A DNA stretch of 64,000 nucleotides from Candidatus Bathyarchaeota archaeon (GTDB lineage: Archaea; Thermoproteota; Bathyarchaeia; Bathyarchaeales; Bathycorpusculaceae), in contig CAWABA010000004.1 in NCBI GenBank assembly GCA_963780185.1, forward strand, positions 1 to 64,000, read 5' to 3'. Below, piece by piece: positions 1 to 64,000 of this stretch; positions within the stretch are counted from its first letter, which is position 1; each line of letters opens with the position of its first letter. A program made the position numbers and the translations under genes. The notes under the pieces are model-generated. The model did no database searches. It saw only the letters and a program-made list of their open reading frames with translations, and was not told the origin of the DNA.

Positions 1-1695
1 ATTCCTGTTCCGCTTCACGGATTTTTTTCTGCAGTGTCGATGCGCTATCGTCGATGTCGACGCGGATGCAATGTGAGCCGATTTGTCCTGCAAGCTCCGA
101 CACTTTATCAAGGAATTTGTCGGAAATCGGGATAAGCCGCACCTGAGTTGGTGAAAGCCAAAGCGGCAGCATTGGCGCCTTACCCGTCATTTGCTCACGG
201 TAAGCCTTCTCAAGCAACGCGTAAATGTCACGTTCGATGGCTCCGCTTGGGCAACAGTGCAGTATTAGCGGGTACTGTTTTTCGCCTTTCTCGTCAACGT
301 AGGTTATCTCGTAGCGTTTAGCGTTTTCCACGTCGATTTGGTCAGTGCTAAGAGCTGCGGCTTTGTCTTGGTTATCTACGAAGTTGAGGTCCCATTTCAA
401 GGCGAAGTAGAAGAACCTTTCGTTCCACACTTCGGCGAGCATGGGTTTGCCGAAAGCTGTTGCGAACTCTGCTATGAAGTCTTTGTTTTCTTCGTAGAAG
501 CCCTTTGTGAATCGCATCGCGATTTCATAGTCGTCTTTTACTAAGCCAATGTTGTCTAAGACGTCGATGCAGAGGTTGAAGCGAACCATAAACTCTTTTT
601 TAGCTTGCTCCATGTCAGCGCAGAACGCGTGGCAGTCGGGCATTGTGAAAGCTCGCAGCCGTTTTAATCCAACAACTTCTCCGCTTTTCTCTCGCCTAAA
701 ACTGTAACGGGTGAGTTCATAGAGTTTGATTGGAAGTTGCTTGTAGCTTATTTGGGCGTCATGAGCCATCAGGAACTGGCCGAAGCATGCTGCGAACCGC
801 AGGAAAAGTTCTTTATCTTCAGATTTAAGCACGTATTGGCGGGCTGGGAAACGGTTAAGGTAGCTTTTCAAGCTGGGGTGGTTGAAGTCGTACATGATTG
901 GTGTTTCAACTTCCATGCCGCCGTAAGCCGCCACTCGCGCTGTCACATACTGTTCCAGCAGAGACTTTATCATGCGACCTTTGGGGTACCAGCGGATGTT
1001 TCCAGGGTCACTGCCCGGTTCATAATCAGCTATTTCCAGCCTCTTCATCAAAGTCACATGCGGAGGCATCACCGTGACTGCCCTGGCCTTCTTAATTTCG
1101 TACTGCGAGAACTTTTGCAGATTAACATGGCCTTTAAACTTGAATTCTTCAATCGGCACCAGCGAGCCATCAGGCATAAGAACATGCCAGAAAGACTGCA
1201 TTTTATCCTCAGCTTTCAACGCCGCCGAAACAGGTTCTTCCTCTTTTTTGCATACGCCTTCAGCCTTCGCTTCAGCTGCCACTGGAGTTGGAGCATAGGA
1301 GCGTGCTTTTTCAGCAAGCGGATGCCCTTTTATTGAAATAGTAAATTGCTTGTTCCAGCCAAATGGAGCGCGGTAGGTTTCGATGCCTTTTTCTTTCGCG
1401 TATGCTTCCATGGCTTTTATGATTTTGAGGGCTTCGCTGGGTTGCTGAGGTTACTGCTTAGGTGAGCGAAGGGGTAAATTAGGATGCGGTTAGTTTTTTG
1501 TTTACCTAGAAAGGCGCGGACATCATCTATGGCTTTCTGCGCAGTTGCTGTGCTGTCGCCTTCTTCGATGGCGGTAAATAAAACCACGACTTCTTCTATG
1601 CGGTTTTCTTTTTGCTCTGCTTCTTCAGCAATGGCAATTTCTTTTTGGACTGGTTTAAAAACTATAAAGTTAGAGTGTAACTGTAGTATTCGCAT
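1..1695 (-). CDS. thrS: Threonine--tRNA ligase, archaeal type with N-terminal editing domain (frameshifted, runs off the window start)
   Basis: N-terminus MRILQLHSNFIVFKP...ILIYPFAHLSS matches the archaeal ThrRS editing domain. The downstream minus strand reads LRFAACFGQF, YELTRYSFRREKSGEVVGLKRLRAFTMPDCH and ILHCCPSGAIER. Confidence 0.92.
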
Positions 1696-1710
1696 GGCAA
1701 ATCACTCTTC

Positions 1711-1920
1711 TCAGTGACCGTAACGCCACTTATCAAGCGTTTTATCCTTTTTGGTTTTCTTCTTAAATTCTTTATAATGCTCTTTACAAATGTAAGCACG
1801 ATTTTCTTTATTGCTAACGTTTAAGCCTGCAGCCTTGACTTTGTCTGCTGAAATTGAACGTTCAGCTTCTCTGCTGCAGCCTGAAACAGTGCATTTAACT
1901 CCTTTTTCTATGCGACCCAC
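1711..1920 (-). CDS. Small basic putative zinc-binding protein (C-x4-C ... C-x2-H)
   Basis: GTG start with upstream GAGG; VGRIEKGVKCTVSGC...YICKEHYKEFKKK; directly upstream of thrS. Confidence 0.65.
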   Translation of the reverse strand: MGRIEKGVKCTVSGCSREAERSISADKVKAAGLNVSNKENRAYICKEHYKEFKKKTKKDKTLDKWRYGH

Positions 1921-1963
1921 AGTAAACGCCTCAATGCGATTATTTAATTTACGTAAATATACG

Positions 1964-2886
1964 CTATTGCTTAAGTTCCTTTTCATACAAAATTTTTGCT
2001 CTCAGGTAAATTTCTTCTTTGTTGCCGAAGTAAGTGGGGCCGATTCCTTCGACAACCACCGAAGCTGCAGCTGAACCGACGCAGGCGCAGCAAATTGTTT
2101 CTTTTTGTCGGATGTATTCGGTTAGGAAGCCGCCTATGAAAACGTCTCCTGCGCCTGTTGGGTCAACAATGACTTGTGATGGGCAAGCTGGAATGTTGTA
2201 TTGTGTACCTTCAATTGAGAGTACAGAGCCTTTAGCGCCCATCGTAACGATGACGGTTTCTACGCCGAAGTCGTGAATTGCTTTTATTGCTGCTTTAAGC
2301 TCAGATTGGCCAGTTAATGTGTAAATTTCGTTTTGGGAAGACTTGTAAATGTTGATTAAACTGAAAATTCGTTTGTCTAACTGAAGCGTTTTCTGTTACG
2401 TTTCCTACTTCGTCGAAGCTTCGAAGTAAACCCTGAGGGTCAAGCGATAACACATCAGCGTGTTCCTTAAGATGCTCCACTACTTCGAATGTTACTTCGT
2501 TGGCGATTGGGGCAACATGAACTGCTTTAGCATGAAAACCATTTGGCAAGTCAGTTAAGCCAATAGGGGGTCCTTTGCTTTTCAGCTTGAGGGTGCGTTC
2601 GGCTAAGTCTACACTGTAATTTAGTTCAAAATTTGTGGTGGCCTCATTTGAGTGTTTAATTACACTTGAAAGTCAATGCCTTCCTGCTTTGAGCCACCAG
2701 AAGTAAGCTTGCGGAAAATTCCCTCCCACTTTAGAGATAACCGAGGCTGTTGCTTCCAAACGTTTGGCGGCAAACGAAGTGTAGGTAGTGGCTCCGCCTA
2801 AAACAACAAAAGGAGCTTTCTGCGGGCAGTAAAATTGTGTCGATTGAGAAGTGACCAACAACCGCTACGTCTACGTTTTGAAGCAC
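1964..2886 (-). CDS. PfkB-family carbohydrate/nucleoside kinase (frameshifted in several pieces)
   Basis: DVAVVGHFSIDTI, LGGATTY, SLDPQG and VDPTGAGDVFIGGF motifs across ORFs 2731, 2673, 2301 and 1964. Confidence 0.85.
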
Positions 2887-2942
2887 TGCCCATCTCCCAT
2901 TTTGATTAATATTCGATACTGAGATATAAATAAAGATTAATT

Positions 2943-3306
2943 TTAAGATTGAAGCAGTAAGATGGCTTTTGCCAGGTCGCCTTGGCATTCCTGCAATGCT
3001 TCTTTGGCTTTCTCAGGCTTTTGCCCGTTTGATCCGCCACTAGCCTTACATCTTCTTCTGAAAACGCTGCTGGTGCCGGCTTTGCGCCTAAGCGTTGTCA
3101 TGGGGCTTGCTCCGAAACTTCGCCGCCGATAACTTGATACATTTTTTGTCCTTGAACTTGTAAAATGGCGACTTCGGGCTCATCTATAACTATGTCTTTT
3201 TTGCTGTTTTGATAATAACTTGTTGAACGTCTGGGACAGAATCCATGTTCATTCCCATACGCTGCATCATACGTTTTTGCTCTCGTGGATTCATGCGTTT
3301 ATTCAT
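2943..3306 (-). CDS. nac: Archaeal nascent polypeptide-associated complex protein (indels and one in-frame TGA)
   Basis: Manual translation MNKRMNPREQKRMMQRMGMNMDSV...DIVIDEPEV...FSEEDVRLVADQTG...GDLAKAILLLQS, with a UBA-like C-terminus. Confidence 0.85.
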
Positions 3307-3363
3307 AGAGTTATCACTTTACTCAAGAATATTCTGCATGATTGAAATTTGATAATACTTAAC

Positions 3364-3860
3364 TTACGTTACTTTCTCGCTGGCAGCCATGACCATGTCT
3401 ACTTTGACGGCTACACCAGTTTTAAAAGCAGTCATCTCAACACTTGAAAGTTGAGCTCGCCCGACGGCCAAAACATTTCCCGTCTTCATCCAAAACGATG
3501 ACTTCGTCCTTGGCGCGAATTTCCTCATCAACCTTAACCACGTGAACAGCAAAAACATCTCCGCCTTCAGCAATAAATTGTGCAACTTCGTTTTCACTGT
3601 AACAAAACATTTGGCGAACGGGAGTATTTTCAGCCATGAACTTAGCTGCTTTAATGCTTAGGGAAAGCAAGCCGTCGGTTGGGCGGAGTGTAGCTAGTCT
3701 TTCGCCGTCAAGGTTTATGAAGCGTATCCTTCCTGTCCGAGGAGAAAGCTGTATTTCAATGTTTTCTGGGAACAGTTTTTCTCCTACGCCTTTGCCAAAT
3801 TGGTAGTCAGCAGTGCCTCTTACTTTGACAAGGTGTTTTCCACGTTTTTCACCCTCAGAT
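3364..3860 (-). CDS. PUA-domain RNA-binding protein (archaeosine TGT C-terminal-like), frameshifted; start approximate
   Basis: ADYQFGKG, SPRTGRIR, LATLRPTDGLLSL, GGDVFAVHV, VLAVGRA and GVAVKV motifs. Confidence 0.8.
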
Positions 3861-3929
3861 TGGCTTTTGTGTTTTCGACAAGTATAAACATAACAATATA
3901 ATAAAGACAGTGAAAGGTGAAAGTTCACA

Positions 3930-4444
3930 TTGAGATGCGAAGTCTGCGGACACAAAATTCACAATGACCCAGTAACGGCAGTGATTGAAGGGGCAAGACT
4001 AACAGTTTGCCTTGAATGTTCAAAACATGGGAAAGTAATTCGTCAAGAAGAAGTTGCTCTTCCAGAAACAAGCCGTCAAAAAACCGCAGGCTCCCAGTGA
4101 CACATGCGCCTTCAGTAAGAAAACCGATGGTTGCAAACGTTCAAATAACTCAGGAGCTCACTGAAGACTACCCTAACAAAATAAGTGTGGCACGGGAGAA
4201 ACTTGGGCTTACCCATGAAGAACTGGGTAAAAAAATAAACGAGAAAGCTTCTGTTCTGAGAAATCTTGAAGCGGGAAAAATGGAGCCCAACAACCAGTTA
4301 GCCTCAAAACTTGAGCACATGTTAAAAATTAAGCTGCTTGTTCCAATCTCTGAAGAAAAGGTTCCGCCTCCAACTGCAAAATCAGCCAATCAAGAATTGA
4401 CTTTAGGTGACATGATTGAGATTGACAAGAACGACGAGGAGGCG

Positions 4445-4468
<24 letters not shown>
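3930..4468 (+). CDS. Archaeal multiprotein bridging factor aMBF1 (zinc ribbon + HTH), frameshifted
   Basis: TTG start LRCEVCG...VIEGARLTVCLECSKHG, then HTH AREKLGLTHEELGKKINEK and the LTLGD motif. Confidence 0.88.
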
Positions 4469-6323
<1,855 letters not shown>

Positions 6324-6327
<4 letters not shown>

Positions 6328-6770
6328 GAATTATCGACGCAGATATCCTTTCCTACTCTCTCTTCCAGAAACATGATGCTCATACCCATACTGTTGGCCG
6401 CTGCTGCAGAATGCAATTCAGGTAAGACCAGCGCAGCCATCGCTAATGCGAATCTGTTGGAAACATATCATGCACTAGTAGAAGATTATGGTGTGGAAAG
6501 GGAAGAAGCATCGTATAAACTTGATGGGCTGACTAGAAGCACAAGAATACGACTTTTACCCTTACGGTTGATATCGCCCGAAAAGCCCTAGAAATAGCCA
6601 AACTTCATAAGGTCCGCTTTTTTGACGCGAGCCTAATAGCTTCTGCAGAAGTAAATGGGGTATCCGTGACCGTAAGCAACGACGCCCACATCGCTAGACT
6701 ATGTAAGGAGCGCGGTCTTATCATCGAAAATCCGATACCTAAAGAAGCGGCAAAGAAAATGAGACTTTAG
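6324..6770 (+). CDS. PIN-domain (VapC-like) protein, frameshifted
   Basis: MRIIDADILSY, NLLETYHAL, FFDASLIASA and VSNDAHI carry the PIN acidic residues. Confidence 0.7.
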
Positions 6771-6867
6771 AACGCATCGATGCTTATTGGCACAAATGCA
6801 ATGCTGGCCTGTAGGCAAAGTGTTTTTGCAGAAACGAGCAAGACATAGGACCAAAATTAAGCACGAA

Positions 6868-6909
6868 TTGGCGGGCGGGGATAGCGTTGAACCCTCGTTT
6901 GAACCCTCG
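6868..6909 (-). repeat. Degenerate copy of the tRNA-Arg 3' end (att-like scar)
   Basis: ttggcgggcgggga...tttgaaccctcg matches 9506-9535 of tRNA-Arg. Confidence 0.75.
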
Positions 6910-6947
6910 GGTTCGTTACTATCCAGATGTGTACGCTGCCAACCTCT

Positions 6948-7631
6948 TCACGGTAGCATTTTTTCTCTTCTAATAAGTCTGCTTGACAGAAGCAGCAACG
7001 AACCTGACAAGGCACCCGCCAAAATACAAAGTGACAGGACAACTATAAGCTCTGGGATAAATCCAATGAAAGAAAGATAAAAGGTCGGAAAAATAAAAGG
7101 AACGCCAATCACCATCCCGAGAGGAGTGTTAGCACCTACTCGTTGCTTCTGTAACGAGCTAAAAGCCATCATAGCCAGACTAACCAAAGAAACCACAGAG
7201 AAACCCAAAAACGCCGTAAGAAACAGCATCAACAAATCCAAGAGAAAGACGCCCATTGACCCCGAAATTGCACCCGCGATCAAAATTGCGACACCTTCGC
7301 CTGTGAAAAAGAGAACTGCAAGGAAGAGGGCGGCTTTCAAATACTGCTTGAAGACGTCGCTTTGGTTCCAACCGAGCGAAAGCAAATACTCCAAGACGCC
7401 GTTGTTCTTGTCATATACATAGAGCAACGTGACTGGCATAGTAAAAATTAGAAGACCGAGAGACATAAACGAGACTGGAAGGAAAAAAACCTCCGCACTT
7501 GAACTTCCTGCAAGAAGAGATAGTGCAAATATCACAAAAATCCCCAAGGCTGCAAGACCCAGCCCCACCCCAGCCAGTATTTTGCTTAGGTTGAGGCTAC
7601 GTTTAGCAAAAACCAAAACATTACTTTGCAT
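6948..7631 (-). CDS. ABC transporter permease (copy A)
   Basis: Multi-TM 227-aa ORF with DKNNGVLEYLLS (ABC-2-like motif). Confidence 0.75.
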   Translation of the reverse strand: MQSNVLVFAKRSLNLSKILAGVGLGLAALGIFVIFALSLLAGSSSAEVFFLPVSFMSLGLLIFTMPVTLLYVYDKNNGVLEYLLSLGWNQSDVFKQYLKAALFLAVLFFTGEGVAILIAGAISGSMGVFLLDLLMLFLTAFLGFSVVSLVSLAMMAFSSLQKQRVGANTPLGMVIGVPFIFPTFYLSFIGFIPELIVVLSLCILAGALSGSLLLLSSRLIRREKMLP

Positions 7632-7726
7632 TCTTCGAGCCCCTGAGCTTTTTCAGCCCGGATGTTAAACAGTTCTGCAAAGGATTATCAGTGAAGATAT
7701 CCAGATGATGTACGCTGCCAACCTCT

Positions 7727-8410
7727 TCAGGGTAGCATTTTTTCTCTTCTAATAAGCCTGCTCGACAGCAAAAGCAACCGCCTGATAGGCCGCCTGCCAA
7801 AATACAAAGTGACAGGACAACGATGAGCTCTGGGATAAATCCAATAAAAGAAAGATAAAAGGTCGGAAAAATAAAAGGAACGCCAATCACTATCCCGAGA
7901 GGAGTGTTAGCACCTACTCGTTGCTTCTGTAACGAGCTAAAAGCCATCATAGCCACAGTAACCAAAGAAACCACAGAAAAACCCAAAAACGCCGTAAGAA
8001 ACAGCATCAACAAATCCAAGAGAAAGACACCCATTGACCCCGAAATTGCACCCGCGATCAAAATTGCGGCACCTTCGCCTGTGAAGAGGATAACTGCAAG
8101 GAAGAGAGCGGCTTTCAAATATTGCTTGAAGACGTCGCTTTGGTTCCAACCAAGCGAAAGCAAATACTCCAAGACCCCGTTGTTCTTGTCATATACATAG
8201 AGCAACGTGACTGGCATAGTAAAAATTAGAAGACCAAGAGACATGAACGAGACGGAAATGAGAAAGACCGCCGCACTTGAACTTCCTGCAAGAAGAGATA
8301 GGGCAAATATCACAAAAATCCCCAAGGGCTGCAAGACCCAGCCCCACCCCCGCCAGTATTTTACTTAGGTTGAGGCTACGTTTAGCAAAAACCAAAACAT
8401 TACTTTGCAT
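7727..8410 (-). CDS. ABC transporter permease (copy B, frameshifted)
   Basis: Near-identical to copy A at a 779-bp offset. Confidence 0.72.
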
Positions 8411-9284
8411 TCTTCGAGCCCTCCTGAGCTTTTTCAGCGCCGGATGTCTCAAACAGTTCCTGCAAAGGATTATCCAGCTGACGCATTTCCGTGACCAAGA
8501 CGCCTTTTTCAACGATTTTTTTGAGAGCAAGTCCAGCTTCTTCAGGGCTGGATACACTTAAGACGTAGTAGTCGCCCTCATGTTTGGCGTCGACAATCCC
8601 AGTTATGTCGGTTGAGGCTCTGATGCCTACGCGATAATTTTTGGGTTTAATGTTTGAGATTCTATCAAGCATTGTTACCGAGCCATTTTTAATTAGGATT
8701 AGATAGGTGCCAATGTCGGTTGCTTCATAGAGGTTATGAGAAGAGTAGAGAATCATCCTATCCTTGCTCAATCTCACGATAATATCTCGTATTTCCTTGG
8801 ACACTGCAGGATCTAAATTTGCGGTGGGTTCATCGAGCAAGTAGAGATCTCTTTCGCTCAAGAACACCTTAGCGATGGCAGCTCTCTTCTTTTGTCCTTG
8901 AGAAAGGTCAGAGAACCGCTTGTTTCTCAGTTCATCAAGCTCCAGCAGGCCAATGGCTTTGTCAGGATCGCCGCCCTCTATTTTAGAGTAAAATTTCAGC
9001 GCGTCGTAAACGGTCATCTCTTCAGGCATTGCGTTGTATTGTGAGAGATAGTTTATTCTCGTTCTTGCTTGGGCTGATGCGGTTATGTTCTCACCATCGA
9101 AAAGAATTCCACCGCTGAAGGGCTCCAGGATGCCAGCTATTGTTCTAAACAATGTTGTTTTGCCAGCGCCGTTTGGCCCCAGGACAACATATATTGATGC
9201 TTCTTGAAGTTTAAAGCTAATATCATGCAATACAACCTGCTTATTATAACCTGAAGAAACATTATTCAGTTCTAAAGCAGGCAC
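8400..9284 (-). CDS. ABC transporter ATP-binding protein
   Basis: GPNGAGKTT, LSQGQ, LLDEP and SSH motifs. Confidence 0.92.
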   Translation of the reverse strand: MPALELNNVSSGYNKQVVLHDISFKLQEASIYVVLGPNGAGKTTLFRTIAGILEPFSGGILFDGENITASAQARTRINYLSQYNAMPEEMTVYDALKFYSKIEGGDPDKAIGLLELDELRNKRFSDLSQGQKKRAAIAKVFLSERDLYLLDEPTANLDPAVSKEIRDIIVRLSKDRMILYSSHNLYEATDIGTYLILIKNGSVTMLDRISNIKPKNYRVGIRASTDITGIVDAKHEGDYYVLSVSSPEEAGLALKKIVEKGVLVTEMRQLDNPLQELFETSGAEKAQEGSKNAK

Positions 9285-9506
9285 TTGGTCTTCATCTTCT
9301 GTTGTTTACGGAATGTCATTTTCTGGTATTTAAGCCTAAATTTGTTGAGGTTATTACGTTGAAGAGATACGTTCCAGGACATCATTGGTGCTGCAGTATT
9401 TCGTTGAGGACTTGAGGGTTCAAACGCTCAGATAAATACTGATGATAATTGAACCAGAAATCAATAATAAGCATCAAAATTGGGTGGAATTGCTGAAATC
9501 GACATT

Positions 9507-9584
9507 TGGCGGGCGGGGAGGGATTTGAACCCTCGACCCCCAACTTAGGAGGCTGGTGCTCTATCCGTACTGAGCTACTCGCCC
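9507..9584 (-). tRNA. tRNA-Arg(CCT)
   Basis: GGGCGAG...CCAGC CT CCT AA GTTGG...GGTTCAAATCCC...CGCCCGCCA cloverleaf with encoded CCA. Confidence 0.93.
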
Positions 9585-9765
9585 AAATTTTCCAGTCCAA
9601 TGGCTCTGTCTAGTTGGTCGGGTGTTATAACTCTAACGTTCAATGAGAAAGAATTTTAAAATGTTGTTCTAAATCTTCAGGTTTTTCTCTTTTTATTGTG
9701 GAGTGCCTATCTAAGGGGTGCTCTCTTGCATCTTAGGACCCGGTTTTGCACGATAACAAATACTG

Positions 9766-10194
9766 TCACAATATGTTGTAGATGTGTATGGTTACTCCTA
9801 GGATCAGTGCGAGAGCCCAAATTGCGAATGTTGGTATCATTAGTTTCCATGTTTTGGCGCAGCCGAGTTCCCCTAAAGGATGAGTTATCCAAGAAGCAAT
9901 GATGACAAAACCCAGCAGGATCGCGGCTGTTCCTGAGGCAACATGGAGCCAGACAACTGTTGACTGCAAAATTGACAATCTGCCTATGAGGTTGAAGTTT
10001 GTGCTAAAAGTGGGAATCATTACGGTAAACGTGGTGGCAAGGTTGAGTGCAAGTGCTAATATGCTTAGGAAGCCATGCATTATGAGGTTTCTGTTTTTGG
10101 TTCTTACTCTGTAGGGGTAAACGCCTATTACGAGTAGGAGTAATGCGATGATTTGGATAATTGAAACCATGTTGCCCGTAAGATCAAGCGCCAT
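9766..10194 (-). CDS. Four-TM membrane protein with conserved His (possibly cytochrome b-like/DUF420-like)
   Basis: Hydrophobic helices; LIMHG and VWLHVASG. Confidence 0.6.
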   Translation of the reverse strand: MALDLTGNMVSIIQIIALLLLVIGVYPYRVRTKNRNLIMHGFLSILALALNLATTFTVMIPTFSTNFNLIGRLSILQSTVVWLHVASGTAAILLGFVIIASWITHPLGELGCAKTWKLMIPTFAIWALALILGVTIHIYNIL

Positions 10195-10349
10195 AACTAT
10201 TCCGCTGACATTTTAGAAAGCTATACATAACTATTAATTGTTAGCTATTAATTGTTTTATCTGCCAAAATTTAACTCGCAACACAACAGGGCATTTATTT
10301 TCCTCGGCTTTTCGATGTATAATCGATTCTTCCCCGTAAGAAGACGCCG

Positions 10350-10650
10350 CCCAACACCCACCCGAAAGGTCGCAGCCCGCAAAAACCTTCAAGCCGCCCA
10401 AACTGGAAAACCCACCAGAAACCGAACCTGCCGCCGAATAAGCCGCAGCGCCCATATCCGACAATGTCCGACAATAACTTCAACATAGCCTCAACATACA
10501 AAGTCGCATTCCGCCAATAGCAAAGTCGCAATGTTCAAGCAGAAGCCAAGCCTAAACCAAAAAAACAACCCAAAACACAAAGGCCCAAGGCGGAAAGTCG
10601 CAACTTTCACCAAACCAAAAGTCGCAACTTAAAAAACTAGACAAAAACCG
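10350..10650 (+). repeat. Dispersed ~300-bp non-coding repeat, copy 1
   Basis: Inverted homolog at ~59880-60180; the 40-bp core 10469-10508 is identical to 60029-60068. Confidence 0.85.
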
Positions 10651-10760
10651 AAGCGAAGCAGACTGAAACAACTCTTTCTCTTACGCGAAACAGCCGTGTT
10701 TTTGCTTGGGTTTCCCAAAGTTTTAAACCTTTGTAAGCAAATTAATGTTGCAAGTTAACA

Positions 10761-11828
10761 GTGGTAGGTTTGACTTTAAATTACCATTATATGCAGCTTC
10801 CACGCGAGGTCATCGTTGGAAAAGGAACCCTCCAGCGAATTCCGGAAGTGGCAAAGCGGTTACGCCTCAGGGGAAGAGCACTGGTGATGTCTGACGCCGT
10901 ATGCTATGAGCTTGCTGGAAAAACAGTTTCCGACCTCCTTGCCGAATCAGGCTTATCAGTTGATTTTCTTCTCGTCAAAACCATGACAACAAAAGACATT
11001 GCAGACGTAGAAAATCAAATAAAAGATCTAAAGCCACAGGTACTTTTCGGAGTGGGCGGAGGCACCATAATAGACGCTGCCAAAGTAAGTTCCAGAAGCC
11101 AAAATATACCATTCATCAGCGTACCCACCACCGTTTCACACGACGGCATCGCGAGTCCTCTAGCATCCATCAAAGGCTCCGACAAGCCCTATTCAGTACT
11201 TGCGCAGGCACCGTTAGCGATAATTGCCGACACAGAAGTAATAGCGAAAGCACCCTGGCGTTTTGTGATAAGCGGCTGCGGAGACGTAATTGCCAAGTAC
11301 ACCGCCGTCAAAGACTGGAAGCTGGCGCATTTGGAGCATAACGAGTATTACGGCGAGTACGCTGCCAGTTTGGCGTTAATGAGCGCGAAACTTGTGAGTC
11401 AAAACGCAAAGCTCATCGTGAACCACGAAGATGAAGGCCTACGGGTGCTTCTGGAGGCTTTGATTAGTTGCGGCGTCGCCATGAGCATCGCAGGAAGCAG
11501 CCGTCCATGCAGCGGCGGGGAACACCTGTTTAGCCACGCCCTGGACATAGTGAATTCGCATCATGCCATGCACGGTGAACAATGCGGCGTAGGATCAATC
11601 CTGACTGCTTATCTTTATCGAGCAAATTGGCAACGAATCAGGAGCAGCCTCAAGTTGATAGGTGCACCGACAACCGCTAAGGAGCTGGGCGTATCCGACG
11701 TCGATGTAGTTAAAGCTTTAGAGTTAGCCGCGAGAATAAGACCTGAACGCTACACCATCCTTCAGAAGCTAAACCTAAGTTTGGAAGCATGCGAGAAAAC
11801 TGCGAAGGCAACAGGAATAATCGATTAA
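10761..11828 (+). CDS. egsA: sn-glycerol-1-phosphate dehydrogenase
   Basis: GVGGGTIIDAAK, SVPTTVSHDGIAS, GSSRPCSGGEHLFSHA and HGEQCG. Confidence 0.95.
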   Translation: MVGLTLNYHYMQLPREVIVGKGTLQRIPEVAKRLRLRGRALVMSDAVCYELAGKTVSDLLAESGLSVDFLLVKTMTTKDIADVENQIKDLKPQVLFGVGGGTIIDAAKVSSRSQNIPFISVPTTVSHDGIASPLASIKGSDKPYSVLAQAPLAIIADTEVIAKAPWRFVISGCGDVIAKYTAVKDWKLAHLEHNEYYGEYAASLALMSAKLVSQNAKLIVNHEDEGLRVLLEALISCGVAMSIAGSSRPCSGGEHLFSHALDIVNSHHAMHGEQCGVGSILTAYLYRANWQRIRSSLKLIGAPTTAKELGVSDVDVVKALELAARIRPERYTILQKLNLSLEACEKTAKATGIID

Positions 11829-11937
11829 TCACCTGAATCGTGAAAGGTAATTATTGGAAAAAGACAAAACAGCCTCAAAACTAAGTGCCTACTAGGCAAT
11901 GGTTAAAAAAGCATAGTTTTGAAAAGGGAGAATTGGT

Positions 11938-12699
11938 TTATGGGGTTTCTTTGGTTGCGGGGGCTTTAGTTTCTGGCTCTGGGGCTGCTGCTGGTGTTTC
12001 CAGGGGGACTTTGGGTTCAGCTTTGAAGGCTTCAACGAATCTTGTCTCGGCAAGGTCAGGTAGGAATTTCTGGATGTCGATTGCGATGCCGCGTTTGGCG
12101 ATTTGTATTCCTTCAATGTAGAAGGCTACTTCAGGCATGTCAATCGTCAAGGTTTTGTCTTGAATGGTTATTTTGAATTTGTTTTCTTCAGCTAAGGGTA
12201 TTCTGCGGTGGATGAGTGCACCAATTTTTTCTTCGTCGGTCTCGATTTTCTTGCTGACTACTACGTCGTAGATCAGGGTTTTTCCTGCCAGCGGAGGGTT
12301 GTAGTCTAAAAGAACTCTTCCTGCGCCGATTGCGCGGACGCTTGCCATTTTGCCTTGGTATTCTATGCGTGCGCCGATGACTGGGTTGATTTCTTTTGCC
12401 AACAGGTTCCGTAGGGGTACGCGCTTGACTTTTTCTGGGTCTCGCTGTCCGAATCCTTTGTCAGGTGAGATTTCGACGGTTGCAGGCGTGTTTAGTTCCA
12501 TGGTTGTTAGGCTGTCGTCTAAGGCTTTAAGCACCCAGCCTTCGCCTACCACTACCAGTTTAGGTTCGTATATTTCGCCTTCTTTGTGAAGGTGTTCTTT
12601 TTTAGCGACATCTTCGTGTGTGGTGTCGAAAACTTCGTTTGTTTCCTTAACCTTTGCTGAATAATCGATTATTACGAAATCTGCTTTTTGAAAGGTCAT
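11938..12699 (-). CDS. Long-type archaeal FKBP peptidyl-prolyl isomerase (SlyD-like)
   Basis: DFVIIDY, VFDTT, GFGQRDP and DYNPPLAGKTL motifs. Confidence 0.9.
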   Translation of the reverse strand: MTFQKADFVIIDYSAKVKETNEVFDTTHEDVAKKEHLHKEGEIYEPKLVVVGEGWVLKALDDSLTTMELNTPATVEISPDKGFGQRDPEKVKRVPLRNLLAKEINPVIGARIEYQGKMASVRAIGAGRVLLDYNPPLAGKTLIYDVVVSKKIETDEEKIGALIHRRIPLAEENKFKITIQDKTLTIDMPEVAFYIEGIQIAKRGIAIDIQKFLPDLAETRFVEAFKAEPKVPLETPAAAPEPETKAPATKETP

Positions 12700-12910
12700 T
12701 TTGAATCCTCTATCTTAACGCGGAAGGTTTAAGTTTCAAACGCTAATAAAAACTTTGTCCAATGCAGCATGTATGCTTATTATCTAGCTTGCATGGCTTG
12801 GCTTAAAATGTTTTTTGTGGCTGAGATGGGTTAGGCGGTTGTTTTTTTCTTGGGGAATTTTGGTTTTGTTTTGGGTTGCTTTTTTGGTTTACGTTTTGAG
12901 GTGTTGGTGG

Positions 12911-12980
12911 GTTGAGTCTCTAATAGTCAATAGTAGTCTGTGGTAGTCTTTAATAGTCAGGAATAGTCAATAAAAGTCAA
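12911..12980 (+). promoter_or_regulatory. Seven 10-bp-phased AGTC-core direct repeats (putative operator array)
   Basis: gttgAGTCtc taatAGTCaa tagtAGTCtg tggtAGTCtt taatAGTCag gaatAGTCaa taaaAGTCaa. Confidence 0.7.
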
Positions 12981-12992
12981 CCGAGAAAGCGC

Positions 12993-13292
12993 GTGCCTAA
13001 AAAGATGGTTTATGTGCCTCTGGACCAAAAAGTAACCTTTCCAGCGATCCTTGAAAAAGGCAACCGTGTGCAAGTCCCCAAAGTCATCAGGTGGCAGTTC
13101 AAAATGGAGCAAACCCAACTGCTCAAAGTCAGCGTAAGCATCAAAGGCACCCTCAACTTCCAAAACTTCTACGCAAAAACCGACAAACAAGGACGCCTAA
13201 CAATCCCCAAACTGACACTTATCATAATGACGCGGCAAGAAAAACCAAACGCCGCGGGACAGATTCTGGACGTAAAACTTGAACCAACATAA
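12993..13292 (+). CDS. Tandem AbrB/SpoVT-domain DNA-binding protein (MraZ-like architecture)
   Basis: Two swapped-hairpin motifs: LEKGNRVQVPKVIR and TDKQGRLTIPK. Confidence 0.7.
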   Translation: MPKKMVYVPLDQKVTFPAILEKGNRVQVPKVIRWQFKMEQTQLLKVSVSIKGTLNFQNFYAKTDKQGRLTIPKLTLIIMTRQEKPNAAGQILDVKLEPT

Positions 13293-13357
13293 AGAAAGGG
13301 TCGTTTGCCGCGGTTTTTGGCATAATTTCTTCCTCTTTTGCTTTACGTGCCTGCGGT

Positions 13358-13635
13358 TTATGCTGTTTTGCTTGTGTATTTGGGTCCGCAGCACCTTGGG
13401 TTGTCGTAGTATTCGCGGCAAACCTGCATGAGGCTCCTGTCCTGAGTCAGCAACGCAACTTCCATAGGCCAATTAGTAAGCGTCACAAGGTTCTTCATAT
13501 CCGAAATAAACATCGCTAAACTGCAGAAAAGAACCTTAACCTCACCCAAGTCCGAAAGATCCTGGCTTTGGGCGATTTCAGGAGTCACCGCAATGTTAAG
13601 CTTCACTCTTCGTTTTTCTTTCGCTTCCCTTAAAG
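13358..13635 (-). pseudogene. C-terminal fragment of a TrmB-family regulator paralog
   Basis: EAKEKRRVKLNIAV...ISDMK...LTQD...EYYDN aligns with the C-terminal domain of the TrmB at 14070; no HTH present. Confidence 0.7.
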
Positions 13636-13711
13636 CTGGGTGAAACATATTCAAGCGACCTAAAAGTTGCCGCCAACACATACGATATGGCTTTGAGCTT
13701 TTTAGGAGTCG

Positions 13712-13826
13712 GTTGCTTAATCGGGAGAGAAACATCTGATATTGCAACTCCAAACCGTCGGCGTAGGCTTCCTGGCAGCACGCAAAAAAGTTGCTTAATC
13801 GGGAGAGAAACATCTGATATTGCAAC
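13712..13826 (+). CRISPR. Orphan CRISPR mini-array: two identical 37-bp repeats and one 41-bp spacer
   Basis: GTTGCTTAATCGGGAGAGAAACATCTGATATTGCAAC at 13712-13748 and 13790-13826; GTTGC/GCAAC ends and ATTGCAAC 3' tag; no cas genes in the window. Confidence 0.72.
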
Positions 13827-14061
13827 CTACGTAAACCAGCTTTACGCAGCCTTGAAAAAAGGCGGGGTCCTTTTGGCGATTGAAACTGAAAAGACAGACA
13901 GCATGTTTAGCCAAATCCTTTTCGAAGATGTGTTTGGATTAAGGGAGCCGCCTGGATTGCACCCGGACGAGTTGAGGACTGTTTTGGAGAAAACTGGATT
14001 TACAAACCCTTCAGTTACGAGTAAAATGGGCTTGCTCTATGCCGTTGCCCAGAAATCATAG
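13827..14061 (+). pseudogene. C-terminal fragment of a class I SAM methyltransferase-like gene
   Basis: LYAALKKGGVLLAIE...ELRTVLEKTGF; begins directly after CRISPR repeat 2, with no SAM-binding motif I. Confidence 0.6.
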
Positions 14062-14069
14062 CCTTTTTC

Positions 14070-14870
14070 TCATTTATCTAAAAGATTGTTGAGTTTTTTG
14101 TTATTCTTGTTTTCTTTCACTGCATTCATGTTTTCATAGTATTCCTTGAAAAACGTTACTAGGGCTGGGTCCTGTGTGAGTATGGCAATTCCGCCGGTCC
14201 AATTTGACACTATGAGCAGCGTTTTAATGTCGGAGATCAGTAAGCCGAAAGGGCAACAAAGGACTCTTGTTTTGCTAACCACGCGTGCGGGTATTGTGGT
14301 CTCTTCATTGATGTCTTGCGTTGTAGCTATATCTAGCTTAACCCGCCGTTTTTCTGCCGCCTCAGTTAGTCCAGAACCAATTTCGTGCATAATTGAGGGG
14401 TCAGGAACGAATGCTGTAATTTCTTTTCGTGCTGAATGAATTAATGTTTTCATTCTGTTGAGTATGTTCTTTTCGGCCACGAATAACGTAAGCAAGTTCA
14501 AGTTCTTCGGTTTTTTCTGCTGAATCATACATCGGCGTTAATAACTCAGCTAAATTGTCGGCTTCCTTAATTTTTTCGTCAAGACTGGCTGTCAATTGCT
14601 GTTTCAAATTAGCGAAGGTTTCTTTTGGCGACAGAGACCTATAGAGGTTAGGGTTTCCTTGCTGAATGATCACGGCGCCTTTTCGTGTGAGTCCATTCTA
14701 GAGCATAGTATATTTTGGAGTCTGAAATTCTGGTTTCCTTGCATAATTCACTTGCTGTAATGTTGGGGTGGGTCAGGAGTGTAAAGTAGGCTAGTGCTTC
14801 TTGAGTTGTTAGCCCCAGTTCTTTGAGTTGAGAAATAATTCTGTTTTGTACACTTGTTTCTGAGATCACG
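14070..14870 (-). CDS. TrmB-family transcriptional regulator (frameshifted in three pieces)
   Basis: LKELGLTTQEALAYFTLL...TASELC...SKIYYAL HTH, GNPNLYRSLSP and a C-terminal effector domain. Confidence 0.82.
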
Positions 14871-15007
14871 GTCAATTGTTTCCTTCCTTTTCTAGTAAGT
14901 TGTTGGCAGAGAAATCTTATATAGTTTACTACTTCTTTTTGGAAGAAGTAAAAAAATAAAATGGAGAATGAACATAATGAAAATGCGAGAAAAGAAGAGG
15001 GAGAAAC

Positions 15008-16005
15008 ATGCAAGCTGTACTTACTAGAAATTTGTCTAAAAAATATCACGCGGTAACCGCGCTAGAAGACGTAAACCTTACAGTTGAGCAAGGAGAGATT
15101 TTCGGGTTACTCGGACCAAACGGTGCAGGCAAAAGCACTCTGATGAAAATTCTTACGGGATTCACATTGCCTACGAAAGGGACAGCAACGATATTGGGTT
15201 ACGATGTACTGACAGAAACGGCGAAAGTGAGGCAAAACATAGGATATTCACCTCAAGGCATAACAGTAGACGACCATTTGACAGCAAAAGAGAATCTCAT
15301 TCTCACAGGCAGTCTATACCATGTCCCAAATGGCACCCTGAAAAAAAGGGCCGATGAATTACTTTCGATGGTTGAGCTTGACAAAAGAGCAAACGATGTG
15401 GCAGGAACGTACTCAGGCGGAATGAAAAAGAAACTCGACATCACTTTAGCCTTAGTAAACAGACCGAAGTTGCTGCTTCTATAGATGAACCTACTCTTGG
15501 CCTAGATGTACAAAGCCGATATAAAATATGGAAGCTGGTGGAGGAACTAAGAGAGCAAGGAACCACTGTTCTGGTAACGACACATTATTTGGAGGAAGCT
15601 GACAAGCTTTGCGACCGCATTGCAATCATTGATCATGGAACAATCAAACTCTCAGGTACTCCAAGTAAATTAAAGAACAAAATGGGAGGAACAGCTGTGT
15701 CTATAGAAATCACCAATTCTAAAAACGACGAAACCAAAGCCGTAATTTCAGAGTTAAAGAACCTGCCTTTCGTTAAAGACACCAGTTTTGACAGCAACAC
15801 TCTGAAAATCTGCATAACGGGCGACGAGAGTATGATTCCCAAAATACTCAAAGTAATAGTCAAACACGACATAGACATGGGGGATGTGACTTTTACTAAT
15901 CCAACTCTTGATGATGTTTTCCTGCATCACACTGGATACGAGATCAAGGAAGAAAAAGGAAAAAGCCATGAAAAAACTTTGCAAGCGATAAAGAGGGTAA
16001 GATAA
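15008..16005 (+). CDS. DrrA-like ABC exporter ATP-binding protein (frameshift at ~15482)
   Basis: GPNGAGKST, YSGGMKK, DEPTLGLD, TTHYLEEA and C-terminal PTLDDVF. Confidence 0.9.
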
Positions 16006-16775
16006 TGACCGATTTTCTAACTGAGATTAAAATTTTGACTACTAGGTGGTTTAAACATCTAACAAGGACACCCATAATGCTCTTCGTCACCCTCCTTCAG
16101 CCATTAATCTGGATGTTGCTTTTCGCTAATCTCTTTGAAAAAGCAGCAATTCTCCCGGGTTTCCCAGCGGACAGTTACGTACAGTTCATAATAAGCGGAA
16201 TCTTGGCTTTAAACGCCTTAGGTTTCTTAGCCATGGCTGGAATATGCATTTTCGACGATATCCAATCAGGCTACATTCAAAGAATCATGACGGCGCCAAT
16301 TTCGAGATCGTCCATAATAATAAGTAGATTCATTTACGCAACAGTGCTGACAGTAGTCACTTCAATAATATTGCTGGCCGTAGGATCACTCATGGGCGTA
16401 TCAGTAGCGGCTGGACCAGCAGGGTTCTTAGGAATTCTGTTCTTCGTTGCCCTGTTCACGATCGGAGTCACTGCAGTTTCAATGATATTTGCTTTCCTTT
16501 CAAAACAGCAAGTAGTCTTTCTTTCCATCACGACGCTGGTGCAAATGCCGATTTTGTTCATGTCAAATGCATTAATGCCCTACGATTTCATGCCCTCATG
16601 GATACGGACCTTGGCTCAAATCAACCCCGCAAGCTACCTTATCGACGCAACGCGATCTTTAATCTTAGATGGCTGGGCTTGGAGTACGCTGTCCACAGCA
16701 TTAGTGGCATTAGTGGTGTTTGATTTGCTGGCAGTACTCATAGCCACGCTAGTAAGACGTAGGCGACTGGAATAG
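16005..16775 (+). CDS. ABC-2 type permease (DrrB-like)
   Basis: Six TM segments; LLQPLIW, APISR and INPASY. Confidence 0.88.
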   Translation: MTDFLTEIKILTTRWFKHLTRTPIMLFVTLLQPLIWMLLFANLFEKAAILPGFPADSYVQFIISGILALNALGFLAMAGICIFDDIQSGYIQRIMTAPISRSSIIISRFIYATVLTVVTSIILLAVGSLMGVSVAAGPAGFLGILFFVALFTIGVTAVSMIFAFLSKQQVVFLSITTLVQMPILFMSNALMPYDFMPSWIRTLAQINPASYLIDATRSLILDGWAWSTLSTALVALVVFDLLAVLIATLVRRRRLE

Positions 16776-17114
16776 ACCCAATCAGCGAATTTAGTTCGCG
16801 GGTTCGAAACCCTGCTAACGCCAATTTTTCTACAGTGGGATCTAAGAACTATAATTTGCATCATAATTGGACTCGTACCCTGGGTCAAGTCCAACTCAGC
16901 CTTGTAGTCAGCATATTTTTCTAAATAGTTTCTGAGCCTGTTAATGTTTTTTTAAGCTTGGACCGACCTCATTTGGATTCAAATCTTTCCTCTTGACTCA
17001 CTTCCAGCGTAACACTTGCGCAAAGATCAACACGCCTCTACAGCCAGAATGGAGGTGCCCACACCAAATTGTTAATTAGAGGGGTTTGGAGAATGGGCTT
17101 TTGAGGATGAAGCA

Positions 17115-17711
17115 GTGTATATCGTTGGGTTAAGTGGTAGTCCCAGGAAGGGAGGCAACACAGATTTGATCCTCCAAGAAGCATTGGATGCGGCGAAAGC
17201 GAATGGCGCAGAAGTAAAATTGTTCCGAATTTGTGAATACCATCTATCGCCTTGCACAGGCTGCATGACATGCTTCAGCACCAAAAAATGCATCAATGAA
17301 GACGACGGCGAGAACCTTTACCAAGAAATTTTGAAAGCCGACGGAGTCATAATGGGTAGCCCATCCTACTTCCAAGGCGTCACAGCTCAAATGAAAACTT
17401 TCATCGACCGCATAGGTTTTCTGGCGTTGGCTAGAGGAAGAAAAGATTTCGCAGAAAAAGTCGGCGGGGTCATCGCCGTTGCTCGCCGCTCAGGAGTTTC
17501 AAGCACCTGCAATCAGATGTTCACGTTCATGACTGCCGTTGGAATGGTAATCCCGAACGGCGGCAGAGTATTTGCCATTGCCCGAGAAAAAGGTGAGGTC
17601 ACTAAAGACCAAGAAGGCATGGACTCGGCGAGACATTTAGGAAAAATGATGGCACAGACTATAGCTGCCGTCGACAACTTGAAGAAGAGCCACGGTTTGT
17701 CGAATCCGTGA
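17115..17711 (+). CDS. Iron-sulfur flavoprotein / flavodoxin family protein
   Basis: GSPRKGGNT, C-x2-C-x2-C-x5-C, GSPSYF and MKTFIDR. Confidence 0.9.
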   Translation: MYIVGLSGSPRKGGNTDLILQEALDAAKANGAEVKLFRICEYHLSPCTGCMTCFSTKKCINEDDGENLYQEILKADGVIMGSPSYFQGVTAQMKTFIDRIGFLALARGRKDFAEKVGGVIAVARRSGVSSTCNQMFTFMTAVGMVIPNGGRVFAIAREKGEVTKDQEGMDSARHLGKMMAQTIAAVDNLKKSHGLSNP

Positions 17712-17798
17712 AATCCCCAGTTTGTTCAACCGAAGCAATTAGGCTATTCAGAATATGCTTCCAAGCTGGGCTGGTCGGCTTGCACCTAAAGTGGAAAT

Positions 17799-17996
17799 CT
17801 AAATGCAAGGCACTCTGTTTTTTTCCGTGTCCTCACTCACTATGCTTATTTCGTAGTGTGTAAAAAGTCGTCTTAATGCGTCCTTGACGATTTCCGCTTG
17901 ACTCTCATATAGACCGTCGGTTATTAGCAGTTCCATCCCTTTGAAATAACATATTGCCATTGTTACCTCGAACCGTTTTTTCGCCTCTTCAACCAA
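17799..17996 (-). CDS. Ribbon-helix-helix (CopG-like) protein
   Basis: GMELLITDGLYESQAEIVKDALRRL is a typical RHH pattern. Confidence 0.65.
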   Translation of the reverse strand: MVEEAKKRFEVTMAICYFKGMELLITDGLYESQAEIVKDALRRLFTHYEISIVSEDTEKNRVPCI

Positions 17997-18188
17997 GATA
18001 TCACCCCGCTCAAAATTGCTTTAAGGAAGCCATTAGCTTTTAAAATTTAATTTGATTCCGAACCCGAATAAACCTGCAAAAATAAGTCCCTGCTTCTCAG
18101 TTTAGACGTTGGGAAAGTATAGTTGGGTTTTCAGAATAAATGTTAAATAGCCATGTGTTTAGGTTGGGTCAAGAAGAGGAAATTGCAG

Positions 18189-18623
18189 TTGGCCAGCGAT
18201 TTGTCGGTTAAGCCGTTTGCGGGCAGTTATGTGGATAAGGTTAAGGTTCAGAAGGAGCTGGTTGAGCAGCTTAAGGTTGAGTGGAAGCTGCTTTGGAGTG
18301 AATGCTTCAACGATCGGGTTAGAGCTGAAGACATTTCCGTGAAAGATTACGAGTCTTTGCTGGTTGAACGCGGCACAATCATTCAAGCCACGAGAAACTT
18401 CAAGGTGCTGGCATTCAAGGAGATTCTTGAAACACACATGATCGAGAATCCCGAACGCTACCTGCAACCAGACGCCAAAGTAGGCGGCTGGCACAAATTC
18501 ATAAAAACAGAAATCACCAGTCACAAACAGCCGACAGAAAACCGTGCTGTCACCCAAATTCCTAGGAAACGGGAAAGTCAACAGGCTAAAAAAGGCGGTC
18601 GGGGATGGCTCCATACAGGGTAG
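18189..18623 (+). CDS. Hypothetical protein
   Basis: Protein-like ORF, likely TTG start after a GAGG, ending GGRGWLH. Confidence 0.6.
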   Translation: MASDLSVKPFAGSYVDKVKVQKELVEQLKVEWKLLWSECFNDRVRAEDISVKDYESLLVERGTIIQATRNFKVLAFKEILETHMIENPERYLQPDAKVGGWHKFIKTEITSHKQPTENRAVTQIPRKRESQQAKKGGRGWLHTG

Positions 18624-18761
18624 GCAACCTCAATTTGGTGACATAAGAAACCCTTTTTCAAGATTGAAGGAAGTTAAAAGTCTCGGTTAGTTTGGCAGGG
18701 CGTTGGCTTTTCTGCGTGATAAGTATACATGATTGTTAGTTTCATAGAGAGCGTGTTTGAG

Positions 18762-19510
18762 TCATTGATTAGATGTTGTTTCTAACATTATACGTTTAAG
18801 AATTTCCGCGCCGTGTTTTATTCCCAGCTTTTTCTTGCCGATTCTTTCGCGATAGGTAATTGGAATTTCAACTATACTGAAGCCTTCGCGTTCGCAACGG
18901 TGGTTAAGTTCTACTTCAATATCGAAGCCTTTGGATTTTATTTTCCAGCCTTTCAAGATTTCTGCGCGTACAACCCGCAGCCCCGTCAAAGGATCAGATA
19001 AGCTTACGCCATTGAAAAAATTGTGTGTAAAGGCTATAAGCCGATTTCCAAAGTAGAATACATCATGTAGGGCATGCGAGTTCATGTTTTCATTAAATCT
19101 GTTTCCACAGACCATTCCAACGGTTGGATTCCTTTGCAAGATCTGAATCATCTGGGGAATGCATCCGGCGGGTAGGTGTAATCAGCATCTGTAACTATGA
19201 TGTAGTCAACGTCGGGAGCCATGTTTGCTATGCCCTTAGCGAATGCGTCGCCTTTGCCTTTGCCGTCTTGGAAAAGGATTTCGACGCCGAAAGCTTTAGC
19301 CACCGCAACGGTTCGATCAACGCTTCTTCCATCAATCACCAGGATTTTTGCTAAACCCAAATGCTGCTTAAGCTCTGTCAAGGTTGATCGTATCCCTTCT
19401 TCCTCGTTTAAAGCAGCTATAATTACCTGCATCGAAGGGGCAGCCTGCTCTGAGGCGTTCTCCTCGGGCTTAAGCTCTCTTGTTGATGACAATTTGTTGC
19501 TTCCCAGCAT
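18762..19510 (-). CDS. GT2 glycosyltransferase (Dol-P-sugar synthase-like), frameshifted
   Basis: IAALNEE, IDGRSVD, GKGKGDA, TDADYTY, DPLTG, FDIEVE and EIPITYRER. Confidence 0.88.
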
Positions 19511-19533
19511 TTTTTATCTTAACCCATAACTCG

Positions 19534-19875
19534 CTATGCCGTCGCAATTGACTCAAGCAACCGTGGGGCTTCACATAACCGATTCAGTTTCTCTCGTTCA
19601 AAACTCAAACTTTCAAGATCCCTTTCTGTCTCCATGCAACGTATATTATAATCATTATATCTTTTAAGAAACACGTGACCATTCTCAGTCAACCAGTATT
19701 TGGAGCCTTCAAGCCGAAGCAAACCGGAACCAACCACGGATGACAGGTACTTTTCAACTAATTTAAAGCTCAAATTTGCCTTCTTCATAATATGAGTCTT
19801 TGTTGAACCAAAATTTGCAACCACCAAAATGCACGCGACAATATTTAGCCGATCGCGATTCTTACCCAACGACAA
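19534..19875 (-). CDS. Winged-helix regulator (HTH_45/ArnR1-like)
   Basis: RDRLNIVACIL...TKTHIMKKANLSF...YWLTENG. Confidence 0.8.
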   Translation of the reverse strand: MSLGKNRDRLNIVACILVVANFGSTKTHIMKKANLSFKLVEKYLSSVVGSGLLRLEGSKYWLTENGHVFLKRYNDYNIRCMETERDLESLSFEREKLNRLCEAPRLLESIATA

Positions 19876-20268
19876 TCCCTCCCCACAAAGAAACTAAAAT
19901 CTGCAAAGCATAACCTTCAAAGCTGAAAAAAGAAAACCTTCCAAATTCTTCCCAACTGAATCCGCGAGAAATTGAAAACCACATTAGATTAGACTCAACT
20001 GCGATGCTAACAATTCCCCTCTTCCGGGTGGAGGTGGAAAAAAAGCAACGCAAACCTAACAATTAGCCAAACGTTATTTTCATTGTCAATTGAAATTCCG
20101 AGGCAGTCCTGAACGAGGGAAAGCTTTTGCTTTTGGTTTTGTGGGGTCTCATCACGTGAGAGTTAAGGAGTATAAAGGAGAAATTTACGTCGTTCAACCC
20201 TTTCACACCGTGCCCTCGATTCAGAAAACTGCAACACACTGCCTTTTGCTGCGCGAAATTTTGTTGGT

Positions 20269-20757
20269 TCATAGTTTAATCCCAGCACGGAAAAATGGAA
20301 AACTATTGAGCTCCAACACGGTTACGTACCGCGTGAAGTCTTCATCATTTGCCCACTGTAAGGCAAGTTTGTTTCCCCACTGGGCGGCGATTTTGCTTAT
20401 TCTTTGAGTTAAAGGATACCCAAAGTTTTGCATTCCAAAAGCCAATTCGCCCACTAATCCGCGAGTTCCGCCTATAGCCTGCAGCAGCTTTTCAGTCAGC
20501 GGCTTCAAAAGTCCAAGCAAAAGAGAGCTGCGTATTCTCTCAAGGGTTTGAATCACAGCATCGATGAAACGCCGATTTTCTAGGCTCAAAACACGGAACC
20601 ACGAATTGTTCCTTCGAATAGACTGCTTTTTCAGTCTCAGGAGGAATGCCCGTCCACCATAGCGCAAAACGCTTGAAATATCGCTTGCAGTTAGTTCTTT
20701 TAATGGCGATTTCTTGCCTCGTGCAGTTTTCTGGTGAAATTCGTAAAAAAATGCCAA
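20269..20757 (-). CDS. Hypothetical basic protein
   Basis: 162-aa ORF in a tight operon with the upstream small genes. Confidence 0.55.
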   Translation of the reverse strand: MAFFYEFHQKTARGKKSPLKELTASDISSVLRYGGRAFLLRLKKQSIRRNNSWFRVLSLENRRFIDAVIQTLERIRSSLLLGLLKPLTEKLLQAIGGTRGLVGELAFGMQNFGYPLTQRISKIAAQWGNKLALQWANDEDFTRYVTVLELNSFPFFRAGIKL

Positions 20758-20760
20758 GTT

Positions 20761-21078
20761 TCAAGCCTCGTGACCGTTAGATTTGGGAAGGGGCAGTCTC
20801 GTGAGCGAGTGTGTTCGCTTCGGTTTTTTTTCTTGTGAGCCAGCGGTTTTTTGTTTTTTGCCCGATAGCTTTGCCTTGGCCTTTTGCGCTTGAGTTGCTG
20901 TTTGTAATTCTTGCAAAATGCATGTACAGATGTCAAAGCAGTCTTGGCAAAGTGTGAAGCCATATTTTAGCAGGAGGACTTTTTTTGTTGCTTTGCACAT
21001 GTCGCATTGTCCTGTTTTTACCCCGATAAGCAGGAGGTTTTTTGACAAGGCGCGATGTTTTGTTTGAGGGTCAATCAT
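20761..21078 (-). CDS. Small CxxC...CxxC zinc-finger protein
   Basis: CDMC...LCQDC. Confidence 0.55.
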   Translation of the reverse strand: MIDPQTKHRALSKNLLLIGVKTGQCDMCKATKKVLLLKYGFTLCQDCFDICTCILQELQTATQAQKAKAKLSGKKQKTAGSQEKKPKRTHSLTRLPLPKSNGHEA

Positions 21079-22069
21079 TTGGCAGCCGTCCTTTCTTTTT
21101 CGTGGGGCGGGTAGCTAAGTGTTGCAGTTTCGTCGTTTTTGCCAGTCAAGGTCGAAAAAATGTTGGGTCTGCTCATCCATGGTTTCTTGATTGTTAAATG
21201 GTATCTTCGTGGTTTTTGCGACGCCATCAATTTAGCCTTCCTTTGGCAGACAAACGGTGATTACTCGTCATACACAATATATATAATTTATCCTAACCTC
21301 CGAAGGGCGATCCAGAAAAGCAGGCAAAACCTGCCAGCTGGAAAGCGAAAAAACCCATTTTGCCCTATGCGCATCCATAGTAAAAAGCCTCAAATCGATC
21401 AGGCGAGACTTGCGAGGGCTAACCTGTGAGGTTAGGGCAAAAAACAAGGCGAAAAGTATTTTCTTTAGACTTTAATCGCGGTAAAGTCCGAAAGCCGCTT
21501 AGCCAAAATTGATTAGTTTCTGTTAATTAGGTCCTGATAGTCAGCAATCCTTTCTCGGATAGGAAGCGTTAAGTCCCTTTTTTTGGGCGGTTCCTTAACG
21601 ACTAAGACAAAGTACCCCTTTCTAGGGCTAAAACCAAGAGAGAATACTGATGGTCAAAGTAACGCAAGCCGTATTTTTACCGCGCCATTTGCCCGCTTGC
21701 AATTCGCTCCAAGGCTTGGATCAGCTTTGGTTTCTTTCTGCGCCTGGGAAAGGCTGCCGGGTTTTTGCGCCGAGGTTTTTTCCAGTTAAGTCAAATATTT
21801 TGAGGAAAGCGCTGTTTGCTTTGAGCATGACATAACTTGTCGGGTTGTCGCCCGATGCTGCGATGATTTGATTGTGGGAAAAGCCGCCTATATCTTCTGA
21901 AAAGAGGCAGAAAAGGACCTAGAATTTTGCCCAAGGAACTTTTAAATCAAGTCAAGAATTGAAGAAGAAAAAAGCTATAGCTGAGATGTATGGTTAGTTT
22001 GATAAAGCTTTAAATTGCGCTAAAGTCAGAGAAAGATTACGAATCAGCTAAAACGCAGTTGATTTTCGT

Positions 22070-22184
22070 GCCGGGGTATCCTAGCCAGGCAGGGAGCAAG
22101 CCTGGAGATGTTTGCCAATGGCAGACACCAAGCAGCTTGTGGCCTCTCGGGGCCGCGGGGGTTCAAATCCCCCTCCCGGCGCCA
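22070..22184 (+). tRNA. tRNA-Ser(GGA) with a 26-nt intron at 37/38
   Basis: GCCGGGG acceptor, CAAGC CT GGA G, intron 22108-22133 (hairpin tgtttgcc/ggcagaca, BHB-like), long variable arm, GGTTCAAATCC and CCA. Confidence 0.9.
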
Positions 22185-22388
22185 TTTTTTCAGGCAGTTT
22201 TTGAGGCCATTTTCGTAAGTTTAGGCTACATTTAGCGCGCTTTCTTGTCCCATATTACGGGCTGTGTCCGACAAAGTTGAAGGAGACACAATTTTTCACC
22301 TAACAGTTGCGAAATCTTAGACGACGAGTACGTGATCATTATGTAGGCTGGTACTGGTATGTTATTTGGCGTCGGAGCAGGCACTTGT

Positions 22389-23039
22389 TTAACTGCCCGA
22401 GTTAGCTAGAGCGCATGCTTGAACGTTGCATTCTTGGTAGTACATTGCTTGTGCTGTGTAGAGGGTGACGCTTACTGTTAAGCCGATGTCGTTTATGGTA
22501 ACGCTGTCAGGGTTAACTATGTAGATCAGCATTGTGTAACCTGATCGAAGAACCAGGTCTGTCGTAGCATATTCGAAAGTATACAAGGTTCCGCTTCTGT
22601 CGCTAGGGTTTAGATAGAAAGACTGCGTTGTTGCTTGTCTACTTTGGGCCGCCATAGTGGGCTGGAAGTACATGTCTGAGGGCACAGGGTTATCAGTTAC
22701 CGAAAAAACTATGAATTGATCACCAGATGTCCACTGGGCTCCACCTGCCCATACGCTGTCTTGACCTCTGACTGTTATTTTATTGATAACTACGTCTCTG
22801 CCGCCAGTGTTAACGACTATGAGGGAACCCATTGAGTAGGTCGGGGTTCCTGGAGTTGCTGCAGGGTTGAGCCATACGTGAGCATCGTTCAAAGTAAGGC
22901 TTTCTTCTTGGACTCTTGTGCTGACCACGTTGATGGCGAAGTATGTGACTACGCTTGCCAATAGCACTGAAATGATCAGGATAATGATGGTAGTTACGAC
23001 TGTACTTAGAGCCCAACGATTCTTAAGCAGTTTTCTCAT
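22389..23039 (-). CDS. Archaeal pilin-like protein (class III signal peptide)
   Basis: MRKLLKNRWA|LSTVVTTIIILIISVLLA; VVNTGGRDV. Confidence 0.78.
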   Translation of the reverse strand: MRKLLKNRWALSTVVTTIIILIISVLLASVVTYFAINVVSTRVQEESLTLNDAHVWLNPAATPGTPTYSMGSLIVVNTGGRDVVINKITVRGQDSVWAGGAQWTSGDQFIVFSVTDNPVPSDMYFQPTMAAQSRQATTQSFYLNPSDRSGTLYTFEYATTDLVLRSGYTMLIYIVNPDSVTINDIGLTVSVTLYTAQAMYYQECNVQACALANSGS

Positions 23040-23363
23040 TATTTTAGTTCCCCACTGTCGCGGATTTACTTGTGAGTTTATGATCTATTCTCGGAAATTT
23101 CTTTCGCAGCTAGATAGATCGCTACCCACGCCCCACAAAGTGTATTAAATCGTAAGTCGTGATAAAAAGCATTATGTCGTTAAGATTCAATTCTTCACTA
23201 AATATTTTTGTTGCTGATTTTCCGTCCAAAATCAGCAGTACATTCACTTTTGGGCAATCCAAGGTTTTCAGTGGATATCTTACAGACATCTTTTTTTTAT
23301 TAAAGGAGGAATAGAAGTTGCGCCGCCTTTTTCCATGGAGCATAATTGCTTCAAAAATATTTT

Positions 23364-24458
23364 TTACTGACAAACGGGTACTAGAAAGTACCCACTCCAG
23401 GTAGCGCCATTTCTTGCTAGTCTGTAAAACCTTTTAAGAACCTCAAGAGATTTCAACGTAATCCATTTGCTCTGTTCATCTTCTTGTTCTATTCTCGTTG
23501 AAAAGCTGTCGTTAAACGTGTTTTCAAGTTTCCATCTGCCGTGGTCATCCTGTTTAGAGACTACCAGGTCGACGGCTTCTTGCATTCGCTTGTCTTTGTA
23601 GCCGAGTTTGGTCAGAATGTCTAGGACTTCAAGGGCGTCTGTCTGGTACATCATGGGAAAGCCAAAGTGCAGCCAACCAGGTTTTGATACGCGACTTAGG
23701 TCATGGCTCCTCTTGTGAATATGATGCTTGAGCATGTGTTCGGTTCCTTTTTCGATTGTGGCAACAACTTCCGCGGATCTTTCGCTTGCAGGAATTTCCG
23801 CCAAAGCCTTCAGCACTTTTACGGCGCCCATGTGGCAGGTGTGTCTTCCCCAGCACATCTCGAACCGATCGTAGGGCCAGCCTCTTGCTGGATCTTCTAC
23901 GCCGTCGTCAAACCTCTGGTATGTGGTGATCCAGTTGATTCCGCGTTGGACCCGTGGATCCTCAAGGCAGCCGAGTCTAATTAGACTCCAAACCATGTTG
24001 CCAGTCAAGCAAGGTATCACTTCGCTGTGCCGCCCGCCGCCAGTTTTCCCGCTTTCATGCATAGAGAAACCGCCGCTTTCACGATCCTGAGAATTCTCCA
24101 AAATGAACTCGCAAGCCTTCTTCACCCGTTCGTCCTTTCCGTCTGAACCCAACTCCGCCAAGATAACGAGTTGCCACACTGTTCCCCTGTACTTGGCTGT
24201 GTAGAAGCTCTCTGGAGTTTCCCAGAAACCTTCATTGTTCTGGTGGCTAAAGATGCTGGGAACTGCCCCCGCTTTCATGATGTCGTCTTTTGCTTCTCTG
24301 ACTTCAGGGTCATTTTCAGGTCTGCCTAGAATTTCAGTCAGCGTAAAATACCGTACTGACGGATTTTCTTTTTCCAGAAGCCAAGAAGCAGGATCGGCTT
24401 TCAACACAGATTTTAAATCAACCATGTTTTCGCCCAAAATCAAAGAGGGGGACGGCAC
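23364..24458 (-). CDS. Prenyltransferase/squalene-cyclase-like alpha-alpha toroid protein
   Basis: WLLEKENPSVRY, QNNEGFW, QRFDDG and KQDDHGRW (QW-like repeats). Confidence 0.72.
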   Translation of the reverse strand: MPSPSLILGENMVDLKSVLKADPASWLLEKENPSVRYFTLTEILGRPENDPEVREAKDDIMKAGAVPSIFSHQNNEGFWETPESFYTAKYRGTVWQLVILAELGSDGKDERVKKACEFILENSQDRESGGFSMHESGKTGGGRHSEVIPCLTGNMVWSLIRLGCLEDPRVQRGINWITTYQRFDDGVEDPARGWPYDRFEMCWGRHTCHMGAVKVLKALAEIPASERSAEVVATIEKGTEHMLKHHIHKRSHDLSRVSKPGWLHFGFPMMYQTDALEVLDILTKLGYKDKRMQEAVDLVVSKQDDHGRWKLENTFNDSFSTRIEQEDEQSKWITLKSLEVLKRFYRLARNGATWSGYFLVPVCQ

Positions 24459-24762
24459 TATAAAAAAGCGTTTGCGAGAACCCAGCTAAAGTGTTTCCGC
24501 CAAAAAAAGAAAAAAGAGGGTTTTCTTTATAGTTTGGCTTGGTTTAAGCTTTTGAGTTTTGGCTTCCGCAAGAGGACTGCGCCAGCTACGACAGCCACTC
24601 TAGCCAGCAACAGATTAGCAGCAAAAGTCGCTGTCTGGGGCTAGCTTTTGCCATCCACTTAAATCTTGATTCTTTGTTATTGCAAAAGCATAAAAAGAGA
24701 ACTGCTAAATTGAATCTCTCTATTCAGGGGGCATTAACGCGAAAGGAAAAGCGGATATTGCA

Positions 24763-25515
24763 ATGGGCGGTGACCCTGTTTCCGAAATGGGTTGTCGGAT
24801 AGCGTTGATAATGCCCGTTTACAACGAGGCAGACACAATCAAAAGCACCGTCAGAGAATTCTACCAGAAAGTAGTTAGCAAAATGGACAATGTCGATATC
24901 TGGGCTTTCGAGGACGGCAGTAAAGACGAAACTAAGAAGACGCTCAAAGAATTAGAAGATGAGTTCCCTCTTTTCCATGCAAAGACCACAGCGGAAAGGA
25001 AAGGTTATCCTCGAGCTATGAGAGAAGCGTTTCTTAACATCAACACAAGCGACTACGATTACGTGGTGGCGGTGGATTCTGACGGGCAGTATGAACCAGA
25101 CGATTTCTTCAAGTTATGGAGCATTATGCAAAGTGACGCGCCAGACATAGTTATGGGAAGACGAATGATTCGACGTGAACCTGCTTACCGCCGTATGCTT
25201 TCCCGCGGGCTGCAGGTTTTGGAGAAAGTTATGTTTTCCGTGCAATGCAAGGATGTGACAAGTGTAATGCGGCTCATGAAAGTTGACACCGCACACGAAA
25301 TAGCCAAGGAAATACGGTACAGCCCATACAACTTTTGGCTTGAATTCACAGCGCGGATGTCTCTGACCAGCTACAGAATCGTTGAAGTCCCCATTTCCTA
25401 CCGTGAACGCGAAGGCGGCAGCCGAGTGTACAGTGTAAAGAAGATGCCTTCGGTTGTCATGTCGGAGTTCCGCGCGTTAAGAGCTGTAAGACAAGAGCAT
25501 TCAAAAGCCAAATGA
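24763..25515 (+). CDS. GT2 glycosyltransferase (dolichol-phosphate mannose synthase-like)
   Basis: MPVYNE, EDGSKD, GYPRA, DSDGQY and EVPISYRER. Confidence 0.88.
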   Translation: MGGDPVSEMGCRIALIMPVYNEADTIKSTVREFYQKVVSKMDNVDIWAFEDGSKDETKKTLKELEDEFPLFHAKTTAERKGYPRAMREAFLNINTSDYDYVVAVDSDGQYEPDDFFKLWSIMQSDAPDIVMGRRMIRREPAYRRMLSRGLQVLEKVMFSVQCKDVTSVMRLMKVDTAHEIAKEIRYSPYNFWLEFTARMSLTSYRIVEVPISYREREGGSRVYSVKKMPSVVMSEFRALRAVRQEHSKAK

Positions 25516-25578
25516 GAAAGGACACCTCAGCTCGATTCGTAGCATTTTTTCGTCTAAAAATCCAGACAGGAAGCACGT

Positions 25579-26760
25579 CTATGTTGGTAGATTGGGTTGG
25601 GTTTGACTGTTTTTTGCCCCTCCAAACCGTGAGCTTATTTTTTTGAAGCTCTCTCTTGTCCGCTCCACCAGCATGAAACGCTCGATGCAGACGATTATCA
25701 TGATGAACACGAAAACCCACGTGAATCCGAATAATTCTCCGTACGTGTTGTGGAAAAGCATCCCTGCAGCGTACCCGCTGTGCATAATAACGAGAACGAT
25801 GAAGCAGATTCTGAAGACGGCGGAGCAGAAAGTGCCGAAAAGACCGATGATGAAGTAGATAGATTTTCTGGTGCCTGAAATGTTCGTTCTCTTAAATAAA
25901 ACTAGAATTATCAGCAGGTAAAGAATCAAACTGTAGACTCCTGCGCAAGCCCACGAGACTGAGACGCTTGCGATTCTGCCTGCAGCACTAACTGTCAAAC
26001 TAGGAACCGAGGAGCCACCTACTTGTACGGGATAATTTAACTGGACTCCATAGCCTAAGAAGTCAAAGAGGGCGGCGCTTGTGGCCGTTATGGGAAGAGC
26101 TATTTCTTGAAGGGGTCGGAAAAGGCCGAATTGATAAATTGTGTCAAGCATGTATGCAACGCTGATTGCTCCTAGGAGAGAAAAGGAAATTGAGAATATC
26201 CTTAATCCTTTTGCTTTATAAGCTAAGAGGACAGCGCTCAGAAAGAAGACAAAAAACACGATGTATTCCACTGACAGCGGCCATTGAAGGTTTAGGAAGT
26301 CTGAAGGTTGACCGGAGGCGGTCACGCTGGGAATTCCGATGTTATGTCCCATTTTCAACAATGCCAAATCTAAACCGAAAAAATTGGTAGCTAAGACATA
26401 AAATGTTGGAATTATTGCACATATGAGGGACGCGGTGATTAATTTGCGGTTTACGGGTTTCTTTTTAACGATGTCTTGCCAGCCAATCGCTGATTCAATA
26501 ATTAAGAACCATGCGAAGAACAGGTAGAACATTCTGCCTTTCCACGTTACGTCGAAACTGAAGTTCTGGATTAGAAAAGTGTTTTTCCAAGGTACAAAGC
26601 TGTTGGTTGAAGGATTAAAGCGGTAATTGAAGCCTTGAAGGTGGTAGTAGTCGAGAAATATCAGCAGCACAATGGGCACGGCGATGCTTATCATCAACGC
26701 TATGTGGAACCAGTATTTTTTTAAATCGACCGAACCCATCCCCCGCTTTTGATAAACCAT
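25579..26760 (-). CDS. Archaeosortase/exosortase-family transpeptidase
   Basis: Multi-TM protein with the Cys-Arg-His triad context VSWACAGVYS / AVFRI / LFHNTYGE. Confidence 0.8.
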   Translation of the reverse strand: MVYQKRGMGSVDLKKYWFHIALMISIAVPIVLLIFLDYYHLQGFNYRFNPSTNSFVPWKNTFLIQNFSFDVTWKGRMFYLFFAWFLIIESAIGWQDIVKKKPVNRKLITASLICAIIPTFYVLATNFFGLDLALLKMGHNIGIPSVTASGQPSDFLNLQWPLSVEYIVFFVFFLSAVLLAYKAKGLRIFSISFSLLGAISVAYMLDTIYQFGLFRPLQEIALPITATSAALFDFLGYGVQLNYPVQVGGSSVPSLTVSAAGRIASVSVSWACAGVYSLILYLLIILVLFKRTNISGTRKSIYFIIGLFGTFCSAVFRICFIVLVIMHSGYAAGMLFHNTYGELFGFTWVFVFIMIIVCIERFMLVERTRESFKKISSRFGGAKNSQTQPNLPT

Positions 26761-26852
26761 TTTGATACTCTCAACTACCTTTTAGATTTTTGCCTAAGAA
26801 CACCCATCAAACGTCAACTTTGCCTTTTTGACAGGAGAATGGATATTCAAAG

Positions 26853-29800
26853 GTGTCAGAACCCAGATTTTGCAATTGCTTTAATACATCCTACTGCAAT
26901 ATGGGGAAACACGTTTGCGCCAGATTCAAGTCAACGGTAAACTGCATTTGGGGAGGGAGAGGCAAAGTGGAAAACGAAGGACCAGAAAACCGCCAAAGAG
27001 AAACCAAGGAAGACCTGCTAGTTCCCTTGTTGATATTGACTTTTATAGCGTGCGCTTGGCTTGTTTACACTTACGAAAACCAAAATTGGCTGATTGCGTT
27101 CCAGCAAGTCGAGTCATGGATAGCTCACCCAACAATCATTTACACTTCAACTCAAATTGTAGGAATCCCATTGGCTTTTTTAGCCACCATCGAAGTTCTG
27201 ATTCTGGGAGCCGCATGCTCTTATCTGCTGTTAAACAACGAAAAAGACGTGGGCATAAGAGTTCTTAGCGTGCTCGGTTTAGGATTTGGCCTAACAGGAT
27301 TAATTACCATAATTTTCGGAGTCTTAGGAAACCTTTACCAGCTTCCCCTTAACATAACAATTTTGCTTCTCATCGGCATTCTTCTCTCAGCGATAGTCTA
27401 TAAGAAAAAGCGAAACCAAAACCTAACGATAAAAGAATCCTTGACTCCTCACATTTCCTTTCCTAATCTTAAGGCACCGCCAAACATCAAGTTCTGGTTA
27501 CCTGCTTGCGTCGCAATCGGCATAACTTTTTTCTTCTGTTTTTACCACGCGCTTCTAACGGTGATAGTGCATTGGGACGCCGTTGTATACCATGCCGCAA
27601 TGGCTAACATTATGTACAATTACCATGCAATTCCAGTCATTGCGGGTCCTTCAATCGGGATTGAGATGAGCGCCAATTTTCCGCCTCTTTTTTCCGCCGT
27701 CGGCGCATTCTATTATATTCAGATAGGCACGGTTGAGGATTTCTTTTTAAGGATAATTCCCCCCGTGATGGGGCTTCTAACGGTTTTGGCAACTTATAAA
27801 ATCGGGGAGATTCTCGTCGGAAAAAAACTTGGATTGATATCCGCTTTGTTTCTTGCAATTACTCCTTTGTTCTTCCGATATTCAATATATGCTACAAGCT
27901 ACTCTACATTGACCTTCTTCTGCACCGCTTCGATTCTGTTTTTGCTGCTGGCTATGAACAGAGGGGACACCAAATACTGGATTAGCTGCGGACTCTTCTA
28001 CGGGTTCGCGCTGCTAACGTCATACTTGGGTCTGTATCTTGCACCGTTTTTTATTCTGGCACTAATTTTGTTTTTGTATCAACGGAAAAATACTTTCAGA
28101 ATAAACATAAAAAAAGTTTCTCTACTGATTGTAGCAGTTTTGGTAATCGGCGGCGTTTGGTACCTACGAAACTACAATGAGGTTGGAAACCCGATTTACC
28201 CCAATGCCTACACCATTTTAGGCGGACTCCACATTGACCCTATAATAGAGCAAGCTACTTTTAACAGCATAAAAACGTCTGCGACTATAAGCTTCTTCGG
28301 CGCCGCCAACCCTTCGCTCTTCGACAAAATCATGATTTTCCTCACCTACAGAACGCATTTTCCGTCAGTTTCCTTCTTAACTGTCTTGGGACTTGTGTTG
28401 ATTCCGACTTTAAAAAACAAGAAGTTCTGGCTGATAACCGTGTGGCCTCTATCTTTGAGTTTTCTTGTTCTCAGCGGCATTTCATGGGGTTTCCCCCGTC
28501 ACATGGTTTTTGCAATGCCAGGATTTGCCCTTATAAGCGCTCTGCCTCTCGTGAAGTTATTGGATATATGTAAAAAATACGACTCAAGCAACTCCAAAAA
28601 TGCGCTTCTGAAAATAAGAAATCCCTTGCCGGCCATTCGCAAAAGCAACCTAATCAGGCTGGGCCTCGTAATAATTCTCCTCGGGGCTTTTCTTTTTCCT
28701 AGCTTAACATTAAGCATGGGGGGCAAAGTTATGGCAGACAACCTTGCTGACCAGGTTCCAAACGACTATCTATGGTTTTTGGAACACCCCAACGCTGATA
28801 CATGGACTGTCCTCGACAGGCTATATCCTGAAGCGGTCGCTTGGCAATTCATGAACGAAAACTTGGGTATCAATCAAAAAGCCGCTACTGTTGAGAACAG
28901 AATATACGACGTTAAAAACTGCAATAACAGTTACTTCTTCTACCTTGACGGTTGGGAAGCACGACCACTTTACAACATTACCGACCCCAAACTTATGATT
29001 CAGTTCCTCCGCAGCCAAAACGTGAAATACGTAATTGATGTCCTTTGGCCCCGTGAAGACGACGACATTTTCAATCTGTTACCGCTAACCCAGTACCTTG
29101 GGTCAGCGTATTTTCCACCGATAATAGATACGGGAGGCAACCCCAACATCTACAATGTGGGTCCCTTTGAATCTCCAGTAACCGACAATTCGCCTACAAC
29201 CGTTTCCTTGAATCTAGCTGGCTGGGGCGCCGTGCAATCCGTGGGCGGAGTGAAAACGCAGTCGGTTATAGCTGGAAACGACTCCGCTCGGCTCTACGTC
29301 GCCACTCCAGGCTTGACCACCGTAGCCATAACTTACCTTGACGTGGGCACTGACCCAGTTAGCATAAACATGCGTGACCCTTACTCGTTAGACTGGGTCA
29401 CTGGCTACGCAGATATCCAAAAAACAAACACAGGCACGTGGAAAACCTACGATTTTCTTGCGCCGTACAGTGATAAGGGATCCGTTGAACTGGCTTTACA
29501 CGCTTACGATGAAAACTTCACTGTAAGCAACATAAACGCTTCACCGTTCCAGTCGCCTGGTCGTGTCACATTGAACGCGTTCAACAGCACCCAAACCTTC
29601 GACATAACAAACAAGACTACTCCCCCAACCCTGATGGTGTACCTGCCCATTTTGGACGCGAATGAAAACCTCATCATTAACTCAACCACGTATGGAAAAG
29701 CCATGTGCATTGAACTCTACGACGGCGTAATTCAACCTGGCGAAAACACAGGCTGGTGGCTGAACCATGATTTTGTTACAAGGTCGCCTGACACAACTGC

Positions 29801-29954
29801 ATATGGTGTGCAGAATCCCTCGCTGTTCTGGGAAACCAAGAATTCAGGCTTATACACAATGGTCATAGTGTTAAGGGAACCCTATAACAATCAGAACACG
29901 AAAATGGATATTATAGTTATGAAGGAGGACAATTTGACACGGCTCAACGGATAA
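26853..29954 (+). CDS. GT-C fold (ArnT/PMT-like) membrane glycosyltransferase with large extracellular C-terminal domain; real start probably ~26967
   Basis: Many TM helices, HWDAVVYH loop, PPLF, WYLRN...GNPIYP, FPRH. Confidence 0.78.
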   Translation: MSEPRFCNCFNTSYCNMGKHVCARFKSTVNCIWGGRGKVENEGPENRQRETKEDLLVPLLILTFIACAWLVYTYENQNWLIAFQQVESWIAHPTIIYTSTQIVGIPLAFLATIEVLILGAACSYLLLNNEKDVGIRVLSVLGLGFGLTGLITIIFGVLGNLYQLPLNITILLLIGILLSAIVYKKKRNQNLTIKESLTPHISFPNLKAPPNIKFWLPACVAIGITFFFCFYHALLTVIVHWDAVVYHAAMANIMYNYHAIPVIAGPSIGIEMSANFPPLFSAVGAFYYIQIGTVEDFFLRIIPPVMGLLTVLATYKIGEILVGKKLGLISALFLAITPLFFRYSIYATSYSTLTFFCTASILFLLLAMNRGDTKYWISCGLFYGFALLTSYLGLYLAPFFILALILFLYQRKNTFRINIKKVSLLIVAVLVIGGVWYLRNYNEVGNPIYPNAYTILGGLHIDPIIEQATFNSIKTSATISFFGAANPSLFDKIMIFLTYRTHFPSVSFLTVLGLVLIPTLKNKKFWLITVWPLSLSFLVLSGISWGFPRHMVFAMPGFALISALPLVKLLDICKKYDSSNSKNALLKIRNPLPAIRKSNLIRLGLVIILLGAFLFPSLTLSMGGKVMADNLADQVPNDYLWFLEHPNADTWTVLDRLYPEAVAWQFMNENLGINQKAATVENRIYDVKNCNNSYFFYLDGWEARPLYNITDPKLMIQFLRSQNVKYVIDVLWPREDDDIFNLLPLTQYLGSAYFPPIIDTGGNPNIYNVGPFESPVTDNSPTTVSLNLAGWGAVQSVGGVKTQSVIAGNDSARLYVATPGLTTVAITYLDVGTDPVSINMRDPYSLDWVTGYADIQKTNTGTWKTYDFLAPYSDKGSVELALHAYDENFTVSNINASPFQSPGRVTLNAFNSTQTFDITNKTTPPTLMVYLPILDANENLIINSTTYGKAMCIELYDGVIQPGENTGWWLNHDFVTRSPDTTAYGVQNPSLFWETKNSGLYTMVIVLREPYNNQNTKMDIIVMKEDNLTRLNG

Positions 29955-30051
29955 ACACGTCTTCCTGCGTTTTTTGTCGACACCTCCAGGCAACGATTTT
30001 TAATGATACACAGCCGTTCGCTTACGCCGAAAGTTTGGAGCGAAAGAAACA

Positions 30052-32391
30052 ATGAGCATGCGAAAGTACGCCGCGGCAAGCGTCGCCGCCGTTTCGTTGG
30101 TTGTTGCTTTTGCAGTTTTCCTTCTGGGGGCGCCCATGGAATCTGTTCCGTTAGACGGCGGATGGCTGGGTCTACTATTCATATTCGCGAACGGGTTCTT
30201 TCTCTCATACATTCTGAACCCACAAAAAACGGGTTCTCTGGAAAGGCTGCTTCTCACAGTCGGGTTAGGCTTCGGCTTAACCTTCACAGTTATGGTTCTA
30301 ATGGGGCTTTTCTGGGAGTTCTCCCTGTTCTCGGTGCTTCTAACCCAAATAATCCTATTAGCCATTTTAAGCGCAACCGCGTTTCTGCGAGGATTCCGCC
30401 CAAAAGCGCCCAATTTGCGTTTGCCCACCAAAAACAATTTTCCAACGACAAAACTCGGCTTCCTCCACGCCGTCTGCGTAGCGGTCATTGGAGTGCTTGT
30501 GGCTGTTTCGATTTATGAGGCGATTTCGCTTCCTGCCACGGAGTGGGATTCACTGGCTTACGGGGTAAACTACGCAAAAATAATGTTCCAGAAGGGTACT
30601 ATTCCGTTTATTGCGGGACCGTCGATTGGGATTGAGATGAGTGCAAGCTACCCGCCGGGTGTCCAGCTTGTCGCGGTCTTCTTGTATGTGTTCGCGGGAA
30701 ACGTCAATGACTTCTACTATCGGCTGCTTCCGCCGATCTTCGGCTTAGCAACCTTTGCCGTCACATACAAGTTTGCGATGCTGCTCAGCAAGAACAGAAC
30801 GATTTCGCTTTACGCAGTTATTGCTTTGAGCGCTGTCCCCGTTTTCTGGGACCTCTTCGTCATAGAAAGCTATCTTATGGCGTTAACCTTGATGTTTACC
30901 TTGTGTGGCTTCTTCTTCTACAAAGCCTATGTGTCAAATCCCCCTGACACCAAAAAATACGAAATCCTTGGCGTCTTGTTCTGCGCTTTTGCTTCGCTTA
31001 TCAGTTACATTGGACTGTTTTCATTCGGCGTTCTGCTGCTTTACGCCCTGCACAAAAAGAAAAACTTGAAGCAACTTGCTCTGTCGGCAACGTTAGGAAT
31101 CATCGTTGTTTTGCCTTGGTACTTACGCAATCTTGTGCTGCTTGGCAACCCGCTTTACCCCTTCTTCGGCGTCGGCAAATACCTGTATCCGCTGCTGGAG
31201 AAATCCACGTCGCTTAGTTTTCAACAGTACAATGTTCTTCCCGAGTTTTGGTGGCTAAGCACGATTTGCAAAGTAGGCGCCGCCGCCTCGATTGTCGCCC
31301 TCGTGTACTTCACGTTTTCTAAACGAAAAGATTTCTTCACGGTTCTGCCCATTTACTCTGTGTTCGCGGCTGCCGTAATAATGGGGACGCATATAGCTTT
31401 CTTAAGATACGCAATAATCGCTTTCCCCGTTTTGGCTGTGGTTCTTTCTTACGCCATCCATTTGGCTCCGAAGAAACGCAGGTTTTCACTGTACGTTTCC
31501 GTCGCTCTGCTTGGGTTCCTTGTTCTTTCAAGCGCGTTTATGTTGCCTTACATAAGCTCTGCTAAGCTTGAGCCTAAACCAAACGAAACCGAATCGCAGT
31601 ATCTGGCACGTGCGTTCGGCGAAGGTGACGCTTGGCAATGGATTAACCAAAACACTCCGCGGAACGCTACTGTCGCCACTTTCGACATCAAAGAATACTA
31701 CCTTGACCGCAACGTTTTTGCCCTTGACGGAAACGAGTCTGTGCCGCTCTATCAAATGAGCACCTATCAAGAATGCTTAAGTTTCTTCCAAGAAAAAGGC
31801 GTATCATACGTATTGAGCGTCCCATGGGCAAGCCCCGGAGATACTCGAATGCCGCTTGCCTACAAGTGGTGCCCCTTCATTCGGTACCTCGGTGACCCCA
31901 AATATTTCCCGCCACTGTTTGTAGGCGACGGCGGCGCAACCGTTTATCACGTTGGCCCCCTTGACCAGGAAGCAGTAGACCAATTCTTCGCCCAAAACAA
32001 CATGGTTACCCCAACCAAACAAGTCACGTTCAACTTAACAATAACCAACAGTTCAATTCCCGCATTAGGCAAATCATATCTGCCTATCCCTGATGATTAC
32101 AAAGAAGGCAATATGACGGCTTCCATCAACTGCTCCGACCCCCTTGAAATCCAACTGTGGTATGGGCAAGTTCCGCTCAGCAAGCTTGAAAACCGTACAG
32201 GAATATATCAGCTTGAAGCGCAATGGTCTACGCAACGCGGCAACTCTTCAGCTCCGCTGGGTTCCTCATTCACATGGCACGTCGACCTCGCGGGATACTT
32301 CACGCTCATAGCCATAGACAAACGAACAGGCTTAACGCAGCCGCTTAACGCAACAGTAAACATTGTTTTCCGAAACTACCTGGGAAACTAA
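30052..32391 (+). CDS. GT-C fold (ArnT/PMT-like) membrane glycosyltransferase, paralog of the upstream gene
   Basis: EWDSLAY, IAGPSIGIEMSASYPP, WYLRN...GNPLYP, LRY. Confidence 0.78.
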   Translation: MSMRKYAAASVAAVSLVVAFAVFLLGAPMESVPLDGGWLGLLFIFANGFFLSYILNPQKTGSLERLLLTVGLGFGLTFTVMVLMGLFWEFSLFSVLLTQIILLAILSATAFLRGFRPKAPNLRLPTKNNFPTTKLGFLHAVCVAVIGVLVAVSIYEAISLPATEWDSLAYGVNYAKIMFQKGTIPFIAGPSIGIEMSASYPPGVQLVAVFLYVFAGNVNDFYYRLLPPIFGLATFAVTYKFAMLLSKNRTISLYAVIALSAVPVFWDLFVIESYLMALTLMFTLCGFFFYKAYVSNPPDTKKYEILGVLFCAFASLISYIGLFSFGVLLLYALHKKKNLKQLALSATLGIIVVLPWYLRNLVLLGNPLYPFFGVGKYLYPLLEKSTSLSFQQYNVLPEFWWLSTICKVGAAASIVALVYFTFSKRKDFFTVLPIYSVFAAAVIMGTHIAFLRYAIIAFPVLAVVLSYAIHLAPKKRRFSLYVSVALLGFLVLSSAFMLPYISSAKLEPKPNETESQYLARAFGEGDAWQWINQNTPRNATVATFDIKEYYLDRNVFALDGNESVPLYQMSTYQECLSFFQEKGVSYVLSVPWASPGDTRMPLAYKWCPFIRYLGDPKYFPPLFVGDGGATVYHVGPLDQEAVDQFFAQNNMVTPTKQVTFNLTITNSSIPALGKSYLPIPDDYKEGNMTASINCSDPLEIQLWYGQVPLSKLENRTGIYQLEAQWSTQRGNSSAPLGSSFTWHVDLAGYFTLIAIDKRTGLTQPLNATVNIVFRNYLGN

Positions 32392-32541
32392 AAATCCCAT
32401 GGTCAAATCTAACTGACGAGGCAGCAATCACCTTCTTGCTTTTTAACCGTGACAGGGGTGTCAGTAGGCTTCATAGAAAAACTTTTAAACAAAACGTGTA
32501 GAGATAGACTGCCATCAATACAATAGGAGAGAAAAAATGCA

Positions 32542-33366
32542 TTGAAAATGGCAGTAATTGTAGGTTTTTGCATGCTGGCATTGTGTTTTTTGTCATGTTT
32601 GATTGTTGTAGTTCCTGCGCATGCTCAGGGATCCGGCGGCACACACATTGACTACGAGACGAGTAATGCTCCAACGATAGACGGACATTGGACTTCAGGT
32701 TCAGAGTGGACAGATGGCAAGAGAGAAAACGTTGGATCCAACGCTATATTCTATGACGAGTGGTCATATGTCTCAACCGTTAATGAAAACATCATCATCG
32801 AAACGATGGATAACACCAACGACCCAGGCGACTACTTCCAAATATGCTTCGACGGCACAAACAACCTCGGCAGCGCTCCACAAACAGACGACTTCATGAT
32901 AAACATCACCGGCCACACAACATGCACGTGGTACCAAGGAACGGGATCAACTTGGGCAGCCATCGCGACCCCTGGTTCGTCAGACTTTGCCTGGAGTCAA
33001 TCTTTGGGCACATCCCCCGTCTACACAGCTCAACACTATATGCTAGAACTCACGGTCAACAAACAAGGTTTTGCAGCCCTCGGTATGCAGTTCAACATGA
33101 GGATTGCAGTCTACGACGCACACACAGGCGGATACGGACTCCAAGCGTACCCTGCAGGCAGCACCGCCAATAACCCGTCCGGCTGGGAATACATAGACTA
33201 CTCATCGAGTGCAAACTCAAGCCAAGACCCACTACCAATTCCTGAGAGCATGAACATCGCCATCATAATGGTGCTATCCGTCGTTGCCGTAACAGCTGGC
33301 TCAGTGATTTTCAGCAAAAAGTCCAAAACAGCAAATCTTGCAAGCAAACAGAATCCCACGTTGTAA
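32542..33366 (+). CDS. Secreted DOMON/CBM9-like protein with a C-terminal IPE-TM-basic sorting signal
   Basis: Signal peptide; PTIDGHW...EW; C-terminus PIPESMNIAIIMVLSVVAVTAGSVIFSKKSK. Confidence 0.7.
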   Translation: MKMAVIVGFCMLALCFLSCLIVVVPAHAQGSGGTHIDYETSNAPTIDGHWTSGSEWTDGKRENVGSNAIFYDEWSYVSTVNENIIIETMDNTNDPGDYFQICFDGTNNLGSAPQTDDFMINITGHTTCTWYQGTGSTWAAIATPGSSDFAWSQSLGTSPVYTAQHYMLELTVNKQGFAALGMQFNMRIAVYDAHTGGYGLQAYPAGSTANNPSGWEYIDYSSSANSSQDPLPIPESMNIAIIMVLSVVAVTAGSVIFSKKSKTANLASKQNPTL

Positions 33367-33475
33367 GACTTTTGTTACCTTGTTCCCTTTTTCCTTCTTT
33401 TTTGTTTCAGCAAACCCAACGCGCCCATAGCAATCTTTAGATGTCTAAGTTTGAGGCGTGAGGGCTTTTTTCCGT

Positions 33476-34411
33476 TTATTGATTCAGCGTGCCTTTTTTG
33501 CCCGATGCTTTGAGCCTTTGTGACAGAAGGGGCAAAAGCTTCACCGCAACCACGAATGCCACGGTGGCGTAGAGGATTCCGCCCAAGATGTCGGTGAAGT
33601 AGTGTTCGCCAAGGTAAACCGCGCTAAACCACGTTCCAACTGGAATCGCCAAAACCGGGAGAGCCTTCCATTTCCAAAACCTGAACGCGAAAAGAAAAAC
33701 AAGCCAAGGCAACGCAGAGTGGAGACTCGGGAAGGCGGCGTACAGGTTGGGTCCCAAAAAATCGTAGAGGGTTTTGTAAGCGGGTACGCCTAAGCTTTTG
33801 TCAACTGAGGAGGACAGTATGCGGGTGAGACCGTGGCTTGTTAAGGCGGTGTTGAGCCATGGTGGCGCAACTGGATAAGCGAGAAAAGTAGCTAAGGAGG
33901 TGTACGTCACAACAAATAGCGACGCGGTGTATTTCCAGAAGTCTTTATGGTATCTTAGCCAGACGATAAAGCCGAAGGCTGTTGGGACAAAGAAATATAT
34001 TGTGTAGAAAAAGGCGCCTGTAAAATTTAGGGCAGGCGTGGTTAAGTAATGCTGCAGAACCAGGTTCGGGTTGTTTCCAGCGAAGAGCACCATGTCAAAG
34101 TTGTACGGTCCATAGTTAATGTGGAATTTTGAGACTGTTCCCACTAGGCCATTTAGTGTTTCATATGACACGAATATCAGAAGGAACGGCACCCAGTCTT
34201 TTACGAACCGCCAAATTTTCTTGCTGTAGGCTGCGTAGACTAGAAGAACCAAGACTGCGAATTCGGCGCCGGGAATGATGTCGTTGGTGAGTTCAAGGAC
34301 GGCAACTACTGCGACAAAGATGGCGGAGAACAGGACGGCTAGGATTCTTGAGAAATCACGGTCCGTTTTGGACTTCTCTTTTGGCGCCTGTTCTTCTTTA
34401 GTGTATGTCAT
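33476..34411 (-). CDS. PAP2 superfamily Aur1/IPC-synthase-like membrane phosphotransferase or phosphatase
   Basis: YPVAPPW, AAFPSLH and GEHYFTD motifs. Confidence 0.82.
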   Translation of the reverse strand: MTYTKEEQAPKEKSKTDRDFSRILAVLFSAIFVAVVAVLELTNDIIPGAEFAVLVLLVYAAYSKKIWRFVKDWVPFLLIFVSYETLNGLVGTVSKFHINYGPYNFDMVLFAGNNPNLVLQHYLTTPALNFTGAFFYTIYFFVPTAFGFIVWLRYHKDFWKYTASLFVVTYTSLATFLAYPVAPPWLNTALTSHGLTRILSSSVDKSLGVPAYKTLYDFLGPNLYAAFPSLHSALPWLVFLFAFRFWKWKALPVLAIPVGTWFSAVYLGEHYFTDILGGILYATVAFVVAVKLLPLLSQRLKASGKKGTLNQ

Positions 34412-34630
34412 AGTGAATTTCCCGTGTATTTGTCGCAGCAGTGTTTGTGTTAGCCTCTAATGCTTATTTTACGTAATCAACCTTCCGCAAAACACGCCGG
34501 CGAATGTGCTTTTAAGCCCGGAGCGCGCGCCGCAACAAAATTAAATGGAGTGCCCTAAGGAAAAATTTGTTTATTTGTGCGAGATAAAAATAAAAAAAGA
34601 AAGAGAAGTTTGGTTTTGTCTTGCCGAAGT

Positions 34631-37600
34631 TTACTGTATTTGTACGTTGTCGATGAAGATTTCTTGTCCGTATTGGGTGCGTCCTGTTAGGTAGCCGTTG
34701 CCTTGCAGTATGATGCTTGTGAGGCTGGCAGATGATGAAAGCCCTTGTCCTGTCCAGTCAGCGGGTAGGTTTCTGCTGAATTGTATCCATTGTCCAGCTG
34801 TGAAGGTGCCTTGTATGGTTCCCATGTTGATGACTTTCATGGTTGAAGTGCTGGTTGGCGCTGTTGCTGGACTGCTTCCCCACCAGTAAACCAGTTGTTG
34901 ACCGTTGCTTGCAGTCAGGGTTATCTGGAAGGAGTAGTATCCGGCAATTGAGCTTACTCCGCCGTTTCCGTTGTTGTAGATGTACATCGAAAGTGAGCCT
35001 GCAGCGTTAGGTATTGAGCTGAGGGCGATTGCAGAGCTAAATGTGTTTGTCAGAGATGCCGCAGCTGTTCCAGTGCCTGAAATTGTTGTATCTATTTCCG
35101 CGTATGCTCCTGAAAGTGCTGGTGCGCTGTCGCCTGTTACGTGGCTTTGTGCGTAGCCTGAACCGCTTGATGTCCACGGCGCGGTTTGGTCAAATCCGCC
35201 GTCTGGTACTTGGTTAGGAGTGATGGTGAATGTTGTTGTTGCTGAAGTGAGACCTGTGAACGCCGCTGTGATGGTTGAGGAGCCTGCAGCTGAGTCTTGG
35301 TAGTAGAAGCTGGCTGAGCTAGAGCCGCTTGCGATGGAAACTGAAGTTATCGGGGTTCCTGTGCCGCCTGCGTTGTTGTAGAATTTGCCTGTCGATGAAG
35401 ATGCTGTCAGCGTTATTGTTAGGGCTGAGCCTGCGTTGACTCCGCGACCGCTTGAATCCTGCTGAGCCACAGTTATCACTGATGAAACCTGGTTTACGTA
35501 GAGTGCTTGGCTTGTTCCCGCAGTGAACTTCAGTTGGGTTGCTGAGCCTGTAACGGTGAATACGGTGGTGGCTGGGGTGTATCCTGTGACGGATGCGGTG
35601 ATTGTGGGTGCTCCTTGAGAGGTGTCTTTGTAGTAAAAGCTGGCAGAATAAGGCGAAGATGTGCTGATTGTTACGGTTGTTATGGCGTGTGTTCCAGCGG
35701 AGTCAGAGTAGAATGTTCCAGATGGGGAACTTGAAGTCAAGGTTACGGTTAAGGCACTGCCTGGATTATGTGAATTGCCATTTGTATTCTGGCTTTGAAC
35801 GGTGATGGCTGCAGATACCTTGATTTGTAGGCAAGTTTTGAGTCTTGCCCGCTGTGAAGGCGAGTTGGTTGCCGTTAATTGTGAATTGGGTGGTTGCTGA
35901 AGTTAGTCCTGAGGATGAGGCTGTGAGGGTTGGGGTGCCGCTGCTGCTGTCGTAGTAGTAGAAGCTTGCTGAGCTTGAACCGGCTGCGATGCTGATTGAA
36001 GTTATCCTGTTTGATCCGCCGGAATCAGAGTAGAATCGTCCGTTGCTGGAAGATGACGCCAAATTGACTGTGATTGCTCCTGTGGTCGTCGGGTTGCTAA
36101 CTGAGTCTTGTCTTTGCACGGTAATTACCGATGAAACATCGCTGGTGGTTATCGATTGACTGATGCCTGCGGTGTAGACCAGTTTGGAGGCGGCGGCTGC
36201 GTTTACTGTTATTAGCGGGCTAATGTTGGTTACGGTGCCGTCTGATGCGGTGATTGTTTCTGAGCCTGCAGTCTTCAACGTGACGGTGAAGGTTTTTGTG
36301 CCAGAGTTAAGGGTTGAATCGCTGGGGAGAATTGCCTGGCTGTCGGATGATGTGAAGTGAATTGTTCCCGTGTAGGTTGTGACGGTGTTTTGTGATTCGT
36401 CTTGGGCTGTTACTGTAACGCTGAAAGATGAGCCTGCGGTCGCTGAAGTTGGGACGGTGATGGCGAATTGGTCAAGTAGCGGGTTCGGGTTGCTGGAAGG
36501 TGTAGGTGTAGCCGTCGGGCCAGATGAAGGTGTAGGCGATGACGTTGGGGGCGGTGTTGGGGTTGGAGTTGGGCTGGCAACAGTCAACGTGGTACTTACT
36601 GGTGAGTATCCTGAAGCTGAAGCAGTCAAAGTTGCTGAAACAACACTTGAGTCTTTATAATAGAAGCTAACTGTGCTTGAGCCGCTGCCTGTCGCTATGG
36701 ACGTAACTTGTGTGGTTCCGCCTGCATCAGAATAGAAAGCGCCGCTTGAAGAGGTCGTTGACAACGCGACGTTTATGCCGCCGGTTGTTACCGGGTTCCC
36801 TGAGCCGTCTTGGCACTGCACCGTGATTACGGAAGACACTGCATTAACCAGTACGTTTTGTCCTGCGCCCACGGTTAGGATGAGTCTTGGGGTTGTTGTT
36901 GAGACGAAGTTGGCGGTTATTGTTCCTGCGCCGTTGATTTGTGCGGTGGTTGAAGCAGAGGTTGGGCTGTTGATTTGGATGCTTCCTGTGAAAGTCCAAG
37001 ATGAAAACTGGTATCCGCTGTTAGCAGTAGCGGCGATGCCTAGGATTGTGCCTGTGGCAATTGTTTGGGATCCTGATGGGTTCACGGTTCCTCCGGTGCC
37101 TGCTGCGAGAACAACTGTAACGCTGGTGGGTTGTGTGCCAGATGAGCCAGAACCGTTTGAGCCCGAGCTAGTGGCGGAGCCGCTTGAAGTGCCAGCGACT
37201 TGCGCGGATGTTCCTTCGACAGTGACTATTTTGATTTTGTCGCCTGGGTTAAAGGGGCAGTTTATGACAAGTGCGACTGTTTGACCTGCACCTATCGGGA
37301 CTAATGCTCCTGTGGCAACATCTTGCCCGTTAGCTCTAAGAATGCCTTCAAGCACATTGTTGACGTATACGCTGCCATCCTGCTTCAGATGAACTGTGCC
37401 TTGGCCCGTGTTTTGGACGTAAACAACCAAGTTTCCTCCAGTTGTGTAGCTTTGTATCTGTATGGCGTTGCCCGACTTCGATGTGCCTGAGCTTAAATAA
37501 CCCATTATCCAAGCATAAGCCACAAGCGAAGCCACTACGGCTATTGCAATCATCAGCAAAACAGCTATTATCGGCGAGATTGCTTTGAATGAACGTTTAA

Positions 37601-37634
37601 ATCTAGTTAGGTTTTGCAAAATTCCTTTCTCCAC
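34631..37634 (-). CDS. Giant pilin-like adhesin (~1000 aa once the frameshift at ~35740-35830 is joined)
   Basis: Class III signal KA|ISPIIAVLLMIAIAVVASLV; four FYSD...SFYY-D Ig-like repeats; PT linker; C-terminal CBM-like beta-sandwich (FIDNV). Confidence 0.78.
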
Positions 37635-37810
37635 AAAAATTTTCGAAGCTTAAAAGTTAGCGCTTCTTTACTTTCTTCAATCAAACTTGCAAGCGCCTGA
37701 TATTTAAGAGTGTATAGAACAAAATTCCACAAAAACTCGGATAAAATCCTTAAAGAAAAAGAGAAATTTGTTGTTAGATTCCAAAAAAAGAAAGAGGGGG
37801 TTTGTTCGGT

Positions 37811-39880
37811 TTATGTTCCTTTGATTGCATCGACTATTATTGCCCAGTTGTATGAATAACCCAACGTGTAGCTGACTGACAGGTTTGACTGGGTTGTCGT
37901 TACTGCTTTGTATTCAGCGCCGACTTCGGGGTCGTTGGCTGTTACGGAGCCTATTGATGTGAATCCTGAGGCAGGGGTCAACGAATTTGAGATGAGGAGT
38001 TGGCGAACGCCTACGGATCCGATGATTAGGTCCGCGGAGTTTGTGGTTGTTATGCTTGCGCTGGCTGTGCTGGAGGAGCCTGTGTTTGTAACTGCGTTGG
38101 TTGTGTCAAACGGTGAAGCTGTGTTACCTACGCCGCTTATTGCGAACGCTACTGCCTGGCTGCTTTGACCACCACAGTTGACTGTGATTGTTACTTGACC
38201 GCTTGTGGTTTTCACTGACCAGAAGGTTTGCAAAGTTCGAGAACTACTTATTGCCGCTGTTGCCCTTTGACTGAAGGTTAGCCCTGTTGCAGAGAGGCTT
38301 GCTGTGCCGGAGCTGCCTGTTGATACTGCGACGTAGATTATGTCGTTGGCGTGTGTCGTAGTTAACGAGATTGTGTAGGTTGAACCGGAAGTGCGTTCTC
38401 CAGTGGCAGAGACATCAATTGATGGAGCAGCTGCTGATGACGAACTGAAGGTTGCTGTGATTGTGCTTGCTGCCGTGACCGTCATCGTTGTGGATGCTGA
38501 GGTTGAGCTGGCGAAGGTTGCTGACCCTGATGGGCTTGCACTCCATGAAGAGAACGTGTACCCTGTGCCTGCGGTTGCTGAGATTGCTATTCCAGTTTGG
38601 CCTGAGTCATACCATGCTGTCGAAGGAACCGTTCCTGAGCCGGATGGGCTTGCAACAAAGGTAACTTGGTACTGCGTCTTGAAGTTGGCTGCTACGGTTG
38701 CGGCTGCGTTTGGAACAGTGTATGTGTGTGATTGTGCTCCGCTGTCGCTCCAGCTTGTGAAGACGTACTGTATGCCGGTTCCGCCTGAAACAGTTGAAGC
38801 TGCAGCTATTGTGTGGGTTGTGCCAGGTGCCCAGTTGAAGATCTGTGGGGTTGTCGTCGGGTTTTGGCTGTTGTCAACTGTGATGTAGCCTGTACCTGTC
38901 GGGCTTGAAGTTACGGTGATGGCTACGGTGCTCTGGGCGAAAGTAGCTGTTATGGTGCCTGCGGCGTTGATTGTTGCCTGGGTGGAAGCAGAGTTCGCGT
39001 TGGCAAATGTCACTGAGCTTGATGGGGTTGCGCTCCACGATGTGAAAGCGTATCCGTTTGCAGCAGTTGCGCCTATAGTGACTGGATAGCCGACAGTGTA
39101 TGATTGGGTTCCGCTTGGACTAGTCGTTGAACCCGATCCGCCGCCGCTTGTGGCAAAGGTAATCGAAACCTGACTGGCCTGCGTGAAAGTTGCGGTTATG
39201 GTTCCTGCTCCATTAATAGTTGCAGTAGTCGCTGCCGAAGCTGAATTAGTGAATGTAACTGAACCTGAGGGGCTTGCACTCCAAGATGAAAATGAGTAGC
39301 CGCTGCTTGGAGAAGCTGTTATTGAGACTTGCTGACCGGAATTGTAGCTTTGAGAGCCAGATGGGGAAGTTGATGAGGAGCCTCCGCCGCTTGTGGCAAA
39401 TGAAACGGTGTAACCTGAGCCGTTGGAGCCTGAACCGCCGCCTGTTCCTTGACCTGTGACTTGCGCGAATGTTCCGCCGCCTGAAACGACTTTAATTGTA
39501 ATCTGTTGGCCCACTGTCCACGTAATAGAAGTTGCCGATAAATCAGCGATAAGGATAGTTGTGTCGCCGGGTGCAATTGTTTTGCTTGAATCAATAGGAA
39601 CCCCCTGATTGTCGATGTATACGCTGCCGCTTTGTGCAAGCTGCACTGATCCTTGCCCAACATTTTGCACATAAATAATCACGTGCTTGTTGTCTACTCC
39701 TGGAGCATAGCTTTGTATTTGGAGGGCTTGTCCCGACTTCGCTGTGTTGCTGCCTATGTAACCCATTACCCACGCGTAAACCACAAGTGAAGCTACGACC
39801 GCGATCGCTATCATTAGTAGAACTGCGATTATAGGTGAAATTGCTCGAATAGAACGTCTAATTCTGGTTATTTTCCGCAA
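37811..39880 (-). CDS. Large pilin-like adhesin with InlB B-repeat-like (GYxFxSW) domains
   Basis: RA|ISPIIAVLLMIAIAVVASLV; repeated GYSFSSW/GYAFTSW/GYTFSSW...ITATF. Confidence 0.8.
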   Translation of the reverse strand: MRKITRIRRSIRAISPIIAVLLMIAIAVVASLVVYAWVMGYIGSNTAKSGQALQIQSYAPGVDNKHVIIYVQNVGQGSVQLAQSGSVYIDNQGVPIDSSKTIAPGDTTILIADLSATSITWTVGQQITIKVVSGGGTFAQVTGQGTGGGSGSNGSGYTVSFATSGGGSSSTSPSGSQSYNSGQQVSITASPSSGYSFSSWSASPSGSVTFTNSASAATTATINGAGTITATFTQASQVSITFATSGGGSGSTTSPSGTQSYTVGYPVTIGATAANGYAFTSWSATPSSSVTFANANSASTQATINAAGTITATFAQSTVAITVTSSPTGTGYITVDNSQNPTTTPQIFNWAPGTTHTIAAASTVSGGTGIQYVFTSWSDSGAQSHTYTVPNAAATVAANFKTQYQVTFVASPSGSGTVPSTAWYDSGQTGIAISATAGTGYTFSSWSASPSGSATFASSTSASTTMTVTAASTITATFSSSSAAAPSIDVSATGERTSGSTYTISLTTTHANDIIYVAVSTGSSGTASLSATGLTFSQRATAAISSSRTLQTFWSVKTTSGQVTITVNCGGQSSQAVAFAISGVGNTASPFDTTNAVTNTGSSSTASASITTTNSADLIIGSVGVRQLLISNSLTPASGFTSIGSVTANDPEVGAEYKAVTTTQSNLSVSYTLGYSYNWAIIVDAIKGT

Positions 39881-40115
39881 AAAAAGTTTTCTCCTTGTCT
39901 ATTTTGGAGAGAGTAATCGCTAAAATGCTTCTCTCCAGTTGGAGCTAGTTAACTCCAAGCGGTATATAAGAATAGGTAGAGCATTGTTCCACACCCAAAA
40001 GGCAAAATTCATCTTTGTTTCACGCGGAAAAACAGCGGCGATTTGTTTCCGATAGGTTAAAATTCACCGCTAAGTTAACTAGTTAGCGATCAATTTTTGA
40101 GGAGTTACCGCTACA

Positions 40116-41297
40116 ATGGATCTAGCGGATGTACGTATTAAAGAGCATTTTGGGTTAGTCACCAACGACACAAACACCGCACAATTCAGTTTCTTAGTTA
40201 GCCCCCCAAAAAACCGTGAAACCATCGAAAAACACGACATAGTCTGCTTTAACCATCCCAAATACGGCGAAGCCTGCCAAGTCCTGGCTGAAGTTAAAGA
40301 AATAACTAGCTACGAAGAAGTTGCAGGCTCAACCATCGGTGATCGGGCAGGCAAAATGTTAGCCACTGCAAAAGTAATCGGGTACTTTGACCTGCGAAGT
40401 GACATTCGACCACTCTGCAAACTTCTTGCGCCGCCAAACCCAGGCAGCCGCGTCCATATGCCCTACGCTTCATTTCTGGAGAATGTGTTGAACCGAGGAA
40501 CAAACGGAGAAGCCTACTCTCAACCCGTTTATCTGGGAAAGACGGAAATCGTTGGGGCTTCACAGCAGGCAAATGACGTTCAGGTTAACTGTTACTTGGA
40601 TGCTGCCAACCTTACCCGCAAAAACACACTTATCTGCGCCATAGACGGAGCAGGCAAAACCCATCTTGCAAACACAATCCTCGATGAAATCGCCCAAAAA
40701 GGAAACCGCTCAATCGTAGTTCTAGATCCAAATAACGAATATTCAAAGATAGACGTGAATTCAGGTTCAGACCAGGGCAAACTATTCAGTTTTCAATCCG
40801 CCACAGCCAACTCAAAGACCCCTTCAGACGCGATTATGAGGCAAATTCGCAGTAGCCAAGTCACGGTGTTAGCAGCCGAAAACTTGACGCTTAACGAAAA
40901 AAGCACCTACTACACAAACATCATAAACCTGCTAGCTGAAGGTAGACGAGAAAACAGTCTAAGGCCATTTCTTTTAATTATTGAAGACGCAGAGAATCTT
41001 CCCCTAGCAGCACTTGAAGAGTTACTTTGCTCCAGAGTTGCAGCAATCCTTGTCACTTCTCACCCAGCGGGGCTCGGCGGCAAAGTCCTTTCTAAAATAA
41101 GCAACCAAATTGTCGGAAGAACCATTGACCCTGAGGACCTGGCTTTTCTTAAGAACGTAACTGAGGGCAGCGAAGATCAACTGTCAAGTCTGCGCGTCGG
41201 CGAATGGATAATCAACGGGTTAAGCATGATGCGTCCTCTAAAAATTCACGCTGGGAAAATCTCTTCAAACCCAACAATTAGCCAGGAGGTGAAATGA
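40116..41297 (+). CDS. HerA/DUF87-like P-loop protein with HAS-barrel-like N-terminus
   Basis: AIDGAGKT, VVLDPNNEY, LLIIEDAE, QIVGR and LRVGEW. Confidence 0.72.
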   Translation: MDLADVRIKEHFGLVTNDTNTAQFSFLVSPPKNRETIEKHDIVCFNHPKYGEACQVLAEVKEITSYEEVAGSTIGDRAGKMLATAKVIGYFDLRSDIRPLCKLLAPPNPGSRVHMPYASFLENVLNRGTNGEAYSQPVYLGKTEIVGASQQANDVQVNCYLDAANLTRKNTLICAIDGAGKTHLANTILDEIAQKGNRSIVVLDPNNEYSKIDVNSGSDQGKLFSFQSATANSKTPSDAIMRQIRSSQVTVLAAENLTLNEKSTYYTNIINLLAEGRRENSLRPFLLIIEDAENLPLAALEELLCSRVAAILVTSHPAGLGGKVLSKISNQIVGRTIDPEDLAFLKNVTEGSEDQLSSLRVGEWIINGLSMMRPLKIHAGKISSNPTISQEVK

Positions 41298-41300
41298 ATT

Positions 41301-41753
41301 ATGGCTCAAAAGAAGAAAACGTCAAATATCACAAACGTCCTTGCCATCGCATGCACCGTTTCGCTGATCTTCCTGAGTGCTTCATTGATTTTTTACTCCC
41401 AACAAACCAGCAACGTAGTCAACAAAAACAATCAGATAACCAGCCTCCAAGACAAATTATCGGCGACGAAGCCTAATCTCATAAGCATCAGTTTACAGTA
41501 CACGGATAACCGCTCTAACACAAACACGCCTTTCCTTCAGGTTTCAGGCTACGTGGTTAACGTTGGGAACGGCCAAGCAAACAACTGCACAATCCACATT
41601 ACCGCCTACCGAGACGGCAACGTAACTGCTTTGGAAACTTCCGCAACCATCCCATCGCTTGATGCAGGCGCATACGAAAAAATCAACGTGCAGTTCCCAT
41701 ACACGGGACAACCACTAGGATTCTACAACAGTTACCTAACATGGACAAACTAG
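41301..41753 (+). CDS. Membrane-anchored protein with coiled coil and CARDB-like Ig domain
   Basis: N-terminal TM; VSGYVVNVG...SLDAG. Confidence 0.6.
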   Translation: MAQKKKTSNITNVLAIACTVSLIFLSASLIFYSQQTSNVVNKNNQITSLQDKLSATKPNLISISLQYTDNRSNTNTPFLQVSGYVVNVGNGQANNCTIHITAYRDGNVTALETSATIPSLDAGAYEKINVQFPYTGQPLGFYNSYLTWTN

Positions 41754-42129
41754 GCAACTGCCATCTCCCATTTCCAAACTTAGGCTTTTTTAAACCTAAA
41801 CTATAAGCTGCAAGACCTCGCAAAAAACTTACCCGTTTTATAGACCCGCCGCCAAATCTACGAAAATTCTTGGGATAAGTCGAATCCATGGATCAATCGG
41901 TAGTTTTTTGCATGGCGAATTAAGATGCAATTCATGTTTCTGTTTACGCTTGAAAAGGCTTGTTTCCCAAAAAGTGTTTGATAAGAAAACCTGGCGGGGA
42001 ACTTGACAAAAAATGGTTAAAACTGAATTTGAATAGAACAGTTGCATCCGCTGAAGCGTATCCAAAGTAAAATTAAAGTTCGCCAATTGGACAAGTCAAT
42101 TCTTGGCAAAATCTTTTACTCATTAGCGT

Positions 42130-42615
42130 TTAAGCTGCTTGGAAAATGGTTGATTCAGTTACGCCAAGAGTGTTTACGGCTGTGCATGTTATAGATTGCC
42201 CAGACGTTGGCTGATAATCAATCTGTGTCCCTCCATCCTGTTGCTGCGTGTCGACTTTTTCGGTTGGGTTAGAGCCGCTATTTACAAACGTAAGAGTATA
42301 ACTTTGGCCTGCAGCGACGTTTACGCTTCCCAAGTCGGCGTACAAGTGTCTGCCGTTTGCGGACTCCTCAATTATCCAGAGTCGTGATAGACTGATGCCT
42401 GACCCGCCGTTGGCGGTGAGAGTTAGAGTGTTCTGATCGGTTTGCTGGATTTTGAACGTGGAATTTATCTCTTTTAGATAAAGCTGATTTGCATTCTTAG
42501 TTGCGGTGTCGTGCCACAGGTAAACGTTCGTGAAGAAGAATAGCAGTATCATAACGAACATCATTGTGCCGATTACCTCGGCTGTTCCTCTGCGGTTTTT
42601 AATAAACAGTCTCAT
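42130..42615 (-). CDS. Minor pilin-like protein
   Basis: MRLFIKNRRG|TAEVIGTMMFVMILL class III signal. Confidence 0.78.
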   Translation of the reverse strand: MRLFIKNRRGTAEVIGTMMFVMILLFFFTNVYLWHDTATKNANQLYLKEINSTFKIQQTDQNTLTLTANGGSGISLSRLWIIEESANGRHLYADLGSVNVAAGQSYTLTFVNSGSNPTEKVDTQQQDGGTQIDYQPTSGQSITCTAVNTLGVTESTIFQAA

Positions 42616-42630
42616 TCATTTTCCACCTTG

Positions 42631-43134
42631 CTACGTGCTAACGTAATGTACCAAAGCTTCAAAGTGTGAACCTCTTTCAGTTACAATCTTAAAATCATAA
42701 GTATTCGAGCTAACGAAGTTTCCATTGAAAAATTGGCCTTCAATCGTCACGTGACTGCCCGCCTTAACCTGAATGCCGTTGAAGTTGATTGTGCCAGTCA
42801 ACGGGTTGTTAAGCGCCGTGCCGTTAACGTAAATCGCTGCAACTGTTATGACTACGCCTGAATCGGTCCCCAAATTTGCCTGAGTTCCCGTGTTGTACAC
42901 CGTAATGTTCACGGTGCTAGAAAGGACGTTACCAGCAGGCTGAATCCAAACATCTTCCAACGTCATGGACTCCAAAATAGAGCCGCCTGAACCAGCCTTG
43001 TAACTGTCAGCGTAAAAAACAACGGAGGAAAAAACGATGGTCATCCCCACCATGACAACCATAATCATCAAAATCGTTGAAATAACGGGTGAGAGGGCTT
43101 TTTTGTTTCTGAACAGTTTCATCAATGTTTTCAC
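42631..43134 (-). CDS. Pilin-like protein
   Basis: NKKA|LSPVISTILMIMVV; VYNTG; IVTERG. Confidence 0.82.
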   Translation of the reverse strand: MKTLMKLFRNKKALSPVISTILMIMVVMVGMTIVFSSVVFYADSYKAGSGGSILESMTLEDVWIQPAGNVLSSTVNITVYNTGTQANLGTDSGVVITVAAIYVNGTALNNPLTGTINFNGIQVKAGSHVTIEGQFFNGNFVSSNTYDFKIVTERGSHFEALVHYVST

Positions 43135-43979
43135 ATCCAGGTCGGGGGAATCGAAATAAAGAAAATAGCGTATCCAACAACGCCTAAAATTATCGCGTGT
43201 TTTAAACCAGCGGCAACTCTTCGTTCAGCAAGCTTACCAGCAACCAATCCCCCGGTGACTGCGGAAACGATCATGTCTTTGTAGAAGAAATCTTTCAATC
43301 CGCCTATGGAACCTACGGAGCCTTGGCCAAGGATCTGCTGTTGCCCCTGCACTGGAGCAAAGAACGACTGCACCAAAAGGATTGCCACGACCAAAAATAT
43401 TGCGAAAGCCGTGTAAATGACGATTATGTATGGTTTCATCTGGGCGCTTGTCTCTTTATCCATATCCTTCATCTCCTCCATGAAACCTGACGTCTCCGTG
43501 AAAACCTTCTTAATTGTGCCTCCTGAACGGCTAGCCTCAAGCACCAAAGCGCAGAACCTGTTGACAATCGGCGAGTTGATTCGGTTTTTGAAGTTGATTA
43601 GAGCTTGTTCGAAAGATGCGCCCCAAGCCATTTGAACCGTCAACTTCTTAACTTCGTCAGACAGGGGGTGCCCGATCATTTTGTTTTCCACGATTTTTTC
43701 CAGCGACTTAATCAAGGTTAACCCAGTTTCTTGAGATTCTGAAATACCGCGTACAAGCTGCGGCATCTGGTCTTCTATCGCCGACATCCAACGTTGATTT
43801 TCAAAATCCATTACAGCCGCGGGAACAATAATGATGAACAACGCGGCAAGGAATATTTCGTTAGCGAAACTCGTTAAAGCATTGAAATCGGCGAAGGCGA
43901 GGACAGCGACGACTAAAATTACTAGTACCGAGGAAACCGCTACGGTCATTTGCCTTGTTTTCTTGGATATTTGACGCAT
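43131..43979 (-). CDS. Type II secretion system F / TadC-like pilus platform protein
   Basis: IEDQMPQLVRGISESQETG, MAWG, EASRSGG and MKPY. Confidence 0.85.
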   Translation of the reverse strand: MRQISKKTRQMTVAVSSVLVILVVAVLAFADFNALTSFANEIFLAALFIIIVPAAVMDFENQRWMSAIEDQMPQLVRGISESQETGLTLIKSLEKIVENKMIGHPLSDEVKKLTVQMAWGASFEQALINFKNRINSPIVNRFCALVLEASRSGGTIKKVFTETSGFMEEMKDMDKETSAQMKPYIIVIYTAFAIFLVVAILLVQSFFAPVQGQQQILGQGSVGSIGGLKDFFYKDMIVSAVTGGLVAGKLAERRVAAGLKHAIILGVVGYAIFFISIPPTWM

Positions 43980-43986
43980 TTTTTGT

Positions 43987-44847
43987 TCACCTAGGAGGAC
44001 TGATCGAATCAACTATCAACAAGATTATGCCCACGCCCGCAGGTGTTATAACGTAAACCAGAAGGGTAAGCAAAACTTGCGGGCTGATGTTTCCAAGCAT
44101 CGTGGCGCCGCCGCCTAAAAACGACATTACAGTAAGCATAACAACCAGCGACAGAGGAAGAGCAATCATGAAGCTAACATACACCTCAGCCATGCCTGCC
44201 AAACTCTCCAAGTAGCCCTTCATCGAGGCAACTCTGGCTTTCTTGTACTTCTCACCCGCATCCCGCAAATAAGCAGCCAAGTCGCCGCCGACATGCGTCG
44301 TAGTCACAATGCCGTCAAGCATCCCCGCGAACTTGCGCGACGCCGAACGCAAAGCCCCGCTCTTTAGGGCTTCGTTAAGGTCTAACCCTAACACTTCAAT
44401 GTCACCGATGATTCGGCGAACCTCTTGCCCTAAACCAAACTCATCGCCCACATTAGCCAAGGAACGAAAAACTCTTTCAGGAGGCATCCCAGAGCTGGCA
44501 AGAACAGCCATGAAATTTGCCGTAAGAGGAAGGCATGCATCTATCCTTCTTGCTTTTGAAGAAATCCCCAGCATGGGATACGTGTAGGAAATGCCGAACG
44601 CACAAACAAAAAATAGGAGCCCGATCAGAAGCGAAAGGACAACGTTAAATGAAATCATGAGTGCCAGATAAAAAGAGACTGTGCCCGAAACGACTGAGGC
44701 GAAAGCCATTATTCCCACATAGGCTTGAAAGGTGATCTTTAAGCTGGCTTTAGCAAGGCTTGATTGTAGGGAGCTGAATTTGGAGACAAGGCTTTTTGGG
44801 ATAACGTCGAATATTTTCAGCGACAGGTTCAGCAATGCCTTATTCAT
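43987..44847 (-). CDS. Type II secretion system F / TadC-like pilus platform protein
   Basis: IDACLP...MAVLASSG, LGLDL and GGDL motifs. Confidence 0.85.
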   Translation of the reverse strand: MNKALLNLSLKIFDVIPKSLVSKFSSLQSSLAKASLKITFQAYVGIMAFASVVSGTVSFYLALMISFNVVLSLLIGLLFFVCAFGISYTYPMLGISSKARRIDACLPLTANFMAVLASSGMPPERVFRSLANVGDEFGLGQEVRRIIGDIEVLGLDLNEALKSGALRSASRKFAGMLDGIVTTTHVGGDLAAYLRDAGEKYKKARVASMKGYLESLAGMAEVYVSFMIALPLSLVVMLTVMSFLGGGATMLGNISPQVLLTLLVYVITPAGVGIILLIVDSISPPR

Positions 44848-46486
44848 TTTTAATAACCTCTTTTAAGATCGGCTCGGGTTTTTCAAGGTAGCTTCGCACG
44901 ATGTTTGAGACCTCTTTGTAGTTCCGCGTGTTATTCTTAACCAGCCAACGAATCAATTCGGCTCTGCGGCCAATCTCCTCCATGGCTTCTTCAGGAGTTT
45001 TACCTACTTTCTCAGCAACCTTCTCCAAAATGTAGCTTCGACCAGTAAAATCAAAAGTATCCTGACTCGGGTTCCACCTGTAAACCTCATTCGTCAAAAT
45101 TTCACCCGACCGCGGATCTAACCCCACTATTTCGGAGGTTGAAACAGTTTTCCTCACGGGTTTCCCGTTTAACTCCACCCTTTTTTGGACGAGAATGATG
45201 TCTATTCCTGCGATAAGCGTGCGCGGAATATTCATAGGCGCCGATTCCAGCCGGTAAACCGCTGACTCCACGGATTCAGCGTGAACAGTGGACATTCCAA
45301 GGTGACCCGTGCTTACGGCTTGGAAAAGAGTGTAAGCTTCCGCGCCCCTGATTTCGCCTACAATGATGTAGTCGGGTCTTTGCCTCAGCGACGCCTTCAA
45401 AAGATCAAAAAGCGTCACGTCTGAGTTTTCAGTTGAAAGACCAAAATGTGTCCTTGTCGCCGCAGGAATCCAGTTCTGATGCGGAAGATTCAACTCAGGA
45501 GTATCTTCGATCGAGACCACTTTTAGGTCTGGCTTGATGAACATGCTTAGGCAGTTCAGCAGGGTAGTTTTGCCTGCCGCGATGCCGCCTGCCACCAGAA
45601 TCGAAACCCGGTTTTCCACCGCGTACCAGAAGAAAGCAGCCATCTCAGCCGACAACGTGTTGAAAGACACCAGGTCGGTTACCGTGAATGGGTCAAGCTT
45701 GAATTTTCTGATGGTGAAAGTTGAGCCTTTACGGGTAACTTCGCTGCCGTAGGTTAAGTTAATTCGGCTGCCGTCAGGCAAACTGGCATCCAGCATGGGC
45801 TGCGCGATGGACACGTGGCTTCCGCAAAGGTAAGCCAGCCTCAAAGCGTAAGTGTCAAGCTCCTCCGCGGTTTCAAACCGAATGTTAGTGGGGATAGACT
45901 CGAATTTTCTGTGCCAAATATACATGGGAACGTTGACGCCGTCGCATGAAATGTCCTCGATTAAGGGGTCATGCATAAGCGAGTCGATTTTGCCGAAGCC
46001 AAGGTTATCCCTTACGATGTAGTAGAGCAGTTTGCTGCGGGTTTCGGGGGCTAAGTCGAATTTGTAGTCGTCGAATATCTTCTTGCTCTTTTCAACCAAG
46101 TATTCTGCAGCGGCCTGCTTCGACTTGAGCTCTTTAGGCTTAAACTCTAGCACTTCGTTTAGAATAAGTTTCAGCCGCTCCAGATTCGCAAGGTCCACTT
46201 TATCCAGCGCGGGTTCCTCAACGGCATAGTTAATGTTGCCTCTTGACATGTCCCGAGTGACCTGCGCGTAGGCGTATGGAGCGTTAAGCGCGTAGCTTTC
46301 CAGCAAAGCAACGTCGTTTGCAAGAACCTCCGCTTTGGTTTCAGGTACCGACGCATTTTGATCTGAATTGTCAACCGTGCTCCCTGCTGCCATGTCTTCG
46401 ATAACTGTGCTTTCCGTTATGGCAACGGGTTTTTTTCGGTTAAACAGTTTTCCTATCTGTTTGTTGAACACCGTGAATATATCCAT
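44840..46486 (-). CDS. Type IV pilus assembly ATPase (VirB11/AapE/ArlI-like)
   Basis: GGIAAGKTT, SIEDTPE, LRQRPDYIIVGEIRG and TGH...STVHA. Confidence 0.93.
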   Translation of the reverse strand: MDIFTVFNKQIGKLFNRKKPVAITESTVIEDMAAGSTVDNSDQNASVPETKAEVLANDVALLESYALNAPYAYAQVTRDMSRGNINYAVEEPALDKVDLANLERLKLILNEVLEFKPKELKSKQAAAEYLVEKSKKIFDDYKFDLAPETRSKLLYYIVRDNLGFGKIDSLMHDPLIEDISCDGVNVPMYIWHRKFESIPTNIRFETAEELDTYALRLAYLCGSHVSIAQPMLDASLPDGSRINLTYGSEVTRKGSTFTIRKFKLDPFTVTDLVSFNTLSAEMAAFFWYAVENRVSILVAGGIAAGKTTLLNCLSMFIKPDLKVVSIEDTPELNLPHQNWIPAATRTHFGLSTENSDVTLFDLLKASLRQRPDYIIVGEIRGAEAYTLFQAVSTGHLGMSTVHAESVESAVYRLESAPMNIPRTLIAGIDIILVQKRVELNGKPVRKTVSTSEIVGLDPRSGEILTNEVYRWNPSQDTFDFTGRSYILEKVAEKVGKTPEEAMEEIGRRAELIRWLVKNNTRNYKEVSNIVRSYLEKPEPILKEVIKNE

Positions 46487-46556
46487 CCTAAGTTTTTACA
46501 CTAATAAATAAAAAAGAAAGAGAGGCAAAAAGAATGCAAAAGCTCAGTTACGACTC

Positions 46557-47000
46557 TTAAGGTGCCTGCTGTGTTGTTTGGCTGTATGTTCCGCCTTGGG
46601 TAGTTACTTTAATGGTGACTGTTTGTCCGCTTATCAGTGAAGGACCAGATGCCGATGTAATGATCGCGGTGCTCCCAGCAGCTAACGAAGACGTCGAAGA
46701 AGTAGCACTGGCATCCTGCACACCATTAATGTACAGACACTGCGCCGAAACAATAGTAACTGTATTCGTACCCACATTTTGCAGATACACAGTTGCAACC
46801 TTTTCACTAGTAGGCGTGCCCGTAAAAGTCACGCTTTGAACCTGCACTGCGCTGCCGGTGTTACTCGTTTGAAAACCGATGTAGCCCATAACCCAAGCAT
46901 AAACAACAAGCGAAGCCACGACTGCAATAGCTATCAAAAGTAACGTCGCAATTATAGGCGAAATGGCCTTGCCATTTTTACGAATTTTACGAAAAATCAT
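46557..47000 (-). CDS. Probable major archaeal type IV pilin
   Basis: GKA|ISPIIATLLLIAIAVVASLVVYAW; short 147-aa ORF at the head of the operon. Confidence 0.85.
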   Translation of the reverse strand: MIFRKIRKNGKAISPIIATLLLIAIAVVASLVVYAWVMGYIGFQTSNTGSAVQVQSVTFTGTPTSEKVATVYLQNVGTNTVTIVSAQCLYINGVQDASATSSTSSLAAGSTAIITSASGPSLISGQTVTIKVTTQGGTYSQTTQQAP

Positions 47001-47231
47001 GTTAAGAAAGCTCTCCTTTCTTAAGGAAACTCTCGGCTGCCTGCTTAAAAAGCGGTATGCAACAATCTTCTATGAAACAATATTCCACCTTAATTCTTAT
47101 AAGACAAGCGACGAAACATTCCATAGAAGAGTTAGCGCTAACAGCCACCACACCAACGGATTTGAAAAGGAAAAGATAGCTCCAAAGCTTTGTTTATCTA
47201 AGCATCTTAAACATAAAAGGAAAGCCAAATT

Positions 47232-47882
47232 ATGAAGCTTATTAAAACTGGAATCGCAGGCTTAGACGAATTCTTGACTGGAGGGTTACCCCCTAAAATC
47301 CTTCTTTTAATCGGCTTGCCAGGGTCAGGAAACGAAGTCTTCGCGAGGCAAATAGCCTTCTGCAGAGCGAAAGAAGCCAAAGTAACCTACTTCACCGTCC
47401 ACTCAACCCCGGAGGGAGTAAAAGAAGACATGAGCCTCTACAACTGGGACATCTCACCGCTTGAAGCAGCTGGAAACTGGAAATTCCAAACCCTCGCCAA
47501 AGCAAGCAACCTGGCAGAAACCGTAATTGAAGAAATGCAGCAAAACAGAACCGTCATCATCGACTCTTTCTCCGAAGTCCTCTTAACCCGAAAGATCGAG
47601 GAACTAGTAGGTCTCCTCAGCGCTATGTCCCGCGAAAACAGAAACAGCGACCAATACCACCTGCTCCTCTTAACCGAGGGAATGCAAGACCAAAAATCCG
47701 AAACCGCAATGCAGCACTTCGCCGAAGGCGTAATAATATTCAACACCGCATGGACAACAGATAACACGCAAAGAGACATCTTGATTAAAAAAATGAAAGG
47801 TGCCATCGTGCCCTCACGAAGACTACCCTACTCAATCGGCAAACGCGGCTTCCTCATAGAAACAGCAACCAGAATAACCTAA
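47232..47882 (+). CDS. KaiC/RAD55-like protein with degenerate Walker A
   Basis: IKTGIAGLD...GGLP, GLPGSGNE, VIIDS and IKKM. Confidence 0.8.
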   Translation: MKLIKTGIAGLDEFLTGGLPPKILLLIGLPGSGNEVFARQIAFCRAKEAKVTYFTVHSTPEGVKEDMSLYNWDISPLEAAGNWKFQTLAKASNLAETVIEEMQQNRTVIIDSFSEVLLTRKIEELVGLLSAMSRENRNSDQYHLLLLTEGMQDQKSETAMQHFAEGVIIFNTAWTTDNTQRDILIKKMKGAIVPSRRLPYSIGKRGFLIETATRIT

Positions 47883-48000
47883 AAAAAACGGTTTTTCCCG
47901 CTTTCTACGGAATTGCCGCAAGAAAAAATCGGGCCAAAGCTTAGCGCAGAAAGTTTAAGAGAAACATCAAACATACTAGCGTATAGATATTTTCCAAGCG

Positions 48001-48360
48001 GTGAAACGCTTGAAGAAACTGTTGATTTTTGAAAGTCGAAGAAATCATTTTCAGGTTCTATCAGACATTCTTGAGTTATGTAGGATGCCTCAGGCAAAAA
48101 CCTGCATTTTACGCAGCACAAACACAAGTTTTAAGCTGCTTGAGAAGTACCTGCTGCAACTGCAAACATCTGGGCTTTTAGACCTGCAAGACAAAACAAG
48201 AAAATACACAACAACAAAAGAAGGACAAAAATTCATCGAAACATGGGTCTACATAAAAACAATGCTCTACCCCCAAGCCGCGCCAATGCTGACACACAAC
48301 AAAAAACGAACCCTATACAACCACTTAACCGCCATACCCGTAAGAGCAACCGCCGCCTAA
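48001..48360 (+). CDS. Winged-helix regulator (HTH_45-like)
   Basis: RRNHFQVLSDIL...KTCILRSTNTSF...YTTTKEG. Confidence 0.75.
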   Translation: MKRLKKLLIFESRRNHFQVLSDILELCRMPQAKTCILRSTNTSFKLLEKYLLQLQTSGLLDLQDKTRKYTTTKEGQKFIETWVYIKTMLYPQAAPMLTHNKKRTLYNHLTAIPVRATAA

Positions 48361-48674
48361 CACAAAACCGACACCGAAAACGTTGCCTGCACAGAACTTA
48401 CGTAACCCAAGTCCAAAATCCTAGATACCCCTTTTCGCCCGCCCAAACTTGAATTCGAAAGTCCGATTACCCAATAAACTTTTTTTCCACCGTCAGAGCA
48501 TCAGGGGCGGTGAGGGTTTTTGTTTTTGGTTATGTGTTTTGGTGTTCAACACAACTAAGTATAGTTTATTAATACATAATATACTTAAGCAACTTGCCAC
48601 GAAAAAATAACAAGAAAACCCCACGCAAACGCACACTCACAGTGCCGCCAGAAACAAATGGCAAATAAAAAACG

Positions 48675-50840
48675 TTGAACAGTGAAAGAAAAATGTTCAG
48701 AAAAACAAAAACCGTAACCATAGCACTGATAATTACAGTTTCATTACTCATGATAGTGGGCCAAAACAGCGGCTACGCCTCAACAAACGCCCCAGCCGCC
48801 CTAAAAATCTACATCGGACCCACGAGCGTGTCCGCAGACAACAACTCCTACACCTGCATTTACGTTCAACTTCTGGATTCCAGCCAACACCCAACAAGGG
48901 CATTGCAGGACACAGCCATTGGATTATCGTCTTCTAACACAAACATAGGAACAGTCAAACCGTCAATCACCATACCCGCAGGCGCAACATATACGTCAAC
49001 AAGCTTCCAGACAACTTTCAGCCCGGGATCCTCAACAATTGCGGCTACAGCAAGCGGGTTCGCAACCGTGCAGGCAGCAATAACCACCATTGGACCGATT
49101 CCGGCGAAAGTGGCTGTCTACGGGTACCCATCGAGCCTGCCGGCAGACGGCAACACTTACAACTGCATATTAGTTCAGTTGCAGGATTCAAGCGGCGCCC
49201 CCGCGAAAGCTCCCAAGGAAGGAGTCCAAGTTACGCTTTCATGCTCCGACACCACAAACGTCGGATCTGTCGCATCAAACGTCACGATCGCAGAAGGAGG
49301 AACCTACGCAACCACCAGCTTCACCACAGTGGCGGGCACGAACAAAATTTGGACCGCTTCGGTAAGCGGCGTCGCCCAAGGATACACGTCTGTACCACTA
49401 ACCATCACAACCACGCCAGTTGCCACGAACCCGAACATACTCAAAATCTTCAATGGACCCACGCAGATCCCCGCAGACAAGAGCGAGTACCATACGGTAG
49501 CGCTTGAACTGCAGAATGCGACAGGTTTTGTCAGTGAACTTCCATCTGACCTAAGCGTTTCTCTATCGTCATCAGACCAGACCATAGCCCAGATTAACTC
49601 GCAGATAACTATTCAGGCGGGTCAAGCCTTTGGATTGGCGGATTTAACTACAACTTACAAGCCAGGCGCCACGACCATAACCGCGGCAGCCAACAACGTC
49701 AACTCAGGAACACTGCTGATAACAGCGAAGGGCTTTACGCCTTCGAAACTGGCGGTTTTCTGCGTTCCAGCAAGTTTACCCTCTGACAACGGAACATACA
49801 GCGCAATCCAGGTTCAGGTTCAAGATTCAAGCGGGAACCCAGCGAAGGATCCGACCTCCGACGTGACGGTAAGTCTGTTTTCGTCGCAGCCGACGGTTGG
49901 CACTGTCATTTCAACGTTGACTATTCCGTTTGGGCAGTCGCAAGCCGCAGGAACCATCACAGTAACCAACTCGCCTGGAACAACCTCAATCACCGCGCAG
50001 GCGTCAAGCTACACCACGGGGCAAGCAACGATGAATACGTACGTCATAGATTTCATGCCGTTGCAGTTGACTCTAACACCGGACTCCGCAAGCCTCTACA
50101 ACGGACAACAAACAAAGATAACCGTGTACGTAACCGCCAATGACGCCCCAATATTAGGCGCCACAGTACATTTCACATCAGACAACGGAGGAACCTTCAC
50201 GACACCGAAAGAACAAGGAAACGGCTACTACACCACAAACTTCACAGCCACCAGCTTCACAAAAGCAACAACCTGCACAATCACAGCCGCCGCCTCAAAA
50301 ACAGGATACGCAAACTCCCAAGCAACCACATCGATAACTGTCCAGCCGCCCGATTCCACCTCAACCTCAAATTCCACCGCCAACTCCACAACTTCGAACT
50401 CCACCCAAACTTCAAACTCCGCCTCAAAAGCCGCCATGAAAATACAGTTACACCTCCAAGATAGCCAAGGCAACCCGCTAGCCGAAGCAAACCTAACCTC
50501 AATAGTTCAACCAGCTGGAGTGTCACCGCTCTTCGGCGTCACAAACTCAACGGGCTACGTCGTTTTCCAGAAGGTTCCCACGGGAAACTACACGTTTAGA
50601 ATAGTCAAAGAAGGATACTACAACACAAGCCAACGCGTCAACCTGAAAGACGCGCCGATAGCGTTGACATTGACGCTTACCAGCCTCACCAGCGCATCGA
50701 AATCAGCTGGCAGCGGCAACAGTTCCCTACCCACCATTCTAATCGCCGCAGTCGTAGCGGTCGTAGCGGTAGTTGCCGTCATACTGGTCGTTAAACGCAG
50801 AGGGTCAAAAGCCCCCGAAGCGCCAAATTCACAATACTAG
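48675..50840 (+). CDS. Cell-surface protein with tandem Big_1/invasin-like Ig repeats and a C-terminal TM anchor
   Basis: Signal peptide; four PAD...VQLQDSSG-P repeats; ST-rich linker; TM followed by KRR. Confidence 0.78.
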   Translation: MNSERKMFRKTKTVTIALIITVSLLMIVGQNSGYASTNAPAALKIYIGPTSVSADNNSYTCIYVQLLDSSQHPTRALQDTAIGLSSSNTNIGTVKPSITIPAGATYTSTSFQTTFSPGSSTIAATASGFATVQAAITTIGPIPAKVAVYGYPSSLPADGNTYNCILVQLQDSSGAPAKAPKEGVQVTLSCSDTTNVGSVASNVTIAEGGTYATTSFTTVAGTNKIWTASVSGVAQGYTSVPLTITTTPVATNPNILKIFNGPTQIPADKSEYHTVALELQNATGFVSELPSDLSVSLSSSDQTIAQINSQITIQAGQAFGLADLTTTYKPGATTITAAANNVNSGTLLITAKGFTPSKLAVFCVPASLPSDNGTYSAIQVQVQDSSGNPAKDPTSDVTVSLFSSQPTVGTVISTLTIPFGQSQAAGTITVTNSPGTTSITAQASSYTTGQATMNTYVIDFMPLQLTLTPDSASLYNGQQTKITVYVTANDAPILGATVHFTSDNGGTFTTPKEQGNGYYTTNFTATSFTKATTCTITAAASKTGYANSQATTSITVQPPDSTSTSNSTANSTTSNSTQTSNSASKAAMKIQLHLQDSQGNPLAEANLTSIVQPAGVSPLFGVTNSTGYVVFQKVPTGNYTFRIVKEGYYNTSQRVNLKDAPIALTLTLTSLTSASKSAGSGNSSLPTILIAAVVAVVAVVAVILVVKRRGSKAPEAPNSQY

Positions 50841-50920
50841 CCAACCGCCCTTCTCCCTCTTTTACTGTAGCGGCAGGTTAACCATAACGTTATATTAACA
50901 GAAAGTTGAGTTAAGACACT

Positions 50921-51313
50921 GTGACAGATACAGTGCAAAATAGGAAGGTTCCTGACCCGAATCATAAGCATGACATAAAGAAAACCCACGTCGCATTCGT
51001 TGAATATGACGACGTCAACTTCTCCAAACTTGTCAAGGACACAAGATACTTCGGGGAAGGCAACTCCAAAGAACGGGTTATAGAGTTCGATTTCGAATAC
51101 TGCCTCGGCTGCGGGTTAAGGTTGCTTGACGGCAAACCAATAATGACAAGGGACATTTTAGAGCACGAATTCGAAAGACTCGTAAGGCAGGCAAAAAACA
51201 ACAAATACGTTAGCGCAGAGCAAACAACCATACAACATTCAGATTTCGAGACAATGGAGCGACTAATCAAGAGCGCTTTAGAATTTGGAAAACTTCAAGA
51301 AAACAAGGCGTAA
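50921..51313 (+). CDS. Hypothetical protein with HxH and CxxC
   Basis: HKHD...YCLGCG. Confidence 0.55.
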   Translation: MTDTVQNRKVPDPNHKHDIKKTHVAFVEYDDVNFSKLVKDTRYFGEGNSKERVIEFDFEYCLGCGLRLLDGKPIMTRDILEHEFERLVRQAKNNKYVSAEQTTIQHSDFETMERLIKSALEFGKLQENKA

Positions 51314-51374
51314 ACACACTCTCGATCGTATTATTCTAAGAATTTTAAAAAATTTTGGAGCTTAACATGTAGTG

Positions 51375-51970
51375 CTATTGACTTGGAACGCCCAATCTAC
51401 GATATCTAAGCAACGGGTCCTTAACCAATAACTGTTGATCTTTCTGGTTAACAATGTCCTTAATCATCTCCAAAATCTCTGTATGATGCGCTTCATCGCC
51501 GATTATTCTTCTGAAAATCCGTTTAACATGCTCTGAACCAAAGTTATATTTTTTCGGTATTTCGGATTCAAAGAAAAGCAAAGACTTCACTTGGATAAGA
51601 ACCTCATACTCTTCGCCCATCTGACTTTCAAGCAAATTGAGTTTTTCCGTTAATTCAGGTAAATTATCTTCTGAGATTTTGGCTGTGTCAACGAAATATG
51701 ATTCGAATTTGTCCATTGCTTTCTGGGCTTTATGCATCTTTTTTTGGGTGTCTTTTGTTTTCCAGTGACTTGAGGTATACTCTCAACTATGCCTTCAAGT
51801 AAATGGTAGTGTTTTTGGCTATCCAAGGAGACTTCAAGAAGGAGTGCTTTGATTAAGGGGAAATCAACCTTGTCTGCGATGTTTTTGTAAAGTCTGGCGG
51901 TGTTGTCTTCCAAAAGGCTCAGGTTATAAATAAAACCCACTATGTCGTCGGGATTCGCGGTTTTTTTCAT
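51375..51970 (-). CDS. Ferritin/rubrerythrin-like protein (frameshifted)
   Basis: LEDNTARLY...DSQKH and GDEAHH. Confidence 0.7.
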
Positions 51971-52088
51971 GTTGACTCTATTCAAATTAGAATTTATATG
52001 GTTTATTAATACTTTATGAACCAGAGATCCTGCCAAACCCCCAAAGCACTCAAAACAGGCTTGCCTGAAGGTTCCTTGCCTACGGAAA

Positions 52089-52114
52089 CCCAAGTCTACA
52101 AGCCTAGACCAAGC
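52089..52114 (-). repeat. 26-bp exact copy of the tRNA-Pro D-arm/anticodon segment
   Basis: cccaagtctacaagcctagaccaagc is identical to 55197-55222. Confidence 0.85.
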
Positions 52115-52203
52115 GCAATTCTGTTTGCATTCAACTTTGTGGAAGATTTATAAATTGGTGGTCTCATATTGAGGAGTGGGAAAGAATTTCAAAGTGGGAA
52201 AAA

Positions 52204-52455
52204 ATGGAAGAAGCAACTACAAAAATAGATGAAAAAGGCAGGATAATAATCCCAAAGGCCATCAGAAAAAAAGCCAAGTTAAAGCCTGGAACATATGTTA
52301 ACGTGAAATCGAAAGATCACCTAATAATAATTGAACCATCAGAGCCAATAGCAGAGAAGTATTTTGGAATCTTCCAAGTCTCCAAATGGCCAGAAGATTT
52401 AGACGAGTTCGCAACAGAGGCAACCAAAAAATGGTGGATCCAGCAAGGTACATAG
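52204..52455 (+). CDS. AbrB/MazE-type antitoxin (VapB)
   Basis: KIDEKGRIIIPKAIRKKAKLKPG; overlaps the PIN gene. Confidence 0.85.
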   Translation: MEEATTKIDEKGRIIIPKAIRKKAKLKPGTYVNVKSKDHLIIIEPSEPIAEKYFGIFQVSKWPEDLDEFATEATKKWWIQQGT

Positions 52456-52853
52456 ACGTAAACATATTCGTCTACTGGCTTGGAAACCACCCCGACTACG
52501 CCCAGACAGCCAAAAACTGGATTCAAAAAATTGAAAAGGCGCAGCGAGGCAAATACTTCACCGCCAGCCTGACATTGTACGAAGCAACGGTCATTTTAGC
52601 TGGGCTGACAGGAAAAAACCTCAAGGACAAGGACTTCATAACCCAAGTCATAACTCCGATAACGGCGCTCAAGCAATTAACGATAGAACCCCTCAAAGCC
52701 GAAGACCTCAAAAAAGCCGCACAGATAATGGAAATGTGCAAACTCGACTATGAAGATTCACTGCATCTAGCCGTGGCGCAAAGAGTGGGAGCCCAAGAAA
52801 TAGTCTCAAACGACAAAGACTTTGACAGAACAGAAATAAAAAGAACAATCTGA
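52431..52853 (+). CDS. VapC PIN-domain toxin
   Basis: YIDVNIF, LYE, YEDSLHLA and SNDKDFD. Confidence 0.88.
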   Translation: MVDPARYIDVNIFVYWLGNHPDYAQTAKNWIQKIEKAQRGKYFTASLTLYEATVILAGLTGKNLKDKDFITQVITPITALKQLTIEPLKAEDLKKAAQIMEMCKLDYEDSLHLAVAQRVGAQEIVSNDKDFDRTEIKRTI

Positions 52854-52922
52854 GAATTAGCCACCCAAAAAACATCCGATTGGTGGGGGCTGCTGGCACA
52901 CATACCCTCAGCACTTAAAAGC

Positions 52923-54014
52923 TTAAGATATAATTTGATCTAATTCTCTTCTACTCACTAAGTTGTGATTTCCTATTGGATAAAAACTTAACTTTCTTTC
53001 TTTAACAAGCTGTTCTATAGTTTCCGCAGGAACGCCGAAACTTCCATTTTCTTCTTGAATTGGGATTAATTCGCTTTTAACAAAGTTTAGGTTAAGTCCT
53101 GGAATAGAGTAATTGTTCCAGCCAACATAAGGACAAACAATTTTATCAACGGCCTTTTTGTAATCGTTTGAGACTTCAATAAAATGCCTTTTCTGAAAAT
53201 ATTTGTCACACTTAGAGTTAAGCTGCAAAGACTTTATTTCTACTCTTAAACCGAATAGCAAATTTTTCATCTTGGAGATTATTCCTGACTTATTTATCCG
53301 TCTATTCTCAAGGTTTTCAACCTGCTCAGCCATCTCAATTATTTGCGAAGAAATAGCCAACTCAGCATTTTGCAGAAAGGTTTTATGATTTTCCAAAGAT
53401 TGCTTAAGGGCTAAGTCCAATTGCGAATCGTTTCTTGGGCTAAGAACAGATTTGGCAACTAGATAGCTTGCTCTATAACCTAAATTGAAGTCAATTATTG
53501 GCTTAGCGAAAGTACGCTCTTGTTTGACTCCGGCTAAGGTAGCTATGTATAACGTACCATCCTTGCCTTGAACTTCCTTTGTTAAGGCATTAGCCAGTCC
53601 TAAACACCTATTTCGCTCAAATGTTTTGTTTCTTAGCTGATGCTGAATGGTTTCTTCTAAATTAGGTATTAAACTACAGTTCTCAATACTTTCTTCCCAG
53701 CTATGATGTGTTGGATAAAAAGAAGCCATTGACGTATAAGAGTCTTGAATATAATGAAGCGATACCCCCAAGTAAAAATAAGCATTCAAAAAATCTTCTC
53801 TAAGAAAATAATCTCTTGAAGTTAACAAATTTTGCTCAATTACATATGATTTACCGAAATGATGAGGGTAATCACCCCAAGTATCTGGTGCAATAACGCC
53901 TTCTCTAAGCCTTGTTGCCTCTAAGTTTGAAAGAGATATTTCTAATTTTTTGAAAACATCAAAAGTAATTCGGATATGAGTTTTCCAAAGCATGCAATTC
54001 CTTACTAGAACCAA
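52923..54014 (-). CDS. Zinc-dependent phospholipase C / P1-nuclease-fold protein with coiled coil and C-terminal HTH_17-like tail
   Basis: W-x2-H, APD, PHH, LGVSLHYIQD and HHSWE metal ligands; tail GVPAETIEQLVKERKL...LVSRRELD. Confidence 0.65.
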   Translation of the reverse strand: MVLVRNCMLWKTHIRITFDVFKKLEISLSNLEATRLREGVIAPDTWGDYPHHFGKSYVIEQNLLTSRDYFLREDFLNAYFYLGVSLHYIQDSYTSMASFYPTHHSWEESIENCSLIPNLEETIQHQLRNKTFERNRCLGLANALTKEVQGKDGTLYIATLAGVKQERTFAKPIIDFNLGYRASYLVAKSVLSPRNDSQLDLALKQSLENHKTFLQNAELAISSQIIEMAEQVENLENRRINKSGIISKMKNLLFGLRVEIKSLQLNSKCDKYFQKRHFIEVSNDYKKAVDKIVCPYVGWNNYSIPGLNLNFVKSELIPIQEENGSFGVPAETIEQLVKERKLSFYPIGNHNLVSRRELDQIIS

Positions 54015-54189
54015 GCGCTTTTTATGATTTATGAATCAGTGCTCTTTCTGTGGCAAGAATAGTTGATGTTGAGAAAGGTGAGTTGGTAAAGATTCCCCAA
54101 ATTTGAACCCTAGCCCATAAAGTTTAACCCTATAAATTGACCAGGCTAAAGTAGGAAATTCTTTAAGCGAGTAATTACAATTTGCATCC

Positions 54190-55113
54190 ATGCCCATTCC
54201 AAAATACGAAGAAATGATGCTTCCATTTCTCCAATTCTTAGGAGACAAAGAGACACATCGCTTAAGCGAGGTAATTGAGCACTTATATGAAGTCTTTCAT
54301 ACAACCGAAGAAGAGAAAAAAGAGCTTTCGCCTAGTGGCGAAAATAGAGTTTTTCCTAATCGAGTAAGATGGGTAAAACTGTATCTGGAAAGGGCTGGGC
54401 TTATCGAAGCACCGCTCAGGGCAACATATAAAATTACAAAAACGGGCAGTTCCGTCTTGAACGAAAACCCTCAACGGATTGATGTGAAATATCTCACGAG
54501 ATTTCCTGATTTTGTAAAGTTCAAATTTCATAAAAGCGAAAACAAAACACCTACTGAGATTTCAGATACCGGAAAGGAAATAGCACAATCACTAAACCCT
54601 ATGGAATTACTTGAGAATGCATACATTAAAATCAAGGAAGAATTGGCTGAGGATTTGTTGAGAGAGCTAAAAAAGGCAACCCCGTTGTTTTTTGAAAACG
54701 TGGTGGTTGAACTACTAGTAAAAATGGGTTACGGTGGCTCAAAAAAAGATGCAGGTCAAGCCATCGGTCGAAGTGGAGATGAAGGGATTGATGGCATAAT
54801 AAAAGAAGATCGTTTAGGCTTGGATGCGATTTACATTCAAGCGAAAAAATGGGAGGGAACAGTCGGCCGTCCCGAACTGCACAAATTCGTAGGAGCATTG
54901 AAAGGCCAGAGAGCAAACAAGGGGATTTTCATAACTACATCCAACTTCTCAAAAGACGCGATCGAATACGCTTCAAAAATAGATTCGCCAAAGGTTGTGC
55001 TAATAGATGGCCAAAAATTTACCGAATTAATGATTGAACATGGAGTCGGGGTTTCCGAAGTTACATGCTTTGAGATCAAAAAGATAGACCAAGACTATTT
55101 TACTGAGGAGTAA
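54190..55113 (+). CDS. mrr: Mrr-family type IV restriction endonuclease
   Basis: MPIPKYEEMMLPFL Mrr_N domain; DEGIDGII...IYIQAKKW and LIDG. Confidence 0.92.
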   Translation: MPIPKYEEMMLPFLQFLGDKETHRLSEVIEHLYEVFHTTEEEKKELSPSGENRVFPNRVRWVKLYLERAGLIEAPLRATYKITKTGSSVLNENPQRIDVKYLTRFPDFVKFKFHKSENKTPTEISDTGKEIAQSLNPMELLENAYIKIKEELAEDLLRELKKATPLFFENVVVELLVKMGYGGSKKDAGQAIGRSGDEGIDGIIKEDRLGLDAIYIQAKKWEGTVGRPELHKFVGALKGQRANKGIFITTSNFSKDAIEYASKIDSPKVVLIDGQKFTELMIEHGVGVSEVTCFEIKKIDQDYFTEE

Positions 55114-55158
55114 AAGAAAAAACATTTTTAGGATTTATTAAATTGTAAAAGTTTTGAG

Positions 55159-55236
55159 TGGTGGGGCTGCCCGGATTTGAACCGGAGTCTATAGAGCCCA
55201 AGTCTACAAGCCTAGACCAAGCTAGCCGACAGCCCC
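55159..55236 (-). tRNA. tRNA-Pro(TGG)
   Basis: GGGGCTG...GTAGA CT TGG GC TCTAT...CCGGTTCAAATCCGG...CAGCCCCACCA. Confidence 0.92.
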
Positions 55237-55676
55237 GCTGTGTGCTGGGAAACAATAGTTTGTGTTGGGTCATAAAAACCTTAGCTACGGCGGCGGGGCA
55301 GGTGCAGGTGGGTTTACGGGGTTGCTGACGGTTTCGCCGTTGAATCTCCGTGGATAAGCGTGGGTTAAAGAGCGTGATTTTAAGTCAAACTTTTGTAATA
55401 TTACAAAACTTCAAGTCGCAACCCGCCCTTTCCCTGCCGCCCTCAATCCGAACCTAAAAAAGAACTCCAGCCCCAAACCAAAAAAGCAACCCAAAACAAG
55501 CACTTAAAAAAGCAGCCTACCCGAGGGAGGGGTCTAATATTTGCACAAAAAACACCACAAAAATGGGTTCAACTCATGCCTTTACCGAAGGGAGGGTACC
55601 CCCATTTTAACATCAAAAAACCAAGGTAAAAATGGATACGAAAAGGCAAGGAAAAAAAAGAAAGGGAGGGGGGCGC

Positions 55677-55955
55677 CTACATCATTGGGTATTCTTTGAC
55701 GGCTGTGGCGGGCATGGTGATGGTTTCGGTGACGCCTTTGATTGAGCGGATTTGTTCTCCTACGAAGTGGACGGCTTCTTCGTTGGTGTTTGCTTCGAAC
55801 CAGACGGCGAAGTCCCAGTTTCCGAAAACGTTGTAGGTGGCGTCAAGCCTTACGCCTTCAGCCGGCATGTTTGACAACGCGGAGATTGAGTTGAAGAAAT
55901 CCAGCGTTTTTGTGGTGTCGACTTTGATTAAAACAAGGTATTTCTGCATGTTCAT
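55677..55955 (-). CDS. Stand-alone Lrp/AsnC ligand-binding (RAM) domain protein
   Basis: YLVLIKV...YNVFGNWDF...IRSIKGVTETIT. Confidence 0.78.
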   Translation of the reverse strand: MNMQKYLVLIKVDTTKTLDFFNSISALSNMPAEGVRLDATYNVFGNWDFAVWFEANTNEEAVHFVGEQIRSIKGVTETITMPATAVKEYPMM

Positions 55956-56114
55956 CCTTTTTTCGTTCGCTCTCCCATCCGCTCCATGTTTCGTTTCTTT
56001 ATGTCTCGTTCATTTCTTTCCATAAAATTCGCCAACAAAATTAGCCTTGGCTAAAGTTTAAACATGTGTGACTGTCACGGCACGGCAACAAGCCACCAAA
56101 AACAGGCAACCACG

Positions 56115-56399
56115 CATCAGGCAGACAGAACGGTGAGCGCTTCTTTAATTTGGGCTTGGCACAGCTTACATTTCTTCATGAACTCGTCAGTTGCCAAGGG
56201 ACCGCAAACGTCGCACACGATTCTGCGAGCAGTCGTCGTAGGTGAAGCAGCAGACTGGGTAGCGGTCAGACTCTTTAAAGGCGCCTTTGATTATGGCTAA
56301 CTGCGCCGCGACGCTGCCCGAAGCCTCTTGGTCAGGCACATAATCCATGACTGAAAGCTCATTTAGGACATAGTCTAAACGTTTTTTTATACTTGTCAC
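56115..56399 (-). CDS. Small Cys-rich hypothetical protein (frameshifted)
   Basis: PVCC, then after a frameshift IVCDVCGP...KCKLC. Confidence 0.5.
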
Positions 56400-56508
56400 T
56401 TACTTCCCCTCTCGCCTCTCTGAACAAATCAGCAATGCCAACTAGAAGTATAAGAAATTAACCATTAAACAGACTGAAAATTCAGGCGCACAAGCCAAAA
56501 TCTGGGGG

Positions 56509-57459
56509 CTATGCCTTAGCTTTTCTGACGTAGGCTGAAGCACGCATCGCCGCCATGGCGCCTTCGCCAGCCGCAGTGACCACCTGCATTCCGCCGCATG
56601 TGCAGTCTCCAGCTGCGAACACGCCTTCGACGCTGGTTTTCTGCTGCCGATCCACACTTAGGCAGCCCGACGGGTCTGTGGCGACGCCGGCGTTCTTGAC
56701 GATAGCGGTCATGGGAACCCCGCCTAAAGAAACAAAAACACCCTTCACCGCCCGCTCCACCTCACGCTCAGACTCGAACTCCAAAACCCGCACGGCACTA
56801 ACAACCTGTTCGCCGACGACTCTTACAACCTGCCCCATGACAACTTCGATGTTCGACTTGCCCTTTAGCCTGTCCATCAACGCGCCTTCAAAGTTGAGTT
56901 CCCGCTGCTCACTAACCAGCAGAACCTGACTTGCCAAATCAGCCATAAACAACGCGTCAATCGCGGCTTCCTCCCCGTTGCCTACCACCGCCACCGCGGC
57001 TTTTCTGAAGAATGGGCCGTCACAGGTCACGCAGTAGCTGACTCCTCTCCCCACAAAGTCGGTTTCGCCTGCCACCAGTAGTTTTCGGCGCTGCGTTCCC
57101 GTGGCAATAATCACCGAAGACGCTTCATAGGTTTGTTTGCGGGACACGACGCGTTTGAGTTCGCCACGGAGGTCGAGCCCGATGACTTCTTCGTTGTCGG
57201 CTATCTCCGCTTCAAAACGCAGAGCTTGCAGACGCATCTTCTCCGCCAAATCGCTGCCTTTAACGCCGAACTCGAAGCCTGGAAAATTCTCAATCTTCGG
57301 CGCCAACCACGCCCGACCCCCAACCATACCCGCTTCCAAAACCACGGTTTTCAACCCTAACCAAGCAGAGTAAATAGCCGCAGTTAACCCCGCGGGTCCG
57401 CCCCCGATGATTAAAACGTCAACGCGTTTGTTTGCTGTTTCCATTGTCGATTCCGCCAA
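56509..57459 (-). CDS. trxB: Thioredoxin reductase
   Basis: GGGPAG, ENFPG, GVSYCVTCDG and GVFAAGD. Confidence 0.9.
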   Translation of the reverse strand: MAESTMETANKRVDVLIIGGGPAGLTAAIYSAWLGLKTVVLEAGMVGGRAWLAPKIENFPGFEFGVKGSDLAEKMRLQALRFEAEIADNEEVIGLDLRGELKRVVSRKQTYEASSVIIATGTQRRKLLVAGETDFVGRGVSYCVTCDGPFFRKAAVAVVGNGEEAAIDALFMADLASQVLLVSEQRELNFEGALMDRLKGKSNIEVVMGQVVRVVGEQVVSAVRVLEFESEREVERAVKGVFVSLGGVPMTAIVKNAGVATDPSGCLSVDRQQKTSVEGVFAAGDCTCGGMQVVTAAGEGAMAAMRASAYVRKAKA

Positions 57460-57566
57460 AACTGTTTTATCTACTTAATTGAATTCCCCTGGGGGTTCAT
57501 GAGGTTTTCGTTTGCGGCAGAAAAAGAGTGGTTTTTGGCTTGGGTTTTTAAGGCGGAGCAGCCTAA

Positions 57567-58017
57567 ATGGTTGCAGGGTGCCTTTCGGCTTGGAGCCAAA
57601 CGAGGAGCTTAACGCGTCGACTTTCCAAACTTACATGTATCTTGTTAAAGTCGGCAAACCCGTTGGACCCCGAGACGTCATGCGTGGAGCCAACCTAAGC
57701 AGCCCCAGCGTCGCGTACGGAACCTGCAGAAACTCGTGGACTTCGGCTTAGTCGTCAAGGACGAGTACAGTAACTATGCGGCTAAAGAAAAAATGAACAA
57801 GAAAGGCTACCTGTGGGTTGGGAAAACCCTGATGCCGAGCTTCGTGATTTTCGGCTTCGTTTTCGTTGGGCATGTTGATCGCTGAAATCGCCGTTTTGAT
57901 TCCCCACTTGATTTTAGGCTCCTCGATAGAAGAGGCGTTTTGGCTTTGGATAATAACAACCGTCGCCGCCGCCCTGCTATTCCTGGTGACTGCCGTTCGG
58001 TTCAGGATGAAGAGTAA
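57567..58017 (+). CDS. Winged-helix protein with C-terminal TM segments (frameshifted; ends approximate)
   Basis: YMYLVKVGKPVGPRDVMRGANLSSPSVAY-NLQKLVDFGLV, followed by hydrophobic segments. Confidence 0.6.
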
Positions 58018-58101
58018 GACCCAGCCGTAAACGTAAAGATGGCTGACAGAGATTTTTCGGGTTTAAAAAACAAAAAAATAAAATAGAGTTAGATGTTTGG
58101 T

Positions 58102-59748
58102 TTATTCTTCGCCGCCGGGCATTCCGCCGCCTGGGCCGCCTGCTCCGCCTTTGGGAGATTTGGCTGTTATGACGTCGTCGATGCGTAGGATCATGGCTGC
58201 TGATTCTGCTGCTGATTTGATGGCTTGTTCTTTGACTACGATTGGTTCGATGACTCCGTTTGCGATGCTGTCTTGCAGTTTGCCTGTGAAGACGTTGATG
58301 CCGAAGTTTTTGCCGTCTGCTGCGTCGTGTTTTTGGCGTAGTTCAACGAGGATGTCTATGGGTTCTAACCCTGCGTTTTCCGCCAGCGTTCTCGGGATGA
58401 CTTCTACCGCGTCTGCGAATGCTTCCACGGCGAGCTGTTCTCTTCCGCCGACTTTCGTCGCGTATTTGCGTAGTTCCTTGGCGATTTCGATTTCTACTGC
58501 GCCGCCGCCTGGAACGATCTTGTTGTTTTCGATAACGTCTGAAACCACGGAGAGTGAGTCAACCATGGCGCTTTCAGCTTCGTCTACGAGGCGTTCTAAG
58601 CCTGCGCGTATGAGTATGGCTACGCTGTGTGGGTCTTTGCATTTTTCGACGAAGAGCATTTTGTCGTCGCCGATTTTGCGTTCAGTAACTGAGCCTGCGA
58701 ATCCAAGGTCTGCTGCTTTGAGGTCGTCGAGGTCACTGATGATGCGTGCGCCTGTTGCCCGCGAAAGCTTCTCCATGTCGCTTTCTTTGACGCGCCTTGC
58801 CGCCATAATGCCGACTTTGCTGAGGAAATGCTGAACCATGTCGTCGATGCCTTTCTGGCAGAAAACCACGTCTGCGCCTGAAGCTTTGACTTTGGTAACC
58901 ATCTTCTGCATCATGTCGCTTTCCTGGTCAAGGAACGCTTTCATCTGAGACGGGTCTTTTATGCGGATTTCCGCGCTGATTTCGGTTTTTTCGATTTCCA
59001 GCGCTGCGTCCAAAAGCAGGATTTTCGCGTTTTCTTTGGCTTTTGGCATGCCTGGGTTAACGACTTCTTTGTCGATGATTATGCCTTGGATAAGCTGGGT
59101 TTCGAGGAGGCTCTTCCCTGTTTTCTTGACGAGTTGGATGTTGTCGATGTCCGCGATGGTTTTGTCTCCGCGTTTCTCAGCAATCTGCATGACGGCTGCT
59201 ATGCTTATTTCGGCTAGGTGTTCACGTGCGCTGCCTACTGCTTTGCTGCTCATGCTGGTTAAGGAGATTTGGAGTAGTGTGGCTTTGTTGTTGACGTCAA
59301 GTGGGGTGGCTAGTTTGTTTATGATTTCTATGGCTTTTTGCCCTGCTTTTCGGTATCCGCTGACCAGGATTGTTGGGTGGATGTTTTGGTCGAGGAGTTC
59401 TTCGGCTTTTTTGAGGAGTTCGCTTGCGAGAACGACTGCGGTTGTTGTTCCGTCGCCGACCATGTCGTCTTGGGTTTTTGCGATTTCAACCATCATTTTG
59501 GCTGCTGGGTGTTCGACGTCGATTTCTTTGAGGATTGCGGCGCCGTCGTTTGTTATTGTTATGTCGCCTAGGCCGTCGATGAGCATTTTGTCCATGCCTC
59601 TGGGTCCTAGGGTTGTTTTGAGTACTTCGCCGATGACGCGTGCCGCCATGATGTTGTTTCGTTGGGCTTCTTTGCCCCTGCTTCTGGTTGTTCCTTCTTT
59701 AAGAATCAAGACTGGCTGTCCTGAATTTGTAGTTGTTAAATACGCCAT
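58102..59748 (-). CDS. ths: Thermosome subunit (group II chaperonin)
   Basis: [27 protein letters not shown] and ILRIDDVI. Confidence 0.96.
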
Positions 59749-59879
59749 ATGTTACACCATCTTAATAGAACATGTTTTTATTATATCGGAAATAAGCAAA
59801 AAGTCTGCGGAAATATAAACTTTTAGCTTCGGAAACTGTAGGTTTCTGATTTTTTCTGGTTGGTTTTGGTTTTTTTCGG

Positions 59880-60180
59880 GTTTGGTTTTTCTGAAATAAT
59901 TTTTAAGTTGAGACTTTTGTTTTGGTGAAAGTTGAGACTTTCCGCCTTGGGTCTTTGTGTTTTGGGTTGCTTTTTTGGTTTTGGGCTTGGCTTTTGCTTG
60001 AGCATTGCCACATTTGGGATGGGCGGATTGCGACTTTGTATGTTGAGGCTATGTTGAAGTTATTGTCGCGTATGGGCGCTGCGACTTTCTCGGCGGTGGT
60101 TCAGGTTTGCTTAAGTGTTGGTTTTCCAATGTGGGAAGCTTGGAGGCTTTTGGGGTTGCGGCTTTTGGGATGGGTGCTGG
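59880..60180 (-). repeat. Dispersed ~300-bp non-coding repeat, copy 2 (inverted)
   Basis: Homolog of 10350-10650. Confidence 0.85.
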
Positions 60181-60256
60181 TTGAAGAGTCAATGGGCAGG
60201 TTTTGATGCTGGGTTGTTTTTACAAAAAAAGATGACTGTGAGAATGTTTTTCTGTG

Positions 60257-60574
60257 TTATTGCGGCTGCTTTGGATTCCTGTAAGTCCGCACAACGTAGA
60301 AGCCGATGATCCAGACGCCCAGAAGCACGAGCAGCGTTGCCCAGAACAGGTCCCATGGAATGTCAGGGACAACAATGCACAGACCAGCCACAATGACGAT
60401 GGCGCCTGCTATCAGTGCCCCGAAGCCGGAGCGGCCGTGTTCGTGGTCGTGATGCCTGTGCCGCCTGAATTGGTCTGGGGTTGACGCCGCCTGTAGTTGT
60501 GCGCCGCATTTTTTGCAGTACGCTGAGTCCTCAGAATTCATCATTCCACATTTCGAGCAGTAAACCGACGACAA
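60257..60574 (-). CDS. Zinc-ribbon membrane protein
   Basis: YCSKCG...YCKKCG, a His/Arg stretch and two TM segments. Confidence 0.78.
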   Translation of the reverse strand: MSSVYCSKCGMMNSEDSAYCKKCGAQLQAASTPDQFRRHRHHDHEHGRSGFGALIAGAIVIVAGLCIVVPDIPWDLFWATLLVLLGVWIIGFYVVRTYRNPKQPQ

Positions 60575-60715
60575 TTTCCTTACACCTACTGAGCCTGTCT
60601 TTCAATTTTTTGATTGCTTGGGAAACTTGGGTTTCGTTTTTTCTCGCATCTTTTTGCATGCAAATTCCATCCATCCAGTCGACCTTTGTTTTTGGGGAAT
60701 TAGAAAAAGGGAAGG

Positions 60716-61830
60716 TTAGTCTTCTCTCCATTTGAAGAGTTTAACTGCCAGCGTGAAGACGACCCCTGTCATGACGGCTATGACTGCTAAGTCGATTATT
60801 GCTCCCATCGTGTTGCTGTAGACCATGACGTTGTTTAAGCCTTCGACGACGTAGAACAGCGGCAGCGCGTGCGCGAAGTTTTTCAGGTAGGTTGGCATGA
60901 GACTGATGGGGAAGAATGTGCCAGAGAGGAACATCATTGGGTAGGTAACTATGTTGCCGATTATGGCTGCTGTTTCGGGGGTTTTGGTGACTGTACCTAC
61001 GAGCATGCCTAAAGAGGCGAATAGCGTTGGTCCAATGAGCAGAAACGGTATGATTCCCACGGTTAGGTTAATGTTGGCGCCGAACACGTAGGTTCCGACT
61101 GCAACCATCAGCAGAAAACTTGCAAGTGTTACGAGCAGGTACAGCATGATTTTTGAGGTGAGCCACTCCATCTTTGTTAGCGGTGTAAGTGATAGTTGCT
61201 TGAAGAGTTTTGTTCTCTTGTACTCTGAGGAGATGTTAACCAGCGAGAACATTGGGCTGACCAGTATTGTGAAGCCTACAAGTCCTGGGATTAGGAAATC
61301 GACGTATTTTGTTTGGTGGATGTTAACGGTTGCTGCTGTAATGCCGATGACTGTTGTGCCGTTGAAGCGTTGCAGATTAAAGTAGTTGGTGTAGCCGTTG
61401 ACTGTGCTACTTACGATGCCACTGGTGCTCGACGTTGGGTTCCCGTAAACTGTTATGTTTATTGGGTTGCCTTGTAAGTAGTTGGAACTGAAGTTCGCTG
61501 GGATTATGATGCCATCTGAGGTTGAATGCGCTGATAGGTATTGTGAAAAGTTTTCTGATGGGTCAACTGTGATAACTCTGACTGTGCTGGAAGTGTTTAG
61601 GGCGTTGAGGAATTGGGCGGCTATGTTTGTTTGAGGTGTCACGAAGGGGCTTGTGTCTTGGTTTTGGGTATAAACGTTGATTGTCCCTGAACTGTTTCCT
61701 GAGAAGATAGTACCGAATATGAGGATTAGGATTATTGGGAAAACAAGAGCGAAGAAAAGTCCCAGTCTGTTTCTTAGGTAGCTGCGTCGGAAAACTTTGA
61801 AGTCTGATATTATTCTTTTTATGCTTGACG
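60716..61830 (-). CDS. ABC transporter permease (frameshifted near the 5' end)
   Basis: FFALVFPIIL, YVDFLIPGL and PMMFLSGTFFP. Confidence 0.85.
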
Positions 61831-61833
61831 TGT

Positions 61834-62796
61834 TTAGGGTCTCCTGTGGTTGGTTTTAACTTGGATGTATTGAGTAACTTCACCTTGCTCGTTGACTGCT
61901 CCGCTGACAAGTTTGACGAAAACGTCTTCGAGGCTGTCTTGCCGTGTCTGGATTGCACCCCAATCCATGTCTGACTGCTCAGCCGCCGCCAAAGCTGCAA
62001 GCGCATCAATCCTTTTTCGCAGGGACACGCAGACTTCGCTTCGGGTTGGGTCGTAGTCAACCTGTAACTCAGTGTTGGCTTTGATGTACTCTGCCAGTGC
62101 TGGACCGCCGTGGATTTGCAGGCGCTCACCTGAACCGTTCTCGGCAATGATTTCCTCTGTAGTTCCCAAAGCAACGATGTGCCCGTGGTTCATGATTGCA
62201 ACTCGGTCGGATAGCTGCTGTGCCTCGTCAAGGTAATGCGTGGTGAGGATGATTGTTTTGCCCTTGGCTTTCAAACCGCGGATAACGTCCCAGATGGCTC
62301 TTCTTGCGTTGGGGTCTAAGCCCGTTGTGGGTTCGTCGAGAAACAGCAGTTCCGGCTGGTTCACCAACGCCAACGCCAGACCTGTCTTCTGTTTCTGTCC
62401 ACCTGAGAGATTCTCAAAGTTTACGCCTGCTTTGTCCTCAAGGAGCACGTCGCGCAGTATGCTGTCAGGGTCTACTTTGACGTCGAATAGGTCAGCGTAG
62501 TAGACGATTGCTTCCCGAGGTGTCGCTTTCTCGATGAAACTGAACTCCTGCGGGATAACGCCTATTCTCTTGTGCAGTTCGTAGCCGTTTTTCCACGGGT
62601 CTAAGCCGAGAACTTTGGCGTCGCCGCCACTTCTTTCCCGCAGACCCTCAAGGATTTCTATGGTGGTGGATTTGCCTGCGCCGTTTGGCCCCAGTAAACC
62701 GAAGACTTCGCCCTGCTTAACCGTGAAGGATATGCCGTCGACCGCTTTCAAGTCGCCGTAACGCTTCTCAAGAGAGGAAACCTCTATCGGATTCAA
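61834..62796 (-). CDS. ABC transporter ATP-binding protein
   Basis: GPNGAGKST, LSGGQ, LFLDEPT and TTHY. Confidence 0.92.
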   Translation of the reverse strand: MNPIEVSSLEKRYGDLKAVDGISFTVKQGEVFGLLGPNGAGKSTTIEILEGLRERSGGDAKVLGLDPWKNGYELHKRIGVIPQEFSFIEKATPREAIVYYADLFDVKVDPDSILRDVLLEDKAGVNFENLSGGQKQKTGLALALVNQPELLFLDEPTTGLDPNARRAIWDVIRGLKAKGKTIILTTHYLDEAQQLSDRVAIMNHGHIVALGTTEEIIAENGSGERLQIHGGPALAEYIKANTELQVDYDPTRSEVCVSLRKRIDALAALAAAEQSDMDWGAIQTRQDSLEDVFVKLVSGAVNEQGEVTQYIQVKTNHRRP

Positions 62797-63084
62797 TTAT
62801 TTCGCCTCCCAATGCAGTACGCGCCAGCTGTTGTTGTGGCTGCACCATTCCTGCCATGTGAACTCATGGAGGCACCGTCTAGAGCGGTTGAGGCGGCACC
62901 AGTTGTTCCACGAGTGTTTATGTGCGTTTTCTGTGATTGTTTTTGCGGATTCATGCTTTTATCCCGAAAACAAAAATGGCAAAGTTTGATTAAAAGCTGG
63001 ACACTTGTTCATTTTATGAACCTGTTCACTTTGTGAACAAGCATTAACGTTAAAAACAAACGAGTTAAGATAGTATCTGCCAGC

Positions 63085-63747
63085 ATGGAAGTGGACACTA
63101 TTACGCAAGAAAACGATTTGGAGCCTGAAGGGCGAGACCCAAAACAGATTGCTCTCGCCGCATTTCGTTTCAGGGCTAGGCGAGGCATAGGCGTATTCTA
63201 CACCTCAGTCGCCCTCCCGCCGCTGCTTGCAAGCATAATGACTGCCTTACACACACCAGGCTACCTGACGTTAACTGGCATAGTGGTCTGCTTGATTATA
63301 GTTTGGATGGTTGCCCGAGCGGCTGGAATGAAAGGCTTTTACCACATGACCCACGTTATCGACTTATACAATGGTAAATTGGAAAATAAGAAAAGAGGAT
63401 TTCTCCACATGCTAAGAGGGCTACTTATTTTTGTTTTGCCCTTCGCAGTTTTCACGGTACTGAACATTTACGGTCTTAACTACTTAGCAGCTACAACAAT
63501 TTTCTGCTGGGTCGTCGTATGGGTCTTCTACCACATCTTTGTCACTTCACGGGCCTCAAAAGATGCTATTCTGCAGAGCCACATCGAAGATTGGCTTGCC
63601 TCGCCTTTGGCAATGCTCATTCTCATACTCGCGTCGCTCCCCGGTGTACCAAGTATCACTTTTGCCTTCGCAACTCCTGTTCTAATAGCCGCTGGCATCA
63701 AATCAATGTATGAAGCGCCCCAGGAGCTAGTACGAAGCAATGAGTAA
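63085..63747 (+). CDS. Hypothetical multi-TM membrane protein
   Basis: Hydrophobic helices; overlaps the downstream regulator. Confidence 0.6.
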   Translation: MEVDTITQENDLEPEGRDPKQIALAAFRFRARRGIGVFYTSVALPPLLASIMTALHTPGYLTLTGIVVCLIIVWMVARAAGMKGFYHMTHVIDLYNGKLENKKRGFLHMLRGLLIFVLPFAVFTVLNIYGLNYLAATTIFCWVVVWVFYHIFVTSRASKDAILQSHIEDWLASPLAMLILILASLPGVPSITFAFATPVLIAAGIKSMYEAPQELVRSNE

Positions 63748-64000
63748 ACCACCCAGCGACCACGACCAAGCCCTCTCGCAGTTCACTTCAGCAGGCGCAC
63801 TGTCGAGCTCCGTGCGGGTAGGCATCATGCTTGCGCTTCTCGGCGTTGAACGCATTACCTTCACCAACCTGCTGCTTGCCGTCAACGTCAGCAAAAGCTC
63901 GCTGAACAAAAGCATCAAGATTCTGGCGGATGAAGGCTACGTGAAAGAACGCTTCGGCTTCAAAAACACAGGCGGCCCACGCACCTTCGTACAGATTACC
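63740..64000 (+). CDS. Winged-helix (HTH_34/ArsR-like) regulator, truncated by the window end
   Basis: VRVGIMLALL...ITFTNL...SKSSLNKSIKILADEGYV...GPRTFVQIT. Confidence 0.75.
   Translation, partial: MSKPPSDHDQALSQFTSAGALSSSVRVGIMLALLGVERITFTNLLLAVNVSKSSLNKSIKILADEGYVKERFGFKNTGGPRTFVQIT

Follow-up and report, generated by a model that had tools for sequence, protein, structure and literature searches.

Off-target spacer integration has so far been seen mostly with over-expressed or purified Cas1-Cas2. In the type I-E system of Escherichia coli, Nivala, Shipman and Church reportedly found in 2018 that non-canonical spacer integration gives rise to spontaneous CRISPR loci. Products of this kind have been proposed as raw material for new CRISPR arrays. 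Two papers, in the portions that deal with off-target events in E. coli, attribute those events and their possible role in founding new CRISPR loci to Nivala et al. 2018 (PMC6698737, PMC7054753). In vitro, Pyrococcus furiosus Cas1-Cas2 integrates at non-CRISPR positions, with paired sites one repeat length (30 bp) apart; one preferred site in that account shares 43% identity with the repeat, with the similarity at its borders (PMC6698737, section on non-CRISPR sites). A scheme attributed to Shmakov et al. 2020 proposes three ways in which isolated arrays may arise, off-target acquisition among them (PMC13142298).

Here we analyze a candidate natural case in a 64,000-nucleotide stretch of DNA (the window; contig CAWABA010000004.1, positions 1 to 64,000) from a Candidatus Bathyarchaeota archaeon. 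We put the probability at roughly 0.85 that a repeat-spacer-repeat unit in this window is a two-repeat neo-CRISPR, formed when ectopic (off-target) Cas1-Cas2 integration placed a 41-base spacer in a gene.

The repeat unit and its host gene

As an earlier, sequence-only reading had noted, a 37-bp sequence occurs twice as an identical direct repeat on the plus strand of the window (13712-13748 and 13790-13826). The copies enclose a 41-bp spacer (13749-13789) whose letters are exactly those quoted at the time. The bases next to the two copies differ on the left and on the right, so the repeat is exactly 37 bp long. None of 100 shuffled windows contained two or more repeat matches. The 37-bp sequence occurs at these two sites only in the 2.75-Mb assembly (13 contigs, 93% complete) with up to three mismatches tolerated, and a genome scan for exact repeats 50-110 bp apart returned no other 37-bp repeat-spacer-repeat unit outside the native CRISPR array. 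A short-spaced exact repeat at C6:18383 was considered as a second neo-CRISPR and rejected as a plain tandem duplication.

The unit is embedded in the remnant of a PadR-family gene (13645-14061, plus strand), which retains the last 112 of about 251 codons, runs through both repeats and has an internal ATG at 13687 that opens a 124-aa ORF. In the congener G002, an open frame of 143 codons aligns with this entire segment, and the single length difference is a gap of 78 bp (41 + 37). We used the G002 protein as a query against 100 other genomes of the genus and obtained a match in nine. The ninth, G024, covers residues 103-142 only and is uninformative on the insertion site; it was left out of the count. 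In all eight homologues that cover the site, alignment with the window shows the 37-bp stretch once, with no counterpart of the 41 bp. Its encoded peptide in the homologues is ..GVGCLIG-E-SDIA-, and copy 1, which is either the original or the duplicated target stretch, encodes ..CLIGRETSDIAT. The window alone carries the extra 78 bp among the aligned homologues; the insertion amounts to 26 codons and the frame stays open. Judged by these alignments, the "repeat" is a piece of PadR-family coding sequence, not a CRISPR-type repeat.

This comparison alters the picture drawn from the window by itself, in which about 80 bp of leader-like DNA (13635-13711) preceded the first repeat and a truncated methyltransferase began where repeat 2 ends. 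From 13645 onward the DNA is coding, and the segment up to 13711 is homologous to the intact gene in relatives rather than to a non-coding leader; the gene starts upstream of both repeats instead of after them. Its family also had to be revised. Full-length homologues match PadR (PF03551) with E-values from 2e-10 to 5e-9, and methyltransferase families match their C-terminal domain only below the cut-off. The remnant by itself has no Pfam match. In the G002 homologue (contig C7 of that genome; about 957-1710 of locus L006), the PadR N-terminal domain and the C-terminal 143 codons do not share a frame, reflecting a frameshift or an assembly indel.

A separate deletion next to the unit

To the left of the PadR-family remnant, a TrmB-family regulator gene survives as a C-terminal fragment of roughly 95 codons (13358-13644, minus strand), and here the sequence-only reading of an N-terminally truncated TrmB paralogue was right. 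The fragment has 81% DNA identity to G013:C24:10193-10477, the 3' portion of a TrmB-like ORF (257 aa, minus strand) that is intact in this related genome. Homology to G013 runs from window positions 13360-13644 (10193-10477) and then jumps, so that window positions from 13645 onward correspond to 16586 onward, inside a 251-codon gene. The window thus lacks 6,108 bp of G013 (about 6.1 kb). This deletion junction, 13644|13645 (10477|16586 in G013), is outside the repeat unit, with 67 bp between it and the downstream repeat 1. First alignments had seemed to extend the PadR-gene homology to the left of 13645, an extension rejected when comparison with G013 placed the breakpoint.

An array that replaces the 5' ends of two divergent genes, as had been proposed, does not fit this arrangement, since the repeats are inside the right-hand gene. 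From the comparison with G013, the truncation of both genes is attributable to a deletion separate from the repeat insertion, and the N-terminal part of the TrmB fragment would have been lost in that deletion. The G013 segment that is absent here (approximately 10478-16585) encodes ORFs that, from their translations, we take to be ArsA/ArsD-like proteins, a nitroreductase, a flavodoxin and a further PadR protein; another ORF just outside the segment is presumably ArsC-like. In the lineage of the window, a small arsenic/redox island has apparently been lost.

Over 111 retained codons, comparison of the window with its homologues gives dN/dS values of 0.07-0.13 (six of eight pairs computable, two saturated), in the range of 0.04-0.18 seen when the intact homologues are compared with one another. 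The remnant contains neither a stop nor a frameshift, and no base differs between its two repeat copies. These observations suggest that both the deletion and the integration are recent on this lineage.

Other elements in this part of the window were recorded. A neighboring full-length TrmB paralogue (14070-15049, minus strand) matches Pfam TrmB and Regulator_TrmB and is split into overlapping ORFs at 14648-15049, 14401-14673 and 14070-14528; the two apparent frameshifts make it either a pseudogene or the site of assembly indel errors. An intergenic element of about 120-140 bp (12840-12981) contains AGTC phased every 10 bp, seven times (12915-12978). At least six further copies occur in the same genome (C1, C5, three in C6, and C7), with many more in congeners at 75-97% identity, a distribution that suggests a dispersed repeat found throughout the genus. 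Another segment, of about 57 nt (12705-12762), has one or two matches in many congeners at 79-88% identity. It lies just upstream of the start of an ORF (11938-12699, minus strand) that we assume from its translation to be FKBP-like, and no tRNA was found at 12705-12762.

The native CRISPR system and its resemblance to the site

The window has no cas genes, as had been observed; they lie, with a CRISPR array, on contig C13 of the same assembly. There, csa1 (2022-2909), cas1 (971-2029; E 2.5e-73), cas2 (749-964) and cas4 (1-658, cut by the contig end) form a csa1-cas1-cas2-cas4 module on the minus strand, followed by an AT-rich leader and then the array (3046-4705). Csa1 is of type I-A and, together with the TrmB-family regulators, points to an archaeal genome. 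The array comprises 22 repeats of 37 nt each, separated by 21 spacers of 34-49 nt that include two of 41 nt. Four consecutive spacers (C13:4095-4366) form two alternating pairs, A, B, A', B', that are similar and non-identical; this pattern could reflect the duplication and later divergence of a block of two spacers, or repeated acquisition of the same two protospacers from related invaders.

Six of 119 other genomes of the genus carry the native repeat family, likewise with a length of 37 nt, which makes it a sporadic resident of the genus. Against Rfam, the native repeat gives only sub-threshold CRISPR-DR25 matches. Searches of the 93%-complete assembly did not find Cas6 (PF01881, TIGR01877) or DevR/Cas7 (PF01905), and for Cas3 gave a cas3_core match below the cut-off only. 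Given this level of completeness and a cas4 that is cut by a contig end, the missing Cas6, Cas7 and Cas3 should not be equated with true absence.

The dimensions of the unit are those of this array: the duplication has the length of the native repeat, and the insert falls within the native spacer range. Resemblance in sequence is concentrated at the ends. Over its whole length, the 37-bp stretch is identical to the native repeat at 16 of 37 positions (43%), a level reached by 1.5% of genome positions. At the borders, defined as the first eight and last eight positions, 11 of 16 match. Only 0.037% of genome positions (2,041 of some 5.5 million, with the native array masked) have a border match of at least 11/16. 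The middle of the stretch matches at 5 of 21 positions, which is the chance level, and in the reverse orientation the border match is only 8/16.

The junctions were examined in the same way. The TCG directly before copy 1 equals the last three bases of the native leader, and the ATTGCAAC 3' end of the repeat matches the native ATTGAAAG handle region at six of eight positions. Requiring at least 8/10 matches at the leader-repeat junction and at least 6/8 at the distal end, thresholds set after the match was seen, selects 21 positions: 15 native repeats and six elsewhere, including this site. The resemblance of borders and junctions thus holds by a criterion that is partly post hoc.

Origin of the unit and comparison with known systems

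In the series of events that we favor, the genome's own Cas1-Cas2, encoded with Csa1 and Cas4 on C13, would have put a 41-bp prespacer into the PadR-family coding sequence, at a target stretch with both ends similar to those of the native 37-nt repeat. Strand transfer would have joined the prespacer to one strand at 13711|13712 and to the opposite strand at the position corresponding to 13748|13749, a spacing of 37 bp. Repair of the gaps would then have copied the 37 bp and left a repeat-spacer-repeat unit with 78 extra bases, in frame. We infer Cas1-Cas2 as the agent because the site is empty in all eight homologues, the duplication equals the native repeat length and the insert is of native spacer size. 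With the genes of these enzymes present and the borders resembling those of the native repeat, the whole has the marks of full-site integration away from a CRISPR array. Of the origins offered by the sequence-only reading, ectopic Cas1-Cas2 integration is the one that gains support, from the empty site and the lengths; a deletion relic and a trans-acting guide are not supported. Weighing against integration, no protospacer was found, the whole-stretch identity of 16/37 is only in the top 1.5% of positions, the junction thresholds were set after the match was seen, the junctions lack read coverage, and the search of the 93%-complete assembly gave no Cas6, no Cas7 and no Cas3 above cut-off.

The search for a protospacer, which the sequence-only reading had proposed for the host genome and viral collections, gave either nothing or chance-level matches. 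In the genome itself, the best non-self match of the spacer by blastn-short was 15 nt in a glycosyltransferase-like ORF, at chance level. A 29-nt spacer core with up to three mismatches had no match in 119 congeners, and a 24-nt core had none in metagenome and genome contigs. Exact spacer patterns of 41, 22, 20 and 22 nt returned nothing from viral contigs. In phage and plasmid collections, the best blastn match was 24 nt at 96% (E 0.05).

An insertion by some other mechanism could also have left a footprint of this kind. An integrative element could have entered at a 37-bp attachment core and later been deleted down to 41 bp, or filler DNA could have been captured at a staggered break. Site-specific integration likewise leaves direct repeats around an insert, and there is no protospacer or PAM to link this insert to CRISPR adaptation. 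We consider these routes quite unlikely, as they need the 37-bp length, the spacer-range size of 41 bp and the resemblance at the ends to be three coincidences. No integrase or element remnants are present at the site, and the target duplications of transposons and casposons are generally much shorter than 37 bp.

The unit could instead be an assembly artefact, with the 78 bp arising from a mis-join or a graph loop in a metagenome-type assembly of 13 contigs that is 93% complete. Two matching runs of peat-metagenome DNA reads gave pieces within 13902-14200 only, at 95-99% likeness, and no matching reads over 13300-13901, the interval that includes the repeats and both junctions; among the runs listed there was no RNA run with this stretch. 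An artefact is nonetheless very unlikely. The insert is internal to a contig of 143,943 bp, a loop would require reads linking the 41 bp to the 37-bp stretch on either side, and the 41 bp have no other match in the assembly.

The third alternative is a functional single-guide mini-array, trans-acting or regulatory, of the MGE-competition or crRNA-like regulator type. The repeat-spacer-repeat architecture fits this idea, and the repeat RNA is predicted to form a hairpin (-9.8 kcal/mol, z -3.2). We regard a guide function, which the sequence-only reading had raised, as highly improbable. Mini-arrays that are MGE-borne or regulatory would be expected to have a repeat nearly identical to that of the host array and a spacer with a target; here the repeat identity is 16/37, the best genomic spacer match is the chance-level 15 nt, and no collection searched yielded a target. 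Cas6 was not found, and the cas genes are not adjacent. The upstream DNA is a promoter-less gene remnant, and the origin of the unit by duplication of coding sequence stands regardless of any function. The native repeat has no such predicted hairpin, and we treat the one in the neo-repeat as incidental.

Relatives of the repeat in other arrays were sought, as had been suggested, in the genome itself, in Rfam and in metagenome, genome and viral contigs, and none was found. The neo-repeat region matched no Rfam family at E-values up to 10. A pattern consisting of the repeat ends plus a gap had five matches in metagenome contigs, none of them an array; four are in what we read as related bacterial adenylate-kinase genes, and the fifth fits the pattern ends only. 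The same pattern gave one chance match in genome contigs (a Bacteroidales contig, no array) and none in viral contigs. It is hardly credible that the unit is the relic of a larger bona fide CRISPR array, foreign or ancestral, reduced by deletions: the GTTGC...GCAAC ends of the two repeats do resemble a CRISPR repeat and the deletion junction is 67 bp away, but all eight homologues have a single copy of the repeat as conserved coding sequence, which refutes such an origin as far as sequence can tell, and neither the Rfam CRISPR-DR search nor the pattern scans revealed an array elsewhere.

The unit most likely amounts to a neutral scar, left in a gene that was already, or was soon to be, truncated by the independent 6.1-kb deletion, and it is probably not a working guide. 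We favor this view because the DNA upstream is promoter-less, 21 of the 37 repeat positions depart from the native repeat and no Cas6 was found in the incomplete assembly. It is unlikely, by comparison, that the unit is a CRISPR array at birth, in which read-through transcription with renewed recognition by the adaptation complex, or processing through the ATTGCAAC 3' end, would establish a second, independent array with a repeat family drawn from protein-coding sequence. Were that so, the locus would be direct natural evidence for the rise of new repeat families in archaea. Whatever its fate, the unit urges caution in annotation: what looks to the eye, or to a CRISPR finder, like a two-repeat "orphan array" may be part of a gene that has been duplicated, not the remnant of a defense locus.

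Several known systems share features with this locus. Mini-arrays of the crRNA-like type pair partially with cas or toxin promoters, and mini-arrays borne by viruses and other MGEs have repeats that match those of host arrays and spacers that target rival viruses. The unit has the minimal repeat-spacer form of CRISPR repeat-like regulatory RNAs; unlike those, which sit in CRISPR-cas loci as far as their published outline goes, it is on a different contig from the cas genes and its spacer has no meaningful partial match (10.1101/2023.03.03.530964). Virus- and MGE-borne mini-CRISPR arrays also have a single spacer, two repeats and no adjacent cas genes, at least in the summary available for them (PMC6858448). 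Here, in contrast, the repeat belongs to host coding sequence, and neither an MGE context nor a target was found. Orphan mini-arrays (Shmakov et al. 2020, CRISPR J), as excerpted, resemble the unit in having two repeats far from cas genes, and differ in that its origin is directly visible from empty-site homologues (PMC13142298).

The closest parallels are with off-target integration. As in the portion of the P. furiosus study on non-CRISPR sites, the paired sites are one repeat length apart, the identity is 43% (16/37 here) and the borders carry the similarity; that work used a 30-bp repeat and plasmid substrates in vitro, whereas our case would be a repaired chromosomal product (PMC6698737). 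The locus would accordingly offer a natural read-out of what a csa1-cas1-cas2-cas4 module with a 37-nt repeat recognizes, namely the repeat borders and not the middle. With the E. coli case of Nivala et al. 2018, as it is summarized elsewhere, it shares a spacer-sized insert, a duplication of native repeat length and a site that is partly repeat-like. It differs from that case in being natural and archaeal, in its csa1-cas1-cas2-cas4 module and 37-nt repeat, in its in-frame coding site, and in a pre-integration state documented by eight homologues. Clean natural products with such a record would indicate that the accident occurs, and becomes fixed, in wild archaeal genomes. Off-target integration is a known kind of accident, and the unit described here is most likely a natural instance of it.

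Follow-up and report, generated by a model that had tools for sequence, protein, structure and literature searches.

Results

Identity of the six genes

A bathyarchaeal archaeosortase gene lies among glycosyltransferase genes, and the question is whether these genes act together and on what. The window, the whole 64,000-nucleotide stretch of DNA analysed here, carries six adjacent genes that an earlier note had read as a candidate GPI-like glycolipid anchoring system. An ORF check of the window found all six open reading frames where that note had placed them (Table 1), and Pfam, NCBIfam and PDB matches bear out the identities it had assigned. Five of the six, namely the GT2, the sortase, the two GT-Cs and the tailed protein, make up a real co-inherited module. 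The sixth, the PAP2 gene, adjoins the other five in this genome only. We give an even chance to the reading that this Bathyarchaeia locus is a dedicated archaeosortase with its cognate CBM9-fold surface protein and outer-face glycosylation enzymes.

Table 1. Features of the archaeosortase locus, in positions of the window
Feature	Position	Strand	Basis
Relic of a tail-coding gene end (...VAVVAGAVLLRKPKLKSLNQAKL-stop)	24527..24640	-	A4 profile, 23.9 bits
GT2, polyprenyl-phosphate-sugar synthase-like (DPMS/ArnC/AglJ-like), soluble or peripheral	24763..25515	+	PF00535
Archaeosortase-family protein, 'type 1' Bathyarchaeia clade	25579..26760	-	TIGR04178; divergent from GT-C 1
GT-C 1, PMT_2 family, C-terminal outer domain and two beta-sandwich modules	26853..29954	+	PMT_2, 8.7e-17
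GT-C 2, paralogue of GT-C 1	30052..32391	+	~29% identity to GT-C 1; 15 hydrophobic windows
Secreted CBM9-fold protein with IPES-TM-KKSK end, proposed cognate substrate	32542..33366	+	AF2, Foldseek
C-terminal sorting signal of the CBM9-fold protein	33223..33336	+	Consensus IPE-x-LSIGVVVLLSS-x-AV...LRKRPK
PAP2_3 (Aur1-like) membrane enzyme, judged outside the conserved module	33476..34411	-	PF14378, 2.1e-23

By its sequence, the sortase is a true member of the exosortase/archaeosortase family with the catalytic residues in place. It scored 34.2 bits against the TIGR04178 exo/archaeosortase signature (cut-off 23) in an NCBIfam model search, and it has seven hydrophobic segments. In an alignment of 17 homologues, Cys272, Arg317 and His337 are invariant and conservation of Arg361 is 90% or higher. 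These results uphold the earlier designation of a Cys/Arg/His archaeosortase. The 212 homologues come from Bathyarchaeia wherever they are named and carry the JGI label 'thaumarchaeosortase', which is also the top-scoring named model (50 bits, cut-off 250).

The GT2 matches PF00535 at 1.5e-20 in Pfam. Its closest solved structures in the PDB are the P. furiosus Dol-P-Man synthase (5mlz, 1.4e-9) and ArnC (1e-6), and the AglJ, Dol-P-hexose transferase and ArnC models all match it below their cut-offs. A hydrophobicity scan of the protein found no hydrophobic segments.

Co-inheritance across Bathyarchaeia

Orthologous loci were defined by a sortase of at least 51% identity (n = 23), and neighbours were counted within 10 kb. 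A GT-C was present in 20 of the 23 loci, with an edge fragment in one other (L018), and both GT-Cs were present in 15, with four more loci cut by contig ends. A GT2 was found in 17 loci as an orthologue (69-80% identity) or a paralogue (34-37%), a homologue of the CBM9-like protein in 16, a flippase-like LPG_synthase_TM protein in 19, and an SDR sugar-nucleotide enzyme in 13. No GT-C was found near the five distant sortases of 30-39% identity. The gene set occurs in two arrangements among the orthologous loci. Because relatives repeat the cluster, and do so with two distinct orders of genes, the grouping of the first five genes goes far beyond chance.

The phyletic distribution was determined in 151 Bathyarchaeia genomes with thresholds of at least 55% identity for the sortase, at least 54% for the GT-C pair, and more than 300 bits for the CBM9-like profile. 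Exactly the same five genomes hold a sortase orthologue, a GT-C pair and a CBM9-like protein, which share one contig in each, and matches to the CBM9-like profile above 300 bits are restricted to these five. Within the window's own genus, one genome (G038) holds all three, and four others that are 95-97% complete (G094, G102, G127 and G133) have no sortase orthologue, GT-C pair or CBM9-like protein. Part of this match reflects shared descent because the genomes are kin. A profile of the C-terminal tail class, built from orthologues (A4), was found in seven of the 151 genomes: the five that carry the module, G148 (sortase of 42% identity), and one marginal case. The remaining genomes of this set whose sortase is solely of the distant type lacked it. 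The data directly establish the identities of the module genes, their catalytic residues and folds, their co-inheritance and the restricted tail class.

It is highly improbable that the sortase and the glycosylation genes are incidental neighbours without a shared function, and we disfavour this explanation. With at least 11 PMT_2-type GT-C genes in the genome, it is not unusual to find one near an arbitrary gene. The window's cluster also lacks the flippase-like and SDR genes of its relatives, for which only paralogues of 28-32% identity exist elsewhere in the genome, a gap that weighs against the module reading too. However, the same gene set recurs in two arrangements in 20 of the 23 loci, the exact agreement of the three components across 151 genomes extends to gain or loss within one genus, and the tail class follows the same five genomes plus two.

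The GT-C pair

The AF2 model of GT-C 1 has a pLDDT of 68.5, which is moderate confidence only. Residues 205-772 of this model align with STT3 (Z 21.2), ArnT (Z 21.0), AglB (Z 20.8) and Pmt4 (Z 19.0), so the OST, ArnT and PMT folds are tied at Z 18-21. Emb and Aft scored lower (Z 13-15), as did the GPI-related chains PIG-U (Z 12.4) and PimE (Z 10.9). The GPI relationship that the earlier note had suggested for the GT-Cs is not borne out by this comparison. Residues 777-898 of the model are CBM6-like (Z 11.1) and residues 904-1024 resemble the ColG CBD (Z 10.7). Domains of this CBM-like kind would be as suitable for a glycan or polymer acceptor as for a protein. The GT-C 1 orthologues align only from residues 34-45 on, and translation probably begins some 35-45 codons after the annotated start.

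GT-C 2 aligns with GT-C 1 over ~570-600 residues (tblastn 1.5e-44 and 7.8e-40) and gave no match of its own in the Pfam search. Trp241-Asp242 in the first outer loop, the catalytic loop, is invariant in both paralogues in a 30-row alignment (A3), and other motifs are also common. A separate canonical AglB/STT3 is encoded elsewhere in the genome; therefore, the GT-C pair is not the general OST.

The tailed protein and its sorting signal

The tailed protein has a signal-like helix at its amino terminus and ends in IPES, a hydrophobic helix, and KKSK. Its AF2 model (pLDDT 85.2) matched the CBM9 structures 7nwn (1.5e-8) and 1i82 (2.3e-8) in Foldseek with TMt values of 0.65-0.67. Heme proteins with the DOMON/CBM9 fold (2ivf_C, 4qi3) are also among the matches, so sugar binding is only putative. 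Pro, Glu, Leu, Ala and Lys are invariant in the 18 aligned tails (A4). Only two ORFs in the window's genome match the tail class, and they encode unrelated proteins. A relic lies beside the module, a 37-residue open frame with in-frame stops upstream that resembles the carboxy terminus of the second tail-class protein (P0121; C6:456625-457386). The genome encodes about 40 PE-type tails, one of which passes the PEFG-CTERM model (25.1 bits, cut-off 25). The module's own tail did not match this model, and by profile comparison it falls into a class of its own. We regard the tailed protein as the very probable substrate of the module sortase. The sortase itself would be a specialised paralogue with a private C-terminal signal and very few substrates, a view that shares the evenly balanced standing of the module reading as a whole.

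The linker before the PE motif is short and there is no long Ser/Thr/Pro stalk; therefore, the protein has no obvious O-glycosylation target. Its relatives widely share one N-x-T sequon (NST before PHW), which is absent from the window's copy. Both points count against the module reading. A substrate without an obvious glycosylated stalk is consistent with an unlikely alternative, in which the GT2 and both GT-Cs, much like Emb or Aft enzymes, use a polyprenyl-phosphate sugar to make or modify a polysaccharide or glycolipid of the cell surface, and the anchored CBM9-fold protein is a lectin-like tether for the glycan instead of a glycosylation target. The CBM9 fold itself suits this role, although its occurrence in heme proteins weakens the point. 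The outer domains of GT-C 1 recall the CBMs of Emb and AftD, but the lower Z scores of Emb and Aft against its core count the other way. A distant third GT-C paralogue (f10) in 5 of the 23 loci and XrtG-, XrtP- and XrtY-associated glycosyltransferase models among the weak NCBIfam matches also fit, and bacterial exosortases are reportedly typical of EPS loci. However, we did not find polymerase, export or chain-length genes among the conserved neighbours.

The PAP2 gene and lipid anchoring

The best PDB sequence match of the PAP2_3 protein is the AUR1 IPC synthase (5e-7). Its gene was found in none of 28 related loci, and a homologue was present in one of five further genomes checked (four with the module, and G148), on another contig. 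A paralogue of 52% identity lies at C6:759185. The PAP2 gene is the last of a minus-strand run of pilin-like genes that are not co-conserved either: a small-pilin homologue occurs in 2 of the 28 loci and the large ones in none. Neither the PAP2/Aur1-like gene nor the pilin-like genes are related to the module beyond lying next to it. Co-conservation in relatives thus holds for the GT2, the sortase, the GT-Cs and the tailed protein, but not for PAP2. A GPI-like anchor is unlikely because the Aur1-like enzyme is not part of the module, and this reading is weakened. Glycosylation of the sorted proteins, the alternative named in the earlier note, fits better, but its extension to the neighbouring pilins does not.

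A related scheme dispenses with PAP2: a glycolipid or lipid-linked glycan made by the Dol-P-sugar and GT-C enzymes would resolve the sortase thioester and join the CBM9-fold protein covalently. We consider this quite unlikely. It draws on the strict co-inheritance of the sortase and the GT-C pair and on a precedent for sortase neighbours that make the acceptor, since one report describes artA-pssA-pssD synteny in Methanosarcina and proposes archaetidylethanolamine as the nucleophile (PMC7157517). The phosphatidylserine decarboxylase family gave no match in six genomes checked (92-100% complete), with Haloferax, Methanosarcina and M. jannaschii as positive controls, so an ArtA-type acceptor may be unavailable in these genomes; this too would favour the scheme. 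However, the distribution of PAP2 and the OST, ArnT and PMT folds of GT-C 1 oppose the scheme, there is no Pfam match to GPI mannosyltransferase families, and genes for an aminotransferase, an ethanolamine-phosphate transferase, PIG-A/PIG-L-like enzymes or a C13 transamidase were not found among the conserved neighbours. No amine nucleophile is evident because such transferase genes are absent there.

Discussion

Proposed mechanism

In the module reading, the type 1 sortase (Cys272/Arg317) would recognise PE-[S/T/G] followed by an LLSSxAV helix and RKRPK-like basic residues, a signal borne by the module-encoded CBM9-fold surface protein and a handful of others. The cleavage and anchoring steps, the sugar and its acceptor are all inferences. 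The sortase would cut near the PE motif, and by analogy with Haloferax ArtA the cut protein would be retained at the cell surface, probably through a covalent anchor. The co-inherited enzymes would make up a route that runs through a polyprenyl-phosphate-monosaccharide, as in Arn/Gtr/AglD-AglS systems. In this route, the GT2 would place a sugar on dolichyl phosphate at the cytoplasmic face, and the lipid-sugar would then be flipped. The SDR and the MprF-type flippase-like protein, found in the relatives' module and not in the window's, would complete the route from polyprenyl-phosphate-sugar through flipping to GT-C transfer. Both GT-Cs would pass the sugar on at the outer face, with their CBM-like C-terminal domains pointing outward, and the acceptors may be the surface proteins that the sortase handles, or glycans on them.

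Comparison with known systems

The substrate beta-sandwich resembles the CBM9 modules of Thermotoga Xyn10A (1i82) and Caldicellulosiruptor (7nwn) (Foldseek 1.5e-8 to 2.8e-8, TMt 0.65-0.67), but it has 13-14% identity and no Pfam CBM9_1 match, and it stands alone with a sortase signal instead of forming part of a glycoside hydrolase. Eukaryotic GPI anchoring (DPM1, PIG-M/V/B, GPI transamidase) likewise combines a Dol-P-sugar synthase-like GT2, GT-C-fold transferases and a Cys enzyme that removes a hydrophobic C-terminal signal. In contrast, the module has no Pfam match to the PIG-M, PIG-V or PIG-B families and a fold nearer OST/ArnT/PMT, it lacks PIG-A, PIG-L and an EtN-P transferase, its sortase is unrelated to the C13 transamidase, and an inositol-phospholipid-type PAP2 enzyme is not conserved with it.

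Haloferax volcanii ArtA/PGF-CTERM is a related system. Like the module sortase, ArtA is a multi-spanning membrane enzyme from the superfamily with the TIGR04178 signature, and its Cys173, Arg214 and Arg253 are critical (PMC9263693). Both enzymes have a conserved Cys and Arg, their equivalence suggested by spacing and not by alignment, and both systems use a tripartite motif/TM/basic-tail signal on secreted surface proteins. The module differs in its PE-[S/T/G] motif in place of PGF, in a private paralogue with very few substrates locked to a GT2 and a tandem GT-C pair, and in the lack of a decarboxylase match in the six genomes checked for the proposed pssA/pssD-type lipid route. Thaumarchaeosortase (TIGR04297)/PEFG-CTERM (TIGR04296) and ArtC/PEF-CTERM are the top named sortase models (50 and 25 bits), but the module sortase belongs to neither because its scores are far below the cut-offs of 250 and 100, and its tail is a class separate from PEFG-CTERM.

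The glycosylation half resembles the three-component ArnC/ArnE-F/ArnT-type systems in its DPMS/ArnC-like GT2, its PMT_2/ArnT-like GT-Cs with an outer-loop Asp, and the flippase-like membrane protein and sugar-nucleotide SDR of its relatives. GtrB/GtrA/GtrC and Haloferax AglD/AglR/AglS are further polyprenyl-phosphate-sugar systems of this kind. In contrast to these, the module has two tandem GT-Cs, with a third in some loci, and large CBM-like outer domains; the flippase-like protein of the relatives is of the MprF type and not GtrA or ArnE/F; and the module as a whole is tied to a sortase with its substrate.

Identity of the genes in the cluster

The earlier note had described six adjacent ORFs in the window, and all six were found where it placed them, which confirms that observation. 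The five that make up the module (GT2, sortase, GT-C 1, GT-C 2 and the tailed protein) are listed in the table with the PAP2_3 gene beside them and the other features discussed here.

Features of the window, of other contigs (C) of its genome G000, and of related Bathyarchaeia loci (L)
Feature	Location	Strand	Assignment
Small pilin	22389-23039	-	
Alpha-alpha-toroid protein	23364-24458	-	weak squalene-hopene-cyclase/prenyltransferase domain matches (SQHop_cyclase_C 9e-8)
Tail relic	24527-24640	-	37 codons, tail end ...VAVVAGAVLLRKPKLKSLNQAKL-stop; in-frame stops upstream
GT2	24763-25515	+	PF00535 1.5e-20; no hydrophobic segment
Archaeosortase	25579-26760	-	TIGR04178 signature; seven hydrophobic segments
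GT-C 1	26853-29954	+	PMT_2 (PF13231) 8.7e-17
GT-C 2	30052-32391	+	homology to GT-C 1
Tailed protein	32542-33366	+	N-terminal signal-like helix; C-terminus IPES, hydrophobic helix, KKSK
PAP2_3 enzyme	33476-34411	-	PF14378 2.1e-23; best PDB sequence match yeast AUR1
Large surface proteins	34631-39880	-	three, Ser/Thr/Gly-rich; two with archaeal type IV pilin-like N-termini
Canonical STT3	C1:184367-185506		
Flippase-like protein	C6:453872-455059 (L035:7873-9060)	-	LPG_synthase_TM 4.4e-27
Second tail-class protein	C6:456625-457386		253 residues, Ser/Thr/Gly-rich beta-protein
Second PAP2_3 paralogue	C6:759185		between phosphate-binding protein and phage-sheath-like gene
Phage-tail-sheath-like protein	C6:761203-763293 (L036:9204-11294)	-	Phage_sheath_1, Phage_sheath_1C
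Third exosortase/archaeosortase-family gene	C10:2-1486 (L001)	+	cut by contig start
Second sortase-family gene	C11:165338-166369 (L002:1318-2349)	-	widespread distant type
PGF-pre-PGF protein (example)	L022:8821-9600	-	P-x-P-W-W motif, TM helix, basic tail; between GT-C 1 and sortase
Distant CBM9-like protein	L031:598-1311	+	IPEF-type tail
Distant CBM9-like protein	L034:8883-9596	+	IPEF-type tail

HMM searches bear out the exosortase/archaeosortase identity of the sortase, which scores 34.2 bits against TIGR04178 (cut-off 23) and 38.4 bits in a six-frame search of the genome. Across 17 sequences, the window sortase and 16 homologues at 52-73% identity, residues C272, R317 and H337 do not vary, and conservation of R361 is at least 90%. 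The protein thus shows the conserved Cys and Arg, together with His, expected of the superfamily in a polytopic membrane protein, and a catalytic role for these residues is predicted from the alignment. The protein falls outside the named families. Its best named model, thaumarchaeosortase (TIGR04297), gives 50 bits against a cut-off of 250, archaeosortase C (TIGR03762) gives 25.4 bits against 100, and Pfam Exosortase_EpsH (PF09721) gives 17.9 bits against a gathering threshold of 25.7. PF09721 is a precomputed match on most of the sortase homologues.

The nearest solved relatives of the GT2 in the PDB are Pyrococcus Dol-P-Man synthase (5mlz, 1.4e-9) and three ArnC entries (~1e-6). The named NCBIfam equivalogs AglJ, Dol-P-hexose transferase, ArnC and PpgS all score far under their cut-offs (AglJ, 60 against 325; Dol-P-hexose transferase, 41.5 against 375). 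GT-C 1 belongs to the PMT_2 family (62.2 bits, threshold 26.1) and has no other Pfam match at E up to 0.01. GT-C 2, which lacks any Pfam match, is ~29% identical to GT-C 1 across about 570-600 residues. An Asp in the first outer loop, D242, is invariant in a 30-row alignment that includes GT-C 2, and both proteins have the invariant Trp-Asp of that loop. PDB sequence searches with the two GT-Cs were empty at E up to 1. The tailed protein had no match in Pfam (CBM9_1 included) or NCBIfam. The PAP2_3 enzyme scores 83.5 bits against its Pfam model (threshold 27) and matches AUR1 over residues 178-288 (5e-7); the phosphoinositol-dihydroceramide synthase model gives 61 against a cut-off of 480. Among the surface ORFs, one of 369 aa resembles the repeats of one of 622 aa and may therefore be part of a split gene.

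Two further sortase-family genes of G000 lie on contigs C11 and C10. The C11 gene adjoins PriS and GINS, like the sortases of L024-L026, L032 and L034. Its surroundings also contain MCM and a UDP-GlcNAc 2-epimerase-like ORF, and neither a GT-C nor a tailed protein was found there. Its frame is broken at the conserved Arg position and the His-motif region resumes in a different frame, which may reflect a real frameshift or an assembly error. The C10 gene has a C-terminal extension of ~400 residues, and its best named models are the bacterial exosortases XrtV and XrtD, all far under their cut-offs. In the sortase tree, read without the row for the second sortase gene, the four distant loci L030-L033 form a starred clade and little else is resolved.

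Genes that travel with the sortase

A pattern scan in which each GTDB species was represented by one genome yielded 28 Bathyarchaeia loci with a sortase relative and up to 10 kb on each side. These loci were searched by tblastn with the window proteins, and all locus ORFs were clustered into families. The sortase is 51-73% identical to the window's in 23 loci, and the other five contain a distant sortase (30-39%). Within 10 kb of the sortase, a GT-C gene is present in 20 of the 23 loci, with an edge fragment in L018 besides, a GT2 in 17, and a homologue of the tailed protein in 16. The GT-C pair is complete in 15 of the 23 and is cut by contig ends in four more. GT-C genes are missing altogether only from L021 and L024. 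The former is an additional copy, and its genome has a complete locus as well. None of the five loci with a distant sortase contains a GT-C. Two gene orders were observed. In the window's order the sortase is divergent from GT-C 1 - GT-C 2; in the other the order is sortase - (tailed protein) - GT2 - SDR - flippase-like - tailed protein - GT-C 2 - GT-C 1. The occurrence of the same set in two orders argues that selection acts on the set and not on a single inherited arrangement.

Co-conservation, which the earlier note had set as a check on its six genes, thus holds for the GT2, sortase, GT-C pair and tailed protein, and fails for the PAP2 gene, which was matched in none of the 28 loci. The alpha-alpha-toroid gene and the large pilin-like genes were also without a match in all 28, and a homologue of the small pilin was found in two. 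These counts argue against the neighbouring pilins, named in the earlier note as possible glycosylation targets, as partners of the module.

Three other families recur beside the sortase. An LPG_synthase_TM (MprF flippase-domain) membrane protein of 340 residues is present in 19 of the 23 loci (PF03706, 2.4e-21), an NAD-dependent epimerase/dehydratase (SDR) in 13 (PF01370, 1.1e-45), and a PGF-pre-PGF-domain protein with a TM-basic C-terminus in 13 (TIGR04213, 40 bits against 28). The PGF-pre-PGF protein, encoded between GT-C 1 and the sortase in its 13 loci, may serve as another type of substrate or in an accessory role. Five loci contain a third GT-C paralogue, which is distant (hhalign probability 96.5%). 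The window's own cluster lacks the flippase-like, SDR and PGF-pre-PGF families, and elsewhere in G000 only paralogues of the flippase-like and SDR genes at 28-32% identity were found. The flippase-like gene on C6 is 1.5 kb from the gene for the second tail-class protein, with a DUF996 gene between them, and it might supply in trans the flippase function missing from the window's module.

In L031 and L034 the gene immediately upstream of a distant-type sortase encodes a distant CBM9-like protein. The combination of CBM9-like protein and sortase may therefore predate the GT-C module.

Distribution of the module in the class

The distribution was determined in 151 genomes sampled evenly from the class, of which 95 reach a completeness of 90% or more. 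A sortase relative occurs in 41 of the 151, and only five genomes (G000, G038, G032, G121 and G142) have a sortase at 55% identity or more. The sortase of G148 is 42% identical and the remaining relatives are 24-39% identical. Orthologues of GT-C 1 (54-69% identity) are present in exactly the same five genomes, all on the sortase's contig and beside a GT-C 2 match; seven other matches are weak and local. The tailed-protein profile exceeds 300 bits only in these five, again on the sortase's contig, and finds weaker relatives in 15 other genomes. Within the window's genus, G038 carries the whole module. The type-1 sortase, GT-C pair, tailed protein and tail class were all missing from four members of the genus that are 95-97% complete (G094, G102, G127 and G133), and the only sortase relative in G102 is 32% identical. 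The sampled genomes are kin, and counts are therefore given without a statistic. Joint presence or absence within one genus is the informative part of the pattern.

The tail signal

A regular expression for [IVLP]PE-x, a hydrophobic stretch and basic residues matched 41 of 5,758 G000 ORFs, a few of them evident false positives. At least three sub-classes of PE-type tail are visible: an S/T/P-linker followed by VPE[FL], F-A-LPEY-x-LG, and IPESP-x-LLL. One PE-type tail of the genome passes PEFG-CTERM (TIGR04296; 25.1 bits against 25), a model that left the tail of the module protein (274 aa) unmatched at E up to 10. A Pfam scan of the tails at E up to 10 returned no sorting-domain model, in a Pfam version that may lack PEF-CTERM_ARCH; Atlas names PEF-CTERM_ARCH at a score of 0.90.

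The consensus of the module tails, IPE-x-LSIGVVVLLSS-x-AV...LRKRPK, is highly conserved among orthologues and differs from the roughly 35 other PE-type tails of the genome. An HMM built from the module tails identified two ORFs only in G000, the module protein at 62 bits and the unrelated second tail-class protein on C6 at 45 bits; the next match scored 14 bits. Part of the match reflects common descent, because the profile was built from orthologues. The independent element of evidence is that a G000 protein without homology to the module protein also carries the tail. The tail relic lies just upstream of the GT2, and its last 23 residues are nearly identical to the C-terminus of the C6 protein. 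A decayed substrate gene probably once lay beside the GT2.

Across the 151 genomes the tail profile matched in seven, namely the five that carry the module, where 2-8 proteins per genome have the tail, together with G148 and, marginally, G090. The proposed co-occurrence of sortase and tail is upheld by the presence of the tail class in all five genomes with an orthologous sortase, as well as by the nearby substrate genes. We read these data as a dedicated sortase with few cognate substrates, an arrangement that Haft reportedly described in 2012 for other exosortase subfamilies.

Predicted folds of the tailed protein and GT-C 1

The model of the tailed protein, built with 20 homologues, has a pLDDT of 85.2. 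Its best matches are CBM9 modules (7nwn, 1.5e-8; 1i82, 2.3e-8; TMt 0.65-0.67), followed by weaker matches to other DOMON-like domains, including heme-binding ones. The protein is thus predicted to adopt a CBM9 fold.

The GT-C 1 model (30 rows) is of moderate confidence (pLDDT 68.5, pTM 0.65). The top-ranked Foldseek matches are AglB and STT3 (1.6e-9 and below), with AftD, ArnT and Emb next. A VIA comparison of residues 205-772 produced a tie, with Z 21.2 for yeast STT3 (rmsd 5.3 Å, 429 residues aligned), 21.0 for ArnT (5.9 Å, 405), 20.8 for AglB (3.4 Å, 315), 19.0 for Pmt4 (4.0 Å, 360) and 18.0 for Pmt1-Pmt2 (4.0 Å, 360). Lower scores were obtained with ALG9 (15.5), DPY19 (~15) and Emb/Aft (13-15). 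The GPI-like proposal does not gain from this comparison, in which OST, ArnT and PMT at Z 18-21 stand against PIG-U at 12.4 and PimE at 10.9. Beyond the core, residues 777-898 are CBM6-like (Z 11.1) and residues 904-1024 resemble the collagen-binding domain of ColG (Z 10.7).

Atlas groups the GT-C 1 core with ArnT-like/PMT_2 clusters. The STT3/AglB HMMs place GT-C 1 outside their family (TIGR04154, 31.8 against a cut-off of 450), and neither member of the pair matches the STT3 HMM (PF02516). The absence of a PF02516 match, together with the canonical STT3 gene on C1, indicates that the pair is not the general OST. G000 has at least 11 PMT_2-type GT-C genes over the Pfam cut-off, a large expansion for a 2.75-Mb archaeal genome.

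A proposed pathway and the fate of the GT-C product

Taken together, the conserved set corresponds to an Arn/Gtr-type polyprenyl-phosphate-monosaccharide pathway linked with a sortase and the substrate of that sortase. The SDR would tailor a sugar nucleotide, the DPMS/ArnC-like GT2 would move the sugar onto a lipid phosphate, the MprF-type protein would flip the lipid-sugar, and the GT-Cs would transfer the sugar at the outer face. The targets of the GT-Cs may be the sorted surface proteins or the glycans on them, and the sortase would remove the tail at the PE motif and leave the protein anchored; we give this reading about an even chance. Gene identities, conserved residues, folds, co-inheritance and the restricted tail are results of the analysis; cleavage, anchoring, sugar and acceptor are inferred. 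Counting against the reading, no more than a short linker precedes the PE in the cognate substrate, and the window's copy has no conserved sequon. The CBM-like domains of the GT-Cs and the CBM9 fold of the substrate would equally suit a glycan acceptor, and a surface glycan is therefore the main rival: the GT-Cs would build the glycan and the anchored CBM9-fold protein would bind it. We consider the rival unlikely.

The GPI-like reading and the acceptor

The earlier note had proposed that the cluster builds a GPI-like glycolipid anchor, with the Aur1-like PAP2 enzyme as one of its parts. Synteny sets the PAP2 gene outside the module. It is the last gene of the window's minus-strand run of pilin-like genes. 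Among five further genomes (four with the module, and G148), a homologue was found only in G038, on contig C6 of that genome at 54% identity, and the G038 module is on C22. The G038 protein is closest in identity to the second PAP2_3 copy of G000. That copy was considered as a clue and was uninformative from its neighbours. The phage-tail-sheath-like gene near it may come from a contractile injection system or from the remains of a prophage.

The companion enzymes of a GPI-type pathway are likewise not conserved with the module. We did not detect an ethanolamine-phosphate transferase, GlcNAc-PI synthase, de-N-acetylase or phospholipid-headgroup enzyme among the conserved neighbour families, which comprise only the flippase-like protein, the SDR, the PGF-pre-PGF protein and the third GT-C. 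Neither GT-C has a Pfam sequence match to the PIG-M, PIG-V or PIG-B/Z families, and chains of these proteins are not among the structural matches listed for GT-C 1, an absence that does not amount to exclusion. These data do not support a GPI-type anchoring pathway. The tempting analogy is corrected by the finding that the adjacent lipid-headgroup enzyme lies beside the module by accident.

In PMC7157517, archaetidylethanolamine is proposed as the acceptor for ArtA, and artA-pssA-pssD synteny is reported in Methanosarcina. A search for the phosphatidylserine decarboxylase family was negative in G000, G038, G032, G121, G142 and G148 (92-100% complete) and positive in the controls Haloferax, Methanosarcina and M. 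jannaschii. The acceptor proposed for ArtA may therefore be unavailable here. With no ArtA-type ethanolamine lipid route found in these six genomes, the acceptor of the sortase could be a product of the co-inherited GT2/flippase/GT-C route, either a glycan or a glycolipid, and not a plain phospholipid. In its GPI-like form this idea loses its specific prop, the PAP2 enzyme, and finds no supplier of an amine or ethanolamine phosphate among the conserved neighbours; overall we rate such an acceptor as distinctly improbable. If true, archaea would have their own equivalent of sortase-to-lipid-II or GPI anchoring.

Significance and relation to known systems

Archaeosortases are widespread, and Bathyarchaeia are abundant in sediments. 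To our knowledge, Haloferax ArtA is the only archaeosortase that has been studied, with an acceptor lipid that is so far inferred, and the cell surface of Bathyarchaeia is poorly known. The module is a compact unit of a single sortase, a single small substrate that folds well and carries a private signal, and defined glycosylation genes that are gained and lost jointly with the sortase. It bears on what an archaeosortase attaches its substrate to, on the mechanistic coupling of sorting and outer-face glycosylation, and on the role of the many archaeal PMT_2-type GT-C enzymes.

Among the papers listed by literature searches, none is on a Bathyarchaeia archaeosortase module, judged by title and abstract. 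In the literature searched, this Bathyarchaeia subfamily, which combines a tandem GT-C pair with a CBM9-fold substrate, seems to be undescribed. Its elements are of kinds already known: archaeosortases with private substrates, and a general link of the superfamily to glycosylation genes. NCBIfam names models for an archaeosortase-A-associated oligosaccharyltransferase and for XrtG-, XrtP- and XrtY-associated glycosyltransferases.
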